Shown here one piece after another: positions 1-64,000 of a DNA stretch of 64,000 nt (position 1 is the first letter of the stretch; every line of letters starts with the position of its first letter). This stretch comes from a virus: IMG/VR virus record IMGVR_UViG_3300021962_000027; one strand, given 5' to 3'. The notes under the pieces were generated by a model, which saw only the letters and a program-made list of their open reading frames with translations, was not told the DNA's origin and did not search any database. The translations under genes and the position numbers were made by a program.

Positions 1-183
1 CATGCTAATATACTTGGTGGTATGGCTACTTTGGTTAAATTTAATTTCATGGATACCCCAACTTTAAATAAATTCTATAGTGATATAATCATGGATAAAG
101 AAACCATGACCAAAATTAAAAAAGCTATTGGTAAGAATATTATACCAAAATTAAATAGCGGTAGTTTAGAATTTTCATTTTAA
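1..183 (+). CDS. 3' end of a hypothetical protein, truncated by the window start
   Basis: Frame +1 is open from base 1 (HANILGGMATLVKFNF...SLEFSF) to TAA at 181-183, 3 nt before the next ATG. Confidence 0.7.
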   Translation, partial: HANILGGMATLVKFNFMDTPTLNKFYSDIIMDKETMTKIKKAIGKNIIPKLNSGSLEFSF

Positions 184-186
184 TAA

Positions 187-2889
187 ATGGCTCAAGGGGA
201 TATAGCAGCAAAATTAGATAAAATGCTTAAGGAATTAGATTCTTTAAACAATGGTAATACTGTGTCCCAAAAACTTAGAGAAAATGCGATTCAACAAATT
301 ATAGAATCACACGCAAAATCTATTGACGCTAAAAAAGAAGCTTACAAATATGATCTTAGACAAGATACGATATCATCGTATATTAAAAAAGTTTATAAAA
401 GAAATAAGGATGTAATTAATGAAAGGATTAAGTTAGAAAAGGAACAAGAGAGGATAACTGAGTTAATAGAAAAATATAAGGAAGAAGAGATTGAAGCCGC
501 ACAAAATGGTAAGACAGAATTAAGTAAATATATCCTTAAAAGAAGAACCCAGTTAGAAACCGAAAAGATTATCAACGAAGCGATGGAAGGTGCTTCAGAC
601 ACAGCAGAAGCTGCCGCTAAAACAGGTAACCCGTATTTAGCCGCTATTATTGTAGTTGGTGGAGCTGTATTCACCGCAGTTAAAACATTAGCCACAGCCG
701 CATTTAGTTTGTTTAAAATAGTTGGTGGTTTTGTTACGGATATGTTTGGATCTGATTTGGGTATCGGAGCTGTTTACGAAACTTTTCTTCGAATGCAAAA
801 AATCACTGGTGATTTTTCAGCGGATGCTGGGTTAATCGCTTCTGAATCCGAAAACTTCCTGGGTAATATGCCTAGAATAATGAATGAAGTTCTAGATGTT
901 GGTGGTACCATTGAACAAATTGGTGAGGTGATGGATAAATTAACTAATGTAACTGGTAAAAATAGAATGTTTACTGGTAAACAATTTAAAAACATTATTG
1001 AGTTAGGTCTTGGTACTGGTTTAGGTGTAGAAGAGGGTTCAGAACTCATAGGAAACTTTGATAACTTAGGGTATTCATTAGATCAAACACTTGAATTAAC
1101 CGACTATGCCAGAAATAAGGCAATGAGAGTATCCCAAAACCAAACAGGGGTTCTTAAAAAAGTAAATGAATTAGTTATCTCATTAACTGGTTTCGGTATA
1201 TCTAGGGGTTTAAAGGGTCTTACTGATTTGGTGGTTAAAACCCAAAAATTAAGAATTGATGTTGTTAAAAGCGTTGATTCATTTAAAGATGCTTTTACTG
1301 ATCCAGAGACTGCTGTTGAAGTAGCAGCGACCGCCAAATTACTTGGTGGTAAATTTGCATCTTATTTCGGTGACCCTTTTACATTAATGGGTAAGAGTGT
1401 ACTTGAACCAGAGGAATTAACAGCTGATTTAATTGAAGCGCTAAAAGGTAAAGCTTTTAAAGGTAGAAACGGTTTTCAAATGTCACCAGCTGACCGTCAA
1501 ATAATTAAAGAGTTTGCTGAATCGATTAATCAAGATGCTGACGAATTAATGAATGGTGCTATTGAACAGGCTAAATTTACCGATAAAATAGACGCTTTAG
1601 ATAAAAAAGGTTTTTCAGCGACAATGAATAGTGAACAAAAGGATTTGATCACAAATTTAATGACATTAAATGAGGATGGTAGTTATAGTGTTAGATTATC
1701 AAACGGTGTTATTAAAAGACTTGAAGAAATACCAAGTATAAATGTAATAAATCAAACTTTGTTACAAAACAGAAGAAATGATGAATCAGCTTTGTTAAGA
1801 AAAACACTAGCCGAAAGAATTGGTATAGCCATTGATAGATTTAATATCGGTTTCTCACAAGTATTTGTTGTATTAAATAGGTATTTCACACAAAACGATA
1901 CGATGAATAATTTAGATAGTACCGTTGCTAGTGTTAGTAATGGGATGATTAATTGGTTAAACCAAAATATGTCCAATACTGGTTTATGGGGTGTATTCAT
2001 TAGAAAAGGTCTTAAAGCTGCTAATGAAATGATCGATAAAGTATTAGGTATATGGTTGAATCCAGATACAATCTTTACACAAAAATTCGGTGAAACGCTT
2101 AATTTTATATTTAAGGGTCTTAATGATATATTAGTACCTTACATACAATATTACGGTGGTAGAATAGTTGAATTACTGGGTAATGTGTTACCAGGTATTG
2201 GTGAAAAATTCCAAAAAATAGGGTTAGAGGTACAGAAAAACGCTTTAAATAACGCAGGTGAAAATTCTATTTTAAGTAAAAACAAAAAGAACTCATTAAC
2301 ACAAAGAATTAATACGTGGAATGAAAATAACGGGGGTGTGGATCTTAGTTCGCCAGCGATAAAAACTGGTGCTTATTTAACATCAAAATCTGCCGCAAAA
2401 ATACTAGGAAAAAGTATAGTTAAAAAAATACCTGGTATCGGGTTAGTACTTGGCGTTTTTGATGCAATTGGCCAAGTTGTTGAGGGTGATTGGGATCAAG
2501 CTGGGATAGCACTTGCATCTGGGGCTTTAACCACAATACCTGGTGTTGGTACAGCGGCATCAGTGGCTTTAGACCTAGGTAACGCATATATTGATAACCA
2601 AAGAGGTGATAACCATATATCAGTTCAAGACGCTGTTATTAGACCAGACGGTAGTTATTATGATGGTAATAAGGGTGATACAATCTCATATTTAAAATCT
2701 TTAATAGAAGGTAATATGAGTACAAACGCTAGTAAAAAAACATCAGTTAATTTAGTGTTAAAAGGTAAAATAACTAACATAAGTAGAAACACAAGATTAA
2801 CTGATAAAGAGCTTGATGCATCAATTTCTGAATCATCAAAAATGATATTAAAACAAGTAATAACTAATTTACAAACATCTGCTGTATAA
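187..2889 (+). CDS. Tail tape measure-like protein, paralog 1 (900 aa)
   Basis: Helical A/K/E/L-rich protein with an N-terminal coiled coil and hydrophobic Gly/Ala segments (YLAAIIVVGGAVF; KKIPGIGLVLG...IPGVGTAASVALD). It lies upstream of tube-initiator, LysM and hub genes. Confidence 0.75.
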   Translation: MAQGDIAAKLDKMLKELDSLNNGNTVSQKLRENAIQQIIESHAKSIDAKKEAYKYDLRQDTISSYIKKVYKRNKDVINERIKLEKEQERITELIEKYKEEEIEAAQNGKTELSKYILKRRTQLETEKIINEAMEGASDTAEAAAKTGNPYLAAIIVVGGAVFTAVKTLATAAFSLFKIVGGFVTDMFGSDLGIGAVYETFLRMQKITGDFSADAGLIASESENFLGNMPRIMNEVLDVGGTIEQIGEVMDKLTNVTGKNRMFTGKQFKNIIELGLGTGLGVEEGSELIGNFDNLGYSLDQTLELTDYARNKAMRVSQNQTGVLKKVNELVISLTGFGISRGLKGLTDLVVKTQKLRIDVVKSVDSFKDAFTDPETAVEVAATAKLLGGKFASYFGDPFTLMGKSVLEPEELTADLIEALKGKAFKGRNGFQMSPADRQIIKEFAESINQDADELMNGAIEQAKFTDKIDALDKKGFSATMNSEQKDLITNLMTLNEDGSYSVRLSNGVIKRLEEIPSINVINQTLLQNRRNDESALLRKTLAERIGIAIDRFNIGFSQVFVVLNRYFTQNDTMNNLDSTVASVSNGMINWLNQNMSNTGLWGVFIRKGLKAANEMIDKVLGIWLNPDTIFTQKFGETLNFIFKGLNDILVPYIQYYGGRIVELLGNVLPGIGEKFQKIGLEVQKNALNNAGENSILSKNKKNSLTQRINTWNENNGGVDLSSPAIKTGAYLTSKSAAKILGKSIVKKIPGIGLVLGVFDAIGQVVEGDWDQAGIALASGALTTIPGVGTAASVALDLGNAYIDNQRGDNHISVQDAVIRPDGSYYDGNKGDTISYLKSLIEGNMSTNASKKTSVNLVLKGKITNISRNTRLTDKELDASISESSKMILKQVITNLQTSAV

Positions 2890-2904
2890 AAACAGTTTGT
2901 TTTG

Positions 2905-2912
2905 TATTTATA
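2905..2912 (+). promoter_or_regulatory. Putative phage late promoter TATTTATA
   Basis: The same motif recurs in the spacers upstream of structural genes. Confidence 0.55.
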
Positions 2913-2941
2913 GTTAACTAATATATAGTAAATTTAAATAA

Positions 2942-5632
2942 ATGGCACAAGGAGATTTTTTCAGTAATTTAAAAAATGCGCAGCAAAGTTTGAGCGATGC
3001 TAGGGCTAACGGTTTGATCACCGCACAGCAGGAAGAAGATCATATGATGAAAATGATGTCATATTATGAAGCCATAAACGCAAAAAAAGCAGCTGGTAGG
3101 GAATGGGATTTAAAAAACCAAACAATACTACAAAATATATCTAGGTTTGGTAAACAAATGGTTGAAGATGCTAATAACTTAAAAGATGCTAAAAAGAATC
3201 TTAAGAAGACAACTGAAGAAATTAAAAAACTTGATGAAACCGCCAATAAATTAGAGCAGAGGGGTAATAAACTCGCTGCCGATATGATTAAAAAGAAAAA
3301 GGCTCAACTAGAACTTGAAAAAGAAATTGCTGAGGTAAACGTAGAAACAGCTAAAACCGCTAGTGGTAAAATGGGTAGTGCGATGGCTGGTATATCTGGT
3401 GTTGGTAAAACAATCGGTACACAATTTAGTGGTATAGGGAGTATATTTAGTGGTATTTTAAGTACGGCTTGGAATTTAGGTAAAGCTTTATTTGATATAA
3501 TTTTCCCTATTGAGAAAGCTTGGAAAATGTTTCTTGAAATGCAAAAAGTTGTTGGTGGGGTTGCCGCTGATATAGGTTTAACATATTCAGAATACAGAAA
3601 TTTAATGAATCAAATGCCAACCCTTTACAATGAAATAATAGGGTATGGTGGTAAGATTGAGGATATTGGTAAAATTATTAAGGGTTTTAGTGATGAAACT
3701 GGTAAAAATCGTTTATTTAGTAAAGAAGAAATAACAGATATAGTTAAACTTGGTTACAGCACTGGTTTAGGTGTTGAAGGTGTGACTAACATGGTTGCTG
3801 AATTTGACAATCTTGGTATATCACTAGGAACAACAATGAAAACCGCTGAAAAGGGGAGACAAGTTGCCGCCAAATTTAATATTAATCAAACAAAACTATT
3901 AAAAACGACAACTGATGTTGTTAAAAATTTAACTGGTACCGCTTTCGGTAGAAGTGTAGAGGATTTAACAAAATTAGCAGCTAAAGCTGAATCACTTAGA
4001 TTTAATTTAGCGGAATCAATTAGTTCTTTTAAAGATGCGTTCTTTAGCCCAGAAAAAGCCGTTGAAGCGGCAGCTAAAATACAAGTACTTGGTGGTGAAA
4101 TGGCGCAACAATTTGGTGACCCATTCTCATTAATGTACGATTCAATGAATAACGCTGACGGTATGGCCGAGAAATTAATCGACAGTGCTAAGAATCTTGC
4201 GGTTAAAAACAAAAACGGTGAATTTATTATTCCACCAGCACAAAGACAAATATTAAAAGAACAAGCTGAAGCGCTTAATCAAAATTATGAAACGATACAA
4301 AATGCTGCCATAGAACAAGCTAAAACAGCTGACAAACTTAACGCTTTAGCTAAATCTGGTAAAAACTTAATGGGTTTTGATGAAGATCAAAAACAACAAT
4401 TAAGTAATTTAATGACTCTTAACAAAGACGGTCAATATGAGATTAAAATGCCTAACGGTGTTAGTGAGTTGGTTAGTAATATCACAGGTGAGGATCAGTT
4501 GAAAAACATATTATCACAAAGAAAAGCTAGTGAAGATGCTGCACAGTCTAGATTAACGTTACAAGAAAGATTAAACATAGTTTTAGATAGGTTCGCCATT
4601 GGTTTAACACCGTTATTCACAAATTTAGCTAGATTTTTAGAGGATGAAGGTACTTTAAAAAAGATTGAGGATTTGGGTAAGGGTATTGCTGACGGTTTAA
4701 TACCTTTCATTAATGATTTATTTTCACCAGGTGGTTTTCTTGAAACTGGTATTAAAGATTTCTTATCTAAATTTAATACATTCATGGATCACATTAGAGA
4801 TATAATGAATGGTGAGGGTACCTTTTTTGGTAAAATAGGTAAAATATTTGGTGAAATAGCTAGTTTCGTAATGAAAGGTATTTTACCATATGTTGAATTT
4901 ACTTTTGGTCACATTTTAAAAACATTAGGTGACGCTTTAGATATAGATTTAATTAAAAATGCTGGTGAACAAATGATATCTGGTTCATTTGTTACTGATG
5001 GTAAAAGAAATGAGGCTTTAATAGCCATGGCTGGTGGTGAAAAAGCTGTTCAACAACAAATGGGTAGAGGTAATAGAGCTAGAGCCGAAAATAATGATAC
5101 TGGTGGTTTTACATACGGTGGTTATGCGGCAACGGGTGCCGCAGCTGGTGCAGCTATTGGTAGTATTATCCCTGGAGTTGGAACCGCTATTGGTGCTTTA
5201 GTTGGTGGCGCTGGGGGATTAATCACCGCTGGTTTACAAGATATCTTTGAAACTGACGATAACCCAAAACAGCAACATTATCAGTTACCCCCAGTTGAAA
5301 ATGTTAATGACGCTGTATTATATTCTGATGGTAGGGTTTTTAAAGGTGGTAAGGGTGATGCTGTTGCTTTCTTAGATGAAATGGCCTTTGGTCAAGCGTA
5401 TAAATCTGCAATGACTGGTGGTGGAACAAACACAACAGTTACAGTGAATGTCTCTGGTGTTATTGAACATGATTCACCTAGTGGTAAAAGATCGATAACA
5501 GCTAAACAATTATATGAATCAGATCCGCAAATGTTTGGGGAATTTATAAAAACTACCATGGCTAAGAATGATTATGGTAGTGGTAACTACATTGTTGATT
5601 TCGGTGTGGCGCCAATTAGTGATATAGGATAA
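2942..5632 (+). CDS. Tail tape measure-like protein, paralog 2 (896 aa)
   Basis: Colinear similarity to 187..2889 (MAQGD start; GLGVE..FDNLG.SL; SFKDAF..PE.AVE.AA...LGG..A..FGDPF.LM; AIEQAK..DK; NLMTLN.DG.Y; DRF.IG). It also has a glycine zipper GAAAGAAIGSIIPGVGTAIGALVGG. Confidence 0.75.
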   Translation: MAQGDFFSNLKNAQQSLSDARANGLITAQQEEDHMMKMMSYYEAINAKKAAGREWDLKNQTILQNISRFGKQMVEDANNLKDAKKNLKKTTEEIKKLDETANKLEQRGNKLAADMIKKKKAQLELEKEIAEVNVETAKTASGKMGSAMAGISGVGKTIGTQFSGIGSIFSGILSTAWNLGKALFDIIFPIEKAWKMFLEMQKVVGGVAADIGLTYSEYRNLMNQMPTLYNEIIGYGGKIEDIGKIIKGFSDETGKNRLFSKEEITDIVKLGYSTGLGVEGVTNMVAEFDNLGISLGTTMKTAEKGRQVAAKFNINQTKLLKTTTDVVKNLTGTAFGRSVEDLTKLAAKAESLRFNLAESISSFKDAFFSPEKAVEAAAKIQVLGGEMAQQFGDPFSLMYDSMNNADGMAEKLIDSAKNLAVKNKNGEFIIPPAQRQILKEQAEALNQNYETIQNAAIEQAKTADKLNALAKSGKNLMGFDEDQKQQLSNLMTLNKDGQYEIKMPNGVSELVSNITGEDQLKNILSQRKASEDAAQSRLTLQERLNIVLDRFAIGLTPLFTNLARFLEDEGTLKKIEDLGKGIADGLIPFINDLFSPGGFLETGIKDFLSKFNTFMDHIRDIMNGEGTFFGKIGKIFGEIASFVMKGILPYVEFTFGHILKTLGDALDIDLIKNAGEQMISGSFVTDGKRNEALIAMAGGEKAVQQQMGRGNRARAENNDTGGFTYGGYAATGAAAGAAIGSIIPGVGTAIGALVGGAGGLITAGLQDIFETDDNPKQQHYQLPPVENVNDAVLYSDGRVFKGGKGDAVAFLDEMAFGQAYKSAMTGGGTNTTVTVNVSGVIEHDSPSGKRSITAKQLYESDPQMFGEFIKTTMAKNDYGSGNYIVDFGVAPISDIG

Positions 5633-5651
5633 AAAAAAACAATTTAAATAA

Positions 5652-5659
5652 TATTTATA
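5652..5659 (+). promoter_or_regulatory. Putative late promoter TATTTATA, 4 nt before the ATG
   Basis: ATATTTATAAG in a 31-nt spacer. Confidence 0.55.
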
Positions 5660-5663
5660 AGAT

Positions 5664-8600
5664 ATGAGTCTTAATAGTATTTCAGGACAATTTAGAAACA
5701 CAGTTCTAAATTTAAACTTACAATCTCCACCTGATATTGTAACGGGTTTAGTTAATTTAACTAACTCAGTTACTGTTAGCGCCTATTTAGATTCTTTAGG
5801 TCAGGATGCTGTTGTAAATAATTTTTCGGTGCAAAATCCAGGTGATGTTGATACAGCTGGTAACCCCGCTAGATTAGCAAATCTTAACAGAACATTAAAT
5901 ACACCTACCGACATTACAACTGGTATAACTGATTTAACGGTAAACCAACAATATGTCGCTAGTTTTATTAGCGGTAGAGGATCCGTAACAACGATTAATG
6001 ATTATACTAACGTTAACCCAGGTGATGTATTAACAGAAGCGGTTAATCCAAGACTTTTAGATTTAAATAAAAACCTAAACACACCAACAGATATCACAGC
6101 TGGCGTCCAAGCTTTAACACCAAACGCTCAATTTGCTTCCCAATATTTATCTGGTAGGGGTTCATTTAGTGTTATTAACGATTTCAATGTTATAAACCCT
6201 GGTGATGTGTTAACAGATGCTGTTTCACCAAGGCTTTTAGATTTTAGTAGAAACTTAAATACACCAACAGATATCACGGCTGGTGTAAACGATCTAACAC
6301 CTAACGCAGCTTTAGCGGCTCAATATTTATCTGGTAGGGGTTCATTTAGTGTTATTAACGACTTTGTTGTTATTAACCCTGGTGATGTAATCAATGATGC
6401 GATTGCACCAAGAATACTAAACTTTGCTCAAACATTAAATACACCAACAGATATCACAGCTGGTGTTCAAGACCTAACCCCAAATTCAACATTGGCGGCA
6501 CAATACCTTTCTGGTAGAGGATCTTTCGCCCCAGTAAATACATCACCTAATATTAACCCTGGTGATGTTATTAATGATGCGGTAGCACCAAGAACATTAA
6601 ACTTTAATAGAACATTAAATACACCAACAGATATCACAGCTGGTTTAAATGATCTTAGTGGAGCGTATGCAGCTCAATATTTAGCTGGTAGAGGTTCTTT
6701 TAGTGTTATTAATGATTATATTAACATAAACCCTGGTAATGTTCAAACAGATGCGGTAGCACCAAGAACATTAAACTTTAATAGAACATTAAACACACCT
6801 ATTGATATCACCGCTGGTTTAAATGACCTTAGTGGGACATATGCGGCTCAATATTTAGCTGGTAGAGGATTAGATACAGTTATTAATGATTTTAATAATA
6901 TAAATCCTGGTAATGTAGTTGTTCAATCATTAGCACCAAGAACATTAAATTTAAATAGAAACTTAAATACACCAATCGATATAACGGCAGGTTTAACCAA
7001 TCTTAGTGGTTCATTTGCATCTCAATATTTAGCTGGTAGAGGATTAGATACTATTATTAATAACTTCCAGGTTTTAAACCCAGGGGATGTTATGACAGAA
7101 GGTTTAGCACCAAGAACGTTAAACTTATCAATGACATTAAATACACCTATTGATATCACATCTGGTATTAGTACGTTAACAGCAAACGCATCTTTAGCAG
7201 CTCAATATTTAGCTGGTAGAGGTACTAACGCAGCTATTAATACATCACCAAACATTAACCCAGGCGATGTTGTTACAATAGCTAACCCACAAAGAATTAG
7301 TTTATTTAATAGGAATATTATTAAAGACCCATTAAATGACGCAACAGATCAATTCACAATTGCAAATCCAGGTACTGTGGCTATTGGAGCCGATACCGTT
7401 ATTAATGATTTCACAGTTTTAAATCAATCTGAATTAGCACCATTTACACAGCAATGGATTAACTCTAATATCAGAAATAGATACCAAGCTGAATTAACTG
7501 AATTAGTTGATAAAACTGGGGATATTTTCCTAAATACTGACCCTAATACACCTCAAAACCCTTATTTAACCGAGGATAAGTTAAATAATGCCGATCCAAC
7601 ACAACTAGTGATGGGTGACTTCTTAAATTTACCAACAGCATCAACACCTTTAAGCGCTTTGCTTGGTGCGGATTTAAATGTGGCTAATTTACTAACAGAA
7701 CCAGGTGTTAAAAATGATACATTATTAGCACAAATTGGTGCTTTAGAATTGAAGTTCCATTTGGAAGCTAGAATTGCTGCTAAATTGGCACAGGAAGCCC
7801 TAGGATTAACTACTTTGGATGATATGGTAACTAACCCGCTTAAGTTAGCTGAAGCGATTAAAAACCCTAGTTCTATCATTGAGAGAGGTAATGCCGATAT
7901 TACAACATTTAAAGGTGGTTTGGGTAAGGTTGCCAGTTTTATATCCGATGTTAGTGGATTGGGTGGTTTAACATCAGCATTTTTTACCGATGATTCTATC
8001 GTTTTAAGACCAACTTGTTTTTCTGAATCAGAATATGGTACTTACGATATTGAGAAAAAAATAGAAGATAGGGATATTAATAGGATTGAGGAGACAGGTA
8101 GAGGACAAAGATTCTCACTTTTCCTTAATTTAGGTATTAATAAATATACACCAGATTTTGTTGTAAAATTAGGAAGGTCTGACAAAAAAATGTTAGAAAG
8201 CTCCGCTAAAACCCAAACTGGTGTTGAAGATGTAATGTTTAAAACATACATAAGTGGCGGTATTAACGGTACGTTTTATCTATTACAAGATATAAACGGA
8301 TTACAAGTTAAAGCAAATACTGAATTAACAAGAGCTATAACAAAGGGGCCAGCAAATCAAGAAAATTATTATTCAGAACCAGGTGTTGAAACTGTTTCAA
8401 AATATAGTTCAGTACAAACATCATTTGTGTGGAGAGGTTCAACAATGGAAACTTTCTTAGACCCAGTTAATAAACAAACATTGACAGACGATTGGGATGG
8501 TAGGATCAAGGATAATGATACGTTATCAAAAACTAAGACATTCCGTGACTGTTCTATTTTAGATGTTACACAAACTTTATTAGAAGCTGGTGTTGAAAAT

Positions 8601-11600
8601 AGGGCTGCAAGAGCTATTGACCAAACAAAAACAAAATTTACTGATGGTTATAACTTCTCACCAAAAGGTAGTGGTGTGATCACACCATATAGAACTGAAA
8701 GGTTAAGTAAAGACGGTAAAGATGTTGTTGGTTATAAATATTTTGTTCCAGGTCTTGATGCCGCTGGTAACAGAGACCAAAAAAGAATGTATGATGAGGT
8801 TGAGTTATGTAGAACATGGACAAAAGCTAAACCCTTCACAAAAATTACTGATCTTATTAGATGGAAAGAATTACACAGAAAAGAAAGAAACTCAGTATTA
8901 GATAGATATGGTAACTTAAACATCCACCCCTCAGCGCTTAACGTTAATGAAGGTTATGGTAGGTTAGGTGACGGTCTTGGTGATGCTGTTGTTGAAGCTT
9001 TTGGCGAAAAAAGAGCTAGAAAATACATGTTCTCTATTGAGAATCTAGCTTGGAGAGAAGCTAGATTATTCGCAGATTTACCACCTTGTGAGAAGGGTAG
9101 TAATGGTGGTAGAATTATGTGGTTCCCACCATATAATATTAGATTTACTGATGATACAACAACAAACTGGACAGCACACCAATTCCTAGGTAGACCAGAG
9201 CCAATATACACTTACCAAAATACCGAAAGATCTGGTACTTTGAGTTGGGATATAGTTGTTGATCACCCAACAATCTTGAATTTATTAGTTTCTAAAGAGT
9301 TTGCATCATTAACAGATGGTGAAGTCGATGAATTATTAGCTGCTTTCTGGGCTGGTTGTTTAGAATACGATGTTTTTGAATTAGCTAGAATATGGGGCGT
9401 GTTTAGTGAGTCTGATATTGAATACTTCCAAAAAGTAATAGAAGATTTGGACATAAGACTCCCTAATGAAGTGATCAGGAAAAAAATTAAAAGTTCTGGT
9501 GTTAATAATGATAAAAAAGTTGAAATAGAAACTGATGATAAAGCAGCGCCTGCGATACCACAATTTAACTTATTTTTCGAAAACGATATACCATTACCAT
9601 CAAATAGATATAAAGTAAAAACATTTACTGTCGATCCGTATGATAAATATTTTCAAATATATACTGATTTAGCAAATGGTGTAAACATAGATAAAAACTC
9701 TGAATATCAAGAAGAAGCTGTTTGGGGTAATACTTACGGTTCTGGTTTAGCTGATAAAAATTGGATTCGTTATGATAAAACCATTGGTAATAAAATGCCA
9801 GAGGGTAGTAGATACTTTTTTGAAAAAGATAGAGAAAAGTTTCCAGCAAAAACATTTGGTTATGAACAACAATTCAATAGCCTAAAAGATAGTGATTATT
9901 CGGCAAAAAATTATGCATTAACAAAAGATTTTAATTTAAATATTGATATGGTTGCGCATGCATCACCATCCGCACCTGGTAATTCATTAGATAATATAAA
10001 AAAATATAATGATAAATTAGCTGCCAGACGTTTTGTTTCCGTAACAAAATGGTTTATACCAAATGTCTTAAGTAATGATACGATTAAATGTTATAATGTT
10101 AATGATGGTTTAGAAATAACACCAGAAACTATAAATAGTATTTTTAGTTCTGGTTTAGAGGAAACTAATACGATTACAATCCTAAGGGGTGATATAAATG
10201 AACCAACTAAAAGACAAAGAATAATTTTAACTGTTTCAGCTGCGGATGGTTTAACAACTGACGATGTGTTCCCAACGGACCCAACTTCTGACTACGCTAC
10301 TTTATTTGGTATGCCTAAAATATTTAATATTAATGGTGAGGATATACAATATTATGAAATAGCTTATGGTGATAAAATTTATTATATGGTTAAAACATAT
10401 GATGAATACGATAAAGTTGAAGGTCAATTTAAACCAAATGGTACGTTAATAAAAAATAGTCTAATTGGTACAGCTATTGCTATTAGAACAGATAATGGCA
10501 AAGCCACACAAATATACAGAAGACAAGCTGATGTTATTTGCGGTAACTTATCGTCAAACGCATCTTATGCTAGGAGAGTTGAGGTAAATTCTCTTTTAGC
10601 GCCTAAAGAAATACCTATTGAAAGAGTTACACCACCAGATCAAGACCCACCAGCTGAGATTGAGAAAAAATTTGTTACAACAAATGTAACTAAAAGGGAA
10701 ATAGCGCAAAGGATATTAAATAAATTATTAACGGAATGTGATTATTTTGAATATCTCTCAAAAGAGACGCCTATACTTTATGATAGTTTAAAAAGTAAAT
10801 TAAAGTATTTCACCCCAGCTTTCCACTCAATGACACCTGAAGGGTTAAACACTAGATTAACGTTCCTACAACAATGTATGAGACCTGGTGATACTATAAC
10901 TAAAAACCAGGGTCAAGGTAATTGTGATGCTAAAAACACCTCATTTGGTAAACCACCAGTTTGTGTTTTACGAATAGGTGACTTTTACCACACAAAAATT
11001 ATTATTAATAGTTTGAATATAAGTTATGATCCTTTGGTTTGGGATTTAAACCCAGAAGGTATTGGTGTACAACCAATGTTAGCTAAAATTAATTTATCGT
11101 TCAAATACATAGGTGGCCAAGGTTTAAGGAGATATGTTGACCAATTACAAAACGCTTTATCATTTAACTATTACGCAAACACCGATGTCTATGACGAAAG
11201 AACATTTGCTAATACAGATAGAAGAGAAAGGGATTTAATTAACCTTGAACAAGATTTCTTTGCTCAAAACTCATTGGATTTAATACCTATTGTGGCTCAA
11301 GCTAAATTAATAACACCTTCAACTGAATATTTACCAGTTCCTGCTGGTACAATTGGTATAATTAGTCAAAGGTTATTACCAAAATTAGCTGGTGGCACAT
11401 ATTTTAATAGTTTAGTTTCCGCAACACCATTTGACCCAGTAACAGATTTCCCAGCTGAAGCGTGTGTTGTTTACCAAGGCCAATATTATGTTAGAAAGGT
11501 AGCGAAATACCCAGAATCTGGACCAACATTACCAACAGACACAAACACTTGGACAGCTGTTGATCAATCAAACTTTGGTGAATTCGCATTCAGGGAAGAA

Positions 11601-14165
11601 TACGGTAGATATTATATCAACCAATTCGATGTTAAGTACGATGGTATTTTTGGTGAGTTATATAAAACATTCGGTGAGTATGTTTATGCATTAACAGGTG
11701 AAAATGAGACTGGTATTACGTATGTAAATGAAAAATATAGAACATTATCTGATATCCTTAGAAAGAAAAATTATGCAAAACCTATCGCAACTAGTGGTGA
11801 TACAATATCATCAATAATATCTAGTATTAGCGGGAATACAATACCTGTAGGTGGTTTTAGTGGTTTAACTTTTTATGAGGTTTTTACTAATATTGCTAGT
11901 GATAAAAGATATCTTGAATTAGGTGACATTTTTAAAAAACACCCATTCTTCTTAGGTAAAAACAACAATAAACCAGAGCAGTTCGAAGCATTAAAACTTA
12001 ATTTACACCCACAAGAATATATGTTTAAAGTTGGTGATGGACTTGGTATACCATATAAATTTGAGGCTTTAACAAATGCACCCAATAATGGTAGAAGCAC
12101 CAAGTATTTTCAAGGTAGCTTCACAAACGGTTACACCAATTATTTTGATGGCGTATCTGAAACAGGTGGTATCTTCTTTAAAGAGAGCTCAACATCACAA
12201 AAAATATATGAATCGATAATGGATAATTTCGCCTTAGAGTTTAAAACTAAGATAAGATTAAACTTATTACCGATTTGGGATGCTAAATACGACACTAACC
12301 TAAACACTTTTGACGGTTTCAACACTAAATTAGATGATGTTCATAGAATTATGTTTAGAACTTATTTAACTAACTTATTTGATTCTTATTATAGCGGACT
12401 TAAATCAAATAATGAGGAGACTACAAATACCATAAACGATAAAATCGCTAAAATGAGTGTCATACTTTCTGGTTTATCACTACCATTATATGGTTATGAC
12501 GCTAAATACACAGAAGATGGTAAGGCTCAATTATATGAAATAGTACCAAATGCTAAAAAACTCACAACAAAGGTAACAGATGCTAATATGTTTGGATATA
12601 ACCCTTACGATCAATATAAGAAATTAAATATTAGTGGTGGGGAGATAATTAATTTTTCAGATATTAACACCATATTCCAAAATACTAGTAGTAGTGGGTG
12701 GGACGGTAGTATATCACCAACATTAATGGATTATATAGGTTTGGGTAATGGTTTATACTTCTTTAAACAATTAACTAATGAGTGTATTACTGGTACAACA
12801 AATAACCCATTCCCAACTGGTGAAACAACAAATGTTATGTACGAATACGTTAGGAATATGGAATTCATACAACAAGTATTTGGTTATGAGAACATAAGTG
12901 ATTTACCAAACCAGTATAATTTTAAAAATTGTTTACCGAAAGCTGTTGCGTTCTCAAATAGCGCAATTGTGATGGCTAATCTACACAACTATTATTTTGA
13001 AACACCGTTTTCATTTAACCCTAACGAATTTGGTGTGTCACCATCAGCTAGATTATTGGAAACAACAGCTGATAACTTAACAACCAGATTATCGGATGGA
13101 AGTATTGGTAATACCATTAATAATTCATTTAGTACTAACGATTATGAAATGAAATATACGTGGGAAAAATTAAATTACGAGATGTTAGAATTCAGTAATA
13201 GGACTCTTGATTTAATGTTATCCGATGATTTAGAGACTAAATTAAATGATGTTGATTTTACGTTCACACCATCTTTATCATTTGACACGCAATTAGAAAA
13301 CCTAACAGGTACTACAATTGATGGAAGTGCAACTGGTAATACAATATCTAAATCATTATTTTATTATGGTGATAACAAAAAACCAAACCAATTTTTAACC
13401 GATGTTAATTATTATTTATTTAATGAAGATAACCCTAACATAACTGGAACTAATTTAGCTAGCATTTTAGGTAATCTAAATAATTTGTTAAAATATAATT
13501 TCACGATAAATGAACACTTTATTTCATCTTTACCAGATAATAATAAAACTGTTTTATCGGGTACAACTGTTAATGGTGGCACAACTGATTTAATACAATT
13601 AAGTGCTATGCATGAACTTATTTTTATGGAGTTTATTGTTAATTTAAACAATGATAAGAACATTCATATAGAAGCGTTAAAAACACAATTCCTTGAATCA
13701 ATATCCATTCCAGCTAATATAAAAGACAAACCTAAGAAGGTTGAGAAATATATCGCACAAAAAACAAAAGAAATTGAAGGTGTTATAAAAGACACGTTTA
13801 ATTTAATATCTAAATTTGTTATTGAATTTGATTCGGTTATAGGTGATTTATATTTTTATAACATGGATATAAAAAATCAAACAATTAAGAAAATAAATAA
13901 AAATGTTTTTGATAGCGCTGATAATGAGTACTTGATGTCTTCTGATGAGATGAAAAATAAACTAATAAAGGGTGGCCCAGAGGATTATACCTTAACTATG
14001 AGAGAAACTAGTAAATTAGATAACACCATCGTTAGAAACTTAAAACTATTTACAAAATACAAGAGTGACCCTATTATTAATATAAGCTCTGTACTAGAGG
14101 CTGAGACCGAACCAGTTGCAACAAAGACTGAATTAGCGAAGCAATGGCCAGAATTATATGATTAA
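5664..14165 (+). CDS. Giant baseplate / tail-tube initiator-like protein (2833 aa) with N-terminal repeats, an inserted OmpA-like domain and a CBM5/12-like module
   Basis: Tube-initiator-type motifs W..HQFLGRPEPIYTYQNTERSGTLSW and PPVCVLRIGDFY...IINSLNISYD..WD......PMLAKINLSFKYIG. OmpA-like AHAS...YNDKLAARR..SV and ARRVEV. It lies between the tape measure and LysM genes. Confidence 0.65.
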   Translation: MSLNSISGQFRNTVLNLNLQSPPDIVTGLVNLTNSVTVSAYLDSLGQDAVVNNFSVQNPGDVDTAGNPARLANLNRTLNTPTDITTGITDLTVNQQYVASFISGRGSVTTINDYTNVNPGDVLTEAVNPRLLDLNKNLNTPTDITAGVQALTPNAQFASQYLSGRGSFSVINDFNVINPGDVLTDAVSPRLLDFSRNLNTPTDITAGVNDLTPNAALAAQYLSGRGSFSVINDFVVINPGDVINDAIAPRILNFAQTLNTPTDITAGVQDLTPNSTLAAQYLSGRGSFAPVNTSPNINPGDVINDAVAPRTLNFNRTLNTPTDITAGLNDLSGAYAAQYLAGRGSFSVINDYININPGNVQTDAVAPRTLNFNRTLNTPIDITAGLNDLSGTYAAQYLAGRGLDTVINDFNNINPGNVVVQSLAPRTLNLNRNLNTPIDITAGLTNLSGSFASQYLAGRGLDTIINNFQVLNPGDVMTEGLAPRTLNLSMTLNTPIDITSGISTLTANASLAAQYLAGRGTNAAINTSPNINPGDVVTIANPQRISLFNRNIIKDPLNDATDQFTIANPGTVAIGADTVINDFTVLNQSELAPFTQQWINSNIRNRYQAELTELVDKTGDIFLNTDPNTPQNPYLTEDKLNNADPTQLVMGDFLNLPTASTPLSALLGADLNVANLLTEPGVKNDTLLAQIGALELKFHLEARIAAKLAQEALGLTTLDDMVTNPLKLAEAIKNPSSIIERGNADITTFKGGLGKVASFISDVSGLGGLTSAFFTDDSIVLRPTCFSESEYGTYDIEKKIEDRDINRIEETGRGQRFSLFLNLGINKYTPDFVVKLGRSDKKMLESSAKTQTGVEDVMFKTYISGGINGTFYLLQDINGLQVKANTELTRAITKGPANQENYYSEPGVETVSKYSSVQTSFVWRGSTMETFLDPVNKQTLTDDWDGRIKDNDTLSKTKTFRDCSILDVTQTLLEAGVENRAARAIDQTKTKFTDGYNFSPKGSGVITPYRTERLSKDGKDVVGYKYFVPGLDAAGNRDQKRMYDEVELCRTWTKAKPFTKITDLIRWKELHRKERNSVLDRYGNLNIHPSALNVNEGYGRLGDGLGDAVVEAFGEKRARKYMFSIENLAWREARLFADLPPCEKGSNGGRIMWFPPYNIRFTDDTTTNWTAHQFLGRPEPIYTYQNTERSGTLSWDIVVDHPTILNLLVSKEFASLTDGEVDELLAAFWAGCLEYDVFELARIWGVFSESDIEYFQKVIEDLDIRLPNEVIRKKIKSSGVNNDKKVEIETDDKAAPAIPQFNLFFENDIPLPSNRYKVKTFTVDPYDKYFQIYTDLANGVNIDKNSEYQEEAVWGNTYGSGLADKNWIRYDKTIGNKMPEGSRYFFEKDREKFPAKTFGYEQQFNSLKDSDYSAKNYALTKDFNLNIDMVAHASPSAPGNSLDNIKKYNDKLAARRFVSVTKWFIPNVLSNDTIKCYNVNDGLEITPETINSIFSSGLEETNTITILRGDINEPTKRQRIILTVSAADGLTTDDVFPTDPTSDYATLFGMPKIFNINGEDIQYYEIAYGDKIYYMVKTYDEYDKVEGQFKPNGTLIKNSLIGTAIAIRTDNGKATQIYRRQADVICGNLSSNASYARRVEVNSLLAPKEIPIERVTPPDQDPPAEIEKKFVTTNVTKREIAQRILNKLLTECDYFEYLSKETPILYDSLKSKLKYFTPAFHSMTPEGLNTRLTFLQQCMRPGDTITKNQGQGNCDAKNTSFGKPPVCVLRIGDFYHTKIIINSLNISYDPLVWDLNPEGIGVQPMLAKINLSFKYIGGQGLRRYVDQLQNALSFNYYANTDVYDERTFANTDRRERDLINLEQDFFAQNSLDLIPIVAQAKLITPSTEYLPVPAGTIGIISQRLLPKLAGGTYFNSLVSATPFDPVTDFPAEACVVYQGQYYVRKVAKYPESGPTLPTDTNTWTAVDQSNFGEFAFREEYGRYYINQFDVKYDGIFGELYKTFGEYVYALTGENETGITYVNEKYRTLSDILRKKNYAKPIATSGDTISSIISSISGNTIPVGGFSGLTFYEVFTNIASDKRYLELGDIFKKHPFFLGKNNNKPEQFEALKLNLHPQEYMFKVGDGLGIPYKFEALTNAPNNGRSTKYFQGSFTNGYTNYFDGVSETGGIFFKESSTSQKIYESIMDNFALEFKTKIRLNLLPIWDAKYDTNLNTFDGFNTKLDDVHRIMFRTYLTNLFDSYYSGLKSNNEETTNTINDKIAKMSVILSGLSLPLYGYDAKYTEDGKAQLYEIVPNAKKLTTKVTDANMFGYNPYDQYKKLNISGGEIINFSDINTIFQNTSSSGWDGSISPTLMDYIGLGNGLYFFKQLTNECITGTTNNPFPTGETTNVMYEYVRNMEFIQQVFGYENISDLPNQYNFKNCLPKAVAFSNSAIVMANLHNYYFETPFSFNPNEFGVSPSARLLETTADNLTTRLSDGSIGNTINNSFSTNDYEMKYTWEKLNYEMLEFSNRTLDLMLSDDLETKLNDVDFTFTPSLSFDTQLENLTGTTIDGSATGNTISKSLFYYGDNKKPNQFLTDVNYYLFNEDNPNITGTNLASILGNLNNLLKYNFTINEHFISSLPDNNKTVLSGTTVNGGTTDLIQLSAMHELIFMEFIVNLNNDKNIHIEALKTQFLESISIPANIKDKPKKVEKYIAQKTKEIEGVIKDTFNLISKFVIEFDSVIGDLYFYNMDIKNQTIKKINKNVFDSADNEYLMSSDEMKNKLIKGGPEDYTLTMRETSKLDNTIVRNLKLFTKYKSDPIINISSVLEAETEPVATKTELAKQWPELYD
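5718..7316 (+). repeat. Coding tandem repeat, 9 units of 174-180 nt (58-60 aa)
   Basis: Units start at 5718, 5895, 6075, 6255, 6435, 6615, 6789, 6963 and 7137. Consensus LNTPxDITAGxxxLxxxxxAAQYLxGRGxxxVINDFxxINPGDVxxxAxAPRxLNxNRx. Confidence 0.95.
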
Positions 14166-14181
14166 ATAAAAAAATAGAAAA

Positions 14182-14505
14182 ATGGCTTTAAATTATTTTA
14201 ATCGATACAAAAAGTTGGATAGTGACGGAAAACATGTTTCCCCGCCTTTTATTAAATTAACCGAAAAACAAACGGATAAATTTACGACTTACGTTGTTAA
14301 TAAAAGTAGGTTGGATAAATTCAGTCAGCAGTTTTATGGAGCACCTTACTATGGTTGGTTAATATTAATGGCTAACCCTGAATTAGGTTCAAGTGAATGG
14401 GAATTCCCAGATAACTCAACAATAAGAATACCATTCCCTTTACAAGATAGTTTAAGAGAATATGACACAAAACTAAAAAATAGGTTGGATTATTATGGCG
14501 GTTAA
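14182..14505 (+). CDS. LysM-like baseplate protein (P2 gpX / T4 gp53-like)
   Basis: RLDKFSQQFYGAPYYGWLILMANP...IRIP pattern, in the typical position before the hub gene. Confidence 0.75.
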   Translation: MALNYFNRYKKLDSDGKHVSPPFIKLTEKQTDKFTTYVVNKSRLDKFSQQFYGAPYYGWLILMANPELGSSEWEFPDNSTIRIPFPLQDSLREYDTKLKNRLDYYGG

Positions 14506-17410
14506 TTATAATGAAAAAATATTATCCACATTCGGTAAAAGAACGGTAAAATCAACCACTGGGGAACCAGATACTATATCAAACGGTGTATTTGTTGTTG
14601 ACCCGAATAAGATTGTTACAGAGGACGAAACGATAATACCTAGATACGTTAAACAGGAAGATCTTGTTATGTACGCAAACATAACGGCTAGATTAAACCC
14701 TGACAATTCCATTATTGAAAATGGTGATCAAAGTAGTGTTGTTACCATTGGTAGGGTTGGTGTTAATTTTTTAAACCCATTCTCAACAGCACCTAAAGAC
14801 AGTTCTGGTGCGATTAATTTTGGTGATAAAAAGAATAAGGATTATTTTACAACAGAATGGTCTGACTACTTCACTTCAAATTCTGAACAAGGAACCTTTT
14901 TTGACCCAGAAACTTTCGGTATATCTAATATTGATGTAACACATAATGCTAGTTTAACACCTATCATAAAAATTGAATTTATAGATGTACAAGGTAGGAC
15001 ATTGCTTGAAAGAGGTGATGACCCATATAACCCATATAATATTTTTTATAGATTCCCATACCCTTTATTTACTTTAACAATTAAGGGTTATTTCGGTAAA
15101 GCTATTGAATACCCGTTGTCGATGACAAAAACCACAACAACGTTTGATTCATCAACTGGTAACTACGTGATTAGAGCTGAGTTCTTATCAAGAACTTTCT
15201 CAGTTTACAATAACTTCTTGATGATATACGCCTATGCCGCACCATATATGTACGAAAGATCTGATGTCCAGGGTAGTTATTTAGGTAAACGATTAGTATC
15301 AGCATTATACCAAAAACAAAATGATGAATATGCTAAATTATATGGTAAAGACACACCAGAGTATTTAAAACACGAATTTGTTAAATTTCCAACGATACTA
15401 GATTTAACCAGAGCTCAAACAGTTCTTGGTTATGAAACATTAAGTATTGAGGATAAATTAAAACAAATTAATAAAGACAAAGAAAAGGCTTTAGGTTTTT
15501 ATGGGGAGTTAGACACCGCATATGAAAGTGGGTTAAAAAGTCAATTAGAAAATTGGGAGACTAATATATTAATTAAAAACAAAAGAGATGGTAAATATTT
15601 CTTAAAACAAGAAACAATTGATTCATTAAAATCAGATGAATTACCTGATCTTAGCATGACTAATTTTCCAGCTCCATATGAAATTTTTTATGGTTATAAC
15701 GATGTATTAACTTCTATGAATGATGGTGATAATGGTGTTAGCGCTGAACTAAAAACAGCTATATTCAATGCGGTTATTGCTGATACGAGTATACCAGAAG
15801 GTTATAAAAGTGGTTTAGATATAACAAATTTAAATTCACTAATTAAGGAAAGTTTATTATTGCTATTTTATACAGATTCAAACGATGAATCTAAATTAAA
15901 TGAGATTTATTATACTGAGATATATTTTAAACAATTACATAAAACAATATCTAAAGTTCTTTCAGAATATTATGATAAAGAAGAAACTACAATCGTAGAT
16001 AATTTAGGTTTACAGTTAAAAGAAAATTTAGGTTACGTACCAAACATGTCAAACGTTTTACGTATATTAATGAATAATATGCAAGTATTTTTAACAATGT
16101 TAAATCTAGTTGGGTTAAATGCGTCAAAACAGTTAATGGATGATGCTGGTAGAAGAACTAACCAGGAAAAATTCGGTGAGTATGACATACCAACAAACTC
16201 ACCTGGTGACAAAAGATTCTACCCATTCCCTAATTATTTTAAGAAAAAATTTGATACAAATACTGAAGATTTTATTTGGGAAAAGGTTTATCCCTGGACA
16301 AGAAAAACAGTTAATTGGTTTGAGGTTCAGTTTGTTGAGGAGATATATCGAGCGTTAGAACGTTTAAAAAAACTACCTAAAGATGGTATTGATAGCCAAA
16401 CCGAAGCTGACATACTTTTTCAAATCGAAGAAGCTAAAAAGGTTAAAGGTAATGTTATTAGCGATAAGAAAATAGCGTTATTGACAACATTATTGGTGGT
16501 TAATAATTTAGATTTTTATAATGATCAACAATCACCAAGAGAAACTGGTTTAGAGTTTATAGAAAAAATAATGTTATTTTCAACATTAGGTTATATTAAC
16601 ACAGCTGGCGATGTCACCAAGATAAATGATATCACTAAACTTTTTGTTGACCACGAATTTGATTTAATTGAAAGAAGATACGCTAATAAAGATGCTAATG
16701 ACATACATGATTTTTATAGTAATCTAGGTGTTTTTATTGGTCATAATGTTTATGAAGGTACCGAAACACCAACAAATTATGATAGGATATGTAATGAATT
16801 TGTTAATGGTACAGTTGTAACAACAGGTGGTAATTACACTAATGAAACAAATGGTGTTGCCATCGTTAATAATATTAATAATATTATCCCAGAGCTTAAG
16901 GCTTTGTTATCAACAAATTACACTATTAGTGAATTAAGGGATTTATATGTTAAAGTTGATAATATTATTAACCAAGCTACTGATATAACGGAATTTAAAA
17001 AATTATATCAATATAACCCATTAAAATATAAAAACAGGAAAAACTCTAATCAAGGTCAAACAACAAGATCATTATTTTTTAACGGATTGGATTCTCATGA
17101 TATGTACGATGGTTTTAGTGATTATTTAAATGATTACTCAACTAAATTACAAGCTTATAGAAAAACATCTTTAGTTTCCGCAAATAATGGTTATTTTTAT
17201 TCTTTAAACACTGAAAATGTGGACACGTTAAATTTTATCGTTAACGGTAGGGTTGAAGCCAATGACAGTAACTCCACACCTTTAACATTTGCTTTAAAAA
17301 CAGATGAATTACTTAAAGATGGTAAATTGGGGATGGAATTTGGGGGTTTAAACTTAGATAATACTAAAAAAATAACAAGTGGTACTAAGTATAGTAAAGT
17401 AAGAATATAA
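14495..17410 (+). CDS. Baseplate hub-like protein, N-terminal part (971 aa)
   Basis: Beta-rich FGISNIDVTH...PIIKIEFIDVQG...PYPLFTLTIKGYFG segment resembles the first barrel of gp27/gpD-type hubs; it follows the LysM gene. Confidence 0.5.
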   Translation: MAVNYNEKILSTFGKRTVKSTTGEPDTISNGVFVVDPNKIVTEDETIIPRYVKQEDLVMYANITARLNPDNSIIENGDQSSVVTIGRVGVNFLNPFSTAPKDSSGAINFGDKKNKDYFTTEWSDYFTSNSEQGTFFDPETFGISNIDVTHNASLTPIIKIEFIDVQGRTLLERGDDPYNPYNIFYRFPYPLFTLTIKGYFGKAIEYPLSMTKTTTTFDSSTGNYVIRAEFLSRTFSVYNNFLMIYAYAAPYMYERSDVQGSYLGKRLVSALYQKQNDEYAKLYGKDTPEYLKHEFVKFPTILDLTRAQTVLGYETLSIEDKLKQINKDKEKALGFYGELDTAYESGLKSQLENWETNILIKNKRDGKYFLKQETIDSLKSDELPDLSMTNFPAPYEIFYGYNDVLTSMNDGDNGVSAELKTAIFNAVIADTSIPEGYKSGLDITNLNSLIKESLLLLFYTDSNDESKLNEIYYTEIYFKQLHKTISKVLSEYYDKEETTIVDNLGLQLKENLGYVPNMSNVLRILMNNMQVFLTMLNLVGLNASKQLMDDAGRRTNQEKFGEYDIPTNSPGDKRFYPFPNYFKKKFDTNTEDFIWEKVYPWTRKTVNWFEVQFVEEIYRALERLKKLPKDGIDSQTEADILFQIEEAKKVKGNVISDKKIALLTTLLVVNNLDFYNDQQSPRETGLEFIEKIMLFSTLGYINTAGDVTKINDITKLFVDHEFDLIERRYANKDANDIHDFYSNLGVFIGHNVYEGTETPTNYDRICNEFVNGTVVTTGGNYTNETNGVAIVNNINNIIPELKALLSTNYTISELRDLYVKVDNIINQATDITEFKKLYQYNPLKYKNRKNSNQGQTTRSLFFNGLDSHDMYDGFSDYLNDYSTKLQAYRKTSLVSANNGYFYSLNTENVDTLNFIVNGRVEANDSNSTPLTFALKTDELLKDGKLGMEFGGLNLDNTKKITSGTKYSKVRI

Positions 17411-17411
17411 A

Positions 17412-20400
17412 ATGGGATTAGCTTTAGCAAATTTTTTAAAAGAAAGATATCTTAATAGTACCGACTCGGACTTAGGTGCCGTGATGTCAACTGCATATGA
17501 CGAATACAATAATAACATATTGTTGTCAACCGCAGAAAAATATCACGATGCGTTTAAAACCGAAACTTTATTTAAAAATGTACATGATCTACCTGTTAGA
17601 TACGGTACCCAATCAACCGCATACCAATCACCATCAACACCCGTTAACCACGCAATATTTGCGCAAAATATAGTAAATGAATCTAAAACTGGTAAATTAT
17701 TTAAAACAGCACAGCTGTTTATTTCTAGTTTAGCAACAGAGTCTAATAATGGGGTGGTATCACCAGCACAATTAGGTAAGATATTTAAAAGAACCCAAGG
17801 ATTAATTGAGGTACCCACCCACTTGGTGTTATACATTGGTGGATTATATGATTTTTATTATTATGGAACTCCAGATAATAATATTGATTTAAAAACAATT
17901 AACGGTGTTTCAAATAAAGATGGTAGTGATTTATTATCCAACCCTTTATTATTGAACAAACATTATGGTTCATACGCTTTCGATAACAATAACGCTGGTT
18001 TAAAAGCCGCAACGTTACCATTCGTAAAACCTCTAACCCCAAGATTCATTGATGATTTAATGTCATTTGATTATGAATCATATAGAGACCAGAAATTACC
18101 TAAAAATTATCGTGATACATATTATGATTATGAATTTAAACAGGATATCTCTTTAAGTAATAACATATCATCACATATACCATTTTCTGGTTACGGTGTT
18201 TTAAATAATTATTTAAACTCAATGTCATACCTATACTTCAATGAAGGTCTTGATGGTCAAACAAATGAAAATAGTAGTTTAAATGACGATGGTTTACCTT
18301 ACCATATAATTGGTAATTTTAGGGGTAAATTAAAAACGTTTAAAACATATAATGATCAGAATATAAATTTCCTAGGATCATATAATAGTTACGGACCTAA
18401 AGTTAAATTTAATATATCAACAGCAGACTCTGATTTAAACACTATAACTAGCGCCATAACATTTGACAATGATTTTTTATACACGGATAAAAATAATAAA
18501 GAAAAAATAGAATTCTTTTTACTTCTATCCAAGATAAAATGTAATTTTCTTGGTGGTTATATGGACACGGTTGATGTTTATAACATAGTTAGAAAACTGT
18601 GTGCTATTAATAATTTAAAAGCTAAACAGGATGATATTGAAATACCTGATTTTATCACTTTATTAATACACAGTTTAATACCACCAGATGGTAATGAACC
18701 AGACACAGATTCCAATAGAGTTAATAGGAACCTAACAATCTTAGATAAATATAATGTTGATTCAAGATCGTTCATCGGTTATATAGATATTAAAACTAAG
18801 GAGTATAATGAGTTATACACAATCATATTAATGATTAACCAGTTAACTGGTAACGACCTATATGATTACGCATCAAGACTATTGGTATCAATGTGGTCAA
18901 GAGAGTTTAACCAAAAAGAGAATAATAAACTTAAAGCATTAGACGGAAGAGGTTCATTTGTTGTTTACCCAAGTTGTGGTGGTGATATTAATGTTAATAA
19001 TTTATTTACACAAAACGATTTTGATTACGGTTTGGGTAATAATAAAGCGTCTATAAACCCTAAGTATAAGTACCAAAAAACTAATGTTGTACATACGGTA
19101 TTTGAAACACAAGGTGATGCCTATTTATCAAATTTAGTACATAATGATCCAGAATTTTTGGTAATCGATTCTAAGGTATCAAATGATATAACAAATTACT
19201 GGAACAGGACCTATTTATATTCGCAGATAAACCCTGGTTTAGCTGAATTTGTTTCCCTTAATAACTCACAAAACTATTCTGATAGAATAATACCTAAAAA
19301 TGTTACGGCAAATGATACCGCTTTAATGGGTATGTATTTACCCGTATATTTTAGACCAGAAAACGCCCCATCAAATGGCACATTCATCAATTATTTTGAT
19401 AGGTATGATGATGTTTATATCATTGCAAATACAACGGATCCAGAGGGTGTTAAGAGACTTAAATTCGATAACAAATCTTTAATATATAATACCAGTAGAT
19501 TATTTTGGTTTGATTCGCCAAACACTAGTGGCGTAATATACCCAGAGACTATTAAATTCGCCCCAAAAAATGCAACACAAAAACCAGATTTAATATCCGT
19601 TGATTATTACGAGTATAAACATTTCCATTTAAAAAACGGTAGTGTTTATGATTATAAAAACGGTGAGTTGTTTTATGACATGTCTAATACCGATGAAGAG
19701 GTTGTTAGATCTTATAACGATTTTAAAGCTGGGTCCACATTATATTCGACTTTTGAAAACTTAGTTAGTAATGCTGACAGTATCACTAATTATTATTCGG
19801 ATAACAAACAAATACAAGATGCGGATTCTGCAAAAATTTTATTAGATATTTTCGACATTGATAAATTAGAAGACTTCAGAACACTATTCAAAAAATTTGC
19901 TGATGGTACCCAAGAAAATTATTTTAATAAAACATTTAATACGTTTGATTTTAAATCATTGTTAAAACACACAACGATGTTTGGGTATAGCAACTTACCA
20001 AATAGTGTTGAATTATACGGTAGATCTTTCGGTAAAGATGAGTTATTGGCGCTGATTTGTGGTTACTCTGGTAATTTCATAGAATTCGCCTCTATAACTG
20101 GTTTAGCTAAGGTTATTAACACCGCATTAACTTTAGGTCAAGAAGATAAGGCTAGGTTCGTAATAGATGAATTTTTAAACGCAAAAATAACCGTAAATAA
20201 TTACTCAACAGGTGGACCATTAACAATAGAGAGTTCCGATTTAAATAACCCAAATGGTTTAAGATTAAATTCGTTTATTTTTAACCCAATTATAGCATAT
20301 TCAACAAACACAAGAACTTATGAAAATATCGTGGCATCGCTTGGTGATGTTTTGTTATTCAGAACAATTTTATTCGGTGATCAAAATATTTCAGGGTATA

Positions 20401-23400
20401 GTGATCTAGATCCTGGTATAGATGAATTGGTTAAAAAATACGTATTGGTTAAAGGTATGACAAAAAATATTGATCCTAATTTGGGTGAAGATTTTGTTAT
20501 AACGGAATTGACTAGAGTTTTTTTTAGGAAATTAAATATACAATTAAATGAAGGTAATTTAAAATTATTAATAACATATTTAAGATCTTTCATAGCTGAA
20601 ACTTTATTTAAATCGATAGCGTTAAATCTATATAACGGTAAAACAAGATTATTTGATTTAACTAAAGATAATTACGATTCGGCTTTAATTCACCCCTCAA
20701 AAGAAGGTGCTAAAAACCAAATTTATGACCATCAGAAAAAAAAATATATCGTTATTTCTGAAATTAAAAACGGTGTTTTAATACCAAAAGATTCTATATC
20801 ATATGTTAATGAAAAATTTGAAGATTTCCAGTCCGATATAGTGTTTAACGATTGGGTTAAAAAATTTAATAAAGATTTTGTTGAAAAAGCATTAACCACT
20901 TTAAATGGTTCCTTAGGGTCCTTACATGAAAAGTTATTAGAAAAATTAACCACAAATTATAATGATACTGTTGATGGGGATGGTTATGAATATGAAGATA
21001 TTAAAACCGATGAAATTGATATTAGAACAGGTACATACTATAGGATTAAAACACTTTATGATAAAAATGTTTCATATACTAATATTAATGCCACCGATGA
21101 TCGATTAATAAAGAAAAGTAGTCATGAACTAGGTTCTGCCGATGTTAATGCGATTTTAAATAGCCCGTTATTTTTTAACTTTAATGTACAACAACAAGAT
21201 ATTTGTGATGATAATGGTTTATTAACACCTAGTAGTGATAAATTAAAAGATTTAGTCGATTACACCCAAGTCTTGGATAGAGGTAATAACCCTTTTGGTA
21301 CAAAAGTTTTTGTTGATATAGTTTCATTTAAACAAACATTAACAGATGATTTATATAAGGAAGGTGAGATAAATAAAACCACATCAAAATCTATGTGGAC
21401 AATTTTATCTAAGTTAGCTAGTGATCATGAATTCTTATTGATGCCATTAACATCTTATATAAACTTAAGTGGTTCTGTTACCGAAAAAGATAGTCCATAT
21501 GATTTAGCCCATGACATGTTCGGTGTTTTTAACACACTTGAAATGTGGGAATCAAACCCCTCTTTCATATTCCAATTAGGGTCATTAACATCATCGGTTG
21601 GTAACGGTGGTAGTAAAAAGAATTCAGCTAAAAGTAATTTTGATTTAAGTAACTCTTTTTGTTTAGATATTGATCAAAATAGTCTGGATATAGATGGCAA
21701 TGGTAAAATCCTTAATGAAGACGTACCTTCAGATGTTAGAAATTCTAATGTCTCATCTTTTATCGTGGATTTTGCGAACCCTAATCAAAACATGTTTGAG
21801 AGTATACAGTTATCAACTGATGAGTTCGCTAATACGGAAGAAAGTATCAACGCACAAGTTGCCATAGCTGGTGGTCAACCAGTTTTATCAAGCGGTAAGT
21901 TATTTAGTGCGATGGAAAACAGATCATATTCTTGTACCGTTAATAGTCTAGGTAACGCTACAATACAACCATTATCATATTTTTACTTAAGAAATGTTCC
22001 TTTATTTTATGGTACCTATTGGATAACAAATGTTAGCCACAAAATATCTGCAAATAATACCATGACGACAACGTTTAAGGGTGTTAGACAACCGATAGCT
22101 AGAAAACCGACACCAAATGTTGCGGTTATTAGAGCATTACTTAAAAAAGCTAAAGAATTATCTGGCCAACAAGGTTATTTAGATAGGGATGATGCAACAC
22201 CAATACCAACGTCTGGTGAAATATATACCAATAGATCTTTCACAGGTGTTAGTGGTACAACTAGTGAAACCAAATATGGTTTATTGTATCAAAGAGCTAC
22301 TGATGAAGGGGTGAATAAATATGTTACATATAACGGTTTATGGGTTATCGCCTCATACTTAAAATTAATGACTGGTGGTGATGAAACTGATACGGTATTA
22401 ATTAAAACATTAATATCATATTTACATAATAACGCATCGGAATTGGCCGTATCGTGGGATATAGATTATACAGCACCATATTTTGTAGATATTGTTGCAT
22501 ATGATTTATATAATAAACTTGGGTATGAAACTAACGAACTATCTTTAAGTGAATTATTGGATAATTACCCAACAACAGCTGGTGATATGTATCAAACAAC
22601 CTTATATAAATTACTCGAATTCCAACAAAAACCGAATGATTTATTAGCTTATTTAACTTTAACAGCTGAAGAAAAATATAACCCAAAAACAACCTTAATC
22701 ACAAATAGTAAAGGAACGGCTATTACTAATGATGAGACATTACCTAAGATAACATTTCCTGGTGATTTTGGACAAGATAATCTTAGTGCGATAACAAGAG
22801 TCAATTATTGGGTTAGCGATACAACCAAAAGTAACCTTAAAACATTTAATGGATTATCAACTTATGAATTGGTTAGTTATTTTGACACAACACCAGCCAC
22901 ACCAACTGTTAGTATAGTACAACAAACATTACAAGAAGCGGCAATTCAAAACGCTATCCAATTGGATTTGGCAAACCCTGCCGAGTCAACTGGTGTTGTA
23001 GCACCTACGTTATACCCAGCAACAAACGCTAATTTAAATACACAGTTTAAATTTTCATTACAAGCACCAGCACAACAAACAGTACAACAACAGCTCTTTG
23101 CGGGGTTACCACAGTTTAATAATAACACACAAACTACAAGCGGTACAACACCTAGAGAACTTGGTTCACAAAAAGATGGTTCGTTTGATTTCTCTAAAGC
23201 CTTTTCAAAAACTTTTACAATAGAAGGTTATGATGAAGATTTGATTGCATATGTTATGGGTGGATATGGTAAGAGTAAAAAATATGCATTCTTTAAACTA
23301 TGTAATGATAGCGAAAAATTTGAGTATGATACCATAAAAATAAACAAACATGCTCATATTGATTTAAAAATACTGGGTCAAGATAATGGTAACGCTACTG

Positions 23401-24416
23401 GTGATACCATCAACAAGTGGACAATAAAAAATGTTACCAGCGAACAAACTGATAATATTTACGTATCACCCGTTCGAAACGGTAGCGGCCAACAAGGAAG
23501 TGGATTGGTAGTTGGTTGGGTTAACCCTTTAAAAGATATTTATGTTACCTCTGGTTATGGTTACCAAGCATCGAGAGGTAGGGTTCATGAGGGTAATGAT
23601 TTAAGAGCGGCTCTTGGTACTGATGTTTATGCTGTATTGGACGGTGTTGTCGTATCAAGCCAAGCGTTTGGTGGTTATGGTTATGCGGTAATATTATCAC
23701 ATCCAAATCACGGGCTATCAACATTATATGGTCACGTAAGAGAAAGATTTGTATCAGCTGGAGATACTGTATCAGCTGGTCAGCTAATCGCTAAATCTGG
23801 TGATGAGGGTTCACCAGGACAACCACATTTACACTTTGAGGTGTTGAAAAACGCTATTAGCTTAGACAATAGTAATTATTTTAGTTCAGCTAACCAAGCT
23901 TTATTAACCGACCCAGAACCATATCTTAAGGGTGAGGTTATCCCTAATAATAGTGGTGGGGATAGCCAAACAGCGGGTAGCGGAGATGTTGTTTCAAAAG
24001 GTTTGGATTATACAGTTGCGTTCTTAACAGATGTACTGAAAGGTCTTGGGGTTAGCTCACCTAATTCAAGCCAGATTAAATTTATGAAAGCTTGGAGACA
24101 GCATGAAGGTGCTAAGGCTACTTATAATCCATTTAACACAACACAAAAAGCAGCTGGGGCCACTAATTTCAATAGCGTTGGTGTTAAAAACTTTATAAAC
24201 AGAGCACAAGGTTTAAAGGCTACATTAGATACATTGAATAATGGTAGATATGGTGCTATAATAACAGCGATTAAAAATATCCGAAATGATGATGATATTA
24301 ACGCTGCTATGCAGGCTGTTAATGACTCACCATGGGGTAGTAACTTTAGCCCAGTTAATTATAAATCATGGAAAACTTTAAATAATTATATTTATGGTTA
24401 TGTTAATGAGGGTTAA
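17412..24416 (+). CDS. Giant hub C-terminal-like protein with M23 peptidase and lysozyme-like domains (2334 aa)
   Basis: Hub C-terminal signature SCTVNSLGNATIQP..YFYL......GTYWITNVSHKI....MTTTFKGVR. M23 HEGND (HxxxD) and PHLHFE (HxH). C-terminal AWRQHEG....YNPFNTT....ATNFNSVGVKNF lysozyme-like region. Confidence 0.75.
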   Translation: MGLALANFLKERYLNSTDSDLGAVMSTAYDEYNNNILLSTAEKYHDAFKTETLFKNVHDLPVRYGTQSTAYQSPSTPVNHAIFAQNIVNESKTGKLFKTAQLFISSLATESNNGVVSPAQLGKIFKRTQGLIEVPTHLVLYIGGLYDFYYYGTPDNNIDLKTINGVSNKDGSDLLSNPLLLNKHYGSYAFDNNNAGLKAATLPFVKPLTPRFIDDLMSFDYESYRDQKLPKNYRDTYYDYEFKQDISLSNNISSHIPFSGYGVLNNYLNSMSYLYFNEGLDGQTNENSSLNDDGLPYHIIGNFRGKLKTFKTYNDQNINFLGSYNSYGPKVKFNISTADSDLNTITSAITFDNDFLYTDKNNKEKIEFFLLLSKIKCNFLGGYMDTVDVYNIVRKLCAINNLKAKQDDIEIPDFITLLIHSLIPPDGNEPDTDSNRVNRNLTILDKYNVDSRSFIGYIDIKTKEYNELYTIILMINQLTGNDLYDYASRLLVSMWSREFNQKENNKLKALDGRGSFVVYPSCGGDINVNNLFTQNDFDYGLGNNKASINPKYKYQKTNVVHTVFETQGDAYLSNLVHNDPEFLVIDSKVSNDITNYWNRTYLYSQINPGLAEFVSLNNSQNYSDRIIPKNVTANDTALMGMYLPVYFRPENAPSNGTFINYFDRYDDVYIIANTTDPEGVKRLKFDNKSLIYNTSRLFWFDSPNTSGVIYPETIKFAPKNATQKPDLISVDYYEYKHFHLKNGSVYDYKNGELFYDMSNTDEEVVRSYNDFKAGSTLYSTFENLVSNADSITNYYSDNKQIQDADSAKILLDIFDIDKLEDFRTLFKKFADGTQENYFNKTFNTFDFKSLLKHTTMFGYSNLPNSVELYGRSFGKDELLALICGYSGNFIEFASITGLAKVINTALTLGQEDKARFVIDEFLNAKITVNNYSTGGPLTIESSDLNNPNGLRLNSFIFNPIIAYSTNTRTYENIVASLGDVLLFRTILFGDQNISGYSDLDPGIDELVKKYVLVKGMTKNIDPNLGEDFVITELTRVFFRKLNIQLNEGNLKLLITYLRSFIAETLFKSIALNLYNGKTRLFDLTKDNYDSALIHPSKEGAKNQIYDHQKKKYIVISEIKNGVLIPKDSISYVNEKFEDFQSDIVFNDWVKKFNKDFVEKALTTLNGSLGSLHEKLLEKLTTNYNDTVDGDGYEYEDIKTDEIDIRTGTYYRIKTLYDKNVSYTNINATDDRLIKKSSHELGSADVNAILNSPLFFNFNVQQQDICDDNGLLTPSSDKLKDLVDYTQVLDRGNNPFGTKVFVDIVSFKQTLTDDLYKEGEINKTTSKSMWTILSKLASDHEFLLMPLTSYINLSGSVTEKDSPYDLAHDMFGVFNTLEMWESNPSFIFQLGSLTSSVGNGGSKKNSAKSNFDLSNSFCLDIDQNSLDIDGNGKILNEDVPSDVRNSNVSSFIVDFANPNQNMFESIQLSTDEFANTEESINAQVAIAGGQPVLSSGKLFSAMENRSYSCTVNSLGNATIQPLSYFYLRNVPLFYGTYWITNVSHKISANNTMTTTFKGVRQPIARKPTPNVAVIRALLKKAKELSGQQGYLDRDDATPIPTSGEIYTNRSFTGVSGTTSETKYGLLYQRATDEGVNKYVTYNGLWVIASYLKLMTGGDETDTVLIKTLISYLHNNASELAVSWDIDYTAPYFVDIVAYDLYNKLGYETNELSLSELLDNYPTTAGDMYQTTLYKLLEFQQKPNDLLAYLTLTAEEKYNPKTTLITNSKGTAITNDETLPKITFPGDFGQDNLSAITRVNYWVSDTTKSNLKTFNGLSTYELVSYFDTTPATPTVSIVQQTLQEAAIQNAIQLDLANPAESTGVVAPTLYPATNANLNTQFKFSLQAPAQQTVQQQLFAGLPQFNNNTQTTSGTTPRELGSQKDGSFDFSKAFSKTFTIEGYDEDLIAYVMGGYGKSKKYAFFKLCNDSEKFEYDTIKINKHAHIDLKILGQDNGNATGDTINKWTIKNVTSEQTDNIYVSPVRNGSGQQGSGLVVGWVNPLKDIYVTSGYGYQASRGRVHEGNDLRAALGTDVYAVLDGVVVSSQAFGGYGYAVILSHPNHGLSTLYGHVRERFVSAGDTVSAGQLIAKSGDEGSPGQPHLHFEVLKNAISLDNSNYFSSANQALLTDPEPYLKGEVIPNNSGGDSQTAGSGDVVSKGLDYTVAFLTDVLKGLGVSSPNSSQIKFMKAWRQHEGAKATYNPFNTTQKAAGATNFNSVGVKNFINRAQGLKATLDTLNNGRYGAIITAIKNIRNDDDINAAMQAVNDSPWGSNFSPVNYKSWKTLNNYIYGYVNEG

Positions 24417-24441
24417 TAGTAACTTTTAATAAAAAATTAGA

Positions 24442-24449
24442 TATTTATA
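24442..24449 (+). promoter_or_regulatory. Putative late promoter TATTTATA
   Basis: GATATTTATAAG, 15 nt before ATG 24465. Confidence 0.55.
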
Positions 24450-24464
24450 AGAAAGTAAACGATT

Positions 24465-24692
24465 ATGAACAACATTGGTAGCAAATTAGACCAATTCTTA
24501 GGTAAAAGAGTTGAAGAAGCACAAATCGGAGAAGAAGTTTGTGATTTAAAAACTGGAGTTTGTTATGTAAAAACAAAAGACGGTTTAATTGAGAGAACTT
24601 TGATAGAAAAAAAATTGGTCCTAGAGGACGGTAGAGAGCTATTGAGAGAAGAATCACCTATAAGCCATTCAACAAAAACATTTTTAAGATGA
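24465..24692 (+). CDS. Hypothetical protein (75 aa)
   Basis: Follows the late motif and has an ATGA overlap with the next gene; contains CDLKTGVC. Confidence 0.7.
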   Translation: MNNIGSKLDQFLGKRVEEAQIGEEVCDLKTGVCYVKTKDGLIERTLIEKKLVLEDGRELLREESPISHSTKTFLR

Positions 24693-25429
24693 GTAAGAAA
24701 TTAGATAATATTTTATCCGAAGAGATAAAAAGATTCAACAATATCATGTCCTATCAAGATAAACTATATGAGGGACATCATTATAAATTCTATGAAGCTG
24801 AAGAAGAAGCTCCAGTTGAGGTAGCACCTGAAGAGGTACCAGTTGATGCTGGTATTGACACCACTGGTGATCAAGCACCTATGGATCCAGGGATGGACAC
24901 AACAGCTCCAGAAGAAGCACCAGTTGCGGATACAGAACCAGCTTTAGGTGATGAAGTTGCCCCAGAAGAAGCACCAGCGGCTCCTGAAGGTGATGTTGAG
25001 GTTGATGTAACTGAATTAGTTAACTCCACAAAAGAAATGGCAGCAAAAGCCGATGATATTGTACAAAAGATAGCTAACTCATCACAAAAAATTGAGGATA
25101 TCATTAATAAAGTTAATAGTGTTGAACAAGGTTTACAAAAAATGGATTCATTGGTACAACAAATGGATGCGTTAACAAAACAAGTTGAATTAATGAGACC
25201 ACCAACCGAAGAAGAGAGAAGAAAAGTTTTGGCAAAAGATTCATATCCATTTAGTGTTACACAAGATGAATATATGAGTGGTAACGCACCAAAAACACAG
25301 ACCGATCTTGAAAATAGACCAGATAAGTTATCGATGATGGATAATCTTATGAACAATTATAATGAGACTGATATTAAAAACAGCTTTTATAATTCAAACA
25401 ATAAAGAAAAACCTGTAAGTAATTATTAA
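24689..25429 (+). CDS. Hypothetical acidic coiled-coil protein, possibly head-internal or scaffold-like (246 aa)
   Basis: N-terminal LSEEIKRF..IM.Y, a long P/A/E-rich disordered linker and a heptad coiled coil. Confidence 0.55.
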   Translation: MSKKLDNILSEEIKRFNNIMSYQDKLYEGHHYKFYEAEEEAPVEVAPEEVPVDAGIDTTGDQAPMDPGMDTTAPEEAPVADTEPALGDEVAPEEAPAAPEGDVEVDVTELVNSTKEMAAKADDIVQKIANSSQKIEDIINKVNSVEQGLQKMDSLVQQMDALTKQVELMRPPTEEERRKVLAKDSYPFSVTQDEYMSGNAPKTQTDLENRPDKLSMMDNLMNNYNETDIKNSFYNSNNKEKPVSNY

Positions 25430-25430
25430 T

Positions 25431-25736
25431 ATGAATCATATACAACAAGAATTGGTTATGGAAAAATTAACAGTTGGTGACCCAGCGTTAACTTTTACAA
25501 ACACAGAGGATTATACAATTGAGTATTATGCTTTTATCCCATTGGGTAACACAAATGACACAGTAGTCGCAACAATTAATGGCGTTACTGATCTAACCTT
25601 CTCAATGATGGGTATGATGGAAATACCCATCGCATCAATAGAAGTTACAGAGGTTAATGTGAGTGAAAACGAAACAGCTAGTGTTTATAGAGGTTTATTA
25701 GTATTTGGTATTAAAAAATATAAATCCATCTTTTAA
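25431..25736 (+). CDS. Hypothetical protein (101 aa, beta-rich)
   Basis: ORF tightly coupled to the previous gene and followed by a terminator. Confidence 0.65.
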   Translation: MNHIQQELVMEKLTVGDPALTFTNTEDYTIEYYAFIPLGNTNDTVVATINGVTDLTFSMMGMMEIPIASIEVTEVNVSENETASVYRGLLVFGIKKYKSIF

Positions 25737-25766
25737 CCCCTAACTCTAAAAAAAAATATTATATTT

Positions 25767-25788
25767 AACCCCCTTTAGGGGGTTTTTT
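25767..25788 (+). terminator. Rho-independent terminator ending the late block
   Basis: AACCCCC-TTTA-GGGGGTT stem followed by a T tract. Confidence 0.85.
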
Positions 25789-25818
25789 GTTTTATTAAAA
25801 AAATATTTTGTCAGGTTC

Positions 25819-25849
25819 TTGACTTTTCGGGTAATTGTACCTACTTTTG
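25819..25849 (+). promoter_or_regulatory. Bacteroidota-type host sigma promoter (-33 TTG / -7 TAnnTTTG)
   Basis: TTG at 25819, 20-nt spacer, TACTTTTG at 25842-25849, upstream of ssb. Confidence 0.75.
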
Positions 25850-25872
25850 TACCATAACAAAAATAAATTATT

Positions 25873-26817
25873 ATGATTGACTACAAAAAAATCGATTGGA
25901 GCAAGGCCGCAACAGACACACTGGCCGATTACGAGAAAGCAAAGTCGAAAACAACACAGACTACCCAATCTAGTTCTGTTGACTTGACAAAGTATTTTAC
26001 AATTGCACTTGATGAGGGTGCACAAAGCGGTGAGAAATCAATTAGGATTCTTCCTAATCAAGACGATCCGACAAAATGGTACAAAGTTGGTTATTTCCAC
26101 AACTTAAAAATTGGAAAAAGATGGACAAAACTTTATGATCCATCACAAGATGGTGACGCTTCACCATTGAATGACATGTATAAGTTCTTAATGAAAAGCG
26201 CTGACAAAGAAGACAAGAAATTGGCTATCAATTACAAGTCACGTCAGTTCTTCATTGTTCGTGTTATCGAACGTGGTAAAGAACATGAAGGTGTAAAATT
26301 CTGGAGATTCCCAGCTGTACAAGACGGCTCTGGTATCATGGACAAAGTCGCACCACTTGTTAAAAAGTATGGGGCGTTCTGGAACCCATTTGAAGGTTTT
26401 GACCTTACAATCTCTATGATTAGAGATAAATCAAGAGACTCAAAAGTTGGTTTCACAAAGGTTGCATCTATCATCCCTGATAGAGAGTCTAAACTTTCTG
26501 ATGATGAAAACCAGGCTGTAGAGTGGTTAGGTGATCCAATGGCTTGGACAGACGTATTTAAGAAAAAATCTGTTGAGTATTTAACTATTGTTGCTGAAGG
26601 TAGCGAACCAATTTGGGATGCTGAGCAAAAATGTTTTATCGCTAAAACTGAAGAAGGTGTAAGCACTTACACCTCAACACCAGCACCTAAAGCTGTGTAT
26701 GACGCTCCAGTTGCGATGTCTGAGGACGATGCTGATGACAACTCTTCTATGACTCAATCACCAGAGGTTGAAGAAGCACCAAATGCTCAGTTGAAAATTG
26801 ACGATTTACCGTTCTAA
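25873..26817 (+). CDS. ssb: Single-stranded DNA-binding protein, T4 gp32-like
   Basis: IRILP, FH, RQFFIVRVIERG..EGVKFWRF and NPFEGFDLTI motifs; acidic tail ending DDLPF; upstream of recA. Confidence 0.85.
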   Translation: MIDYKKIDWSKAATDTLADYEKAKSKTTQTTQSSSVDLTKYFTIALDEGAQSGEKSIRILPNQDDPTKWYKVGYFHNLKIGKRWTKLYDPSQDGDASPLNDMYKFLMKSADKEDKKLAINYKSRQFFIVRVIERGKEHEGVKFWRFPAVQDGSGIMDKVAPLVKKYGAFWNPFEGFDLTISMIRDKSRDSKVGFTKVASIIPDRESKLSDDENQAVEWLGDPMAWTDVFKKKSVEYLTIVAEGSEPIWDAEQKCFIAKTEEGVSTYTSTPAPKAVYDAPVAMSEDDADDNSSMTQSPEVEEAPNAQLKIDDLPF

Positions 26818-26831
26818 AAAAAAATAACATT

Positions 26832-26886
26832 AAAGCATGGATGTAAGCATGGACATAATGTCTATGCAAGTGTCCATGCTTTTTTT
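26832..26886 (+). terminator. Long nested hairpin with U tract between ssb and recA (terminator or attenuator)
   Basis: AAAGCATGGATGT AAGCATGGACAT AATGTCTATGC AAGTGTCCATGCTTTTTTT. Confidence 0.7.
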
Positions 26887-26907
26887 ACACCTAAAAAAAA
26901 ATATATC

Positions 26908-27921
26908 ATGGCAGTTAAGAAAAAAGAATTCTCTTTTGATGATCTCAAAAAGAAATTAAGCACAACAACAAAGTACAAAGCAGATTTATTCCTAAATTGT
27001 GGGGAAGCCTTTTTAGAGGCATCTGGCGTACCAGGCCCTTGTATGGGTCACATCAACATGTTACTTGGTCATACGAACACAGGTAAAACTAGCGCCTTAA
27101 TCTCAGCATCAGTTGATGCACAAAGAAAAGGTATTTTACCAGTTTATTTGGTAACAGAGAAAAAATGGAGTTTCGAACATTGCCAACTTATGGGATTGGA
27201 TTGTTCAAGAAATGAAGAAACTGGTGAATGGGATGGATTCTTCCTTTATCGTGATGACTTCAACTATGTTGAACAAGTTACCGATTACATCAATGAGGTT
27301 TTAGATATGCAAGCAAAAGGTGATTTACCTTATGATGTTTGTTTCTTCTGGGATTCAGTTGGTTCAGTACCATGTAAAATGACATGGGAAGGTAAAGGTG
27401 GTAAACAACACACCGCAGGTGTACTGGCTGAAAAGATTAATATGGGTATTAACCAAAGAATCAATAATAGCCGTAAAGAGACATCACCATATTTGAATGG
27501 ATTGGTTGTATGTAATTTACCATGGGTAAGACTCCCAGATTCACCAATGGGTCAACCTAAAATGAAACCAAAAGGTGGTGAAGCTATTTACCAAGCATCT
27601 ACATTAGTATTCCGTTTTGGTAATGAAGCTGATGGTGGTATTAACAAAATTGATGCAACTAGTAAAGGTAGAAAAATTAATTTTGCCACTAGAACAAAAG
27701 TTACTGTAGATAAAAACCATATTAATGGACTTGGATATGCGGATTCAAAACTTATCGTAACACCACACGGATTCATTACAGATGATAAACGTGATAAAGC
27801 TGCTTTAGATGCGTACAAAAAGGAAACTTTTGAGTACTGGGCTTCTAAATTAGATGACGCTAACTTTGAGTTAGAGGAATATGAGGTTAACCAAAAAATC
27901 TCTTATTCTGATGAAGATTAA
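26908..27921 (+). CDS. recA: RecA/UvsX-like recombinase
   Basis: Walker A GHTNTGKTS, catalytic TE, Walker B FFWDSVG, KGGEA and KNH motifs. Confidence 0.85.
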   Translation: MAVKKKEFSFDDLKKKLSTTTKYKADLFLNCGEAFLEASGVPGPCMGHINMLLGHTNTGKTSALISASVDAQRKGILPVYLVTEKKWSFEHCQLMGLDCSRNEETGEWDGFFLYRDDFNYVEQVTDYINEVLDMQAKGDLPYDVCFFWDSVGSVPCKMTWEGKGGKQHTAGVLAEKINMGINQRINNSRKETSPYLNGLVVCNLPWVRLPDSPMGQPKMKPKGGEAIYQASTLVFRFGNEADGGINKIDATSKGRKINFATRTKVTVDKNHINGLGYADSKLIVTPHGFITDDKRDKAALDAYKKETFEYWASKLDDANFELEEYEVNQKISYSDED

Positions 27922-28963
27922 TAAACCAATAAGACACAAAGTTAATACGAGTATTAACTCATTACTTATAGATGGTGAATATCTTCTAAAACAAGGATTT
28001 CATGGTACCAAGCAACTTCAGGGAAAAGAAGGTAGCGTTGGTACCATATTCCATTTTATCAATACGATTAAAAGGTTTTATCAGGATTATGCGGTTACAA
28101 AAGTTGTGGTATTTTGGGAAGGTAACGGTTCTAAAGAATACAGACAAGCTTACTACCCATATTACAAAAAAAATCGTGAAGATAAGGTTAGTCTTGATGA
28201 AAAATATGACTTAGATAGACAAAGAATTCGAATCAAACAATATCTTGAAGAATTATCGATTAGACAAGTTGAGATAGATGGTTGCGAAGCTGATGACGGC
28301 ATCGCACACTATTCAATGAACTCACCTAATGAGAATAAAATTGTTTACACAAATGATCGTGACTTATTACAACTATTAGATGAAAACACGAAAGTGTGTT
28401 TAACGATAAAAGGTGCTAAGGTTATGATTAATATGGATAATTTCGATAGCTATTTTGATTATCACTATTCAAATGTGGGTATATTAAAAATGATCGCTGG
28501 TGATACTAGCGATAACATATCTGGTCTACAAAATATTGGGGAACAAAAAGTTTTAAAATATTTCCCTGAAATAAAGAAACATACTGTTAACCAGGATTGG
28601 GTGATTAATCGAACCAAAGAACTATTAATTGAAAAACCTAACGATAAGACTTTAAATACTATCATCAACGGTGAAACTAAATGGGGTACATACGGTACTG
28701 ATTATTTTTCGGTAATGAACAAAATAATCAACCTTAAAGAACCTCACGTTACTAATGAATTAAAGGATTCTATTAATGAAATGGTTAATGAAACGTTATC
28801 ACCAGAAGGTAGAGGTGGTATTAAAAAAATAATGGAAATGATGAGAGAAGATGAGTTATTAAATTTTTTACCAAAAAATGATGACGCTTTCTTTGTTTTC
28901 TGGAGTTCTTTTATTACTATTATAAAAAAGGAAGAAAATGATTACAACACAAAAAACAAATAA
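27911..28963 (+). CDS. 5'-3' exonuclease / flap endonuclease (T4 RNase H, PolI 5' domain-like)
   Basis: LLIDG, YK.NR, EADD, DRDLLQL and GD.SDNI.G..IG motifs. The start is placed at ATG 27911 rather than 27881 to reduce overlap. Confidence 0.9.
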   Translation: MKINKPIRHKVNTSINSLLIDGEYLLKQGFHGTKQLQGKEGSVGTIFHFINTIKRFYQDYAVTKVVVFWEGNGSKEYRQAYYPYYKKNREDKVSLDEKYDLDRQRIRIKQYLEELSIRQVEIDGCEADDGIAHYSMNSPNENKIVYTNDRDLLQLLDENTKVCLTIKGAKVMINMDNFDSYFDYHYSNVGILKMIAGDTSDNISGLQNIGEQKVLKYFPEIKKHTVNQDWVINRTKELLIEKPNDKTLNTIINGETKWGTYGTDYFSVMNKIINLKEPHVTNELKDSINEMVNETLSPEGRGGIKKIMEMMREDELLNFLPKNDDAFFVFWSSFITIIKKEENDYNTKNK

Positions 28964-28964
28964 C

Positions 28965-29426
28965 ATGGAAGAAAAAAGAGAACAACGTAAATTTGAATTT
29001 ACACTTTACCTAAACGATAACATTATCGTACAAAGGTTTTTTAACATTATTGGGTTTAATAATAAAGCCATCAATTCTTTGAATTTTAAAGAGGCTATTG
29101 ATGATAATATGTATTTGATTCAAAGTGTCCTAAAAGATAGGACTTTGGATTTTATCACCGAACACCAAAGACATTTTCTCGAAACAAAAGATTACGAACA
29201 AAATGCATCAAAGGATGTTATGAAAATCGTTGTTAAACACGATGGTAAAGTTATTGCGTATAGAGAATGGGACGCAACCATTTACCCAGTTAAAGTTAGA
29301 TACACAGTTGATATACGCCAACATATCTATGATTTAATCACTAGAGTACAAAAATGTTTGTGCACACCAACTAGAGATCTTGAAACAGAGTACATAGGGT
29401 ATGATTTACAGGTTCAATTAGTATAA
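28965..29426 (+). CDS. Hypothetical protein
   Basis: ORF between the exonuclease and helicase; ATG 28965 lies immediately after the previous stop (the ORF track starts at 28938). Confidence 0.7.
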   Translation: MEEKREQRKFEFTLYLNDNIIVQRFFNIIGFNNKAINSLNFKEAIDDNMYLIQSVLKDRTLDFITEHQRHFLETKDYEQNASKDVMKIVVKHDGKVIAYREWDATIYPVKVRYTVDIRQHIYDLITRVQKCLCTPTRDLETEYIGYDLQVQLV

Positions 29427-29438
29427 AATAAAATTTAA

Positions 29439-30863
29439 ATGAGTAATATAATAAACAGTTTTGACGATTTAGGTAAAGATTTCCAATTACAACTAATCAA
29501 TGAGATAATTACGGACCATAAATTTGGGTTAGCGATAGTTGACATTATCGACCCCAAGTACTTTTCATCTGAAGCCTTCCAAAGGATAACACACATGATT
29601 AAATCTTATTATAAGAAACATGATGTGTTAATGAACTTCCCAGCTTTAAGAGCGTTAGTTAACCAAGAGGTGAGTTCCGAGCACGTTGCTTTAAGAACAC
29701 AATTAGATGATACTATTACCGATATTGAGAATTGCACAATCGGTAATTTAAATACACAGGATAACGCTAAGAAATTCTGTAAATTACAATCCGTTAGAAC
29801 TGCCGTAAACGAAATAAAAACAAAATTAGATCGTGGTATTATTTCGGATTACGATGAGATCGAAGAAAAGATCAAAAATGCGATAACTTTTAAAGAAGAA
29901 CAAGATCCGATATTATTATTTGATAATATTGACCGAGTTTTATCCGAAGATTATCGTGACCCAGTACCAACTGGTATTCAAGGTATAGATGTTTGTACCA
30001 AAGGTGGTTTGTCAAAAGGTGAGGTTGGTCTGGTTATCGCACCACTTGGTGTTGGTAAAACGACTTTCCTAACCAAGGTAGCTAGTTCGGCATTTCTTGA
30101 AGGTAAAACGGTGTTACAGATTTTCTTTGAAGACAAAGAAGAAGCGGTACAAAGGAAACACTTCTCAGCTTTAACTAAGATACCACTAAGTGAGTTATCT
30201 GAAAACAAAACTTTAATCCAGAACAAAATCAAAAGCATCAAAGAAGAACATAAGAACAATCTTTATCTACAAAAATTACCTTCAGATGGTGTTACGATTA
30301 ATAAATTAAAAAACATCATCAAAAAGATTAATTCTAAGGGTACTAAAGTTGATGTATTAGTTTTGGATTATATTGATTGCCTTTCAATGGAAAAAGAATT
30401 TTCAAATAGCGAAGAGTGGTCAAATGAGGGTAAAATCATGAGAGCGTTTGAGAGTATGGTTGATGAGATGAACGTTGTTGGTTGGACAGCCACACAAGGT
30501 AACAGAAGCTCAACTAGTGTTGAGGTGGTTAAGACCGAGAACATGGGGGGTAACCTAAAGAAAGCACAAATCGCTCACTTTATAATGAGTATCGGTAAAA
30601 CACTTGAACAAAAAGACCAAAAGATCGCAACAATATCGATTCTTAAAAACCGTATGGGTGATGATGGTATGATATTTAAAGATTGCTTATTCGACAACTC
30701 AAGGATTATAATCGACACCAATGACGTACTAACCGAAAAGGGTTTTGAATCACAACAACAACAATCAAAGACCGAACAAAGAAGAAGATATCTTGAAAGC
30801 GTTGCGGCACAAAGAGATACAGAAGTTGAAAATATTTCTTTAGAAATTGATGCTAATATCTAA
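29439..30863 (+). CDS. dnaB: Replicative DNA helicase, DnaB / T4 gp41-like
   Basis: PTGI..ID....GGL..GE; Walker A APLGVGKTT; VLDYID; TATQ.NR; KNR.G. Confidence 0.92.
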   Translation: MSNIINSFDDLGKDFQLQLINEIITDHKFGLAIVDIIDPKYFSSEAFQRITHMIKSYYKKHDVLMNFPALRALVNQEVSSEHVALRTQLDDTITDIENCTIGNLNTQDNAKKFCKLQSVRTAVNEIKTKLDRGIISDYDEIEEKIKNAITFKEEQDPILLFDNIDRVLSEDYRDPVPTGIQGIDVCTKGGLSKGEVGLVIAPLGVGKTTFLTKVASSAFLEGKTVLQIFFEDKEEAVQRKHFSALTKIPLSELSENKTLIQNKIKSIKEEHKNNLYLQKLPSDGVTINKLKNIIKKINSKGTKVDVLVLDYIDCLSMEKEFSNSEEWSNEGKIMRAFESMVDEMNVVGWTATQGNRSSTSVEVVKTENMGGNLKKAQIAHFIMSIGKTLEQKDQKIATISILKNRMGDDGMIFKDCLFDNSRIIIDTNDVLTEKGFESQQQQSKTEQRRRYLESVAAQRDTEVENISLEIDANI

Positions 30864-30872
30864 AAACATTAC

Positions 30873-30892
30873 TATCTTTGTTCATATTTATT
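30873..30892 (+). promoter_or_regulatory. Adjacent host-type -7 element (TATCTTTG) and late motif (TATTTATT) upstream of nrdB
   Basis: TATCTTTG at 30873-30880 and TATTTATT at 30885-30892. The -33 TTG has a suboptimal 23-nt spacer. Confidence 0.5.
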
Positions 30893-30911
30893 TAAACAAT
30901 AAAAATTAATT

Positions 30912-31862
30912 ATGCAAGAACCTATTTTACAGGAAAACCCTAACAGATTTGTTATTTTTCCAATTGAACACAATGACATTTGGGAGTTTTATAAACAACA
31001 CCAAGCGGCCTTTTGGACCGCAGAAGAAGTAGATCTATCTAATGATATTAGAGATTGGCAAAATTTAACTGATAATGAAAGATATTTCGTTAAAAACATA
31101 CTTTCATTTTTCGCTTCTTCGGATGGGATTGTAAATGAAAATCTTGCTGAAAATTTTTTAAAAGAGGTCCAATACCCAGAAGCTAAATTTTTCTATGGTA
31201 TGCAAATTGCGATGGAGAATATTCACAGCCTTATGTATTCTTTGTTGATTGATACATACATTTCAAATCACCAAGAGAAAATCGAAAGTTTTAAAGCGTT
31301 AGAATATCTACCCGCTGTTCAGAAAAAAGCTAAATGGGCTTTAGATTGGATCGAAAATTCTTCTTTTCAAGAAAGGTTAGTTGCGTTTGCTGCTGTTGAA
31401 GGTATTTTCTTTTCAGGGTCCTTTTGTTCTATTTTTTGGCTAAAATCAAGAGGATTGATGCAAGGTCTATGTAACGCAAACACCCTTATCTTTAAAGATG
31501 AGAATTTACATTGTGATTTCGCTATTCATTTAATTAATAACCATATTGTTGACAAACCATCTGAGGCTAGGATTAAAGAAATTATTTTATCTGCTTTGGA
31601 TATTGAAAAAGAATTTATCACAGAATCATTACCAGTATCTTTAATTGGTATGAATTCTAATTTAATGAAACAATATTTAGAATTTGTAACTGACGGGTTA
31701 TTAGTTAAATTCGGTTGCAAGAAAGAATTTAATGTCGAACAACCTTTTAAATTCATGGAGCAAATCGCTGTCGAAACAAAGGGTAATTTCTTCGAGTCTA
31801 GAACAATGGAATACCAAAAGGCTAAGTTGAATGAGAAACTTAGTTTCACTGATGATTTCTAA
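30912..31862 (+). CDS. nrdB: Ribonucleotide reductase class Ia, beta subunit
   Basis: [46 protein letters not shown] motifs. Confidence 0.97.
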
Positions 31863-31898
31863 TTAAAATTAAAATATTAACATAACATTAAAAATAAA

Positions 31899-34310
31899 AT
31901 GATCATACAAAAACGTAATGATGAACAAGCTGCGTTTAATCCTACAAAGATTTTAACAAGAATTAAAAAAGCTGCCAAAGGTTTAAAAGTTAACACTGAT
32001 GAAATATTCATCAAAGTTATAACTTCACTACCAAATGAAGGGGTGGTAACAACAAAAGAGATTGATAAATTGATAGCTGAGATCGCTGCATCATATACTG
32101 GTAGTCACTATGATTACAGTAAATTAGCCGCAAATATCGCTATCTCTTCTTATCATAAAGAAACAAACCCAAGTTTTAGTGAAACAATGAGTTTGTTAGC
32201 TGAAGATGATATTATCAACGAGACGCTAATTAAAATGATTAATGAATACGGGCCAGATAAAATTGATGGTGCTATTAATCATGAAAAAGATTTCCAGTTT
32301 GATTATTTCGCTTGGAGATCACTACATGAAATGTATTTAACAAAAACATCTCAAGGTAAACAAATTGAAAGACCACAGCACATGTATATGCGTGTAGCTT
32401 TATGGGTTACAAATTCGTTTGAAGAGGCTGTTGAATACTATGAGGCTTTATCAAGCCAATTTATCTCCCCTGCAACACCTATCATGATTAATTCAGGTAC
32501 CAAAATCCCTCAATTAGCATCATGTGTGTTACACTACAATAACGATGACTCAAGAAACGGTCTTTTAGACAGTTTAAGGGACATCTCTGTTTATTCCGCT
32601 GACGCAGCTGGTATTGGACTATGTATGTCAAATATCCGTAGTAAAGAAAGTAGAATTAAAACATCTGGCGGTTTTGCTGGTGGGTTATTAAAATACCTTA
32701 AAATCGTAAACGAATCACTTCGTTTCTTTAACCAACAAGGACGTAGACCAGGAAGTGCCGCAATTTATATCGAACCATGGCATAAAGATATTTTTGACCT
32801 ACTTGAAATTAAAAAGAATACTGGTGCTGAAGAATTAAGAGCAAGAGATTTGTTCACAGCATTATGGATTCCAGATAATTTCATGAGAGCTGTCGAAGAA
32901 GATGGTGATTGGTATTTATTCTGCCCGAATGACATCGTTAAGAACGGTATTAAGCCACTTCAGGAGTGTTTTGGTGATGAGTATGAGGCTAACTATGACA
33001 AAGCCGTAGAAATGGGCTTAGGTAAGAAAGTAAAGGCTCAGGATATTTGGATTAAAGTTATTGAATCACAGGTTGAAACTGGTATACCATATCTTTGTTC
33101 AAAAGATAACGCTAACAAAAAAACGAATCATCAGAATATCGGTGTTATTAAACAATCAAACCTTTGTAACGAAATTTACCAATTCACAGATGAAAAAACA
33201 ACAGCTATCTGTACACTGTCATCTGTAGTTGTTAAAAACTATGTAAAAAACAAAACTTTTGATTTTGACCACATGTATCATGAAGTTAGAAAAGTTGTTA
33301 GGGCGCTAAATAAAGTTATTGATATTAATTCATATTCAACTGAAAAGGGTAAAAAAGGTGGTCTTGAACAAAGGGCGATTGCTATTGGTGTACAAGGTTT
33401 GGCTGATGTATTCTTTTTAATGGATTACGTTTTCACATCGGATGAGGCTAAAGAATTGAATAAGAAAATTTTTGAAACCATATATTTTGCGGCTATTAGC
33501 GAAAGTAATGATTTATGTAAATCTGGTGAGTATAAATCTTACAAATATTTTAAAGGGTCCCCGATGTCAAAAGGGGAGTTCCAATTTGATATGTGGGGTG
33601 TTGATAAAAATGAATTGATGTGGGATTGGAATTCATTAAAAGCGTCTGTTAGAGAACACGGTATTTGTAATAGTTTATTCACAGCGCAAATGCCAGTAGC
33701 TTCTTCAGCTAAAATTACTGGATCATATGAAATGACAGAAGTTATTCCATCTAATTTATTCAATAGAAGAGTTGTTGGTGGTGAGTTCTTAATCGCAAAT
33801 AGATATTTGATTGAAGACTTTGAGGATTTGGGTATTTGGTCAGAAACTTTTAAAAATGAAATCATTATGAACGAAGGTTCTATCCAAAACATTAACTTTA
33901 ACAAGTTTTTGGACCCAAATGACAAACATTATGAGAAAAAAATCAAAAGAATTGAGCATTTAATCCAAAAATATAGAACAATCTGGGAAGTTTCACAGAA
34001 AGAATTGATTGATATGGCGGCTGATAGAGCACCATTTATTGATCAATCACAATCTATGAACGTTTATTTCCAGGCACCGACTGTTCAGAAATTATCATCT
34101 AGTCACTTTTGGGCTTGGAAACGTGGTCTTAAATCACTTTCTTACTATGTGAGAACAAAAGCTATTTCAACAGGGGCGAAACACTTAGCAATTAATGTTT
34201 CAGCGACTGAATCAGCAATATCAGCTATGGTTAAACCAGAGCCAGCTCAAATACAAGAAGTAACTAAACCAGAGAATAGTCAATTCGATTGTTTCGGATG
34301 TAGTTCTTAA
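31899..34310 (+). CDS. nrdA: Ribonucleotide reductase class Ia, alpha subunit with ATP cone
   Basis: N-terminal ATP cone (IQKRND), SPATP..NSGT..QLASC, SNLCNEI, CTL, YYVR and C-terminal CFGC. Confidence 0.97.
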   Translation: MIIQKRNDEQAAFNPTKILTRIKKAAKGLKVNTDEIFIKVITSLPNEGVVTTKEIDKLIAEIAASYTGSHYDYSKLAANIAISSYHKETNPSFSETMSLLAEDDIINETLIKMINEYGPDKIDGAINHEKDFQFDYFAWRSLHEMYLTKTSQGKQIERPQHMYMRVALWVTNSFEEAVEYYEALSSQFISPATPIMINSGTKIPQLASCVLHYNNDDSRNGLLDSLRDISVYSADAAGIGLCMSNIRSKESRIKTSGGFAGGLLKYLKIVNESLRFFNQQGRRPGSAAIYIEPWHKDIFDLLEIKKNTGAEELRARDLFTALWIPDNFMRAVEEDGDWYLFCPNDIVKNGIKPLQECFGDEYEANYDKAVEMGLGKKVKAQDIWIKVIESQVETGIPYLCSKDNANKKTNHQNIGVIKQSNLCNEIYQFTDEKTTAICTLSSVVVKNYVKNKTFDFDHMYHEVRKVVRALNKVIDINSYSTEKGKKGGLEQRAIAIGVQGLADVFFLMDYVFTSDEAKELNKKIFETIYFAAISESNDLCKSGEYKSYKYFKGSPMSKGEFQFDMWGVDKNELMWDWNSLKASVREHGICNSLFTAQMPVASSAKITGSYEMTEVIPSNLFNRRVVGGEFLIANRYLIEDFEDLGIWSETFKNEIIMNEGSIQNINFNKFLDPNDKHYEKKIKRIEHLIQKYRTIWEVSQKELIDMAADRAPFIDQSQSMNVYFQAPTVQKLSSSHFWAWKRGLKSLSYYVRTKAISTGAKHLAINVSATESAISAMVKPEPAQIQEVTKPENSQFDCFGCSS

Positions 34311-34350
34311 CCAAATATAGGTTATTAGTTACACATTATTTCAATAATAT

Positions 34351-34379
34351 AAATCCCACCTAACTGGTGGGATTTTTTT
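34351..34379 (+). terminator. Rho-independent terminator after nrdA
   Basis: AAATCCCACC-TAACT-GGTGGGATTT followed by T tract. Confidence 0.88.
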
Positions 34380-34404
34380 ATTTACAAAAAATAAAATATA
34401 CCGA

Positions 34405-34416
34405 TATTTATTTATA
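34405..34416 (+). promoter_or_regulatory. Putative late promoter (overlapping TATTTAT / TATTTATA)
   Basis: GATATTTATTTATAAA between the nrdA terminator and the gp25 start. Confidence 0.6.
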
Positions 34417-34424
34417 AAAGATTT

Positions 34425-34841
34425 ATGGCAATAAAGAAACAAACATTTGGTATGGATTTCCCATTCGTTAATTCGAATAGTGGTGATTATGTTGGATTAA
34501 CCACAATACCCGAATCAGAGGTTAAAGCTATGCTAATCCATTTATTATTAACAAAAAAGGGATCCAGATATTTTTTGCCAGATTTTGGTACAAATTTATA
34601 TCAATATATATTTGAACCGTTAGATGATATAACCTTAGGTAAAATAGAGGCTGAGATTCAAGATGCGGTTGAAAAATACATTCCAAATTTAAAATTAAAC
34701 GATGTTGTCATTACCAGAGTTGGTGACGAGGAGCGATATAAAAATGACACTGAAAGAGAACATCAGATTAGGATAAACCTAGATTATACAATAACAACAA
34801 AAACGTTCCAGACAAGCGATAAATTGGCTATAACACTATAA
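34425..34841 (+). CDS. Baseplate wedge protein, gp25-like
   Basis: LLLTKKGSR...PDFGT.L..YIFEP...I..A.EKYIP signature. Confidence 0.9.
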   Translation: MAIKKQTFGMDFPFVNSNSGDYVGLTTIPESEVKAMLIHLLLTKKGSRYFLPDFGTNLYQYIFEPLDDITLGKIEAEIQDAVEKYIPNLKLNDVVITRVGDEERYKNDTEREHQIRINLDYTITTKTFQTSDKLAITL

Positions 34842-34844
34842 AAA

Positions 34845-36656
34845 ATGGCAAGACAGATAAATTACAGTAAAAGAGATTTCGCTTCCTTAAAAACGGAGCA
34901 AATCAATTACATTAAACAGTATTACCCAGAAGTTGTACAGAATTTTAACGATGCATCTATACTATCAGTATTTTTGGATTTGAATGCAGCTATTGCGGAT
35001 AATTTAAACTATCAGATTGACCGTGCATTACAAGAAACGGTTCTTGATTACGCTCAAGAAAGACAATCTTTATATAATATCGCCAAAACATATGGTTTAA
35101 AGTTACCAACTAAGTCAGCCGCTGTTGCGGTTGTTGAGTTTACAGCGCAAGTTCCAGTTTATGGTGACCAAGAAGATAAAAAATATTTACCAATTATTAA
35201 AGCTGGTACACAAGTTAGTAACGGTTCTGGTGCGTATGAGGTATTATATGACATTGATTTTGCTTCCGCAACTAATAGTTCTGGTAATGTTGATAGAACT
35301 AAAAGACCAATTTTTATAAATAATAAATTAACTGGTTATAGTATAACAAAAACTGGTATTGTTGTTGCGGGGTCTAGTAAAGTTTACACACAATCGTTCT
35401 CAACAACGCAACCATTCTATAAGATAACATTACCAGAGAATAACGTATTATCAGTTGATTCAATAATACACAAAGCTGGTACTAATTATACAGCAACACC
35501 AGCTGAGAGTGAATTTTATAGTAGTTCTAATAAATGGTATGAGGTACCATCATTAGCTGAAGATAATGTTTTTACCGAAGATACAACAGCACCAAGGGTC
35601 AACGGAATTGCTAAAGGTGTTTACCAGAAAATTGATAAAAGATATATCACCGAATTCACCCCAAATGGGTTCTGTCAGATAACATTTGGTGCTCAAACTG
35701 ATTCATCGTTTGATATTTTAGATGATTTCATGGATGGTGGTAGTTTTAGTCTAAAAAGTTTTTTAAGAAACGGTAGTTTAGGTATGGCCCCGATCACAAA
35801 CACCACAATGTTCGTTAAATATAGAATAGGTGGTGGTGTTGAATCCAATACAGGTGTTGGTACGATAACCGATATAACTAGGTTAAACGCAACAATTAAT
35901 GGACCAGATCAGAATATTAACTCAACGGTAAGGGCCTCTATTGGTGTTAACAACACAACACCAGCTGTTGGTGGTTCAGATGAACCAACAATCGAGGAAT
36001 TAAGAAATTATATAGCGTATAACTTTTCTGCTCAAAATAGAGCTGTTACACTAAATGATTATAAGGGTTTAATCATGTCAATGCCTAGTGTATTCGGTTC
36101 ACCCGCTAAAACGAGTATAACCCAAAGACAAAATAAGATTGAGATAGGTGTTTTAACTTATGACGCTAACGGTGCTATATCAAATGTCGTTTCATCTCTA
36201 TTGATGGAAAATATCGCTGCATATCTTTCTAAATATAGAATGATTAATGATTATGTTATTGTTAAACCAGCTGAAGTTGTTGATCTAGGTTTTGAGGTTA
36301 GCGTGTTAGTTGAAACGGGACAGCAAGTTCAAGTATCCGCTAAAATATCTAATACTGTTAAAGGCGAGTTTACTAATGATAAAACAAATCTTGGTAAGAG
36401 CTATAGTGTTGGTGAAATGATTAAGAAAATCACACAAATTGATGGTGTATTAAATGTTAATTACATTAAAGCCTACAACAAAACGGGCTCTGGGTATTCA
36501 TCTAATACAACAAAACAAACAATAATTGATACAGCAACTGGTGAGATTGATATCACAAACAATTACATCATCGTTGAGGAATATCAAATGCTTAATATTA
36601 AAAAACCTGATGTTGATATTAAAATCATACCAATAATAGCAACAGGGATTAATTAA
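34845..36656 (+). CDS. Baseplate wedge protein, gp6 / P2 J-like
   Basis: Y..RDF.SLK, LD.AQER.SL..IA...G, YR.GGG...N, A.GG.D...IEELR and QNRAVT..DY motifs. Confidence 0.9.
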   Translation: MARQINYSKRDFASLKTEQINYIKQYYPEVVQNFNDASILSVFLDLNAAIADNLNYQIDRALQETVLDYAQERQSLYNIAKTYGLKLPTKSAAVAVVEFTAQVPVYGDQEDKKYLPIIKAGTQVSNGSGAYEVLYDIDFASATNSSGNVDRTKRPIFINNKLTGYSITKTGIVVAGSSKVYTQSFSTTQPFYKITLPENNVLSVDSIIHKAGTNYTATPAESEFYSSSNKWYEVPSLAEDNVFTEDTTAPRVNGIAKGVYQKIDKRYITEFTPNGFCQITFGAQTDSSFDILDDFMDGGSFSLKSFLRNGSLGMAPITNTTMFVKYRIGGGVESNTGVGTITDITRLNATINGPDQNINSTVRASIGVNNTTPAVGGSDEPTIEELRNYIAYNFSAQNRAVTLNDYKGLIMSMPSVFGSPAKTSITQRQNKIEIGVLTYDANGAISNVVSSLLMENIAAYLSKYRMINDYVIVKPAEVVDLGFEVSVLVETGQQVQVSAKISNTVKGEFTNDKTNLGKSYSVGEMIKKITQIDGVLNVNYIKAYNKTGSGYSSNTTKQTIIDTATGEIDITNNYIIVEEYQMLNIKKPDVDIKIIPIIATGIN

Positions 36657-36658
36657 GG

Positions 36659-38905
36659 ATGGAGAAAAACATTAAAATAGTATTAAATCAGGATACACCA
36701 GATGAAAGAATATTAGTTAATCTAGAAGATGAGTTTGATAATTTAGAGGTTTTAAGCTTAAAAATATCAAGCACGGATGTATATAGAAAAACTTCGTCTG
36801 ATTTTGGTGTTATTGTTGGTAGGGTACAAACTACTAATGGATATGGTTTGCAAAATGCGAAAATATCGATATTTGTACCTATTGATCCAGCTGATAAAGA
36901 AAGACCTGAAATTACCGAACTATACCCATTTGAAACTGTCAACGACCAATTCCCAAACGGAGTTAGGTATAATTTGTTACCTAGGTTAAGAAATCAAAAC
37001 CCTAGCCATAGAGCTGTGGGTAATTTACCCACTATAAACGATCTAACCCATTACCCTCAATATCTTGAGATAATGGAAAAATATTACAAGTATACTGTCA
37101 CAACAAATGATTCTGGTGATTATATGATATTCGGTGTACCAGTTGGTTCGCATAATATTATGATGGATTTCGATTTGTTTGATACAAAAAGTTTTGAGAT
37201 AACAGCAAATGATTTAGTTGAAACAACAACAGAGTACGCTAATATAAAAGACCTTAGAGACGCAACAAATGCAGCGGATAATAACAATCCAAATAAAGTA
37301 CCTAATTTTATTTATAAGGGTAGTGACTCTTTCGATGTTGAAGTTAAAACGAACATTAACCAGATGCCAAACATATTTAATGAGATTAAGCAGGTTAATG
37401 TCGCTTCTTTCTGGGGTGATGATGTTGAACATGACGTTGGTATCACAAGATGTGATTTCAAGATAAATTATAAGTACACACCAACAGCTATCTTTTTTGG
37501 TTGGTTATCTTCAGTAACAGGTGGTTTTGAGGTTAAAAAAGATTATTCAGTTAACAAACCTAAAGACATTGATCAAACGGATTTACCACTAGAGTTAAGA
37601 GGGTTCGATTCTAATAAAGGAAGAGATACGGGTGATATCTGGCCATTACAAGAATTAATGGTTGTCATCTACAGGTTAGATGATAAATTAACCCCTGGTA
37701 GTAGAGTTAGAGTCGGGGCTTTTAAGGCCGAACATGGTACTGGTGTATTTAGGATTTCTTTACCCATGTACATGGAGTACTATAAATTAAACCAATTTGG
37801 TGACTTAGTACCAACCGATGATGTTGACAACGGTATACCAACTAAAGGTTATTACGCTTTTGAAATATATGATATTGCTGAAGCTTGGCAAACCAGATAC
37901 CCTTGGGGTTATTATAGGTTGTCACCAACACCTGGTATTAGAGTACCCGCATCAACTAATGGTGAGGTCTTAACTGGTGGATGGGAAGGAACAAATACGG
38001 GTTTATTTGAGTATGATATTATTAATAGAAAAAGGAAATTTTACACAATAAAAACTAAATACAATAAACACAAAGCGGATAATGTATCAATACCTGGTGA
38101 TTATGTTAGTTACATACCACAAACCAATGAGTTTAAAGATATACCTTGGAATTTCCCTGTTGACAGGAGAGATGTACCAACTATATCTAGCATTGAAGTC
38201 ATAGGATCAGCAATCTTACCTAAATATGAGTTTGATGTTGATACCACTGTTTTTGATTGGGGTAGACTTGATGACAAGGACTATAACCCAGAAATGATAT
38301 CCCCAGCCAATATTCTTAATTTGATTAGAATACCAAAAGATTTATCATATAATGAATCTGTTAAAGAACTTGAATACCACCTTGGTATTGGTGTTGGTTT
38401 AAATGGTAAAAATAGTGGCACCGTTTATACAAATATATTTAGGGGTGATGATTTTATTAACAGCGCAACTGGGGAAAACTATTATGGTGACACACCAACC
38501 TTCGATTTTGGTGATAACTCAAATGGTAAACTAAACCTTAGTTTATTCGCCATTGAATTAGCTAAAAAACCAGACGCAACTGTTAGCACTGGTGGAACAC
38601 ACAGAAGATTCACACAAGCCTATAGCGGTACATACACATTAGGTCCATTTATATCATCAATAAATGATCAAAACAAGATTTCCCTAATGGAATTCTCAAT
38701 TTATGATATAACAGATGATCTGGATGGTTTGATAGATAATAAAGTTTACACGTCATACGGTTTTTACACAGGTAGCGTACCACCAACAGAGTTTAACCCA
38801 GAGATATCAAATAGATTTAGAGCAAACTATTATTACTTTGGTCTTTGGGATGGTGCAAACGCTTTAAAATCAATAGAAAAAAATTATTTTACGGACAATG
38901 AGTAA
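36659..38905 (+). CDS. Putative baseplate structural protein with a split carboxypeptidase-regulatory-like beta domain
   Basis: VIVGRV...NG..LQNAKISIF ... TTNDSGDYMIFGVPVG; baseplate operon context. Confidence 0.5.
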   Translation: MEKNIKIVLNQDTPDERILVNLEDEFDNLEVLSLKISSTDVYRKTSSDFGVIVGRVQTTNGYGLQNAKISIFVPIDPADKERPEITELYPFETVNDQFPNGVRYNLLPRLRNQNPSHRAVGNLPTINDLTHYPQYLEIMEKYYKYTVTTNDSGDYMIFGVPVGSHNIMMDFDLFDTKSFEITANDLVETTTEYANIKDLRDATNAADNNNPNKVPNFIYKGSDSFDVEVKTNINQMPNIFNEIKQVNVASFWGDDVEHDVGITRCDFKINYKYTPTAIFFGWLSSVTGGFEVKKDYSVNKPKDIDQTDLPLELRGFDSNKGRDTGDIWPLQELMVVIYRLDDKLTPGSRVRVGAFKAEHGTGVFRISLPMYMEYYKLNQFGDLVPTDDVDNGIPTKGYYAFEIYDIAEAWQTRYPWGYYRLSPTPGIRVPASTNGEVLTGGWEGTNTGLFEYDIINRKRKFYTIKTKYNKHKADNVSIPGDYVSYIPQTNEFKDIPWNFPVDRRDVPTISSIEVIGSAILPKYEFDVDTTVFDWGRLDDKDYNPEMISPANILNLIRIPKDLSYNESVKELEYHLGIGVGLNGKNSGTVYTNIFRGDDFINSATGENYYGDTPTFDFGDNSNGKLNLSLFAIELAKKPDATVSTGGTHRRFTQAYSGTYTLGPFISSINDQNKISLMEFSIYDITDDLDGLIDNKVYTSYGFYTGSVPPTEFNPEISNRFRANYYYFGLWDGANALKSIEKNYFTDNE

Positions 38906-40562
38906 TATTGTAGAAATATTGGGTTCAAAAAAGTTTGTTGGTTCAAAAACCGAAACATTAAAAACTAGATTGATATTAGAGCAACCTGGTAAGGTTAGGG
39001 ATGAGTATAATTTATTCACAAACATCTCCCAAGACGAACAATTTGTTAAAGAAAAAAATGAAAATGATAAGTACAAAGTATACGGTACAATATCACCAGC
39101 GATAAGTAAAAAAGCTTACTATCGTAATAACAAATTAAATGTCGATAAAAATGTTTTAGATTTTACACCAGATAACTGGTCTTTGGTTTTATGTAGACCA
39201 GTTAAACATGTTAATGATAAAGGTAAAAAACAATATACTATTACATATACAAATGAAAATGGTAAAGATTTAAAATATGACTTGGATTTAAGTAAGGGTT
39301 TACCAGCATCATTGATTTACCCATCGATAAAGACTGGCCCTCAGAACGTTAGTTTTTTAATGAATTACGGACATAATTTTCTTGTCGGTGATCAAATATA
39401 TGTTAGATCTAATGATAGTAGATTTAAAACTGATTTATATTTCATAACAAACGTTAATGGTAAATTGATCACCATTAATTTACCCATGAACCCTAAATCT
39501 TTTTTTTATGCTGAAAAAGTTGATGAAAAGGTGAATATTTTCACAAATAACCAAGCGATTGCTTTGACACCGACAACACCCTCAAATCAATTTACAGGGG
39601 TTATAAGGAATGTACAGACAACAAATGATGATAGTGACTTAATTAATATTTTAAAGGCTGAGAGACCAACCCCTTATCGTTTATTCAGCGCTAATTTCTC
39701 AATATCAAAAGTTATTGATAATGAGGTTCTTGAATATTACGTAAAACAAGCACAAGTTGTTCAGGTTTTAAACACCTTCGACCAATGCGGTTTTTCATAT
39801 AATTTATTTAATGAACCGTTGTATAATTTTTATTTCGAAGATGATTTTAACATATCTGGTTTATTGGATAATAAAGGTGAGCCTATGACTAACTGTTATT
39901 TAGGGGTTATAAAAAACGGTGCCACATCTGAAAAAGTTTTTAGTACTGTTGAGTCTAATTTTGAACCATTAATTGATTATACAAACCCAGGTGAAGGTAT
40001 CAAAAGAATAGCCGATGTGTCAAACACAACAATATCTGATAAACCAGACATTAATAATATTTTTGATATTGGTATATATGAGTATTCAGCTGAAAATTTA
40101 ACAGAGGAATTAATATCACCTGTACAACATAATTTCATACACAATTACGTACTATTCAAATATAAACCTTTTCAAGAGATTGATTTAAGACTAAGGTCTT
40201 CCTATATTGAGGATTCGGTTTCAAATTCGTTTATACCAAAATACGCTTTATATAGTAGAAAAACGGACAAATACATCTGGAGAGATATACTTGATTTAGG
40301 TATATCCGATAACGATGGTAATGTTTTAGACTACCCATTTTTAAACGGATCCAGATATGCGTACCAAAGATTAGTGTTTAATGTTTTAACTGAAAAAAAT
40401 AAAACAAAAAAATATAAACTAAATGTCAATGACATAACCAACATCGATTCACTTAATTCGGTTGATGATTACACTGGTGATATTGTTAACGATCTATTTG
40501 GTAATAATAATGACACTAATTTGGATGACCCATTCAAAACATATACAGACGAAAAATGCTAA
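38898..40562 (+). CDS. Hypothetical virion structural protein (554 aa)
   Basis: Coupled ORF in the baseplate operon. Confidence 0.55.
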   Translation: MSNIVEILGSKKFVGSKTETLKTRLILEQPGKVRDEYNLFTNISQDEQFVKEKNENDKYKVYGTISPAISKKAYYRNNKLNVDKNVLDFTPDNWSLVLCRPVKHVNDKGKKQYTITYTNENGKDLKYDLDLSKGLPASLIYPSIKTGPQNVSFLMNYGHNFLVGDQIYVRSNDSRFKTDLYFITNVNGKLITINLPMNPKSFFYAEKVDEKVNIFTNNQAIALTPTTPSNQFTGVIRNVQTTNDDSDLINILKAERPTPYRLFSANFSISKVIDNEVLEYYVKQAQVVQVLNTFDQCGFSYNLFNEPLYNFYFEDDFNISGLLDNKGEPMTNCYLGVIKNGATSEKVFSTVESNFEPLIDYTNPGEGIKRIADVSNTTISDKPDINNIFDIGIYEYSAENLTEELISPVQHNFIHNYVLFKYKPFQEIDLRLRSSYIEDSVSNSFIPKYALYSRKTDKYIWRDILDLGISDNDGNVLDYPFLNGSRYAYQRLVFNVLTEKNKTKKYKLNVNDITNIDSLNSVDDYTGDIVNDLFGNNNDTNLDDPFKTYTDEKC

Positions 40563-42667
40563 GAAAACTATTTAAAAAAGATACAACACTATCAACCAGT
40601 ATATTTGTTAGTTCAGAGGACGGTTCATCTGATAGGGAGTTTGTTTTTAGCAAAACCTTGGATATTGAATCATTGGTTAACATAAACGGCATTGTTGATT
40701 TTGAAAGTGCGGAGTTTAAACCTAATGAAAGTAAATTAGAGGTTGATTTATTTTTCTTAAGATATATAGAAGATGGTGAAATTGATACCATATCATCTTA
40801 CTTAGAGAAAGATTTTACGGACTATCACGCAAAAGTTTTAGAGGTGAGTAAAAACATAAAAACTAGCGAGTTATTTGAAATTAAATCTTCAGATAATTTA
40901 CGAGCCGTTAAATTTGATAACGAAAAATTACTTTCAGCTACTGAAATTAATAGCGAAAAGCCATACGTGGTTATTGACCCGATGGTTGAGCTAAGAAAAA
41001 AGTATCCAGCAAAACCTGGTAGACCACACTTTTATAACACATTTACTTTCCCGTTTTGGGATAAAAAGGATTTATGGGGTGGGTTAAAATATGGTTTTAA
41101 TAATAAAACTTACACATATAGTTCATTCTTATTATTAGAAATTTTCGATGATTATAATGTTGAGACACAGAAAAGAATAACAACTATACCGATATATGTT
41201 TCAGATAGATATCTTTTTAACGAAAAAACAAAGGGTACTGACACCACGGCTGGTATTGAACAAAAAAGACCAGTTTTTAATTTAACGGAAGGTGTTGATG
41301 GTTATTCGTTCTTTTTTCTTAAAAATTACATTAAAACTGATTTTTATGTTAAATTTTATTTCTGGGATGCGTTAAACGGTAAAAAAATACAATTTATACC
41401 ATCATCAAAAAATAATGTTGGTAAAAAATGGTTACAAGATGTTGAAAATTTCGACCAGAAGGAGTTATATCTTAAATATGACTTAGATTATACTAAAAAA
41501 TCTTATACAATATACGATTTTAATGATAGAACCAATGAGTATGATCTAGAAACGGATCATATTGATCTTTATGAATTTGCTTATGATGACTATTGGTCGC
41601 AAATTAGCGCTTTAAACAATCAACCAACAGACTTACAAATACCGACAAACCCAAGAGAATACGGTGATTTATTATTATCAGCAAACTCAATAAAAAGGGA
41701 TATTGCCGTTACTGACCTAAAACATGAGACATTGTCTGATGCTATTGCGGCCGGCCCTAATTACGTACCAGTTGAGGTTAGATTTGATTATACTGATTAT
41801 ATTTCTAACGGATATACAATCCCTTATTCAATCGACCACTACCAAATTTCTGGGACAACGGAAGGGTATTTAAAATACCTATCAAATGATTTGAACATAA
41901 AAACAATCGGTTTATTAAAAAGTAAATTAAATAAATGCGTTAATGTTAATATCGAATCATTTAAAAGAACTATTGGTTCGCTTAGGGTAGAAAATAAACA
42001 AGAAATTAGTAATTATATAATTGATAATTTTAATTTACTTGATTTAACGTTTAAATCAAATGAACCGACAATTGATTTATCAACTTACGGTTCACTTAAA
42101 CATAATACCCAAACACTTGGTGATTCATCTTTACAGGTTGAATATTGTGTTTTACCTAAAAAAAGTATAACAGAAACTTACGATAATTATTACACTACTT
42201 TTGATACAGCTTGGTATAATTTTGTTGAGGCTAATAAACAAAAGGCTTCAAATGATTATTCAATAACAATCACGAGTGAAATGTACACTGGTTTAATTAA
42301 CAACCCAACCCACCAAATAAATTTTGCGAATATGATTGCTAATAAATCGTATTCAAGCATTCGTGATATTCCAAACAATATTACATCATACACAACATTG
42401 GATATAAACAGTTTACTATTAACAAAACCTCTCATAAAAGAGGATGGTATTACTATTGTTATCGAAGTACTAGACCCTAAGATCAACCCTAAAGAAGAAA
42501 TAGTGTTAACTGTTGATTTGGTTATTGGCGCTGGTGCTCTATATAAGTTCGGTACTATAAAAGAGTTGGAGATCACTGGATTACTTGAGATAAATGTTTA
42601 TAAAGAAGATATTGGTTTAGAGGATATGAAAAAAATAACGGTACCTATTAAAATTAATTTAAAATAA
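40556..42667 (+). CDS. Hypothetical virion structural protein (703 aa)
   Basis: Coupled ORF in the baseplate operon. Confidence 0.55.
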   Translation: MLRKLFKKDTTLSTSIFVSSEDGSSDREFVFSKTLDIESLVNINGIVDFESAEFKPNESKLEVDLFFLRYIEDGEIDTISSYLEKDFTDYHAKVLEVSKNIKTSELFEIKSSDNLRAVKFDNEKLLSATEINSEKPYVVIDPMVELRKKYPAKPGRPHFYNTFTFPFWDKKDLWGGLKYGFNNKTYTYSSFLLLEIFDDYNVETQKRITTIPIYVSDRYLFNEKTKGTDTTAGIEQKRPVFNLTEGVDGYSFFFLKNYIKTDFYVKFYFWDALNGKKIQFIPSSKNNVGKKWLQDVENFDQKELYLKYDLDYTKKSYTIYDFNDRTNEYDLETDHIDLYEFAYDDYWSQISALNNQPTDLQIPTNPREYGDLLLSANSIKRDIAVTDLKHETLSDAIAAGPNYVPVEVRFDYTDYISNGYTIPYSIDHYQISGTTEGYLKYLSNDLNIKTIGLLKSKLNKCVNVNIESFKRTIGSLRVENKQEISNYIIDNFNLLDLTFKSNEPTIDLSTYGSLKHNTQTLGDSSLQVEYCVLPKKSITETYDNYYTTFDTAWYNFVEANKQKASNDYSITITSEMYTGLINNPTHQINFANMIANKSYSSIRDIPNNITSYTTLDINSLLLTKPLIKEDGITIVIEVLDPKINPKEEIVLTVDLVIGAGALYKFGTIKELEITGLLEINVYKEDIGLEDMKKITVPIKINLK

Positions 42668-43443
42668 TGGTGGCAATTATGATGAAAGATGATATAGACT
42701 ACTTAGTTAGTCTGTACATGGAGTCGTTAATAGACCCAAGTGGTTCGGTGATATCGCCATATTACGATGACCCTAAAATTAGTGAGATTGAAAAAACTTT
42801 GTCGGAGATATACCCATATAGTGATATGGTTAAACCAGCAATGAAATATACAACAAATAATAAAAATATCACAAACCAGGGTGAAGTTAAAACTCATTTT
42901 TTAGACTCACCAGAGAAATATTTCATAACAGGTAAAACAGATAGTAAGTTTTCTTTATTGGATTTAAGTTTTACGAGAGAGCAAGCTTTAAAGTTGTATA
43001 AAGATGATTTAACTAACGGTTATGCTGAATTGAGTGATAGAGTAATGCCAACACCTAGAAATATTAGAGCGGGTAAGAGGATCGAGATTAGCGGTACCAA
43101 TATAGTTGGTATGATTTTATCTGAATCGGATGAAAGAAAAGAATATGTTCTGTATTTAGATACACCAAATCCCGTTTTTTATGTTGATAATTTAGATAAA
43201 ACAACTATATTTAAATTCATGAGAAATAATATTGATGATATGGTCACACCAACATTAAATTATTATTCTGATACAATAGATGAACCAAAAGTTTTATCCG
43301 AAGTATTTATTGATAGAGGTGTAAATAACGCTTTTGAACCAATGAAGAAACTAAAAAATGTTAAGGATTTAAATGAATTAACAAAAACTGGATTTGGATA
43401 TTATAAAATAAACACAAGAGGATACAATTTTAAAGATCAATAA
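42667..43443 (+). CDS. Hypothetical virion structural protein (258 aa)
   Basis: TAATG overlap; baseplate operon. Confidence 0.55.
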   Translation: MVAIMMKDDIDYLVSLYMESLIDPSGSVISPYYDDPKISEIEKTLSEIYPYSDMVKPAMKYTTNNKNITNQGEVKTHFLDSPEKYFITGKTDSKFSLLDLSFTREQALKLYKDDLTNGYAELSDRVMPTPRNIRAGKRIEISGTNIVGMILSESDERKEYVLYLDTPNPVFYVDNLDKTTIFKFMRNNIDDMVTPTLNYYSDTIDEPKVLSEVFIDRGVNNAFEPMKKLKNVKDLNELTKTGFGYYKINTRGYNFKDQ

Positions 43444-43445
43444 AT

Positions 43446-44339
43446 ATGGGAATAGGTGTATATGGTGTTAAAAGACCAGCAGATGTGGACCCTTCAGATA
43501 TAGAAGTTATTGTTTTATACAGTAAGAATAGAAATGCTACTGAAGCTCAAAAAGTAACAAAATTAAACGGTACTGACGTTATTAAACCAGTATTTGACCC
43601 AACCAATACCCTAGAGGTTTTAGGTGGTATGTATAACCTAGAGTTACCAAAAAGCGTATTTAACGCTAAAGGTTTCTATACGGTATATATTAGACCAGCT
43701 CAAATAAGAGTCCAGATTGAGGATTGCGCTGAGTTGGCAACATTCCCAGATATTAAAGGTTTGGTATTGAACATAGATTCAGCACCGAATGGTTTCAAAA
43801 GCAAATTCAGTAATAACGGTTTAGATGGTTACAGAGTTGAATACCTTAACGATAACGGAAGTAAAGTACAAAACTTATACAGAGTTATCACATCATCGTT
43901 TATTGTTGAACCTGTTCAGGTTGACACACCTAATAGTTCAGTTAAAACCATTAAATACACATATAACAACGTAGGGTCTTTATTATTCTGTACGGTAACA
44001 CCAAATGCCGCACCAAGTTTTAAACCTACAGCAACACCATTTATTGGTTTTAAAGGTCAAAACATTGTTTTAACAAACACTAGTTTTACCCCACAAGTAC
44101 TTGAAGTTGAATTAGTTAACTATGATGCTGAAAGTTTAGCAATCGCTTTATATTCGGATCAAACTAAATCGATGGAAGATGGTATTTACACGTTATATGA
44201 CTTTGATGGCAACATATATGCTCAGTATGATTTATATGAGATTAAAGACGCTACAAATAAAAAATTATTTGAGGTTAGAACAAGAAGAAATAACATAGAC
44301 TCAACAAAGACATTAAATAACATAGTAGGAAATGGCTAA
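43446..44339 (+). CDS. Hypothetical virion structural protein (297 aa)
   Basis: Beta-rich ORF in the baseplate operon. Confidence 0.55.
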   Translation: MGIGVYGVKRPADVDPSDIEVIVLYSKNRNATEAQKVTKLNGTDVIKPVFDPTNTLEVLGGMYNLELPKSVFNAKGFYTVYIRPAQIRVQIEDCAELATFPDIKGLVLNIDSAPNGFKSKFSNNGLDGYRVEYLNDNGSKVQNLYRVITSSFIVEPVQVDTPNSSVKTIKYTYNNVGSLLFCTVTPNAAPSFKPTATPFIGFKGQNIVLTNTSFTPQVLEVELVNYDAESLAIALYSDQTKSMEDGIYTLYDFDGNIYAQYDLYEIKDATNKKLFEVRTRRNNIDSTKTLNNIVGNG

Positions 44340-47300
44340 TCTTAGTTATACAAATACACCATTAATAGCACACTTATATGACACAGCGGATGCAGCTATG
44401 GCTGCCGCAGCTGATCTTGGGTGTTCTGGTTATAGAACTTATAATATTAACGGTGAAAATAAATATGTACCTTGTGCATCCTTTTTGGCGTATGAGCAAG
44501 CATTAAGATATTACAAAAGCCAAGGGGTTAATAACCAGATTTCTGGATCTGGTAATATTGGGGATAAAGCGGTTGGCTTACAATTTGCTAACGCAAACGA
44601 TGAAATCGCTGGTGATCCGTTTTTTACTTTAGGTAATTTTTCATTAAACACATCAGTCACCAAAAAAGGTGTATCTGGTAAAAATTTAACACTTTCTAGT
44701 GGTAATAAGTCATATACAGCTGAAAGTATTAATAAATTAAACCCAGCTAAAAACACAACACAAAGTGCTATTGATCAAGTTAACAAAAAGATTAATGATA
44801 ACCTAACCGTTAGAGTACTTTTTAATAAAAAGAAATTACAAAATTATGTTTTATACGCTCCGATGAAGGAGACTATTAAAAACACAATTATTGAAATAAC
44901 CCAAAAATACCCAGCTGGTCTTAAATTAAATGTTATTGGTATTCTAACACCAACGGTGTCTGAATATAATTATTCAACAAATAAAGACACATCCCAATTT
45001 AAAATCAATCTAAGTAATATATTCAACCCATTTGAAATTGAATACACAACATCGGGTTCGACAAAAAGTGATGATGTTAATATAACACCTTTGAGAAACT
45101 TTTCTAAAACATATACAGATTATGTTATTTACTATAAAGGGGTTGAATATAAGATATTAAATGCTACATTACCTAGTTCATATAATGATAATGATAATGG
45201 GATTTACGTAACTGTAGAAGGTAACCCGTTCATTAATGAAGTTAATAATGATAAAACTGTTAATAGAACATTTTGGGTAAAACCAAAAATGCAAAAATAT
45301 GATGAATTCCAAACAAACTTATCTGACATGGGTCAGTTTTTGTTGGATTATGATTATGATAAGAAAAAATATGTTAGTGTAATTCGTTACAAAAAATTCA
45401 CTGATCTTGGTGTTGAGTTAAATATGAATGAAACATTATTATTTCCTCAGTATGATGAGGTTAATATTGATTTATTCAGTGATGCGTTTGATAAATATTT
45501 AACTAAATTAAACGGTATATCGGATGACTTTGACGCAACAAAAACAAATTTAATCTCAAGATTCTTAACAACAGATTCTTTAAAAGAATTTGATACTGAT
45601 GACAGGAGAATAAATTTAATGTTTGGGCTTATCGGTAAGAATTTTGATACCATTAAAAAATATGTTGATGGTATAACATTCATGACTAATCTTAGTTATG
45701 ATAAAATAGAAAACATACCTGACTTATTGGTTAAGAACTATGGTAATATGCTTGGTTTTGAGACCTATAATGTTGAAGATGAGAATACGCTAATTGAATC
45801 ATTGTTTGATATTAAAGACTTAAGGGTTGAACCTGGTTATAAACCAGTTGATATCGATATTGAACTATGGCGTAGAATTTTTATAAACTCATACCATCTT
45901 TGGAAATCAAAAGGTACCAGAAAATCAATCGAATTTATCTTAAACCTAGTTGGTTTACCAGATTCAATTTTCGAGGTTAATGAGTACGTTTATGTCGCTA
46001 GAGATAAAGTTGATTACACTCAGAAGGCATATGATTTGTATAAATCTAACTACAGTGATAATGTTCTATTAACATTGGTCCCTTTCGATAAAGATGGTTA
46101 CCCAACAGTACCACCAAGAGTTAAATACCAAGAATATGGTTTTAGTGTCGCTAATGATGGTAAAAATTTCGGACCTTATGATTTCGGTACATCATATATC
46201 AGAGCTTACGAGGTTCAAAGTAACGTCCACATCTTTAACATGGATAGGGTAGCTGATAATGTAAAATCTTGGGTTTATTCTGAAAAACAAGTTCTTAGAT
46301 TATCTGAGGATAGTATTGGGTATACCGAATATTATGAAGATGATTCTAGGTTAGTTGTAAACTCTAAAGAATTAGAGGTTTATATCTCGTCAGATAAAAT
46401 ATTTGATTTTACGATGTATAGATATCTAAATAGAAATAGCATTGGTCTGAATACCGATCTGACGTTTAGAGCTGTACCTAGTATAAACGTTGGTAATCTA
46501 AGTTTTAACCAATTCTTACAGAAGTCGATGGATAATTACATCAAACCTGATAATAGAAAAACGATTAAAACATACCCAACTTTAACTAAAATATATTATG
46601 ATTACCTAGCTTCAACTGGTAATCCCGTGACAAACACAAAAAGTTTAGAGTTTTTAAATAAATTTGATTCTTCATGGGTTAAATTAGTACAACAATTTAC
46701 ACCAGCCACAACAATATTAAATGCTGGTAAGAAAATACAAAATAGTAAGTTCTTAGATAACAAATTTGTCTATAAACACGGTTTAAATAATAAAGTTAAT
46801 TGGTTAGGTACTGATGGTTCTGAGTTCCAGAATTTAGCAAAAAGACCAGTTAATCAGGGTACCACTAACCCATTTGATACGATCGGTGTTAAAAAATCAC
46901 CATATGCTGGTGAATCATCTAGTTTCACATTAGTCGGTAACAAAGGTAAGAACTATACTGGTTATGACCCAACTATCAACGAGTATTTTGGTTTCTACTA
47001 TAATATTGAAGACGCTTGTAGTAGTGTTGAGATTTATAGATGGGATGAGAATGAGGACTATGGTGATGATGCTATTTATGGTGGTAATATAAATACTGGT
47101 TCTGGTGACAGAAAGGGTGTATACGTAACGTATGATAATAATCTTTACAGATTAAATACTAATAATATTTATACATCTGGTTATACGATTAACACCGCTT
47201 TAAGTACATATACCGATGCGAATCTTTTATTAAGTAATACCTATGATACCGAAACAATTACATTACCAAATGGCCCAGGTAATTATTTGGTTGAATTTGC

Positions 47301-50300
47301 TCTTTCTGGCCAAGATGATTTAAAAATATATGATGGTCTTGTATCTGGTATTGAATTAGATGGTATTAGTGGTCCTATCACTGGTTCGGTATTCTATTCA
47401 GAAATTTTAACATTCACAACTGATACGGTTACTTTCTGGAACATGCTAAATTACCCCAATGATATCACACTTAAAAACTTATCAGTTGGTCTATTAAGTA
47501 ATAAGCCAAATGCGTTTAATGTATATGATTTAATACCGTTGAATACTGATGCTAGTTTGGTTACGTTTAAGGATAGTACACCAACTACCATATCAACAAT
47601 AGAAAGAAATTATTATATTGAGGCGGTTTCAATTGGCCACGCTTATTTAGCTGCTAATATTGATTACGTTTGCCCTGTACCTAAACCACATACTTGTTAC
47701 TATAACTATAGTGGTTTAACTATTAACATGGCAACTGCTGGTATTACAGATTATTATGATGAAACTGGTCAGTATTTAACGATTGAACAATCAAAATACT
47801 ATGGTTATTCTAAAAACACAGCTACAACAGAACCAGATGACGCAATTTACGGTAAATCAGGTGATTGGGTTGTACCTTTTAGAAAATCAAATAGCTGGAT
47901 AAACGGTGTTGTGTATTATGCTGGTGACGTTGTTACCAAATCTTCGGTTAACTATTTAGTTACTGGGGCTACTGTAACAGGTTACACAGTTTCTGGTGTA
48001 CCATCTGGTACAACCGCAACAACTATTGTACCTGGGATGTATCAAGCGTATTTAAATCGAGTTAAAACAGATCCGTATATGCATATCGATTCAGCATATA
48101 TCAAAAAACTAAGAGTTAACCCGTTTAGTGATATCGTTTCGATTAATCTAACTAAAAACCTTTACCTATACCAAGTTTACAGTGGTTCAACACAAACTGA
48201 AACTTATAAGGTTGTTAATAATGTTCTAAATGATGAGCTTTATATTAGTGAATCATCTAGTTTAACTTTTGATGGTTTTTATTCTTTAGATGAGACTAAA
48301 ATCGGTCCGTTCTATACAGCTAATACTGATGAAATTTTAGTAAATACTTTAATTGATGAATTAGAACTTTCACCTGATAAGGATAACTACATAGATATCA
48401 AGTCACTGAATGATAATTTTAACGTTAATAATAATAGTATTAGTTTATCAGATGGTTATTATTTAGTAAAACAAAACGGTTTCTTAAAATTTGAATCAGA
48501 TTTATATTTTGAATCCGAGTTTGTTATACAACAAGATCTTACCATAAAACTTTTAGATCAGTTTGGGACCATTTACCATGAAGAACTATTCACATTTAGT
48601 GGTGGTGATACTAGCCAAGATAGAGTTGCGAATGTCAGCTTTGAAGGGGTTTTTGCTGTTGATACCAGACTTTATTTAGTCGTTAACCCACAAACATATG
48701 GGTGTACGTTAAAAAGATATGAGATACTGGATTACGATTATCTGAACCCAACAACTTATTCACCAATAGATGATCCTAGATTTAGGGTTTATTTCAATGG
48801 TGGTAGATCGCTTATTGACGGACATTATACTGATGACCTATTATCTATAGAACCAATTGGTGATAACGTAAATTTTCAGGTAGAGCACAATATATTTAAA
48901 ACAGATACTACTTTAGACACATATAAATTTAGACCTAGACCAAGTATAAGTCAATCATATGATGAAGCTAATGCTTTTGGTTTGATCTATGGTAAGTTCT
49001 ATGAAAAATTCAAAACAGCTAGCACTATTGGTGATGTAACTGTGTATGAAAAAGGTTTTAATAACGATAAATTAGATTTTGAGTTAATGGTTAGATCAAA
49101 AGATGCACCATCTTTATTACCAGAAGACCAATCACAAAATGGTATTAAAAAATCATATACAATAACGTCAACTAATAATTATATAGGTAATACCCCACAG
49201 GAAGCTGATAATATGGGTATAACTAAAAATATTATTATTGGTAAAACACCAAAACCTAGGTTAAAAACTTTAAATAAACAAGATTTCCCATTCTTGAGAT
49301 ATCTTAAAAATGAAACTGTTATTAACAGTACCGCTTCTACAATTGATTTTATTGGTTATGATAGCGGACTCACTGATTATGATTTAGTTAGTTATACTGG
49401 TGATACGATTAATAACTTAATTTCAAAAACAAGATATCAAAATACTATAGGTTATTGGAAAAAAGAAAATGTTGTTTATAATACACAATTATATAAAGAT
49501 ATTTTAGCTGTTGTACCCGACTTTAACCCGACTATTAATAATTACCAAATTAACGATATTGTTAAAGTTAAACTAATTAATTATGATGTTGTTGTTGAAA
49601 CAGCAACTGGTACAACGATTGAGACAAAAACTGTTGAAAGATTATATGTTTGTATTGAAGATATTACAAGCAACCACCTTAGAAAGAAAACTGGTATATC
49701 ATATGCAATGAATATACACCCAATATACCAGCCAAATGGTGCTAGAGCATCTTTTATACCTATTGAAAAATATGATATAAAAGCTTTCACACCGATAGGT
49801 TATGATAAATTTGATAGATATTCTTCAGTTAAAACAAAAATTAAACCCTATACATATAATTCCGCTATTATATTAACAGGCGCACCAACTCAAAAACTTA
49901 ATTTAGGTGATATAATTAGAACGGGTAATAACACCGCTTATACTTATTATGAATATGTTTATAATAAATCATTACTTTTTGAATCTGGTAACATCTACCC
50001 AATAGGATCATTTGTTTATTATAACGCATCAACATATGGTACTGATAGTACTTTCAGTTTCTGGATGAAAAAGACGGCAACAGGTACATCAACACCAACA
50101 ACAGGTGCAAATTGGCATGAGTTTAGGTTAACAGGTGCAACATCGAATAATTTATTTTACACTAAAAATGATGTAATAACTTTAACTGGTACACCAGACT
50201 TAACCTACACACCAGCAACATTTAGGTTAAAGAATTTAATACCTACACAAATTAGTGTAAGCGGTAATAAATATTATTCAACATTAAATACTGGGTTTAC

Positions 50301-51660
50301 AAATACGGTTATCGCTGATGCGGCACCCAACTATTTACCGATGGTTAATACAGCTGGTGAATTAGATGGCACTGATATGGTTGGTTATTACTTAGTTACT
50401 GGTACGACAGTTCAATATTCTGGTGGATCAAATAGTCTATACACTGGATATACTTTAGATACGAATCTAATACAAAATGATTATACCACTGTTAATGATA
50501 AAACAATTAGTGGTATAAGATTAGCGAGCAATAATATATCAAATAACATTAAACCGTTATTTGAAAGATTATGTTCTAACACTGACGATGATAGTATATA
50601 CGAATGGTCCTCAACAAGATCATATGCGGCTAATTCAACAAAAATGAGCACCAGATATAGTTTAAGTAGAAATGTTCTATATAGAGCTAAAAATGTAACT
50701 ATTGGTACAAACGCAACTGAACCGCATTTAAATACAACTAGATGGGAAGAATATGATTTTATGTTAGTTAACAAATTTACCTATTATAAAGACAGAACCA
50801 AGGTTAAAATTTATGAGGGTACTGTTGAATCTTTAAACACAACAACTAAAAATAGTTTATATTTCTTTAAAAATGATTTAACCTTAAAATCAGGTTTTGC
50901 TGAAAATTCTTTTAGCGGGTCAACTAAAAATGTTAAATTATTAAATGGGGTTAACAAACTATTTGACGCTAAAAATGAGAATTTAAGAGATGTTTCTCAA
51001 TATGGTGTAGCTGGGTTTAGAAAATCTGGGTCAGACATAATAATGGATTATTACTATGATAGGGATGATAATAATTTACCGTTAACAGGTGAATTTATAG
51101 GTGGTTTAACAATAACAAACCCATGTGGACATCACGCAAAAGTGATATTTGGTGTATTATTTGACGCAGATTTAAGATCATTAAGTCAATTATACCCTAG
51201 AAAACAAACAAATCCAGCGGTACCAGTTATTGCTAGTTCAACATATAACCCTAACATTAGATTAATAGTTAATCAGTTTGGTGCGACTAAAATGAGAGTT
51301 ACCATATCTAGTCCAAATATGAGCACAATTACAAAGGTGTTAGCTAAAAACCAATCAATTGATGATACCATATCAGCGATAAAAGGTGATAATATAACGA
51401 TTAGTGTTACATATGACACAAATAAAAATCTTACTAGATATAAGAGTGGTAATGTTGACGGGTATACATTATATAACGCAAGCGATGTTGGTATTGATAA
51501 TACCTACATAACAGCAACTAAAACGTCTGTTAGTAAAGTTGTTACAAGAACAGTTAAACTTAAAGATCTCTATGAGGATAGAGTTATTAAATTAGACTTT
51601 GAAGGTGCCAATTATATAGAACTAGCAACAGTTGATCCAGCAGATTACATAAAATTATAA
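44332..51660 (+). CDS. Giant baseplate wedge protein (gp7 / P2 gpI-like core) with CBM5/12-like modules (2442 aa)
   Basis: IPDLLV...LG and LWKSKGTRKSIEFIL...G.....VNEY (KGT motif). Several W/F-x5-Y-x2-G-x2-V modules and a T/G-rich C-terminal half. Confidence 0.65.
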   Translation: MANLSYTNTPLIAHLYDTADAAMAAAADLGCSGYRTYNINGENKYVPCASFLAYEQALRYYKSQGVNNQISGSGNIGDKAVGLQFANANDEIAGDPFFTLGNFSLNTSVTKKGVSGKNLTLSSGNKSYTAESINKLNPAKNTTQSAIDQVNKKINDNLTVRVLFNKKKLQNYVLYAPMKETIKNTIIEITQKYPAGLKLNVIGILTPTVSEYNYSTNKDTSQFKINLSNIFNPFEIEYTTSGSTKSDDVNITPLRNFSKTYTDYVIYYKGVEYKILNATLPSSYNDNDNGIYVTVEGNPFINEVNNDKTVNRTFWVKPKMQKYDEFQTNLSDMGQFLLDYDYDKKKYVSVIRYKKFTDLGVELNMNETLLFPQYDEVNIDLFSDAFDKYLTKLNGISDDFDATKTNLISRFLTTDSLKEFDTDDRRINLMFGLIGKNFDTIKKYVDGITFMTNLSYDKIENIPDLLVKNYGNMLGFETYNVEDENTLIESLFDIKDLRVEPGYKPVDIDIELWRRIFINSYHLWKSKGTRKSIEFILNLVGLPDSIFEVNEYVYVARDKVDYTQKAYDLYKSNYSDNVLLTLVPFDKDGYPTVPPRVKYQEYGFSVANDGKNFGPYDFGTSYIRAYEVQSNVHIFNMDRVADNVKSWVYSEKQVLRLSEDSIGYTEYYEDDSRLVVNSKELEVYISSDKIFDFTMYRYLNRNSIGLNTDLTFRAVPSINVGNLSFNQFLQKSMDNYIKPDNRKTIKTYPTLTKIYYDYLASTGNPVTNTKSLEFLNKFDSSWVKLVQQFTPATTILNAGKKIQNSKFLDNKFVYKHGLNNKVNWLGTDGSEFQNLAKRPVNQGTTNPFDTIGVKKSPYAGESSSFTLVGNKGKNYTGYDPTINEYFGFYYNIEDACSSVEIYRWDENEDYGDDAIYGGNINTGSGDRKGVYVTYDNNLYRLNTNNIYTSGYTINTALSTYTDANLLLSNTYDTETITLPNGPGNYLVEFALSGQDDLKIYDGLVSGIELDGISGPITGSVFYSEILTFTTDTVTFWNMLNYPNDITLKNLSVGLLSNKPNAFNVYDLIPLNTDASLVTFKDSTPTTISTIERNYYIEAVSIGHAYLAANIDYVCPVPKPHTCYYNYSGLTINMATAGITDYYDETGQYLTIEQSKYYGYSKNTATTEPDDAIYGKSGDWVVPFRKSNSWINGVVYYAGDVVTKSSVNYLVTGATVTGYTVSGVPSGTTATTIVPGMYQAYLNRVKTDPYMHIDSAYIKKLRVNPFSDIVSINLTKNLYLYQVYSGSTQTETYKVVNNVLNDELYISESSSLTFDGFYSLDETKIGPFYTANTDEILVNTLIDELELSPDKDNYIDIKSLNDNFNVNNNSISLSDGYYLVKQNGFLKFESDLYFESEFVIQQDLTIKLLDQFGTIYHEELFTFSGGDTSQDRVANVSFEGVFAVDTRLYLVVNPQTYGCTLKRYEILDYDYLNPTTYSPIDDPRFRVYFNGGRSLIDGHYTDDLLSIEPIGDNVNFQVEHNIFKTDTTLDTYKFRPRPSISQSYDEANAFGLIYGKFYEKFKTASTIGDVTVYEKGFNNDKLDFELMVRSKDAPSLLPEDQSQNGIKKSYTITSTNNYIGNTPQEADNMGITKNIIIGKTPKPRLKTLNKQDFPFLRYLKNETVINSTASTIDFIGYDSGLTDYDLVSYTGDTINNLISKTRYQNTIGYWKKENVVYNTQLYKDILAVVPDFNPTINNYQINDIVKVKLINYDVVVETATGTTIETKTVERLYVCIEDITSNHLRKKTGISYAMNIHPIYQPNGARASFIPIEKYDIKAFTPIGYDKFDRYSSVKTKIKPYTYNSAIILTGAPTQKLNLGDIIRTGNNTAYTYYEYVYNKSLLFESGNIYPIGSFVYYNASTYGTDSTFSFWMKKTATGTSTPTTGANWHEFRLTGATSNNLFYTKNDVITLTGTPDLTYTPATFRLKNLIPTQISVSGNKYYSTLNTGFTNTVIADAAPNYLPMVNTAGELDGTDMVGYYLVTGTTVQYSGGSNSLYTGYTLDTNLIQNDYTTVNDKTISGIRLASNNISNNIKPLFERLCSNTDDDSIYEWSSTRSYAANSTKMSTRYSLSRNVLYRAKNVTIGTNATEPHLNTTRWEEYDFMLVNKFTYYKDRTKVKIYEGTVESLNTTTKNSLYFFKNDLTLKSGFAENSFSGSTKNVKLLNGVNKLFDAKNENLRDVSQYGVAGFRKSGSDIIMDYYYDRDDNNLPLTGEFIGGLTITNPCGHHAKVIFGVLFDADLRSLSQLYPRKQTNPAVPVIASSTYNPNIRLIVNQFGATKMRVTISSPNMSTITKVLAKNQSIDDTISAIKGDNITISVTYDTNKNLTRYKSGNVDGYTLYNASDVGIDNTYITATKTSVSKVVTRTVKLKDLYEDRVIKLDFEGANYIELATVDPADYIKL

Positions 51661-51668
51661 AATAACGA

Positions 51669-51676
51669 TATTTATA
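51669..51676 (+). promoter_or_regulatory. Putative late promoter TATTTATA
   Basis: GATATTTATATAAA, 12 nt before ATG 51689. Confidence 0.55.
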
Positions 51677-51688
51677 TAAAAACAAAAA

Positions 51689-54415
51689 ATGAGCTATATA
51701 ATTAAGAAAAATGATCCCTTAGTTAATGTTAAATTAACAAATAATGGTAGGAGAAATTTGGCTGAGGGTGCTTTAAATTTTACATATTTTGGGCTTGGTG
51801 ATAGTGAGATGAACTATACCACTGATGAGGTGTCAAGTGTAAACGTTTCAAGACCATCTGATAACGCCTTTAATATGAACTACCCAGTTAGTCCAGACGG
51901 TGTCAATACCGTAGTACCAATAACTTTAGTTAACGCTATACCTAACGAGGTATACACAACGGCTATTGAAAGAGGTTTTTTTGAATATACTGGTACAACA
52001 ATCCACCCAGTAGTAAATTTGGCTAGTTTATACAATATTACTGGTACAACAATTGGGTCAACAAATACAATATCATTTGAATTTACAACAAATAGCTCAA
52101 AAAACGCTCATTACACCGATTTAAAACCTGGTGATTATCTTTTTGTTAAATACGAAAATGATAATTTTGTTAGCGGTTCAACCTATTCACAATCTGTCGA
52201 AATCACTCAACCTAATCAATATCTCTGGTATTCAATAGAGACAATAACAACAGCTGATTCTGGTGATAATCAGACATTAACTGGTATTACGACTGGTACG
52301 ACAATAACACTTGTTCTTGATCGAAAATTACCAGTTGGTTCAGCCAATTTAACAGGGTTTATTTACCCAGGTAAAGATACAATAAAAGATTATTATGATA
52401 ACGCAACACCTTTAGCTTATTGGCAAGGTGGATTATTGGATTTCTCTAATAATAATACACAATCTGAATTAGATGTTCCAGTGTGGAATATGAACATAAT
52501 TAATATTGAGGATGTTATTGGATTAAATCCTGTTACCGACAAGTCAAAATATGATGCTGTATCAAGTAATTACCTCGGAGCTGCAATAAAATTTAACCAA
52601 TATGATGTTAAATCTAAGGTTGGTATAATACACTACACTAATAACACTGTTTCAAATTTTTACGGTGAGGGTTTTTATAGGTCAACATTAAAACTTAAAA
52701 TACCTTATATAATGTGGCACAAACAACAATTCACGAGTACACCAACAACTATCGGGTATACGTTTATTGCTGATACTGAGTTAAAAACGATGACAGTTAA
52801 TGCTGAATTGGGTATTGGTGGGTTGACTTACCAGTATTATGATTTAATTGATCAGGAAACGGATAAAAATATTGTGGGTAAAGTTCTTATCGATGAAAAA
52901 GTTATTCTTATCGAGGATCCAGAATTGTTATCCGTGTTATCACATAAAGCTAATAGAAACTGGACATTACCCAAACCAATACTTACCTTAACAGAGCCAG
53001 GTATTTGCGGTAATACTAGTACAATAGGTTCAGTACAACCAGGTGAATATTTTTTTGCATCGTATTTATTTTCAGATACAAATGGTATAACAGGTATGCA
53101 ATGCGAGGATTACACAATGGTGTTTAATAATACTGATAAACCTAAGGACGTTTTATTTGAATTTAATAAAAAGACCTCTGACCCAAATTATAGCGAATTT
53201 AATTTTTTAACCGATTATGACGATATCACTGGAACAGGTTTTAAAACTAACCAGATATTTTTATTATGGCAAAAATCCGAAACACCGATAAAACCAGACT
53301 CAACAAATTGGTCTTATGTGGAAGTTAGTGAATATTTGGGTACAAATGGTTGTGTAACTGGTGTTATGAAAACCGATTGTAGTGAATTTGAATTACATGC
53401 GGATATTTTAGATTACAGTAATGATTTACTATTAACACACCCAACAATCAATTTATCAACATTTGACGCATTTGAATTGGGTGAAACTCAGGTTGGTGAG
53501 GTTATTGTTATTTTTAACGGTACGGTGCAAAAACAAGCGTCAGATGATACATTATCTAATGGGGACTATTACCTATACCCAAATTCAACAGGTATAGTTG
53601 GTCCAAATAATAGAAATGTTATTGTGTTTGCGCAAGGGTATGGTGTATCAGGTGATTTATTACAGATTTATTATTTAATCGGTAATAGCGTAACAGCTAA
53701 AACGATTAAGCAAGTGATATCAGTACCATCCTTAACAACTATTAATTCGAATACAAATGCGGACCAGATCTATAAATCAACGATCGCACCGAATAGGATA
53801 TCACTTAAATTAGATAAACAACCTAATAATTCAACAGTATGGTTATTCTATAAAGGTATGTTATTATCATCTGCAACATATGGTATTTTTGTTACAAATG
53901 AAACGATTGATGATAGACGTGTTGAATTAAACTTTACCCCAGCTCAGGGTAGTGAAATAACGATATTTTATTTAGATAATTCAGGACTTGGGCAATTAGT
54001 TTCAACAAATGTTTTAACAAAAGATACAATAGCGGCATTAAGGGTAAATATTGACCAATATATACTTGACAATAGTGAGACTGATCTTTATATTTTAACA
54101 GATTATATTGATTTACCATCGGTTACTGAAGCGGATAAATTTACATTTGGTGATGAGGTATTCTTTTACGGAAACATTGAGACGGACATAAAAGCGACTA
54201 TCTATAAAACACAATTAACATGTAATGTTTTACCGAATCAGTTCATAGCTTCACAGAACCCAACATTTAACCCAGATCAGGATAAAGTTGCTTTCACTGA
54301 AATAGCTATTTATGATAGTAATAATATGGTTGTCGCAACTGGTAAATTTTCAGAGCCAGTGACGAGAAAATATAATTCTGATATGTTAGTATTACAAGCA
54401 ACAATTGATTTCTAA
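51689..54415 (+). CDS. Tail fibre-attachment / collar-like protein (908 aa)
   Basis: N-terminal LTNNGRRNLAEG...YFGLGD and C-terminal TEIAIYD....VATGKFSEPV.K bracket the protein. Two internal small beta domains (V.FNG..Q...DY; LFYKG...P..GSEI.I.Y). Confidence 0.55.
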   Translation: MSYIIKKNDPLVNVKLTNNGRRNLAEGALNFTYFGLGDSEMNYTTDEVSSVNVSRPSDNAFNMNYPVSPDGVNTVVPITLVNAIPNEVYTTAIERGFFEYTGTTIHPVVNLASLYNITGTTIGSTNTISFEFTTNSSKNAHYTDLKPGDYLFVKYENDNFVSGSTYSQSVEITQPNQYLWYSIETITTADSGDNQTLTGITTGTTITLVLDRKLPVGSANLTGFIYPGKDTIKDYYDNATPLAYWQGGLLDFSNNNTQSELDVPVWNMNIINIEDVIGLNPVTDKSKYDAVSSNYLGAAIKFNQYDVKSKVGIIHYTNNTVSNFYGEGFYRSTLKLKIPYIMWHKQQFTSTPTTIGYTFIADTELKTMTVNAELGIGGLTYQYYDLIDQETDKNIVGKVLIDEKVILIEDPELLSVLSHKANRNWTLPKPILTLTEPGICGNTSTIGSVQPGEYFFASYLFSDTNGITGMQCEDYTMVFNNTDKPKDVLFEFNKKTSDPNYSEFNFLTDYDDITGTGFKTNQIFLLWQKSETPIKPDSTNWSYVEVSEYLGTNGCVTGVMKTDCSEFELHADILDYSNDLLLTHPTINLSTFDAFELGETQVGEVIVIFNGTVQKQASDDTLSNGDYYLYPNSTGIVGPNNRNVIVFAQGYGVSGDLLQIYYLIGNSVTAKTIKQVISVPSLTTINSNTNADQIYKSTIAPNRISLKLDKQPNNSTVWLFYKGMLLSSATYGIFVTNETIDDRRVELNFTPAQGSEITIFYLDNSGLGQLVSTNVLTKDTIAALRVNIDQYILDNSETDLYILTDYIDLPSVTEADKFTFGDEVFFYGNIETDIKATIYKTQLTCNVLPNQFIASQNPTFNPDQDKVAFTEIAIYDSNNMVVATGKFSEPVTRKYNSDMLVLQATIDF

Positions 54416-54795
54416 TGGGTTTTATTAAACGAAATAAATATACTTTTGAGATATATCTCACTGATAAGGGTAGAGAGGCCTTTGTTAATAAAGGTTTTAA
54501 AAATAGTGTTACTTATTTTTCATTAATTGATAATAATAATTATCAACAAATGTCTGGCTTTGACGTTAACCTTTTAACAGGTCAAACAATACCAACGATA
54601 AAATATTACGATAACACGGAAGTTAATGACAGTGATGAAGTATATACACAGAATTCTAATAGGGGTTCCGTGGATAATAATATTGAGTTTACAAACGGTT
54701 TTTTGGGTGTGTCTCAGACAGCTGAGAATAACTATATCGTATATGAACCAGATATTTCACCAGAAACATTAGGTATAACAACATTTAAAGACTAA
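54415..54795 (+). CDS. Small structural protein carrying only the LT..GR collar N-terminal motif
   Basis: MGFI...YLTDKGRE.F..G....YFSLID. Confidence 0.55.
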   Translation: MGFIKRNKYTFEIYLTDKGREAFVNKGFKNSVTYFSLIDNNNYQQMSGFDVNLLTGQTIPTIKYYDNTEVNDSDEVYTQNSNRGSVDNNIEFTNGFLGVSQTAENNYIVYEPDISPETLGITTFKD

Positions 54796-54796
54796 A

Positions 54797-55852
54797 ATGG
54801 CTAGACAATATAACCTTAAAAATTTTAATGGTATACATTTAAAATCACCATATGATTATGATTCGTATAATACTAATGGTATTAGTGCGTTAATTGAAAA
54901 TTTTGATTTATACCCATTAAAAAGTACTGATATCACGGATTTTCATTTTATCAACAGCTCAATTAGATTAGTTGATCAGGGTTCGATTTATTATGGAAAA
55001 ATACTAGGTGATGGATTTATTGGGGATAATCTATATGTCACAAGAACACATGATTTAACTTATTCACAGATAAGAAAAGATAACGAATTAGTTAAAGGTG
55101 AAAAGTATTTTAACGACTTTAATTTTTATTTTAATTTTAATGGTACTGATGCATCTGGTTTTGATATTGGTAGTACGGGCTATACAATAAATGTTAGTTT
55201 ATATGTTATATTAGGTAATACTAAAAGAAAATTAAAATTAACTGACTTAAGGGTTTATGATTACACAAACCCAACATATAGTGGTACAAAAGATAACCCA
55301 GTAGATGCTGGATATAAAACCATGGTAGTTGGATCTATTTATGATAATAAAGTGAACATAGTTAGTGATAACATTGTGATGTCCTTTTTACCCAAACCAA
55401 GGGCTTATGATATCTATAATAATATGGGTATCACAACTGGTTCAACAATAAGTTATTCATATGTTGAGGGTGATAGCGGTAGTATTAATTATGGTAATGG
55501 TATTAGTACCAGTATTGGTCCATCATCGGTAATGAGACGAATTTCATTTTCAAAACCAGAAGTTTATGCTGGTCCAGGTATTAATACACCAGATGACTAT
55601 CAAGTTATCGATGTTGGTTTTGAACCATCTGAAATAGCACCATTTGATGTTATGTCGGGTCCATTATTTAGGGTAACCGCTTCATTGGATGTTTCATCTG
55701 AGTTGGAGTTCGATTCAAATATTTGTACAGGTAACAAAGAGTATAAAATATTGGTTGATTATAACGGGACTATGTCTAAAACAATAATAACTTATGAAAT
55801 GGATACGTATATGGATGAAGCATCTTCGTTACCAACAGCATTACCAGCTTAA
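54797..55852 (+). CDS. Hypothetical virion structural protein (351 aa)
   Basis: Coupled ORF in the late block. Confidence 0.55.
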   Translation: MARQYNLKNFNGIHLKSPYDYDSYNTNGISALIENFDLYPLKSTDITDFHFINSSIRLVDQGSIYYGKILGDGFIGDNLYVTRTHDLTYSQIRKDNELVKGEKYFNDFNFYFNFNGTDASGFDIGSTGYTINVSLYVILGNTKRKLKLTDLRVYDYTNPTYSGTKDNPVDAGYKTMVVGSIYDNKVNIVSDNIVMSFLPKPRAYDIYNNMGITTGSTISYSYVEGDSGSINYGNGISTSIGPSSVMRRISFSKPEVYAGPGINTPDDYQVIDVGFEPSEIAPFDVMSGPLFRVTASLDVSSELEFDSNICTGNKEYKILVDYNGTMSKTIITYEMDTYMDEASSLPTALPA

Positions 55853-55865
55853 TTAAATAAAAGAT

Positions 55866-56468
55866 ATGGCAACTATTCAATACGGAACAAAAGTTGTAAA
55901 GGTGATGCCCACTTTTAGTTTTGTTATCTCTAAAAACAATTTCTACATTAATACACCAGGTTTTAGTGTAAATGCAACAACTGATAAATATTTATCACTT
56001 GAAAAAGATGGTACTTTCAATATTTTAAACACAAATACGCAACCGATATATTTTAATGACATAACATTTGTTAAAGCAACACCCAGGGATTCAGAATTAA
56101 AATCCAGATCAAACTTTATTAAGGTTTTACTAACTAAAACATATGAAACTGAAACAAAATATTATCAGGAATATACGGTATCAACTAATGGTATCGTTAC
56201 TGGTATATTAACAATTGTCACTGATTTAAGCGTTATTGGTTCAAATAAAGTAATAATACCGTTAGCTAGATTAGAATTTTCAGCTTTTTATGAGGTTAAA
56301 AATCTCGGGCAACTAAGTAAACACTATTATGGTAAAACAACCAATAACCCGTTAAAAAGAGTTGGTATCGTAGATTTTACCTTTAATTTAAAGGCTTATG
56401 GTGATAAAGAACTCACTAAATTAATAAACGAAGAACTTGTTATATCAACAATTTTGGTAAATACGTAA
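55866..56468 (+). CDS. Hypothetical beta-rich protein (200 aa)
   Basis: ORF in the late block. Confidence 0.55.
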   Translation: MATIQYGTKVVKVMPTFSFVISKNNFYINTPGFSVNATTDKYLSLEKDGTFNILNTNTQPIYFNDITFVKATPRDSELKSRSNFIKVLLTKTYETETKYYQEYTVSTNGIVTGILTIVTDLSVIGSNKVIIPLARLEFSAFYEVKNLGQLSKHYYGKTTNNPLKRVGIVDFTFNLKAYGDKELTKLINEELVISTILVNT

Positions 56469-56486
56469 AAAATACAAATGAGGCTA

Positions 56487-56494
56487 TATTTATT
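56487..56494 (+). promoter_or_regulatory. Putative late promoter TATTTATT
   Basis: TATATTTATTATAAG in the spacer before 56555. Confidence 0.45.
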
Positions 56495-56554
56495 ATAAGA
56501 AAATAATAGCTTGACTTATATAATAAAATTAATATTTTTAAATAAAAAAACAAT

Positions 56555-56800
56555 ATGGGGTTCGTACCACAAAGCGGAAGCACCGATGAAATTAAAGTCT
56601 ACCTAACAGAATTGGGTAGAAGAAGACTTTTGGAACAAGGTTTCATACCAGCACAATTCTCTATATCTGATGAAGATGGTAACTACAATGCGTTATCAAC
56701 TGTTGATCAGGTTGTTACAGATATCACTGGTGATTACAATGATAATGTTTATGCAATATCAAAGAACATTACAATAAAAGGCCAAATTTTAAGAAAATAA
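56555..56800 (+). CDS. Small structural protein carrying only the LT..GR collar N-terminal motif (81 aa)
   Basis: MGFV...YLTELGRRRLLEQG....FSISDED.NY. Confidence 0.6.
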   Translation: MGFVPQSGSTDEIKVYLTELGRRRLLEQGFIPAQFSISDEDGNYNALSTVDQVVTDITGDYNDNVYAISKNITIKGQILRK

Positions 56801-56804
56801 TATA

Positions 56805-58661
56805 ATGAGCGCAATATTAAAAGTTAGAATCCCATATTACGGTAGAACCATCTCAACAGGTACAGATGGTGTAGCCGAATTCTATTTATTAGAAAAACCA
56901 AAATATGTACCAGCTTTAAATCAAACAGTTGTTATTACCCATACTGAGGTATCAACTAGTACTGGTTTGAACACAAAATTAACGAATATATCAACTAACA
57001 CTGTTTTGGGTAGATTTCAAGCGGCACCAGATTTATCATCTAATGCTACTGCGATTTCGGCAAATGGTGGTTATAGCTATTTATATACAATTGCGTATAA
57101 TGATACCGAGTTTTCACAACCACAATATGGTGGTACTTGCCGTGGTTATATTGAATTTGATTATAACCCAGCTAATTATAATATTTTAAAACCAGTTGAG
57201 AGTGTTGTGGTTGTTAATGAAACAGTACCATTTGATTTAGCTAATGGTTACCAAACACTTAATCATAATTTTACTGGAACAACATTAAATACAACTGATG
57301 TTTTACCAGGGTTTTTTGTTGGTAGACAAGATAATAATACAATTTTCGCCAATTTATTAAAATCACTTAATCTACCTGTTACTGATGAAGAATATAAAAA
57401 ATATTCAAGAACTGCATATGGTACTTTAAGCATTGCGGGTACGAATGACACGGTTGCTATTAGAAAAAATGGTGTCAACTATAAATGGACTGCAATTACG
57501 TCTTCATATACGGGTACAACTGACGCATTATTGGTACACCCAACAACAGGTTACACTGGTGAATACTATAACACTGTTATGCAAACAATTGGTTGTAATG
57601 AGTTTGAAGCAAACAAACCATGGAATATCCCAGTACCAAATGATATGTATTTAATTTTTGAGGTACCTAATAACAAATATGGTGAAATTATAGATGGTAA
57701 AACTGTTAAATTCACATTACCTTATTATGTTGGTACTGAATCGTCTAACGCTGATGAAAAACGTTTAGGTGTTATGACGTATATCGGCACTGAATCAACA
57801 ATTGATTTATATGGTACATATAATGAAGCTGGTATTAACAATAATTTGGATAGAAAATTATCTGAGCCAAATATTAGTTTATCAACATTGGGTGTTAGAC
57901 CTGATTTAGCTAATGTAACTGAAACCACTTATGAGAGTAACGCTGTTCTTTTATTCTGTGATGATATCGCAGCCCCATCAGCTAACTTTAATAACTGGGG
58001 TGACGGCTACACCGAAGTACTTAACGGTACTAAAGTTTTCTCACCAACAGCACAGGAAAAACCAACGTATAATTATAAAAATGATACTTGTGTTGGTGTT
58101 GCTTATCTCGATAAAGGTTTTATCGTTGTAACACATCCATTGATCGTTGACTCATACTTTAAGGCTATTTTTGACGGTGATATTGTTACAGCTGGTACAA
58201 CAAATGTTCTTAAAAATTATGATTTAATTAACGGTATTACCACTGATACTAGAGGTGACGTTAGAACAACTGATTCAGGGGATACTGAACAACTTATTGT
58301 AACTAAAGATGGTACCGATATTCTATGGGATAGTACACAATTTATTTACACTGGTGCTCAAACATCTGAATTAAGCTATAATAGCTATAACACCGAAAAA
58401 TCATTAAATGTCGTTTGTTTAGCGTCATCGGATGAGTTCTTTAAGTCATCTAATGACACAGCTAAAGAATTACAAGGTGTTGGGCAAACTGAAGATTACG
58501 CCTCATTTAAATCAACAAATGGTGATTTATACCCAGTTATCATTACCCAATTAGGTATCCACGATGCCCAGGGTAATTTATTAGCTATTTGTAAACCAAC
58601 TCAACCAATTAAAAAGTATTGGTATGATGTTGTTTCATTTAATGTGAAAATAAGACTATAA
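56805..58661 (+). CDS. Structural protein carrying the collar C-terminal motif (618 aa)
   Basis: VG.AYLDKG.IV.THP and C-terminal F..S.N ... ITQLGIHDAQGNLLAICKPTQPIKK, similar to the C-terminus of 51689..54415. Confidence 0.55.
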   Translation: MSAILKVRIPYYGRTISTGTDGVAEFYLLEKPKYVPALNQTVVITHTEVSTSTGLNTKLTNISTNTVLGRFQAAPDLSSNATAISANGGYSYLYTIAYNDTEFSQPQYGGTCRGYIEFDYNPANYNILKPVESVVVVNETVPFDLANGYQTLNHNFTGTTLNTTDVLPGFFVGRQDNNTIFANLLKSLNLPVTDEEYKKYSRTAYGTLSIAGTNDTVAIRKNGVNYKWTAITSSYTGTTDALLVHPTTGYTGEYYNTVMQTIGCNEFEANKPWNIPVPNDMYLIFEVPNNKYGEIIDGKTVKFTLPYYVGTESSNADEKRLGVMTYIGTESTIDLYGTYNEAGINNNLDRKLSEPNISLSTLGVRPDLANVTETTYESNAVLLFCDDIAAPSANFNNWGDGYTEVLNGTKVFSPTAQEKPTYNYKNDTCVGVAYLDKGFIVVTHPLIVDSYFKAIFDGDIVTAGTTNVLKNYDLINGITTDTRGDVRTTDSGDTEQLIVTKDGTDILWDSTQFIYTGAQTSELSYNSYNTEKSLNVVCLASSDEFFKSSNDTAKELQGVGQTEDYASFKSTNGDLYPVIITQLGIHDAQGNLLAICKPTQPIKKYWYDVVSFNVKIRL

Positions 58662-58672
58662 TTTAAAAATAT

Positions 58673-59269
58673 ATGCAAGAGATACAAGAAGAATTTTACT
58701 TACTTGGACTAGACGTTTCAACTAAAACAATCGGAATTTCATTATTCAACAATAAAGGTGAGCTTTTGGAGTTAACACACATTTCCCCAAAAGCTAAACC
58801 TGAACCAAAAACAAAAACAGAGGAGCTTATTAAAAAAGCTGATTTATTTTATGACTTCATCCAGAAGTATAGAAAAATGGCTATTAAATACATTGTGATT
58901 GAAGAACCTTTGTTACGTTCAAACAATGTTAATACAGTTGGAACTTTATTACGTTTTAACGGTATGGTTACTAAAATTTGTTATGACGTTATCGGGGTTG
59001 TCCCAGAATACGTTTCGACTTATGAGGCTAGAAAAAATGCGTTTCCATCATTAATGCAACCTAATTCATCTGGTAAACCAGTTTTATTCGGTGGGCTACC
59101 AAAAGATGTTGATAAGAAAAAAATCGTATGGGATCTTGTTGCTAAAAGAGAACCCGCTATTAATTGGTTATTGGACAAAAAAGGTCAGTTAAAAAAAGAG
59201 AATTTTGATATGTCTGACGCATACACCGTAATGTTAGCTTTCGCCCACCAAAAAGAAATTTTTGAATAA
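58673..59269 (+). CDS. ruvC: RuvC-like Holliday junction resolvase
   Basis: LLGLDVSTKTIG, IVIEEP, K(K)..V and DMSDA acidic tetrad pattern. Confidence 0.85.
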   Translation: MQEIQEEFYLLGLDVSTKTIGISLFNNKGELLELTHISPKAKPEPKTKTEELIKKADLFYDFIQKYRKMAIKYIVIEEPLLRSNNVNTVGTLLRFNGMVTKICYDVIGVVPEYVSTYEARKNAFPSLMQPNSSGKPVLFGGLPKDVDKKKIVWDLVAKREPAINWLLDKKGQLKKENFDMSDAYTVMLAFAHQKEIFE

Positions 59270-59270
59270 A

Positions 59271-59302
59271 TTTGGTTGTTCGAAAATAATTCCTTACATT
59301 TG
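59271..59302 (+). promoter_or_regulatory. Bacteroidota-type host sigma promoter
   Basis: TTTG at 59271-59274, 20-nt spacer, TACATTTG at 59295-59302. Confidence 0.8.
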
Positions 59303-59310
59303 TGGGAATT

Positions 59311-60276
59311 ATGGAGATTATCAGTAAAGAGTTAGAGGTTGACAAACTAGTTTTTTTGTTAGAGTCATTTTTAGGTGAACCTAGGAAGCATAACAAAAGA
59401 GCTAGACAAATCAGTTTTGACTGCCCGAATTGTTCAGCAATGAAGGGTATTGAATATGACCGTAAAGGTAATCTTGAAATATCTTATAAAGATGGTATCT
59501 ATCATTGTTGGGCATGTGGTGAAACAGATGAGACAAAAGGTAGACTATCAAATTTAGTTAGACAATATTCAGACAAAAAAACATTAAGCGAATTCTTCAA
59601 ACTTAATTTCAAATTTAATGAATTTACAAAGGCTGAAGAAAAGAAAGATGAACTAAAGTTACCAGAAGAATATATTAAGTTAACACCTAAATTATTAGGT
59701 AGCACAGATTTTAACCCAGCATTCGCTTACTTGTATGATAGGGGTATAAATGATCAGCAGATAGATAAATTCAACATAGGTTATTGCCTAACAGGTAAAT
59801 ATCAATATAGGGTTGTTATCCCTTCATATGATTTGGAAAATAAGTTAAACTTTTTTGTAACCAGAGCCATAAACACAAAAGTAACAAAGTTTAAATACCT
59901 AAACCCATCGGTTGAAAAACAGTTGATAATCTTTAACGAAAGGTTGATTGATTGGGAAAAACCGATTTTCTTGGTTGAGGGTGTTTTTGACCATATTGTT
60001 GTACCAAACAGCATACCTTTATTAGGTAAAAAAATTTCTGACAAATTATTCAATGATTTGTACTTTAAATCAAAAAATTTTATTATTATTGCACTGGACC
60101 CAGATGCATGGAACGATACACTTAAGATTTACCAAAAATTAGATGCTGGTAAATTATATAAAAAGATATTGGTGACAAAGTTACCAGATGGTGTTGACCT
60201 ATCATTATACAATGAGAGGTTTGGACAAGAACACTTGAAAAAATTATTACAAACAAGCAAAAGAATTAAAGAATGA
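59311..60276 (+). CDS. dnaG: DNA primase (Zn finger + TOPRIM)
   Basis: CPNC...HCWAC; YL.DRGI; RVVIP; KYLNP; LVEGVFD; ALDPDA. The start is placed at ATG 59311 because GTG 59302 overlaps the promoter. Confidence 0.88.
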   Translation: MEIISKELEVDKLVFLLESFLGEPRKHNKRARQISFDCPNCSAMKGIEYDRKGNLEISYKDGIYHCWACGETDETKGRLSNLVRQYSDKKTLSEFFKLNFKFNEFTKAEEKKDELKLPEEYIKLTPKLLGSTDFNPAFAYLYDRGINDQQIDKFNIGYCLTGKYQYRVVIPSYDLENKLNFFVTRAINTKVTKFKYLNPSVEKQLIIFNERLIDWEKPIFLVEGVFDHIVVPNSIPLLGKKISDKLFNDLYFKSKNFIIIALDPDAWNDTLKIYQKLDAGKLYKKILVTKLPDGVDLSLYNERFGQEHLKKLLQTSKRIKE

Positions 60277-61016
60277 TAACATTAGATCACGCAACCCACA
60301 CGTACAGTAACAGTAAAAAACCCACTGTTAAGTATACGTCAGTTACTACTGTATTGGGGCAGTACAAAGAAAAATTTGACGAGGATTTCCATGCGGAGAG
60401 AATCGCACAAAGAAAAGGTGTAGAGAAAGAAGAGATTATTGCCGAATGGCGAGAGATAAACCGAATGGCTAATGAGTATGGTACCGCTTTGCACGAAATT
60501 CTTGAAAGATTTTTGTTGGCACCTAACAGAATGTACTCACCGAGAGACGAGTTTGAAAAAATTGTAATTGGTGCGTTTAGGGATGTTTGTTACGAAGAGA
60601 ATTTAAGTTTGATCGATAGTCCATACCTTAAACCAGAACACATCATGTCGATTGAATTTAACGATGATGAGGGTGTTGCAGGTACTTCGGATATTATTGA
60701 GGATTTACCAGACGGTATGTTCTTCAATGTATGGGATTTTAAGACAAACAAAAGGTTTGAGTATGAAAACAAATATGGTGAATTTTTACATTTTCCGTTA
60801 AACCATTTGGCCCACTGTCAGTATAATGATTACACAATTCAATTATCCGTATATGGTGTGATGTATGAGAGAGAAACTGGTAAGAAATTTAATCGTGGTG
60901 GTTTATTCTACTGGGATAAAAACATTCAAATCTTCAAATTGATCCCAATTGGGTATATGAAAAAAGAAGCTGAAATGCTTATCGAACACTATAAAATGAA
61001 AAGACTTATATTATGA
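60273..61016 (+). CDS. PD-(D/E)XK exonuclease
   Basis: SVTT, GT.LH, E, AGTSD, WDFKT and Y..QLS.Y motifs. Confidence 0.85.
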   Translation: MITLDHATHTYSNSKKPTVKYTSVTTVLGQYKEKFDEDFHAERIAQRKGVEKEEIIAEWREINRMANEYGTALHEILERFLLAPNRMYSPRDEFEKIVIGAFRDVCYEENLSLIDSPYLKPEHIMSIEFNDDEGVAGTSDIIEDLPDGMFFNVWDFKTNKRFEYENKYGEFLHFPLNHLAHCQYNDYTIQLSVYGVMYERETGKKFNRGGLFYWDKNIQIFKLIPIGYMKKEAEMLIEHYKMKRLIL

Positions 61017-61813
61017 TAGAAACAATCGCACACATAGCGGATATTCATTTCAGGAATATCCAAAGACATAACGAGTTTAGAGCAATTTGCGAAAACTTCT
61101 TTGACCAAATGAAAAAGATTAAACCAGAAAGGATTGTTATTGCTGGTGATATCGTGCATTCAAGAAATCAAATCAGCCCTGAATTAGTCAGTGAAGTATC
61201 TTGGTTCTTAAGCGGCTGTTCTAAGGCCGCTGGTAAGGTTATTATCATTCCAGGGAATCATGACATCGTTGAACAGAATAAAGAGCGCATGGACGCTCTA
61301 ACACCTATCATTAACGCTTTGGATGCCGATAACATTGTTTATTACACAAAGTCTGGTTTATATCAAGATGAGAACGTTGTTTGGTCAGTATTCAGTATTT
61401 TTGATAACCATATGTCGCCAGAACAGTTAGAAATGAGACCTTTTGGCGGATTATACGTTGGATTATACCATGGTACTATTGTTGGTGCTGTAAATGAGCA
61501 GGGTTTTAAATTCACTCACGGTGCTGATACAAATAAATTCAGACATTGTGACATGGTTCTTTGTGGTGATATCCATAAAAGACAGGTTTTCATGGTTGAC
61601 GAAACCAAACCAGTTATTATGGTTGGATCATTTATTCAGCAAAATTTTGGTGAAACTGTTAGTCAACATGGTTTTAATATCGTAAAAATTAATAACGACA
61701 AGTTATTATCATACGAATTTCATGATATTGAGAACCCAGTTAAATACCTAACATTTAAAATAACCGATATAAGTGATATAGAGGATAATAACGAACTTTT
61801 AGTCAATGCCTAA
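61013..61813 (+). CDS. sbcD: SbcD / Mre11 / gp47-like nuclease (catalytic domain only)
   Basis: HIADIH, AGD, GNHD, HG, GDIH and GS..QQNFGE motifs. Confidence 0.9.
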   Translation: MIETIAHIADIHFRNIQRHNEFRAICENFFDQMKKIKPERIVIAGDIVHSRNQISPELVSEVSWFLSGCSKAAGKVIIIPGNHDIVEQNKERMDALTPIINALDADNIVYYTKSGLYQDENVVWSVFSIFDNHMSPEQLEMRPFGGLYVGLYHGTIVGAVNEQGFKFTHGADTNKFRHCDMVLCGDIHKRQVFMVDETKPVIMVGSFIQQNFGETVSQHGFNIVKINNDKLLSYEFHDIENPVKYLTFKITDISDIEDNNELLVNA

Positions 61814-62240
61814 TATAACGATAGAAAAATCATTATACGATGAAATAGCGGGCTTCTGTGAGCTTAATTCGATAACAGATGTTAATGGCTTTATAAATAA
61901 AACCCTTAACAAAGGTTTCGATATGGAAAAATACGGTGAATCATTCGCTTTATTATTTAATAAATCTTCTGAAGATATTATACATATTAAACCAAAAAAA
62001 GAAGAACCTAAAGTTATTGAACAGTTAGTGATTGAACCAGAGGTTAATGTTAAAAAACGTGGTAGAAAGAAAAAAGAAGAACCTAAAGTTGAGGAGATCA
62101 CACCAGAAGTTATTCTACCCGAGGTGGAAAAAGAGCCGATCTATAAAATAAAAGAAGAAGAGATTAAAAAAGTTGAAAAAAAATACGTAACTTTGAAAAA
62201 TAAGAGGGACGACAATTACGATGTATATGACGAAATCTAA
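61806..62240 (+). CDS. Hypothetical protein, possible RHH-like N-terminus and charged tail
   Basis: ITIEKSLYDEI..FCE.N.I..V..FI..; KKRGRKKK. Confidence 0.55.
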   Translation: MPNITIEKSLYDEIAGFCELNSITDVNGFINKTLNKGFDMEKYGESFALLFNKSSEDIIHIKPKKEEPKVIEQLVIEPEVNVKKRGRKKKEEPKVEEITPEVILPEVEKEPIYKIKEEEIKKVEKKYVTLKNKRDDNYDVYDEI

Positions 62241-64000
62241 AATAAATAACGCAGATCTTTACGATGGTAACAACCAAATCAAGGTAATTTGGGAAGATAC
62301 TCTAGACAACCACTCAACACATAAAGAAAAACAAGTTGAGAAATATTTTCAAAATAAATATAAGACTAACAAAGTTAAAGTTATATTTAAACCAATATCA
62401 GTTAAAAATAGTGATGTGGTTGCTGAAGGTACGGCAGATGCTTCAGAGGTTATCCTTGACGAGAATTATCAAAAACAATTAATCGAAAGTTATCTAAAAG
62501 ATAATAAGGTTGATATACCTATGGATTATTTGATGAAATTAGATAATTCAGTTAATGTTGAATTAGAGGATTATAAAGATCAGACAAATCGATATAAAAA
62601 ATTCAAAATTAAACAAATACAGTTTTCTAACTTCCTATCTTTTGGTGAAAATAATAAAATTGATTTCACCAATAAACTGGGTATCACATCTGTTATGTCG
62701 AACCCAGCTAACTTTGGTGGTAAAACAACAATGACTGTTGACTTATTACTATTTTTGTTTTTTGGTGTGACATCAAAGACCGATAAGATGGAAGAAGTGT
62801 TTAACCGATTTAGCGATGAGGATACCGTTAGTGTTAAAGGTATGGTTGAAATCGAAGGGGATAATTACATCATCAGTAGAAAGATCAATAGAAAGCAAGG
62901 TAGAAACGGTGAATACACATGTAAAAGTGAATTAGATTTTTACCAAGTGTTACCAAAAGGTGGTGTTAAACAAATGAATGGTGAACAAAGGAAATTTACC
63001 GATGATTTGATTAAAACCTATGTTGGATCTTACGAAGATTTCTTAATTACCATCCTAACAACAGGTGATAACCTAGATGACCTCATCAAGACTAAACCAA
63101 CTGAACGTGGTAGAATCTTAACGAAGTTTATCGGGTTAGAATTCTTCAGAGAAAAAGAAAAAATCGCTAAAAAGAAACACCAGGAATGGAAAGAATCCTC
63201 AAAACTATACCACAATAATAGCCAAGATATTTTAGGTAGGATAGAAACTGAGAGTACTAAGATAAAGGATAACCAAGAATTTATCAAATCACTTGAGGTT
63301 TCACTTAGGGGTAAACAGCAATTGCTTAAAGAATTTGATGAGGAAAGAGATAGGTTAAATAGTATTCGTGTTAATGTTGACACCGAACTTTATAAACTAA
63401 ATGATAAGGATATTTTAGCGGGTATTGAAAAGGTTAAAGACCTCATTAAAACTAAAAATGAGGAAATTGAACAGCTGAAAAAAGATAACCCAAAACCTAA
63501 GGATAAGTTTGACGTTGATGCGTATGCAACAGCTGTATCAACCATACGTGATACTAGAGAAAAAGAGGTTGAATTAAGAATGGAAATCGCTTCAATCGAG
63601 AATACCATTAAAATGCTTGAAGATGGTGAAATTTGTCAGTCTTGTCAAAGACCATTAGAAGGTGTTGACCATAAAAAAGAGATCTCAGAAAACAATAAAA
63701 AGTTAAAAACAAAAAATACGGCACACAAAAAAGTGGTTACGAGTATCGAAGAATTGTCTAAAAAGATAACGGATTACGATACCATTAAAACTCTATGGGA
63801 CACTTATAATAAGGTTGAACTATTGTTAGAAAATAAACAAATGGAGTTGAAAAACTATGAAGGTAGTTTAGAGCGTGGCTTAGAGAAGTTAAAGGCGTAT
63901 GGTCTAGCAAAAGAAGCTTTAGAGAAAAACAAAATTATTGATACCGATTTACAGACTTTAAAGTTTAAAACCCAAAACGAAACGAATGATAAAGATAGTT
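62227..64000 (+). CDS. sbcC: SbcC / Rad50 / gp46-like ATPase, truncated by the window end (absent from the ORF track)
   Basis: Translated by hand from ATG 62227: MTKSKINN...KFKIKQIQFSNFLSFG...SNPANFGGKTT, then a coiled coil and an in-frame Zn hook CQSC at 63634-63645. Confidence 0.9.
   Translation, partial: MTKSKINNADLYDGNNQIKVIWEDTLDNHSTHKEKQVEKYFQNKYKTNKVKVIFKPISVKNSDVVAEGTADASEVILDENYQKQLIESYLKDNKVDIPMDYLMKLDNSVNVELEDYKDQTNRYKKFKIKQIQFSNFLSFGENNKIDFTNKLGITSVMSNPANFGGKTTMTVDLLLFLFFGVTSKTDKMEEVFNRFSDEDTVSVKGMVEIEGDNYIISRKINRKQGRNGEYTCKSELDFYQVLPKGGVKQMNGEQRKFTDDLIKTYVGSYEDFLITILTTGDNLDDLIKTKPTERGRILTKFIGLEFFREKEKIAKKKHQEWKESSKLYHNNSQDILGRIETESTKIKDNQEFIKSLEVSLRGKQQLLKEFDEERDRLNSIRVNVDTELYKLNDKDILAGIEKVKDLIKTKNEEIEQLKKDNPKPKDKFDVDAYATAVSTIRDTREKEVELRMEIASIENTIKMLEDGEICQSCQRPLEGVDHKKEISENNKKLKTKNTAHKKVVTSIEELSKKITDYDTIKTLWDTYNKVELLLENKQMELKNYEGSLERGLEKLKAYGLAKEALEKNKIIDTDLQTLKFKTQNETNDKDS

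Follow-up and report, generated by a model that had tools for sequence, protein, structure and literature searches.

Two diverged tape measure paralogs, arranged in tandem, in the tail module of uncultured T4-related myophages

Tape measure proteins (TMPs) are textbook single-gene rulers of tail length. What, then, should be made of a tail module with two genes where one ruler is expected? The window analysed here, a 64,000-nt stretch of viral DNA (IMG/VR record IMGVR_UViG_3300021962_000027), carries near its start two tandem genes of almost equal length, which we call A and B. We asked whether they are related, whether they are tape measures, how the pair arose, and whether both products could serve in the same tail. 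The genes and their immediate surroundings are laid out as follows.

1-186, plus strand: 3′ end of an upstream tail-module ORF; its homolog in relatives is the ~245-aa ORF ahead of A.
187-2889, plus strand: TMP paralog A (P0001), 900 aa; intact ORF, the faster-evolving copy.
2890-2941, plus strand: spacer between A and B, 52 nt; candidate late-promoter motif TATTTATA(G) at 2905-2912.
2942-5632, plus strand: TMP paralog B (P0002), 896 aa; intact ORF, the slower-evolving copy.
5633-5663, plus strand: spacer between B and the giant ORF, with a second TATTTATA at 5652-5659.
5664-14165, plus strand: giant ORF of 2833 aa, always next after the TMP slot and without a family match; given for context only.

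Another neighbouring giant ORF, of 2334 aa, has an M23 peptidase.

Both proteins begin with MAQGD. BLASTP aligned them colinearly over aa 1-678 at 35% identity (E 1e-114) and returned a second, short match around a C-proximal motif, D.V...G....G.KGD. This similarity is far beyond chance and marks A and B as true paralogs. A sequence-only reading of this DNA had described them as such, and BLASTP and the ORF calls agreed with it throughout: in the MAQGD starts, the colinear alignment, the coordinates, the lengths and the intactness of both ORFs.

The two genes differ in what precedes them. A starts 3 nt past the end of the upstream ORF, with no spacer and no motif between, and the same abutment is seen in a relative (L001), where an ORF at 9260-9997 ends 3 nt before A. 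B is preceded by TATTTATA, which was found in the A-B spacer of all 11 two-copy loci examined (11/11). Within the window, 5 of the 9 plus-strand copies of TATTTATA fall in 1423 intergenic nt (binomial 6e-7), and the intergenic copies precede B, the giant ORF, a gp25-like gene and the ORF at 51689. We infer that TATTTATA is a candidate late-promoter motif. The earlier claim that B has its own late motif thus stands as far as the presence and conservation of the motif go, and its late-promoter role stays putative.

Similarity between A and B extends along a shared series of regions, I to IV, which comprise a coiled coil, a hydrophobic region, a core and a helical region, respectively. Within and beyond these, the copies carry distinct features.

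628-735, plus strand: hydrophobic region II of A (aa 148-183), strongly hydrophobic, as in single-copy relatives.
772-1866, plus strand: conserved helical core of A (aa 196-560), AF2 pLDDT 70-85.
2422-2592, plus strand: glycine-zipper module of A, KKIPGIGL...EGDW...PGVGTA (aa 746-802), ancestral; common to single-copy relatives and found in no B.
2626-2712, plus strand: C-proximal motif of A, D.V...G....G.KGD...(F/Y) (aa 814-842), common to A and B.
3374-3511, plus strand: region II of B (aa 145-190), Gly/Ser-rich and less hydrophobic than that of A.
3518-4618, plus strand: conserved helical core of B (aa ~193-559).
5117-5236, plus strand: Gly/Ala-rich hydrophobic stretch of B (aa 726-765); its TM-like segment lies at aa 736-755.
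5306-5392, plus strand: C-proximal motif of B, NDAVLYSDG...KGDAVAFLDE (aa 789-817), common to A and B.
5453-5629, plus strand: C-terminal end of B, SGVIEH...GSGNY...PI (aa 838-896), ancestral; common to single-copy relatives, with a shorter, unrelated end in A.

By hydropathy, the TM-like stretch is N-proximal in A (aa 147-165) versus C-proximal in B (aa 736-755), which bears out the earlier observation that the hydrophobic segments of the two proteins differ.

Position in the tail module provides one line of evidence that these are tape measures. The window begins inside this module, and we reconstructed the genes upstream from related IMG/VR and metagenome loci. Gene order is invariant across more than 20 related loci: proteins of 173 aa and 255 aa, the sheath (~1020 aa), the tube (162 aa), a PF12322 protein, the ~245-aa protein, then either A and B or a single homolog, and finally the giant ORF (2000-2800 aa). 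The PF12322 protein is a T4-baseplate, gp26-like hub protein. The A/B slot therefore follows the sheath, tube and hub genes, as expected of a TMP. Microcystis phage Mel-JY01, the nearest annotated isolate by sheath similarity, has the same gene order, and the 1348-aa protein in its A/B slot matches several TMP PHROGs; hhalign to that protein gave no significant match.

Predicted structure and remote similarity point the same way. The AF2 model of A is almost all helix by DSSP (mean pLDDT 62, core 70-85), and together with hydropathy and a weak Gly-zipper Pfam match it describes a long, mainly helical protein with hydrophobic and glycine-zipper segments. Foldseek comparison of this model with BFVD returned 79 matches at E<=1e-3, and the best two (E 2.6e-15 and 9.4e-15) carry the name tail tape measure. 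A profile of the family gathered 3865 representatives at E<=1e-3; the 366-aa core forms a large family of its own. The TMP family phrog_167 was matched by 6/40 distant relatives tested, with a best value of 6.8e-17. B itself matched TMP PHROGs weakly (phrog_4200 at 3.7e-5 and phrog_23574 at 2.4e-5), and PHROG matches of A were limited to families with a shared glycine-zipper stretch. Among the named ESM-Atlas neighbours of B, 22 of 30 are PF10145 clusters.

Searches of Pfam TMP families and known structures were negative. Neither A nor B matched a TMP family of Pfam at E<=1, and the 40 distant relatives gave no such match either; both proteins fall below the family threshold of PF10145 (PhageMin_Tail)/TIGR01760, and only fold and language-model neighbours carry PF10145. 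Sequence searches of PDB chains with A, B and the family profile yielded coiled-coil noise only. Foldseek of the model against PDB found nothing at E<=1e-3, and a wide VIA-align comparison produced generic long-helix matches only (Z<=9). When A was compared with 50,697 phage records by tblastn, only its glycine-zipper stretch was matched (in cyanophage, Xanthomonas and other phage proteins), and no cultured relative came up. Another query, the distant family member P0197, had no match in 50,697 phage records, nor did distant family members used as single queries in IMG/VR. A scan of GTDB genomes likewise found no relative, so that it offers neither a prophage nor a hint of the host. Considering slot position, fold matches, distant PHROG relatives and language-model neighbours together, we place A and B in the TMP functional class; neither is a demonstrable member of a curated Pfam TMP family. 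At ~0.15 nm of tail per TMP residue, their length of ~900 aa predicts a tail of ~125-135 nm.

We traced the origin of the pair through its relatives. Surveyed loci were of both kinds, with two copies or with one, in the same slot. Two-copy genomes always have A and then B, separated by a spacer of 50-62 nt; single-copy genomes have one gene, encoding 807-1015 aa, and a deeper syntenic relative (L063) has a single copy of 651 aa. In the tree, the A, B and single-copy clades each received an SH-aLRT value of 100, and branching within A mirrors that within B. An outgroup tree with more distant homologs placed A and B as sisters (SH-aLRT 98) and the single-copy lineages outside them. Mirrored topologies, sister A and B clades and single-copy outgroups together point to a single tandem duplication as the origin of the pair, whose two members have been inherited together ever since. 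Carriers of the pair are a subclade of uncultured, low-GC, large (contigs at least 160-320 kb) T4-related myophages, and the duplication took place in the ancestor of that subclade.

Since the duplication, the copies have diverged at different rates. Stem length is 0.89 for A versus 0.54 for B, and orthologs descend to ~43% identity with the A of the window and to ~54% with its B. Purifying selection acts on both: dN/dS (NG86) is 0.15-0.29 in A and 0.08-0.27 in B, compared with 0.19-0.27 in single-copy genes. Relaxed selection on one paralog, which the sequence-only reading had named as a result that would tell against two working rulers, was not what we observed (0.08-0.29 across A and B).

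The near-identical size of A and B had been the original argument that both span the same tube as a hetero-oligomer. The difference in the window is indeed only 4 aa. Among relatives, total lengths are 851-952 aa for A and 884-948 aa for B (in 11 loci, 857-920 aa for A and 884-948 aa for B), and across the 11 loci the difference, A minus B, spans +36 to -65 aa. Total lengths showed no clear covariation (r = -0.18, n=11; r = 0.18, not significant, n=21, the larger set being the 11 loci plus ten pairs inferred from shared contigs). The same was true of the distance from the N-terminus to the KGD motif, which differs between A and B by up to 65 aa in one genome. Scatter is wider in A (SD ~24-26 aa) than in B (14-17 aa), depending on the set, and length variation is confined to the C-terminal quarter of both proteins. 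We therefore rejected matched or covarying total length, given differences to 65 aa and the r values of -0.18 and 0.18; the 4-aa match in the window is local chance.

Upstream of that C-terminal quarter, length is tightly held. Together, regions I-IV add up to 701 +/- 4.5 aa (A) and 702 +/- 5 aa (B), with a difference of at most 11 aa inside any one genome; in single-copy relatives they span 699 +/- 18 aa. Core length is 366 +/- 1 aa in A, B and single-copy proteins alike. Because single-copy relatives have regions I-IV of the same length, A and B remain bound to an ancestral architecture, which is no sign of mutual adjustment; the locked N-terminal length may simply be inherited. Of the earlier claim about length, then, a lock on the first ~700 residues survives and a match of whole proteins does not. 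Uncorrelated lengths, which had been foreseen as counting against a shared tube, were observed in part: the complete proteins do not clearly covary, and their N-terminal ~700 aa are length-locked. The inference from equal total length to a hetero-oligomer finds no support, with lengths unmatched in relatives and the ~700-aa lock present in single-copy relatives too.

Single-copy proteins carry both the glycine-zipper module (IPxxG...EGDW...PGVGTA) and the GxGNY...PI C-terminal end, and the three clades compare as follows.

Glycine-zipper module (IPxxG..EGDW): single copy 7/10; A 4/13, that of the window included; B 0/11.
GxGNY...PI C-terminal end: single copy 7/10; A 0/13; B 10/11.
N-proximal hydrophobic region, maximum 19-aa Kyte-Doolittle value: single copy 1.86; A 2.03 +/- 0.16; B 1.53.
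C-proximal region, maximum 19-aa Kyte-Doolittle value: single copy 1.25; A 0.80; B 1.32.

The MAQGD N-terminus and the KGD motif are kept in the A, B and single-copy clades alike. Hydropathy and module counts thus uphold the suggestion that hydrophobic, membrane-type segments are partitioned between A and B. In many two-copy lineages the glycine-zipper module is gone from A too, and as judged from these sequences the complementary loss of ancestral modules after duplication is only partial. The simplest reading of complementary loss is that A and B together supply what one protein did before.

How might two tape measures share a tail? We give about an even chance to the view that A and B are two tape measures, derived from one duplication, that are loaded side by side into a single tail tube. 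Co-assembly in one tail, for example as 3+3, is in our judgement the best reading and a plausible one. The Pakpunavirus P7-1 offers a template: six copies of a ~786-aa TMP are inferred in its 110-nm lumen, and only three TMP C-termini form a cork on the spike (PMC13338283). More tentatively, and with less confidence than in co-assembly itself, we suggest that the tail lumen here could contain a hetero-oligomeric tape measure whose make-up is encoded genetically, such as three A and three B chains. B would then form the cork, and A would account for the remaining chains as well as a separate membrane-inserting part of the ejection conduit. On this view, duplication would have given a two-gene answer to a symmetry mismatch for which single-TMP myophages rely on two conformations of the same protein, and could have made a P7-1-like non-equivalence of chains genetic. 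Under the co-assembly reading as a whole, the 'cork' position next to the hub or spike would fall to B, which has kept the ancestral C-terminal end. A, which has lost that end and keeps an N-proximal hydrophobic segment (and here the glycine zipper), would take the non-equivalent positions and, after ejection, might become part of the membrane-inserting portion of the DNA conduit. The separate TATTTATA of B could let the phage set the A:B ratio.

The main rival to co-assembly is that only B is a working ruler and lumen protein and that A has acquired a new role, either as an ejected membrane or periplasm protein carried elsewhere or as a scaffold or chaperone absent from mature tails. The longer post-duplication stem of A suggests as much, as do a dN/dS higher than that of B in 4/5 comparisons, a more variable length, and the absence from A of the ancestral C-terminal end that B and single-copy relatives keep; A is also translationally abutted to the upstream ~245-aa gene, and B has its own TATTTATA. 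However, the near-invariant MAQGD and the KGD motif persist in A, whose core and regions I-IV have kept the ancestral length exactly. Purifying selection on A is as strong as on the single-copy TMP, and among related loci no two-copy lineage has lost it. On balance we consider a new role for A rather unlikely. We note that the faster evolution and longer stem of A (0.89 versus 0.54) are expected if it took a new role and count against co-assembly. Other explanations for A and B are less probable still. One is that the copies serve alternative tails, each virion having A or B, such that two particle types differ in penetration or slightly in tail length. The hydrophobic and C-terminal parts of A and B do differ, and a promoter-like motif separately precedes B. 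Yet A and B share a single late cluster and the same orientation, no switch, invertible element or terminator was found in the 52-nt spacer that separates them, and neither copy alone has the full ancestral module set; this explanation strikes us as quite improbable.

A serial arrangement, with A and B end to end in a tail about twice as long (~2x) as that of single-copy relatives, would be in keeping with A lacking the ancestral hub-side C-terminal end, a loss that a distal-to-proximal relay might entail. Against it, MAQGD and KGD are kept in both proteins, so neither end is specialised, and the sheath, tube and flanking genes are equal in size in one-copy and two-copy phages. We know of no end-to-end (serial) tape measure arrangement that would set a precedent, and we regard this one as highly improbable. 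It seems equally doubtful that A and B are not tape measures at all and represent some other class of long helical virion or ejection protein within the tail module. They have no direct Pfam TMP match and no PDB match by sequence or fold, and TMP candidates could conceivably be seen in the giant ORFs nearby, one of 2833 aa and one of 2334 aa that has an M23 peptidase. Opposing this are synteny with the TMP slot of Mel-JY01, BFVD fold matches to named TMPs (E 1e-15), the TMP PHROG matches of B and distant relatives, and PF10145 neighbours in the ESM Atlas.

The copy number and arrangement of TMPs in the tube are still debated, with three or six chains proposed. Two diverged rulers with complementary parts of the ancestral protein have been maintained in this clade over long divergence, which makes it a natural experiment. 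Should A and B both be present in the tail, their chains can be told apart by sequence, and TMP stoichiometry, orientation and post-ejection roles would become traceable by mass spectrometry and cryo-EM. Full-text literature searches for tape measures in pairs or duplicates turned up no account of paralogous TMPs, and the phage G tail paper describes one TMP.

Set beside known systems, A and B resemble the single-copy TMPs of myophages (P7-1 gp82 and, by position, T4 gp29) in being long, almost all-helical proteins encoded between the tube and hub genes and the remaining baseplate genes. They also share hydrophobic and glycine-zipper segments with these proteins, and ~900 aa fits a tail of ~125-135 nm. 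Sequence similarity to T4 gp29 was not detected by hhalign (probability <6% for A1 and A2), a comparison of low power that used a single-sequence template. Like the TP901-1/PhageMin_Tail TMPs (PF10145, TIGR01760), A and B have coiled coil and hydrophobic stretches on either side of a conserved helical core region; unlike them, they fall below every Pfam TMP threshold, and their 366-aa core is a family of its own. Neither A nor B carries an enzyme domain. Single-copy orthologs (for example L024, L036, L041 and L063) share the slot, flanking genes, MAQGD, core and KGD motif with A and B, but combine the glycine zipper and the GxGNY..PI end in one gene, features that A and B divide. In P7-1, the six inferred copies, three of them with C-termini in the cork, amount to a 3+3 non-equivalence built into one TMP (PMC13338283). 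In contrast to such single-copy myophage TMPs, the tail module described here has two diverged genes (35% identity), each keeping different ancestral modules.

The only part of the first tape measure paralog, A, for which tblastn gave relatives in cultured phages is its glycine-zipper module.

Window 2422-2592: glycine-zipper module of A, aa 746-802.

By tblastn, this module matched proteins of the cyanomyophages S-PM2 and S-CAM4, of P-SSP7, of Acidovorax phage ACP17 and of Xanthomonas jumbo phages. The pattern looks like that of a mobile module for membrane anchoring, shared by ejected proteins. Some of the matching proteins are annotated as endolysin or 'late control D'.

The related locus L008 (IMGVR_UViG_3300002144_000620) carries an additional copy between its own versions of A and the second paralog, B.

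L008:12713-14677: third, chimeric tape measure copy.

Residues 1-559 of this copy are 100% identical to L008's own B, and residues 560-654 are identical to the C-terminal end of its own A. The repeat unit, comprising the A C-terminal end, the spacer and B residues 1-559, is ~2.0 kb, tandem, in-frame and exact. This repeat is either a very recent duplication or an assembly artefact; if real, it is the kind of event that could have created the A/B pair originally.

Further structural genes and candidates lie downstream of B.

Window 5664-14165 (+): giant ORF, 2833 aa, no family match.
Window 14182-14505: 107-aa ORF after the giant ORF, matching phrog_7145 (1.2e-5).
Window 17412-24416: 2334-aa ORF; aa 2058-2151 form a Peptidase_M23 domain (Pfam, 2.4e-25).
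Window 34425-36656: baseplate wedge genes, gp25-like and gp6-like.

The 107-aa product may be a PAAR/gp5.4-like spike-tip protein, which would make the giant ORF a hub/spike candidate. At the equivalent position, Microcystis phage Mel-JY01 encodes a 111-aa protein that also matches phrog_7145. The 2334-aa product is a virion protein of giant size that degrades the wall; its gene has the tail module on one side and the replication genes on the other. The wedge genes lie ~29 kb downstream of the tape measure genes, and a replication and ribonucleotide-reductase block separates the two, so the tail genes occupy at least two clusters.

A candidate late-promoter motif, TATTTATA, recurs across this arrangement.

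Window 2905, 5652, 24442, 34409 and 51669: TATTTATA copies in short intergenic spacers, with structural genes next.

Five of its nine plus-strand copies fall within 2.2% of the window. In reverse complement, TATTTATA reads as TATAAATA, the late consensus of T4.
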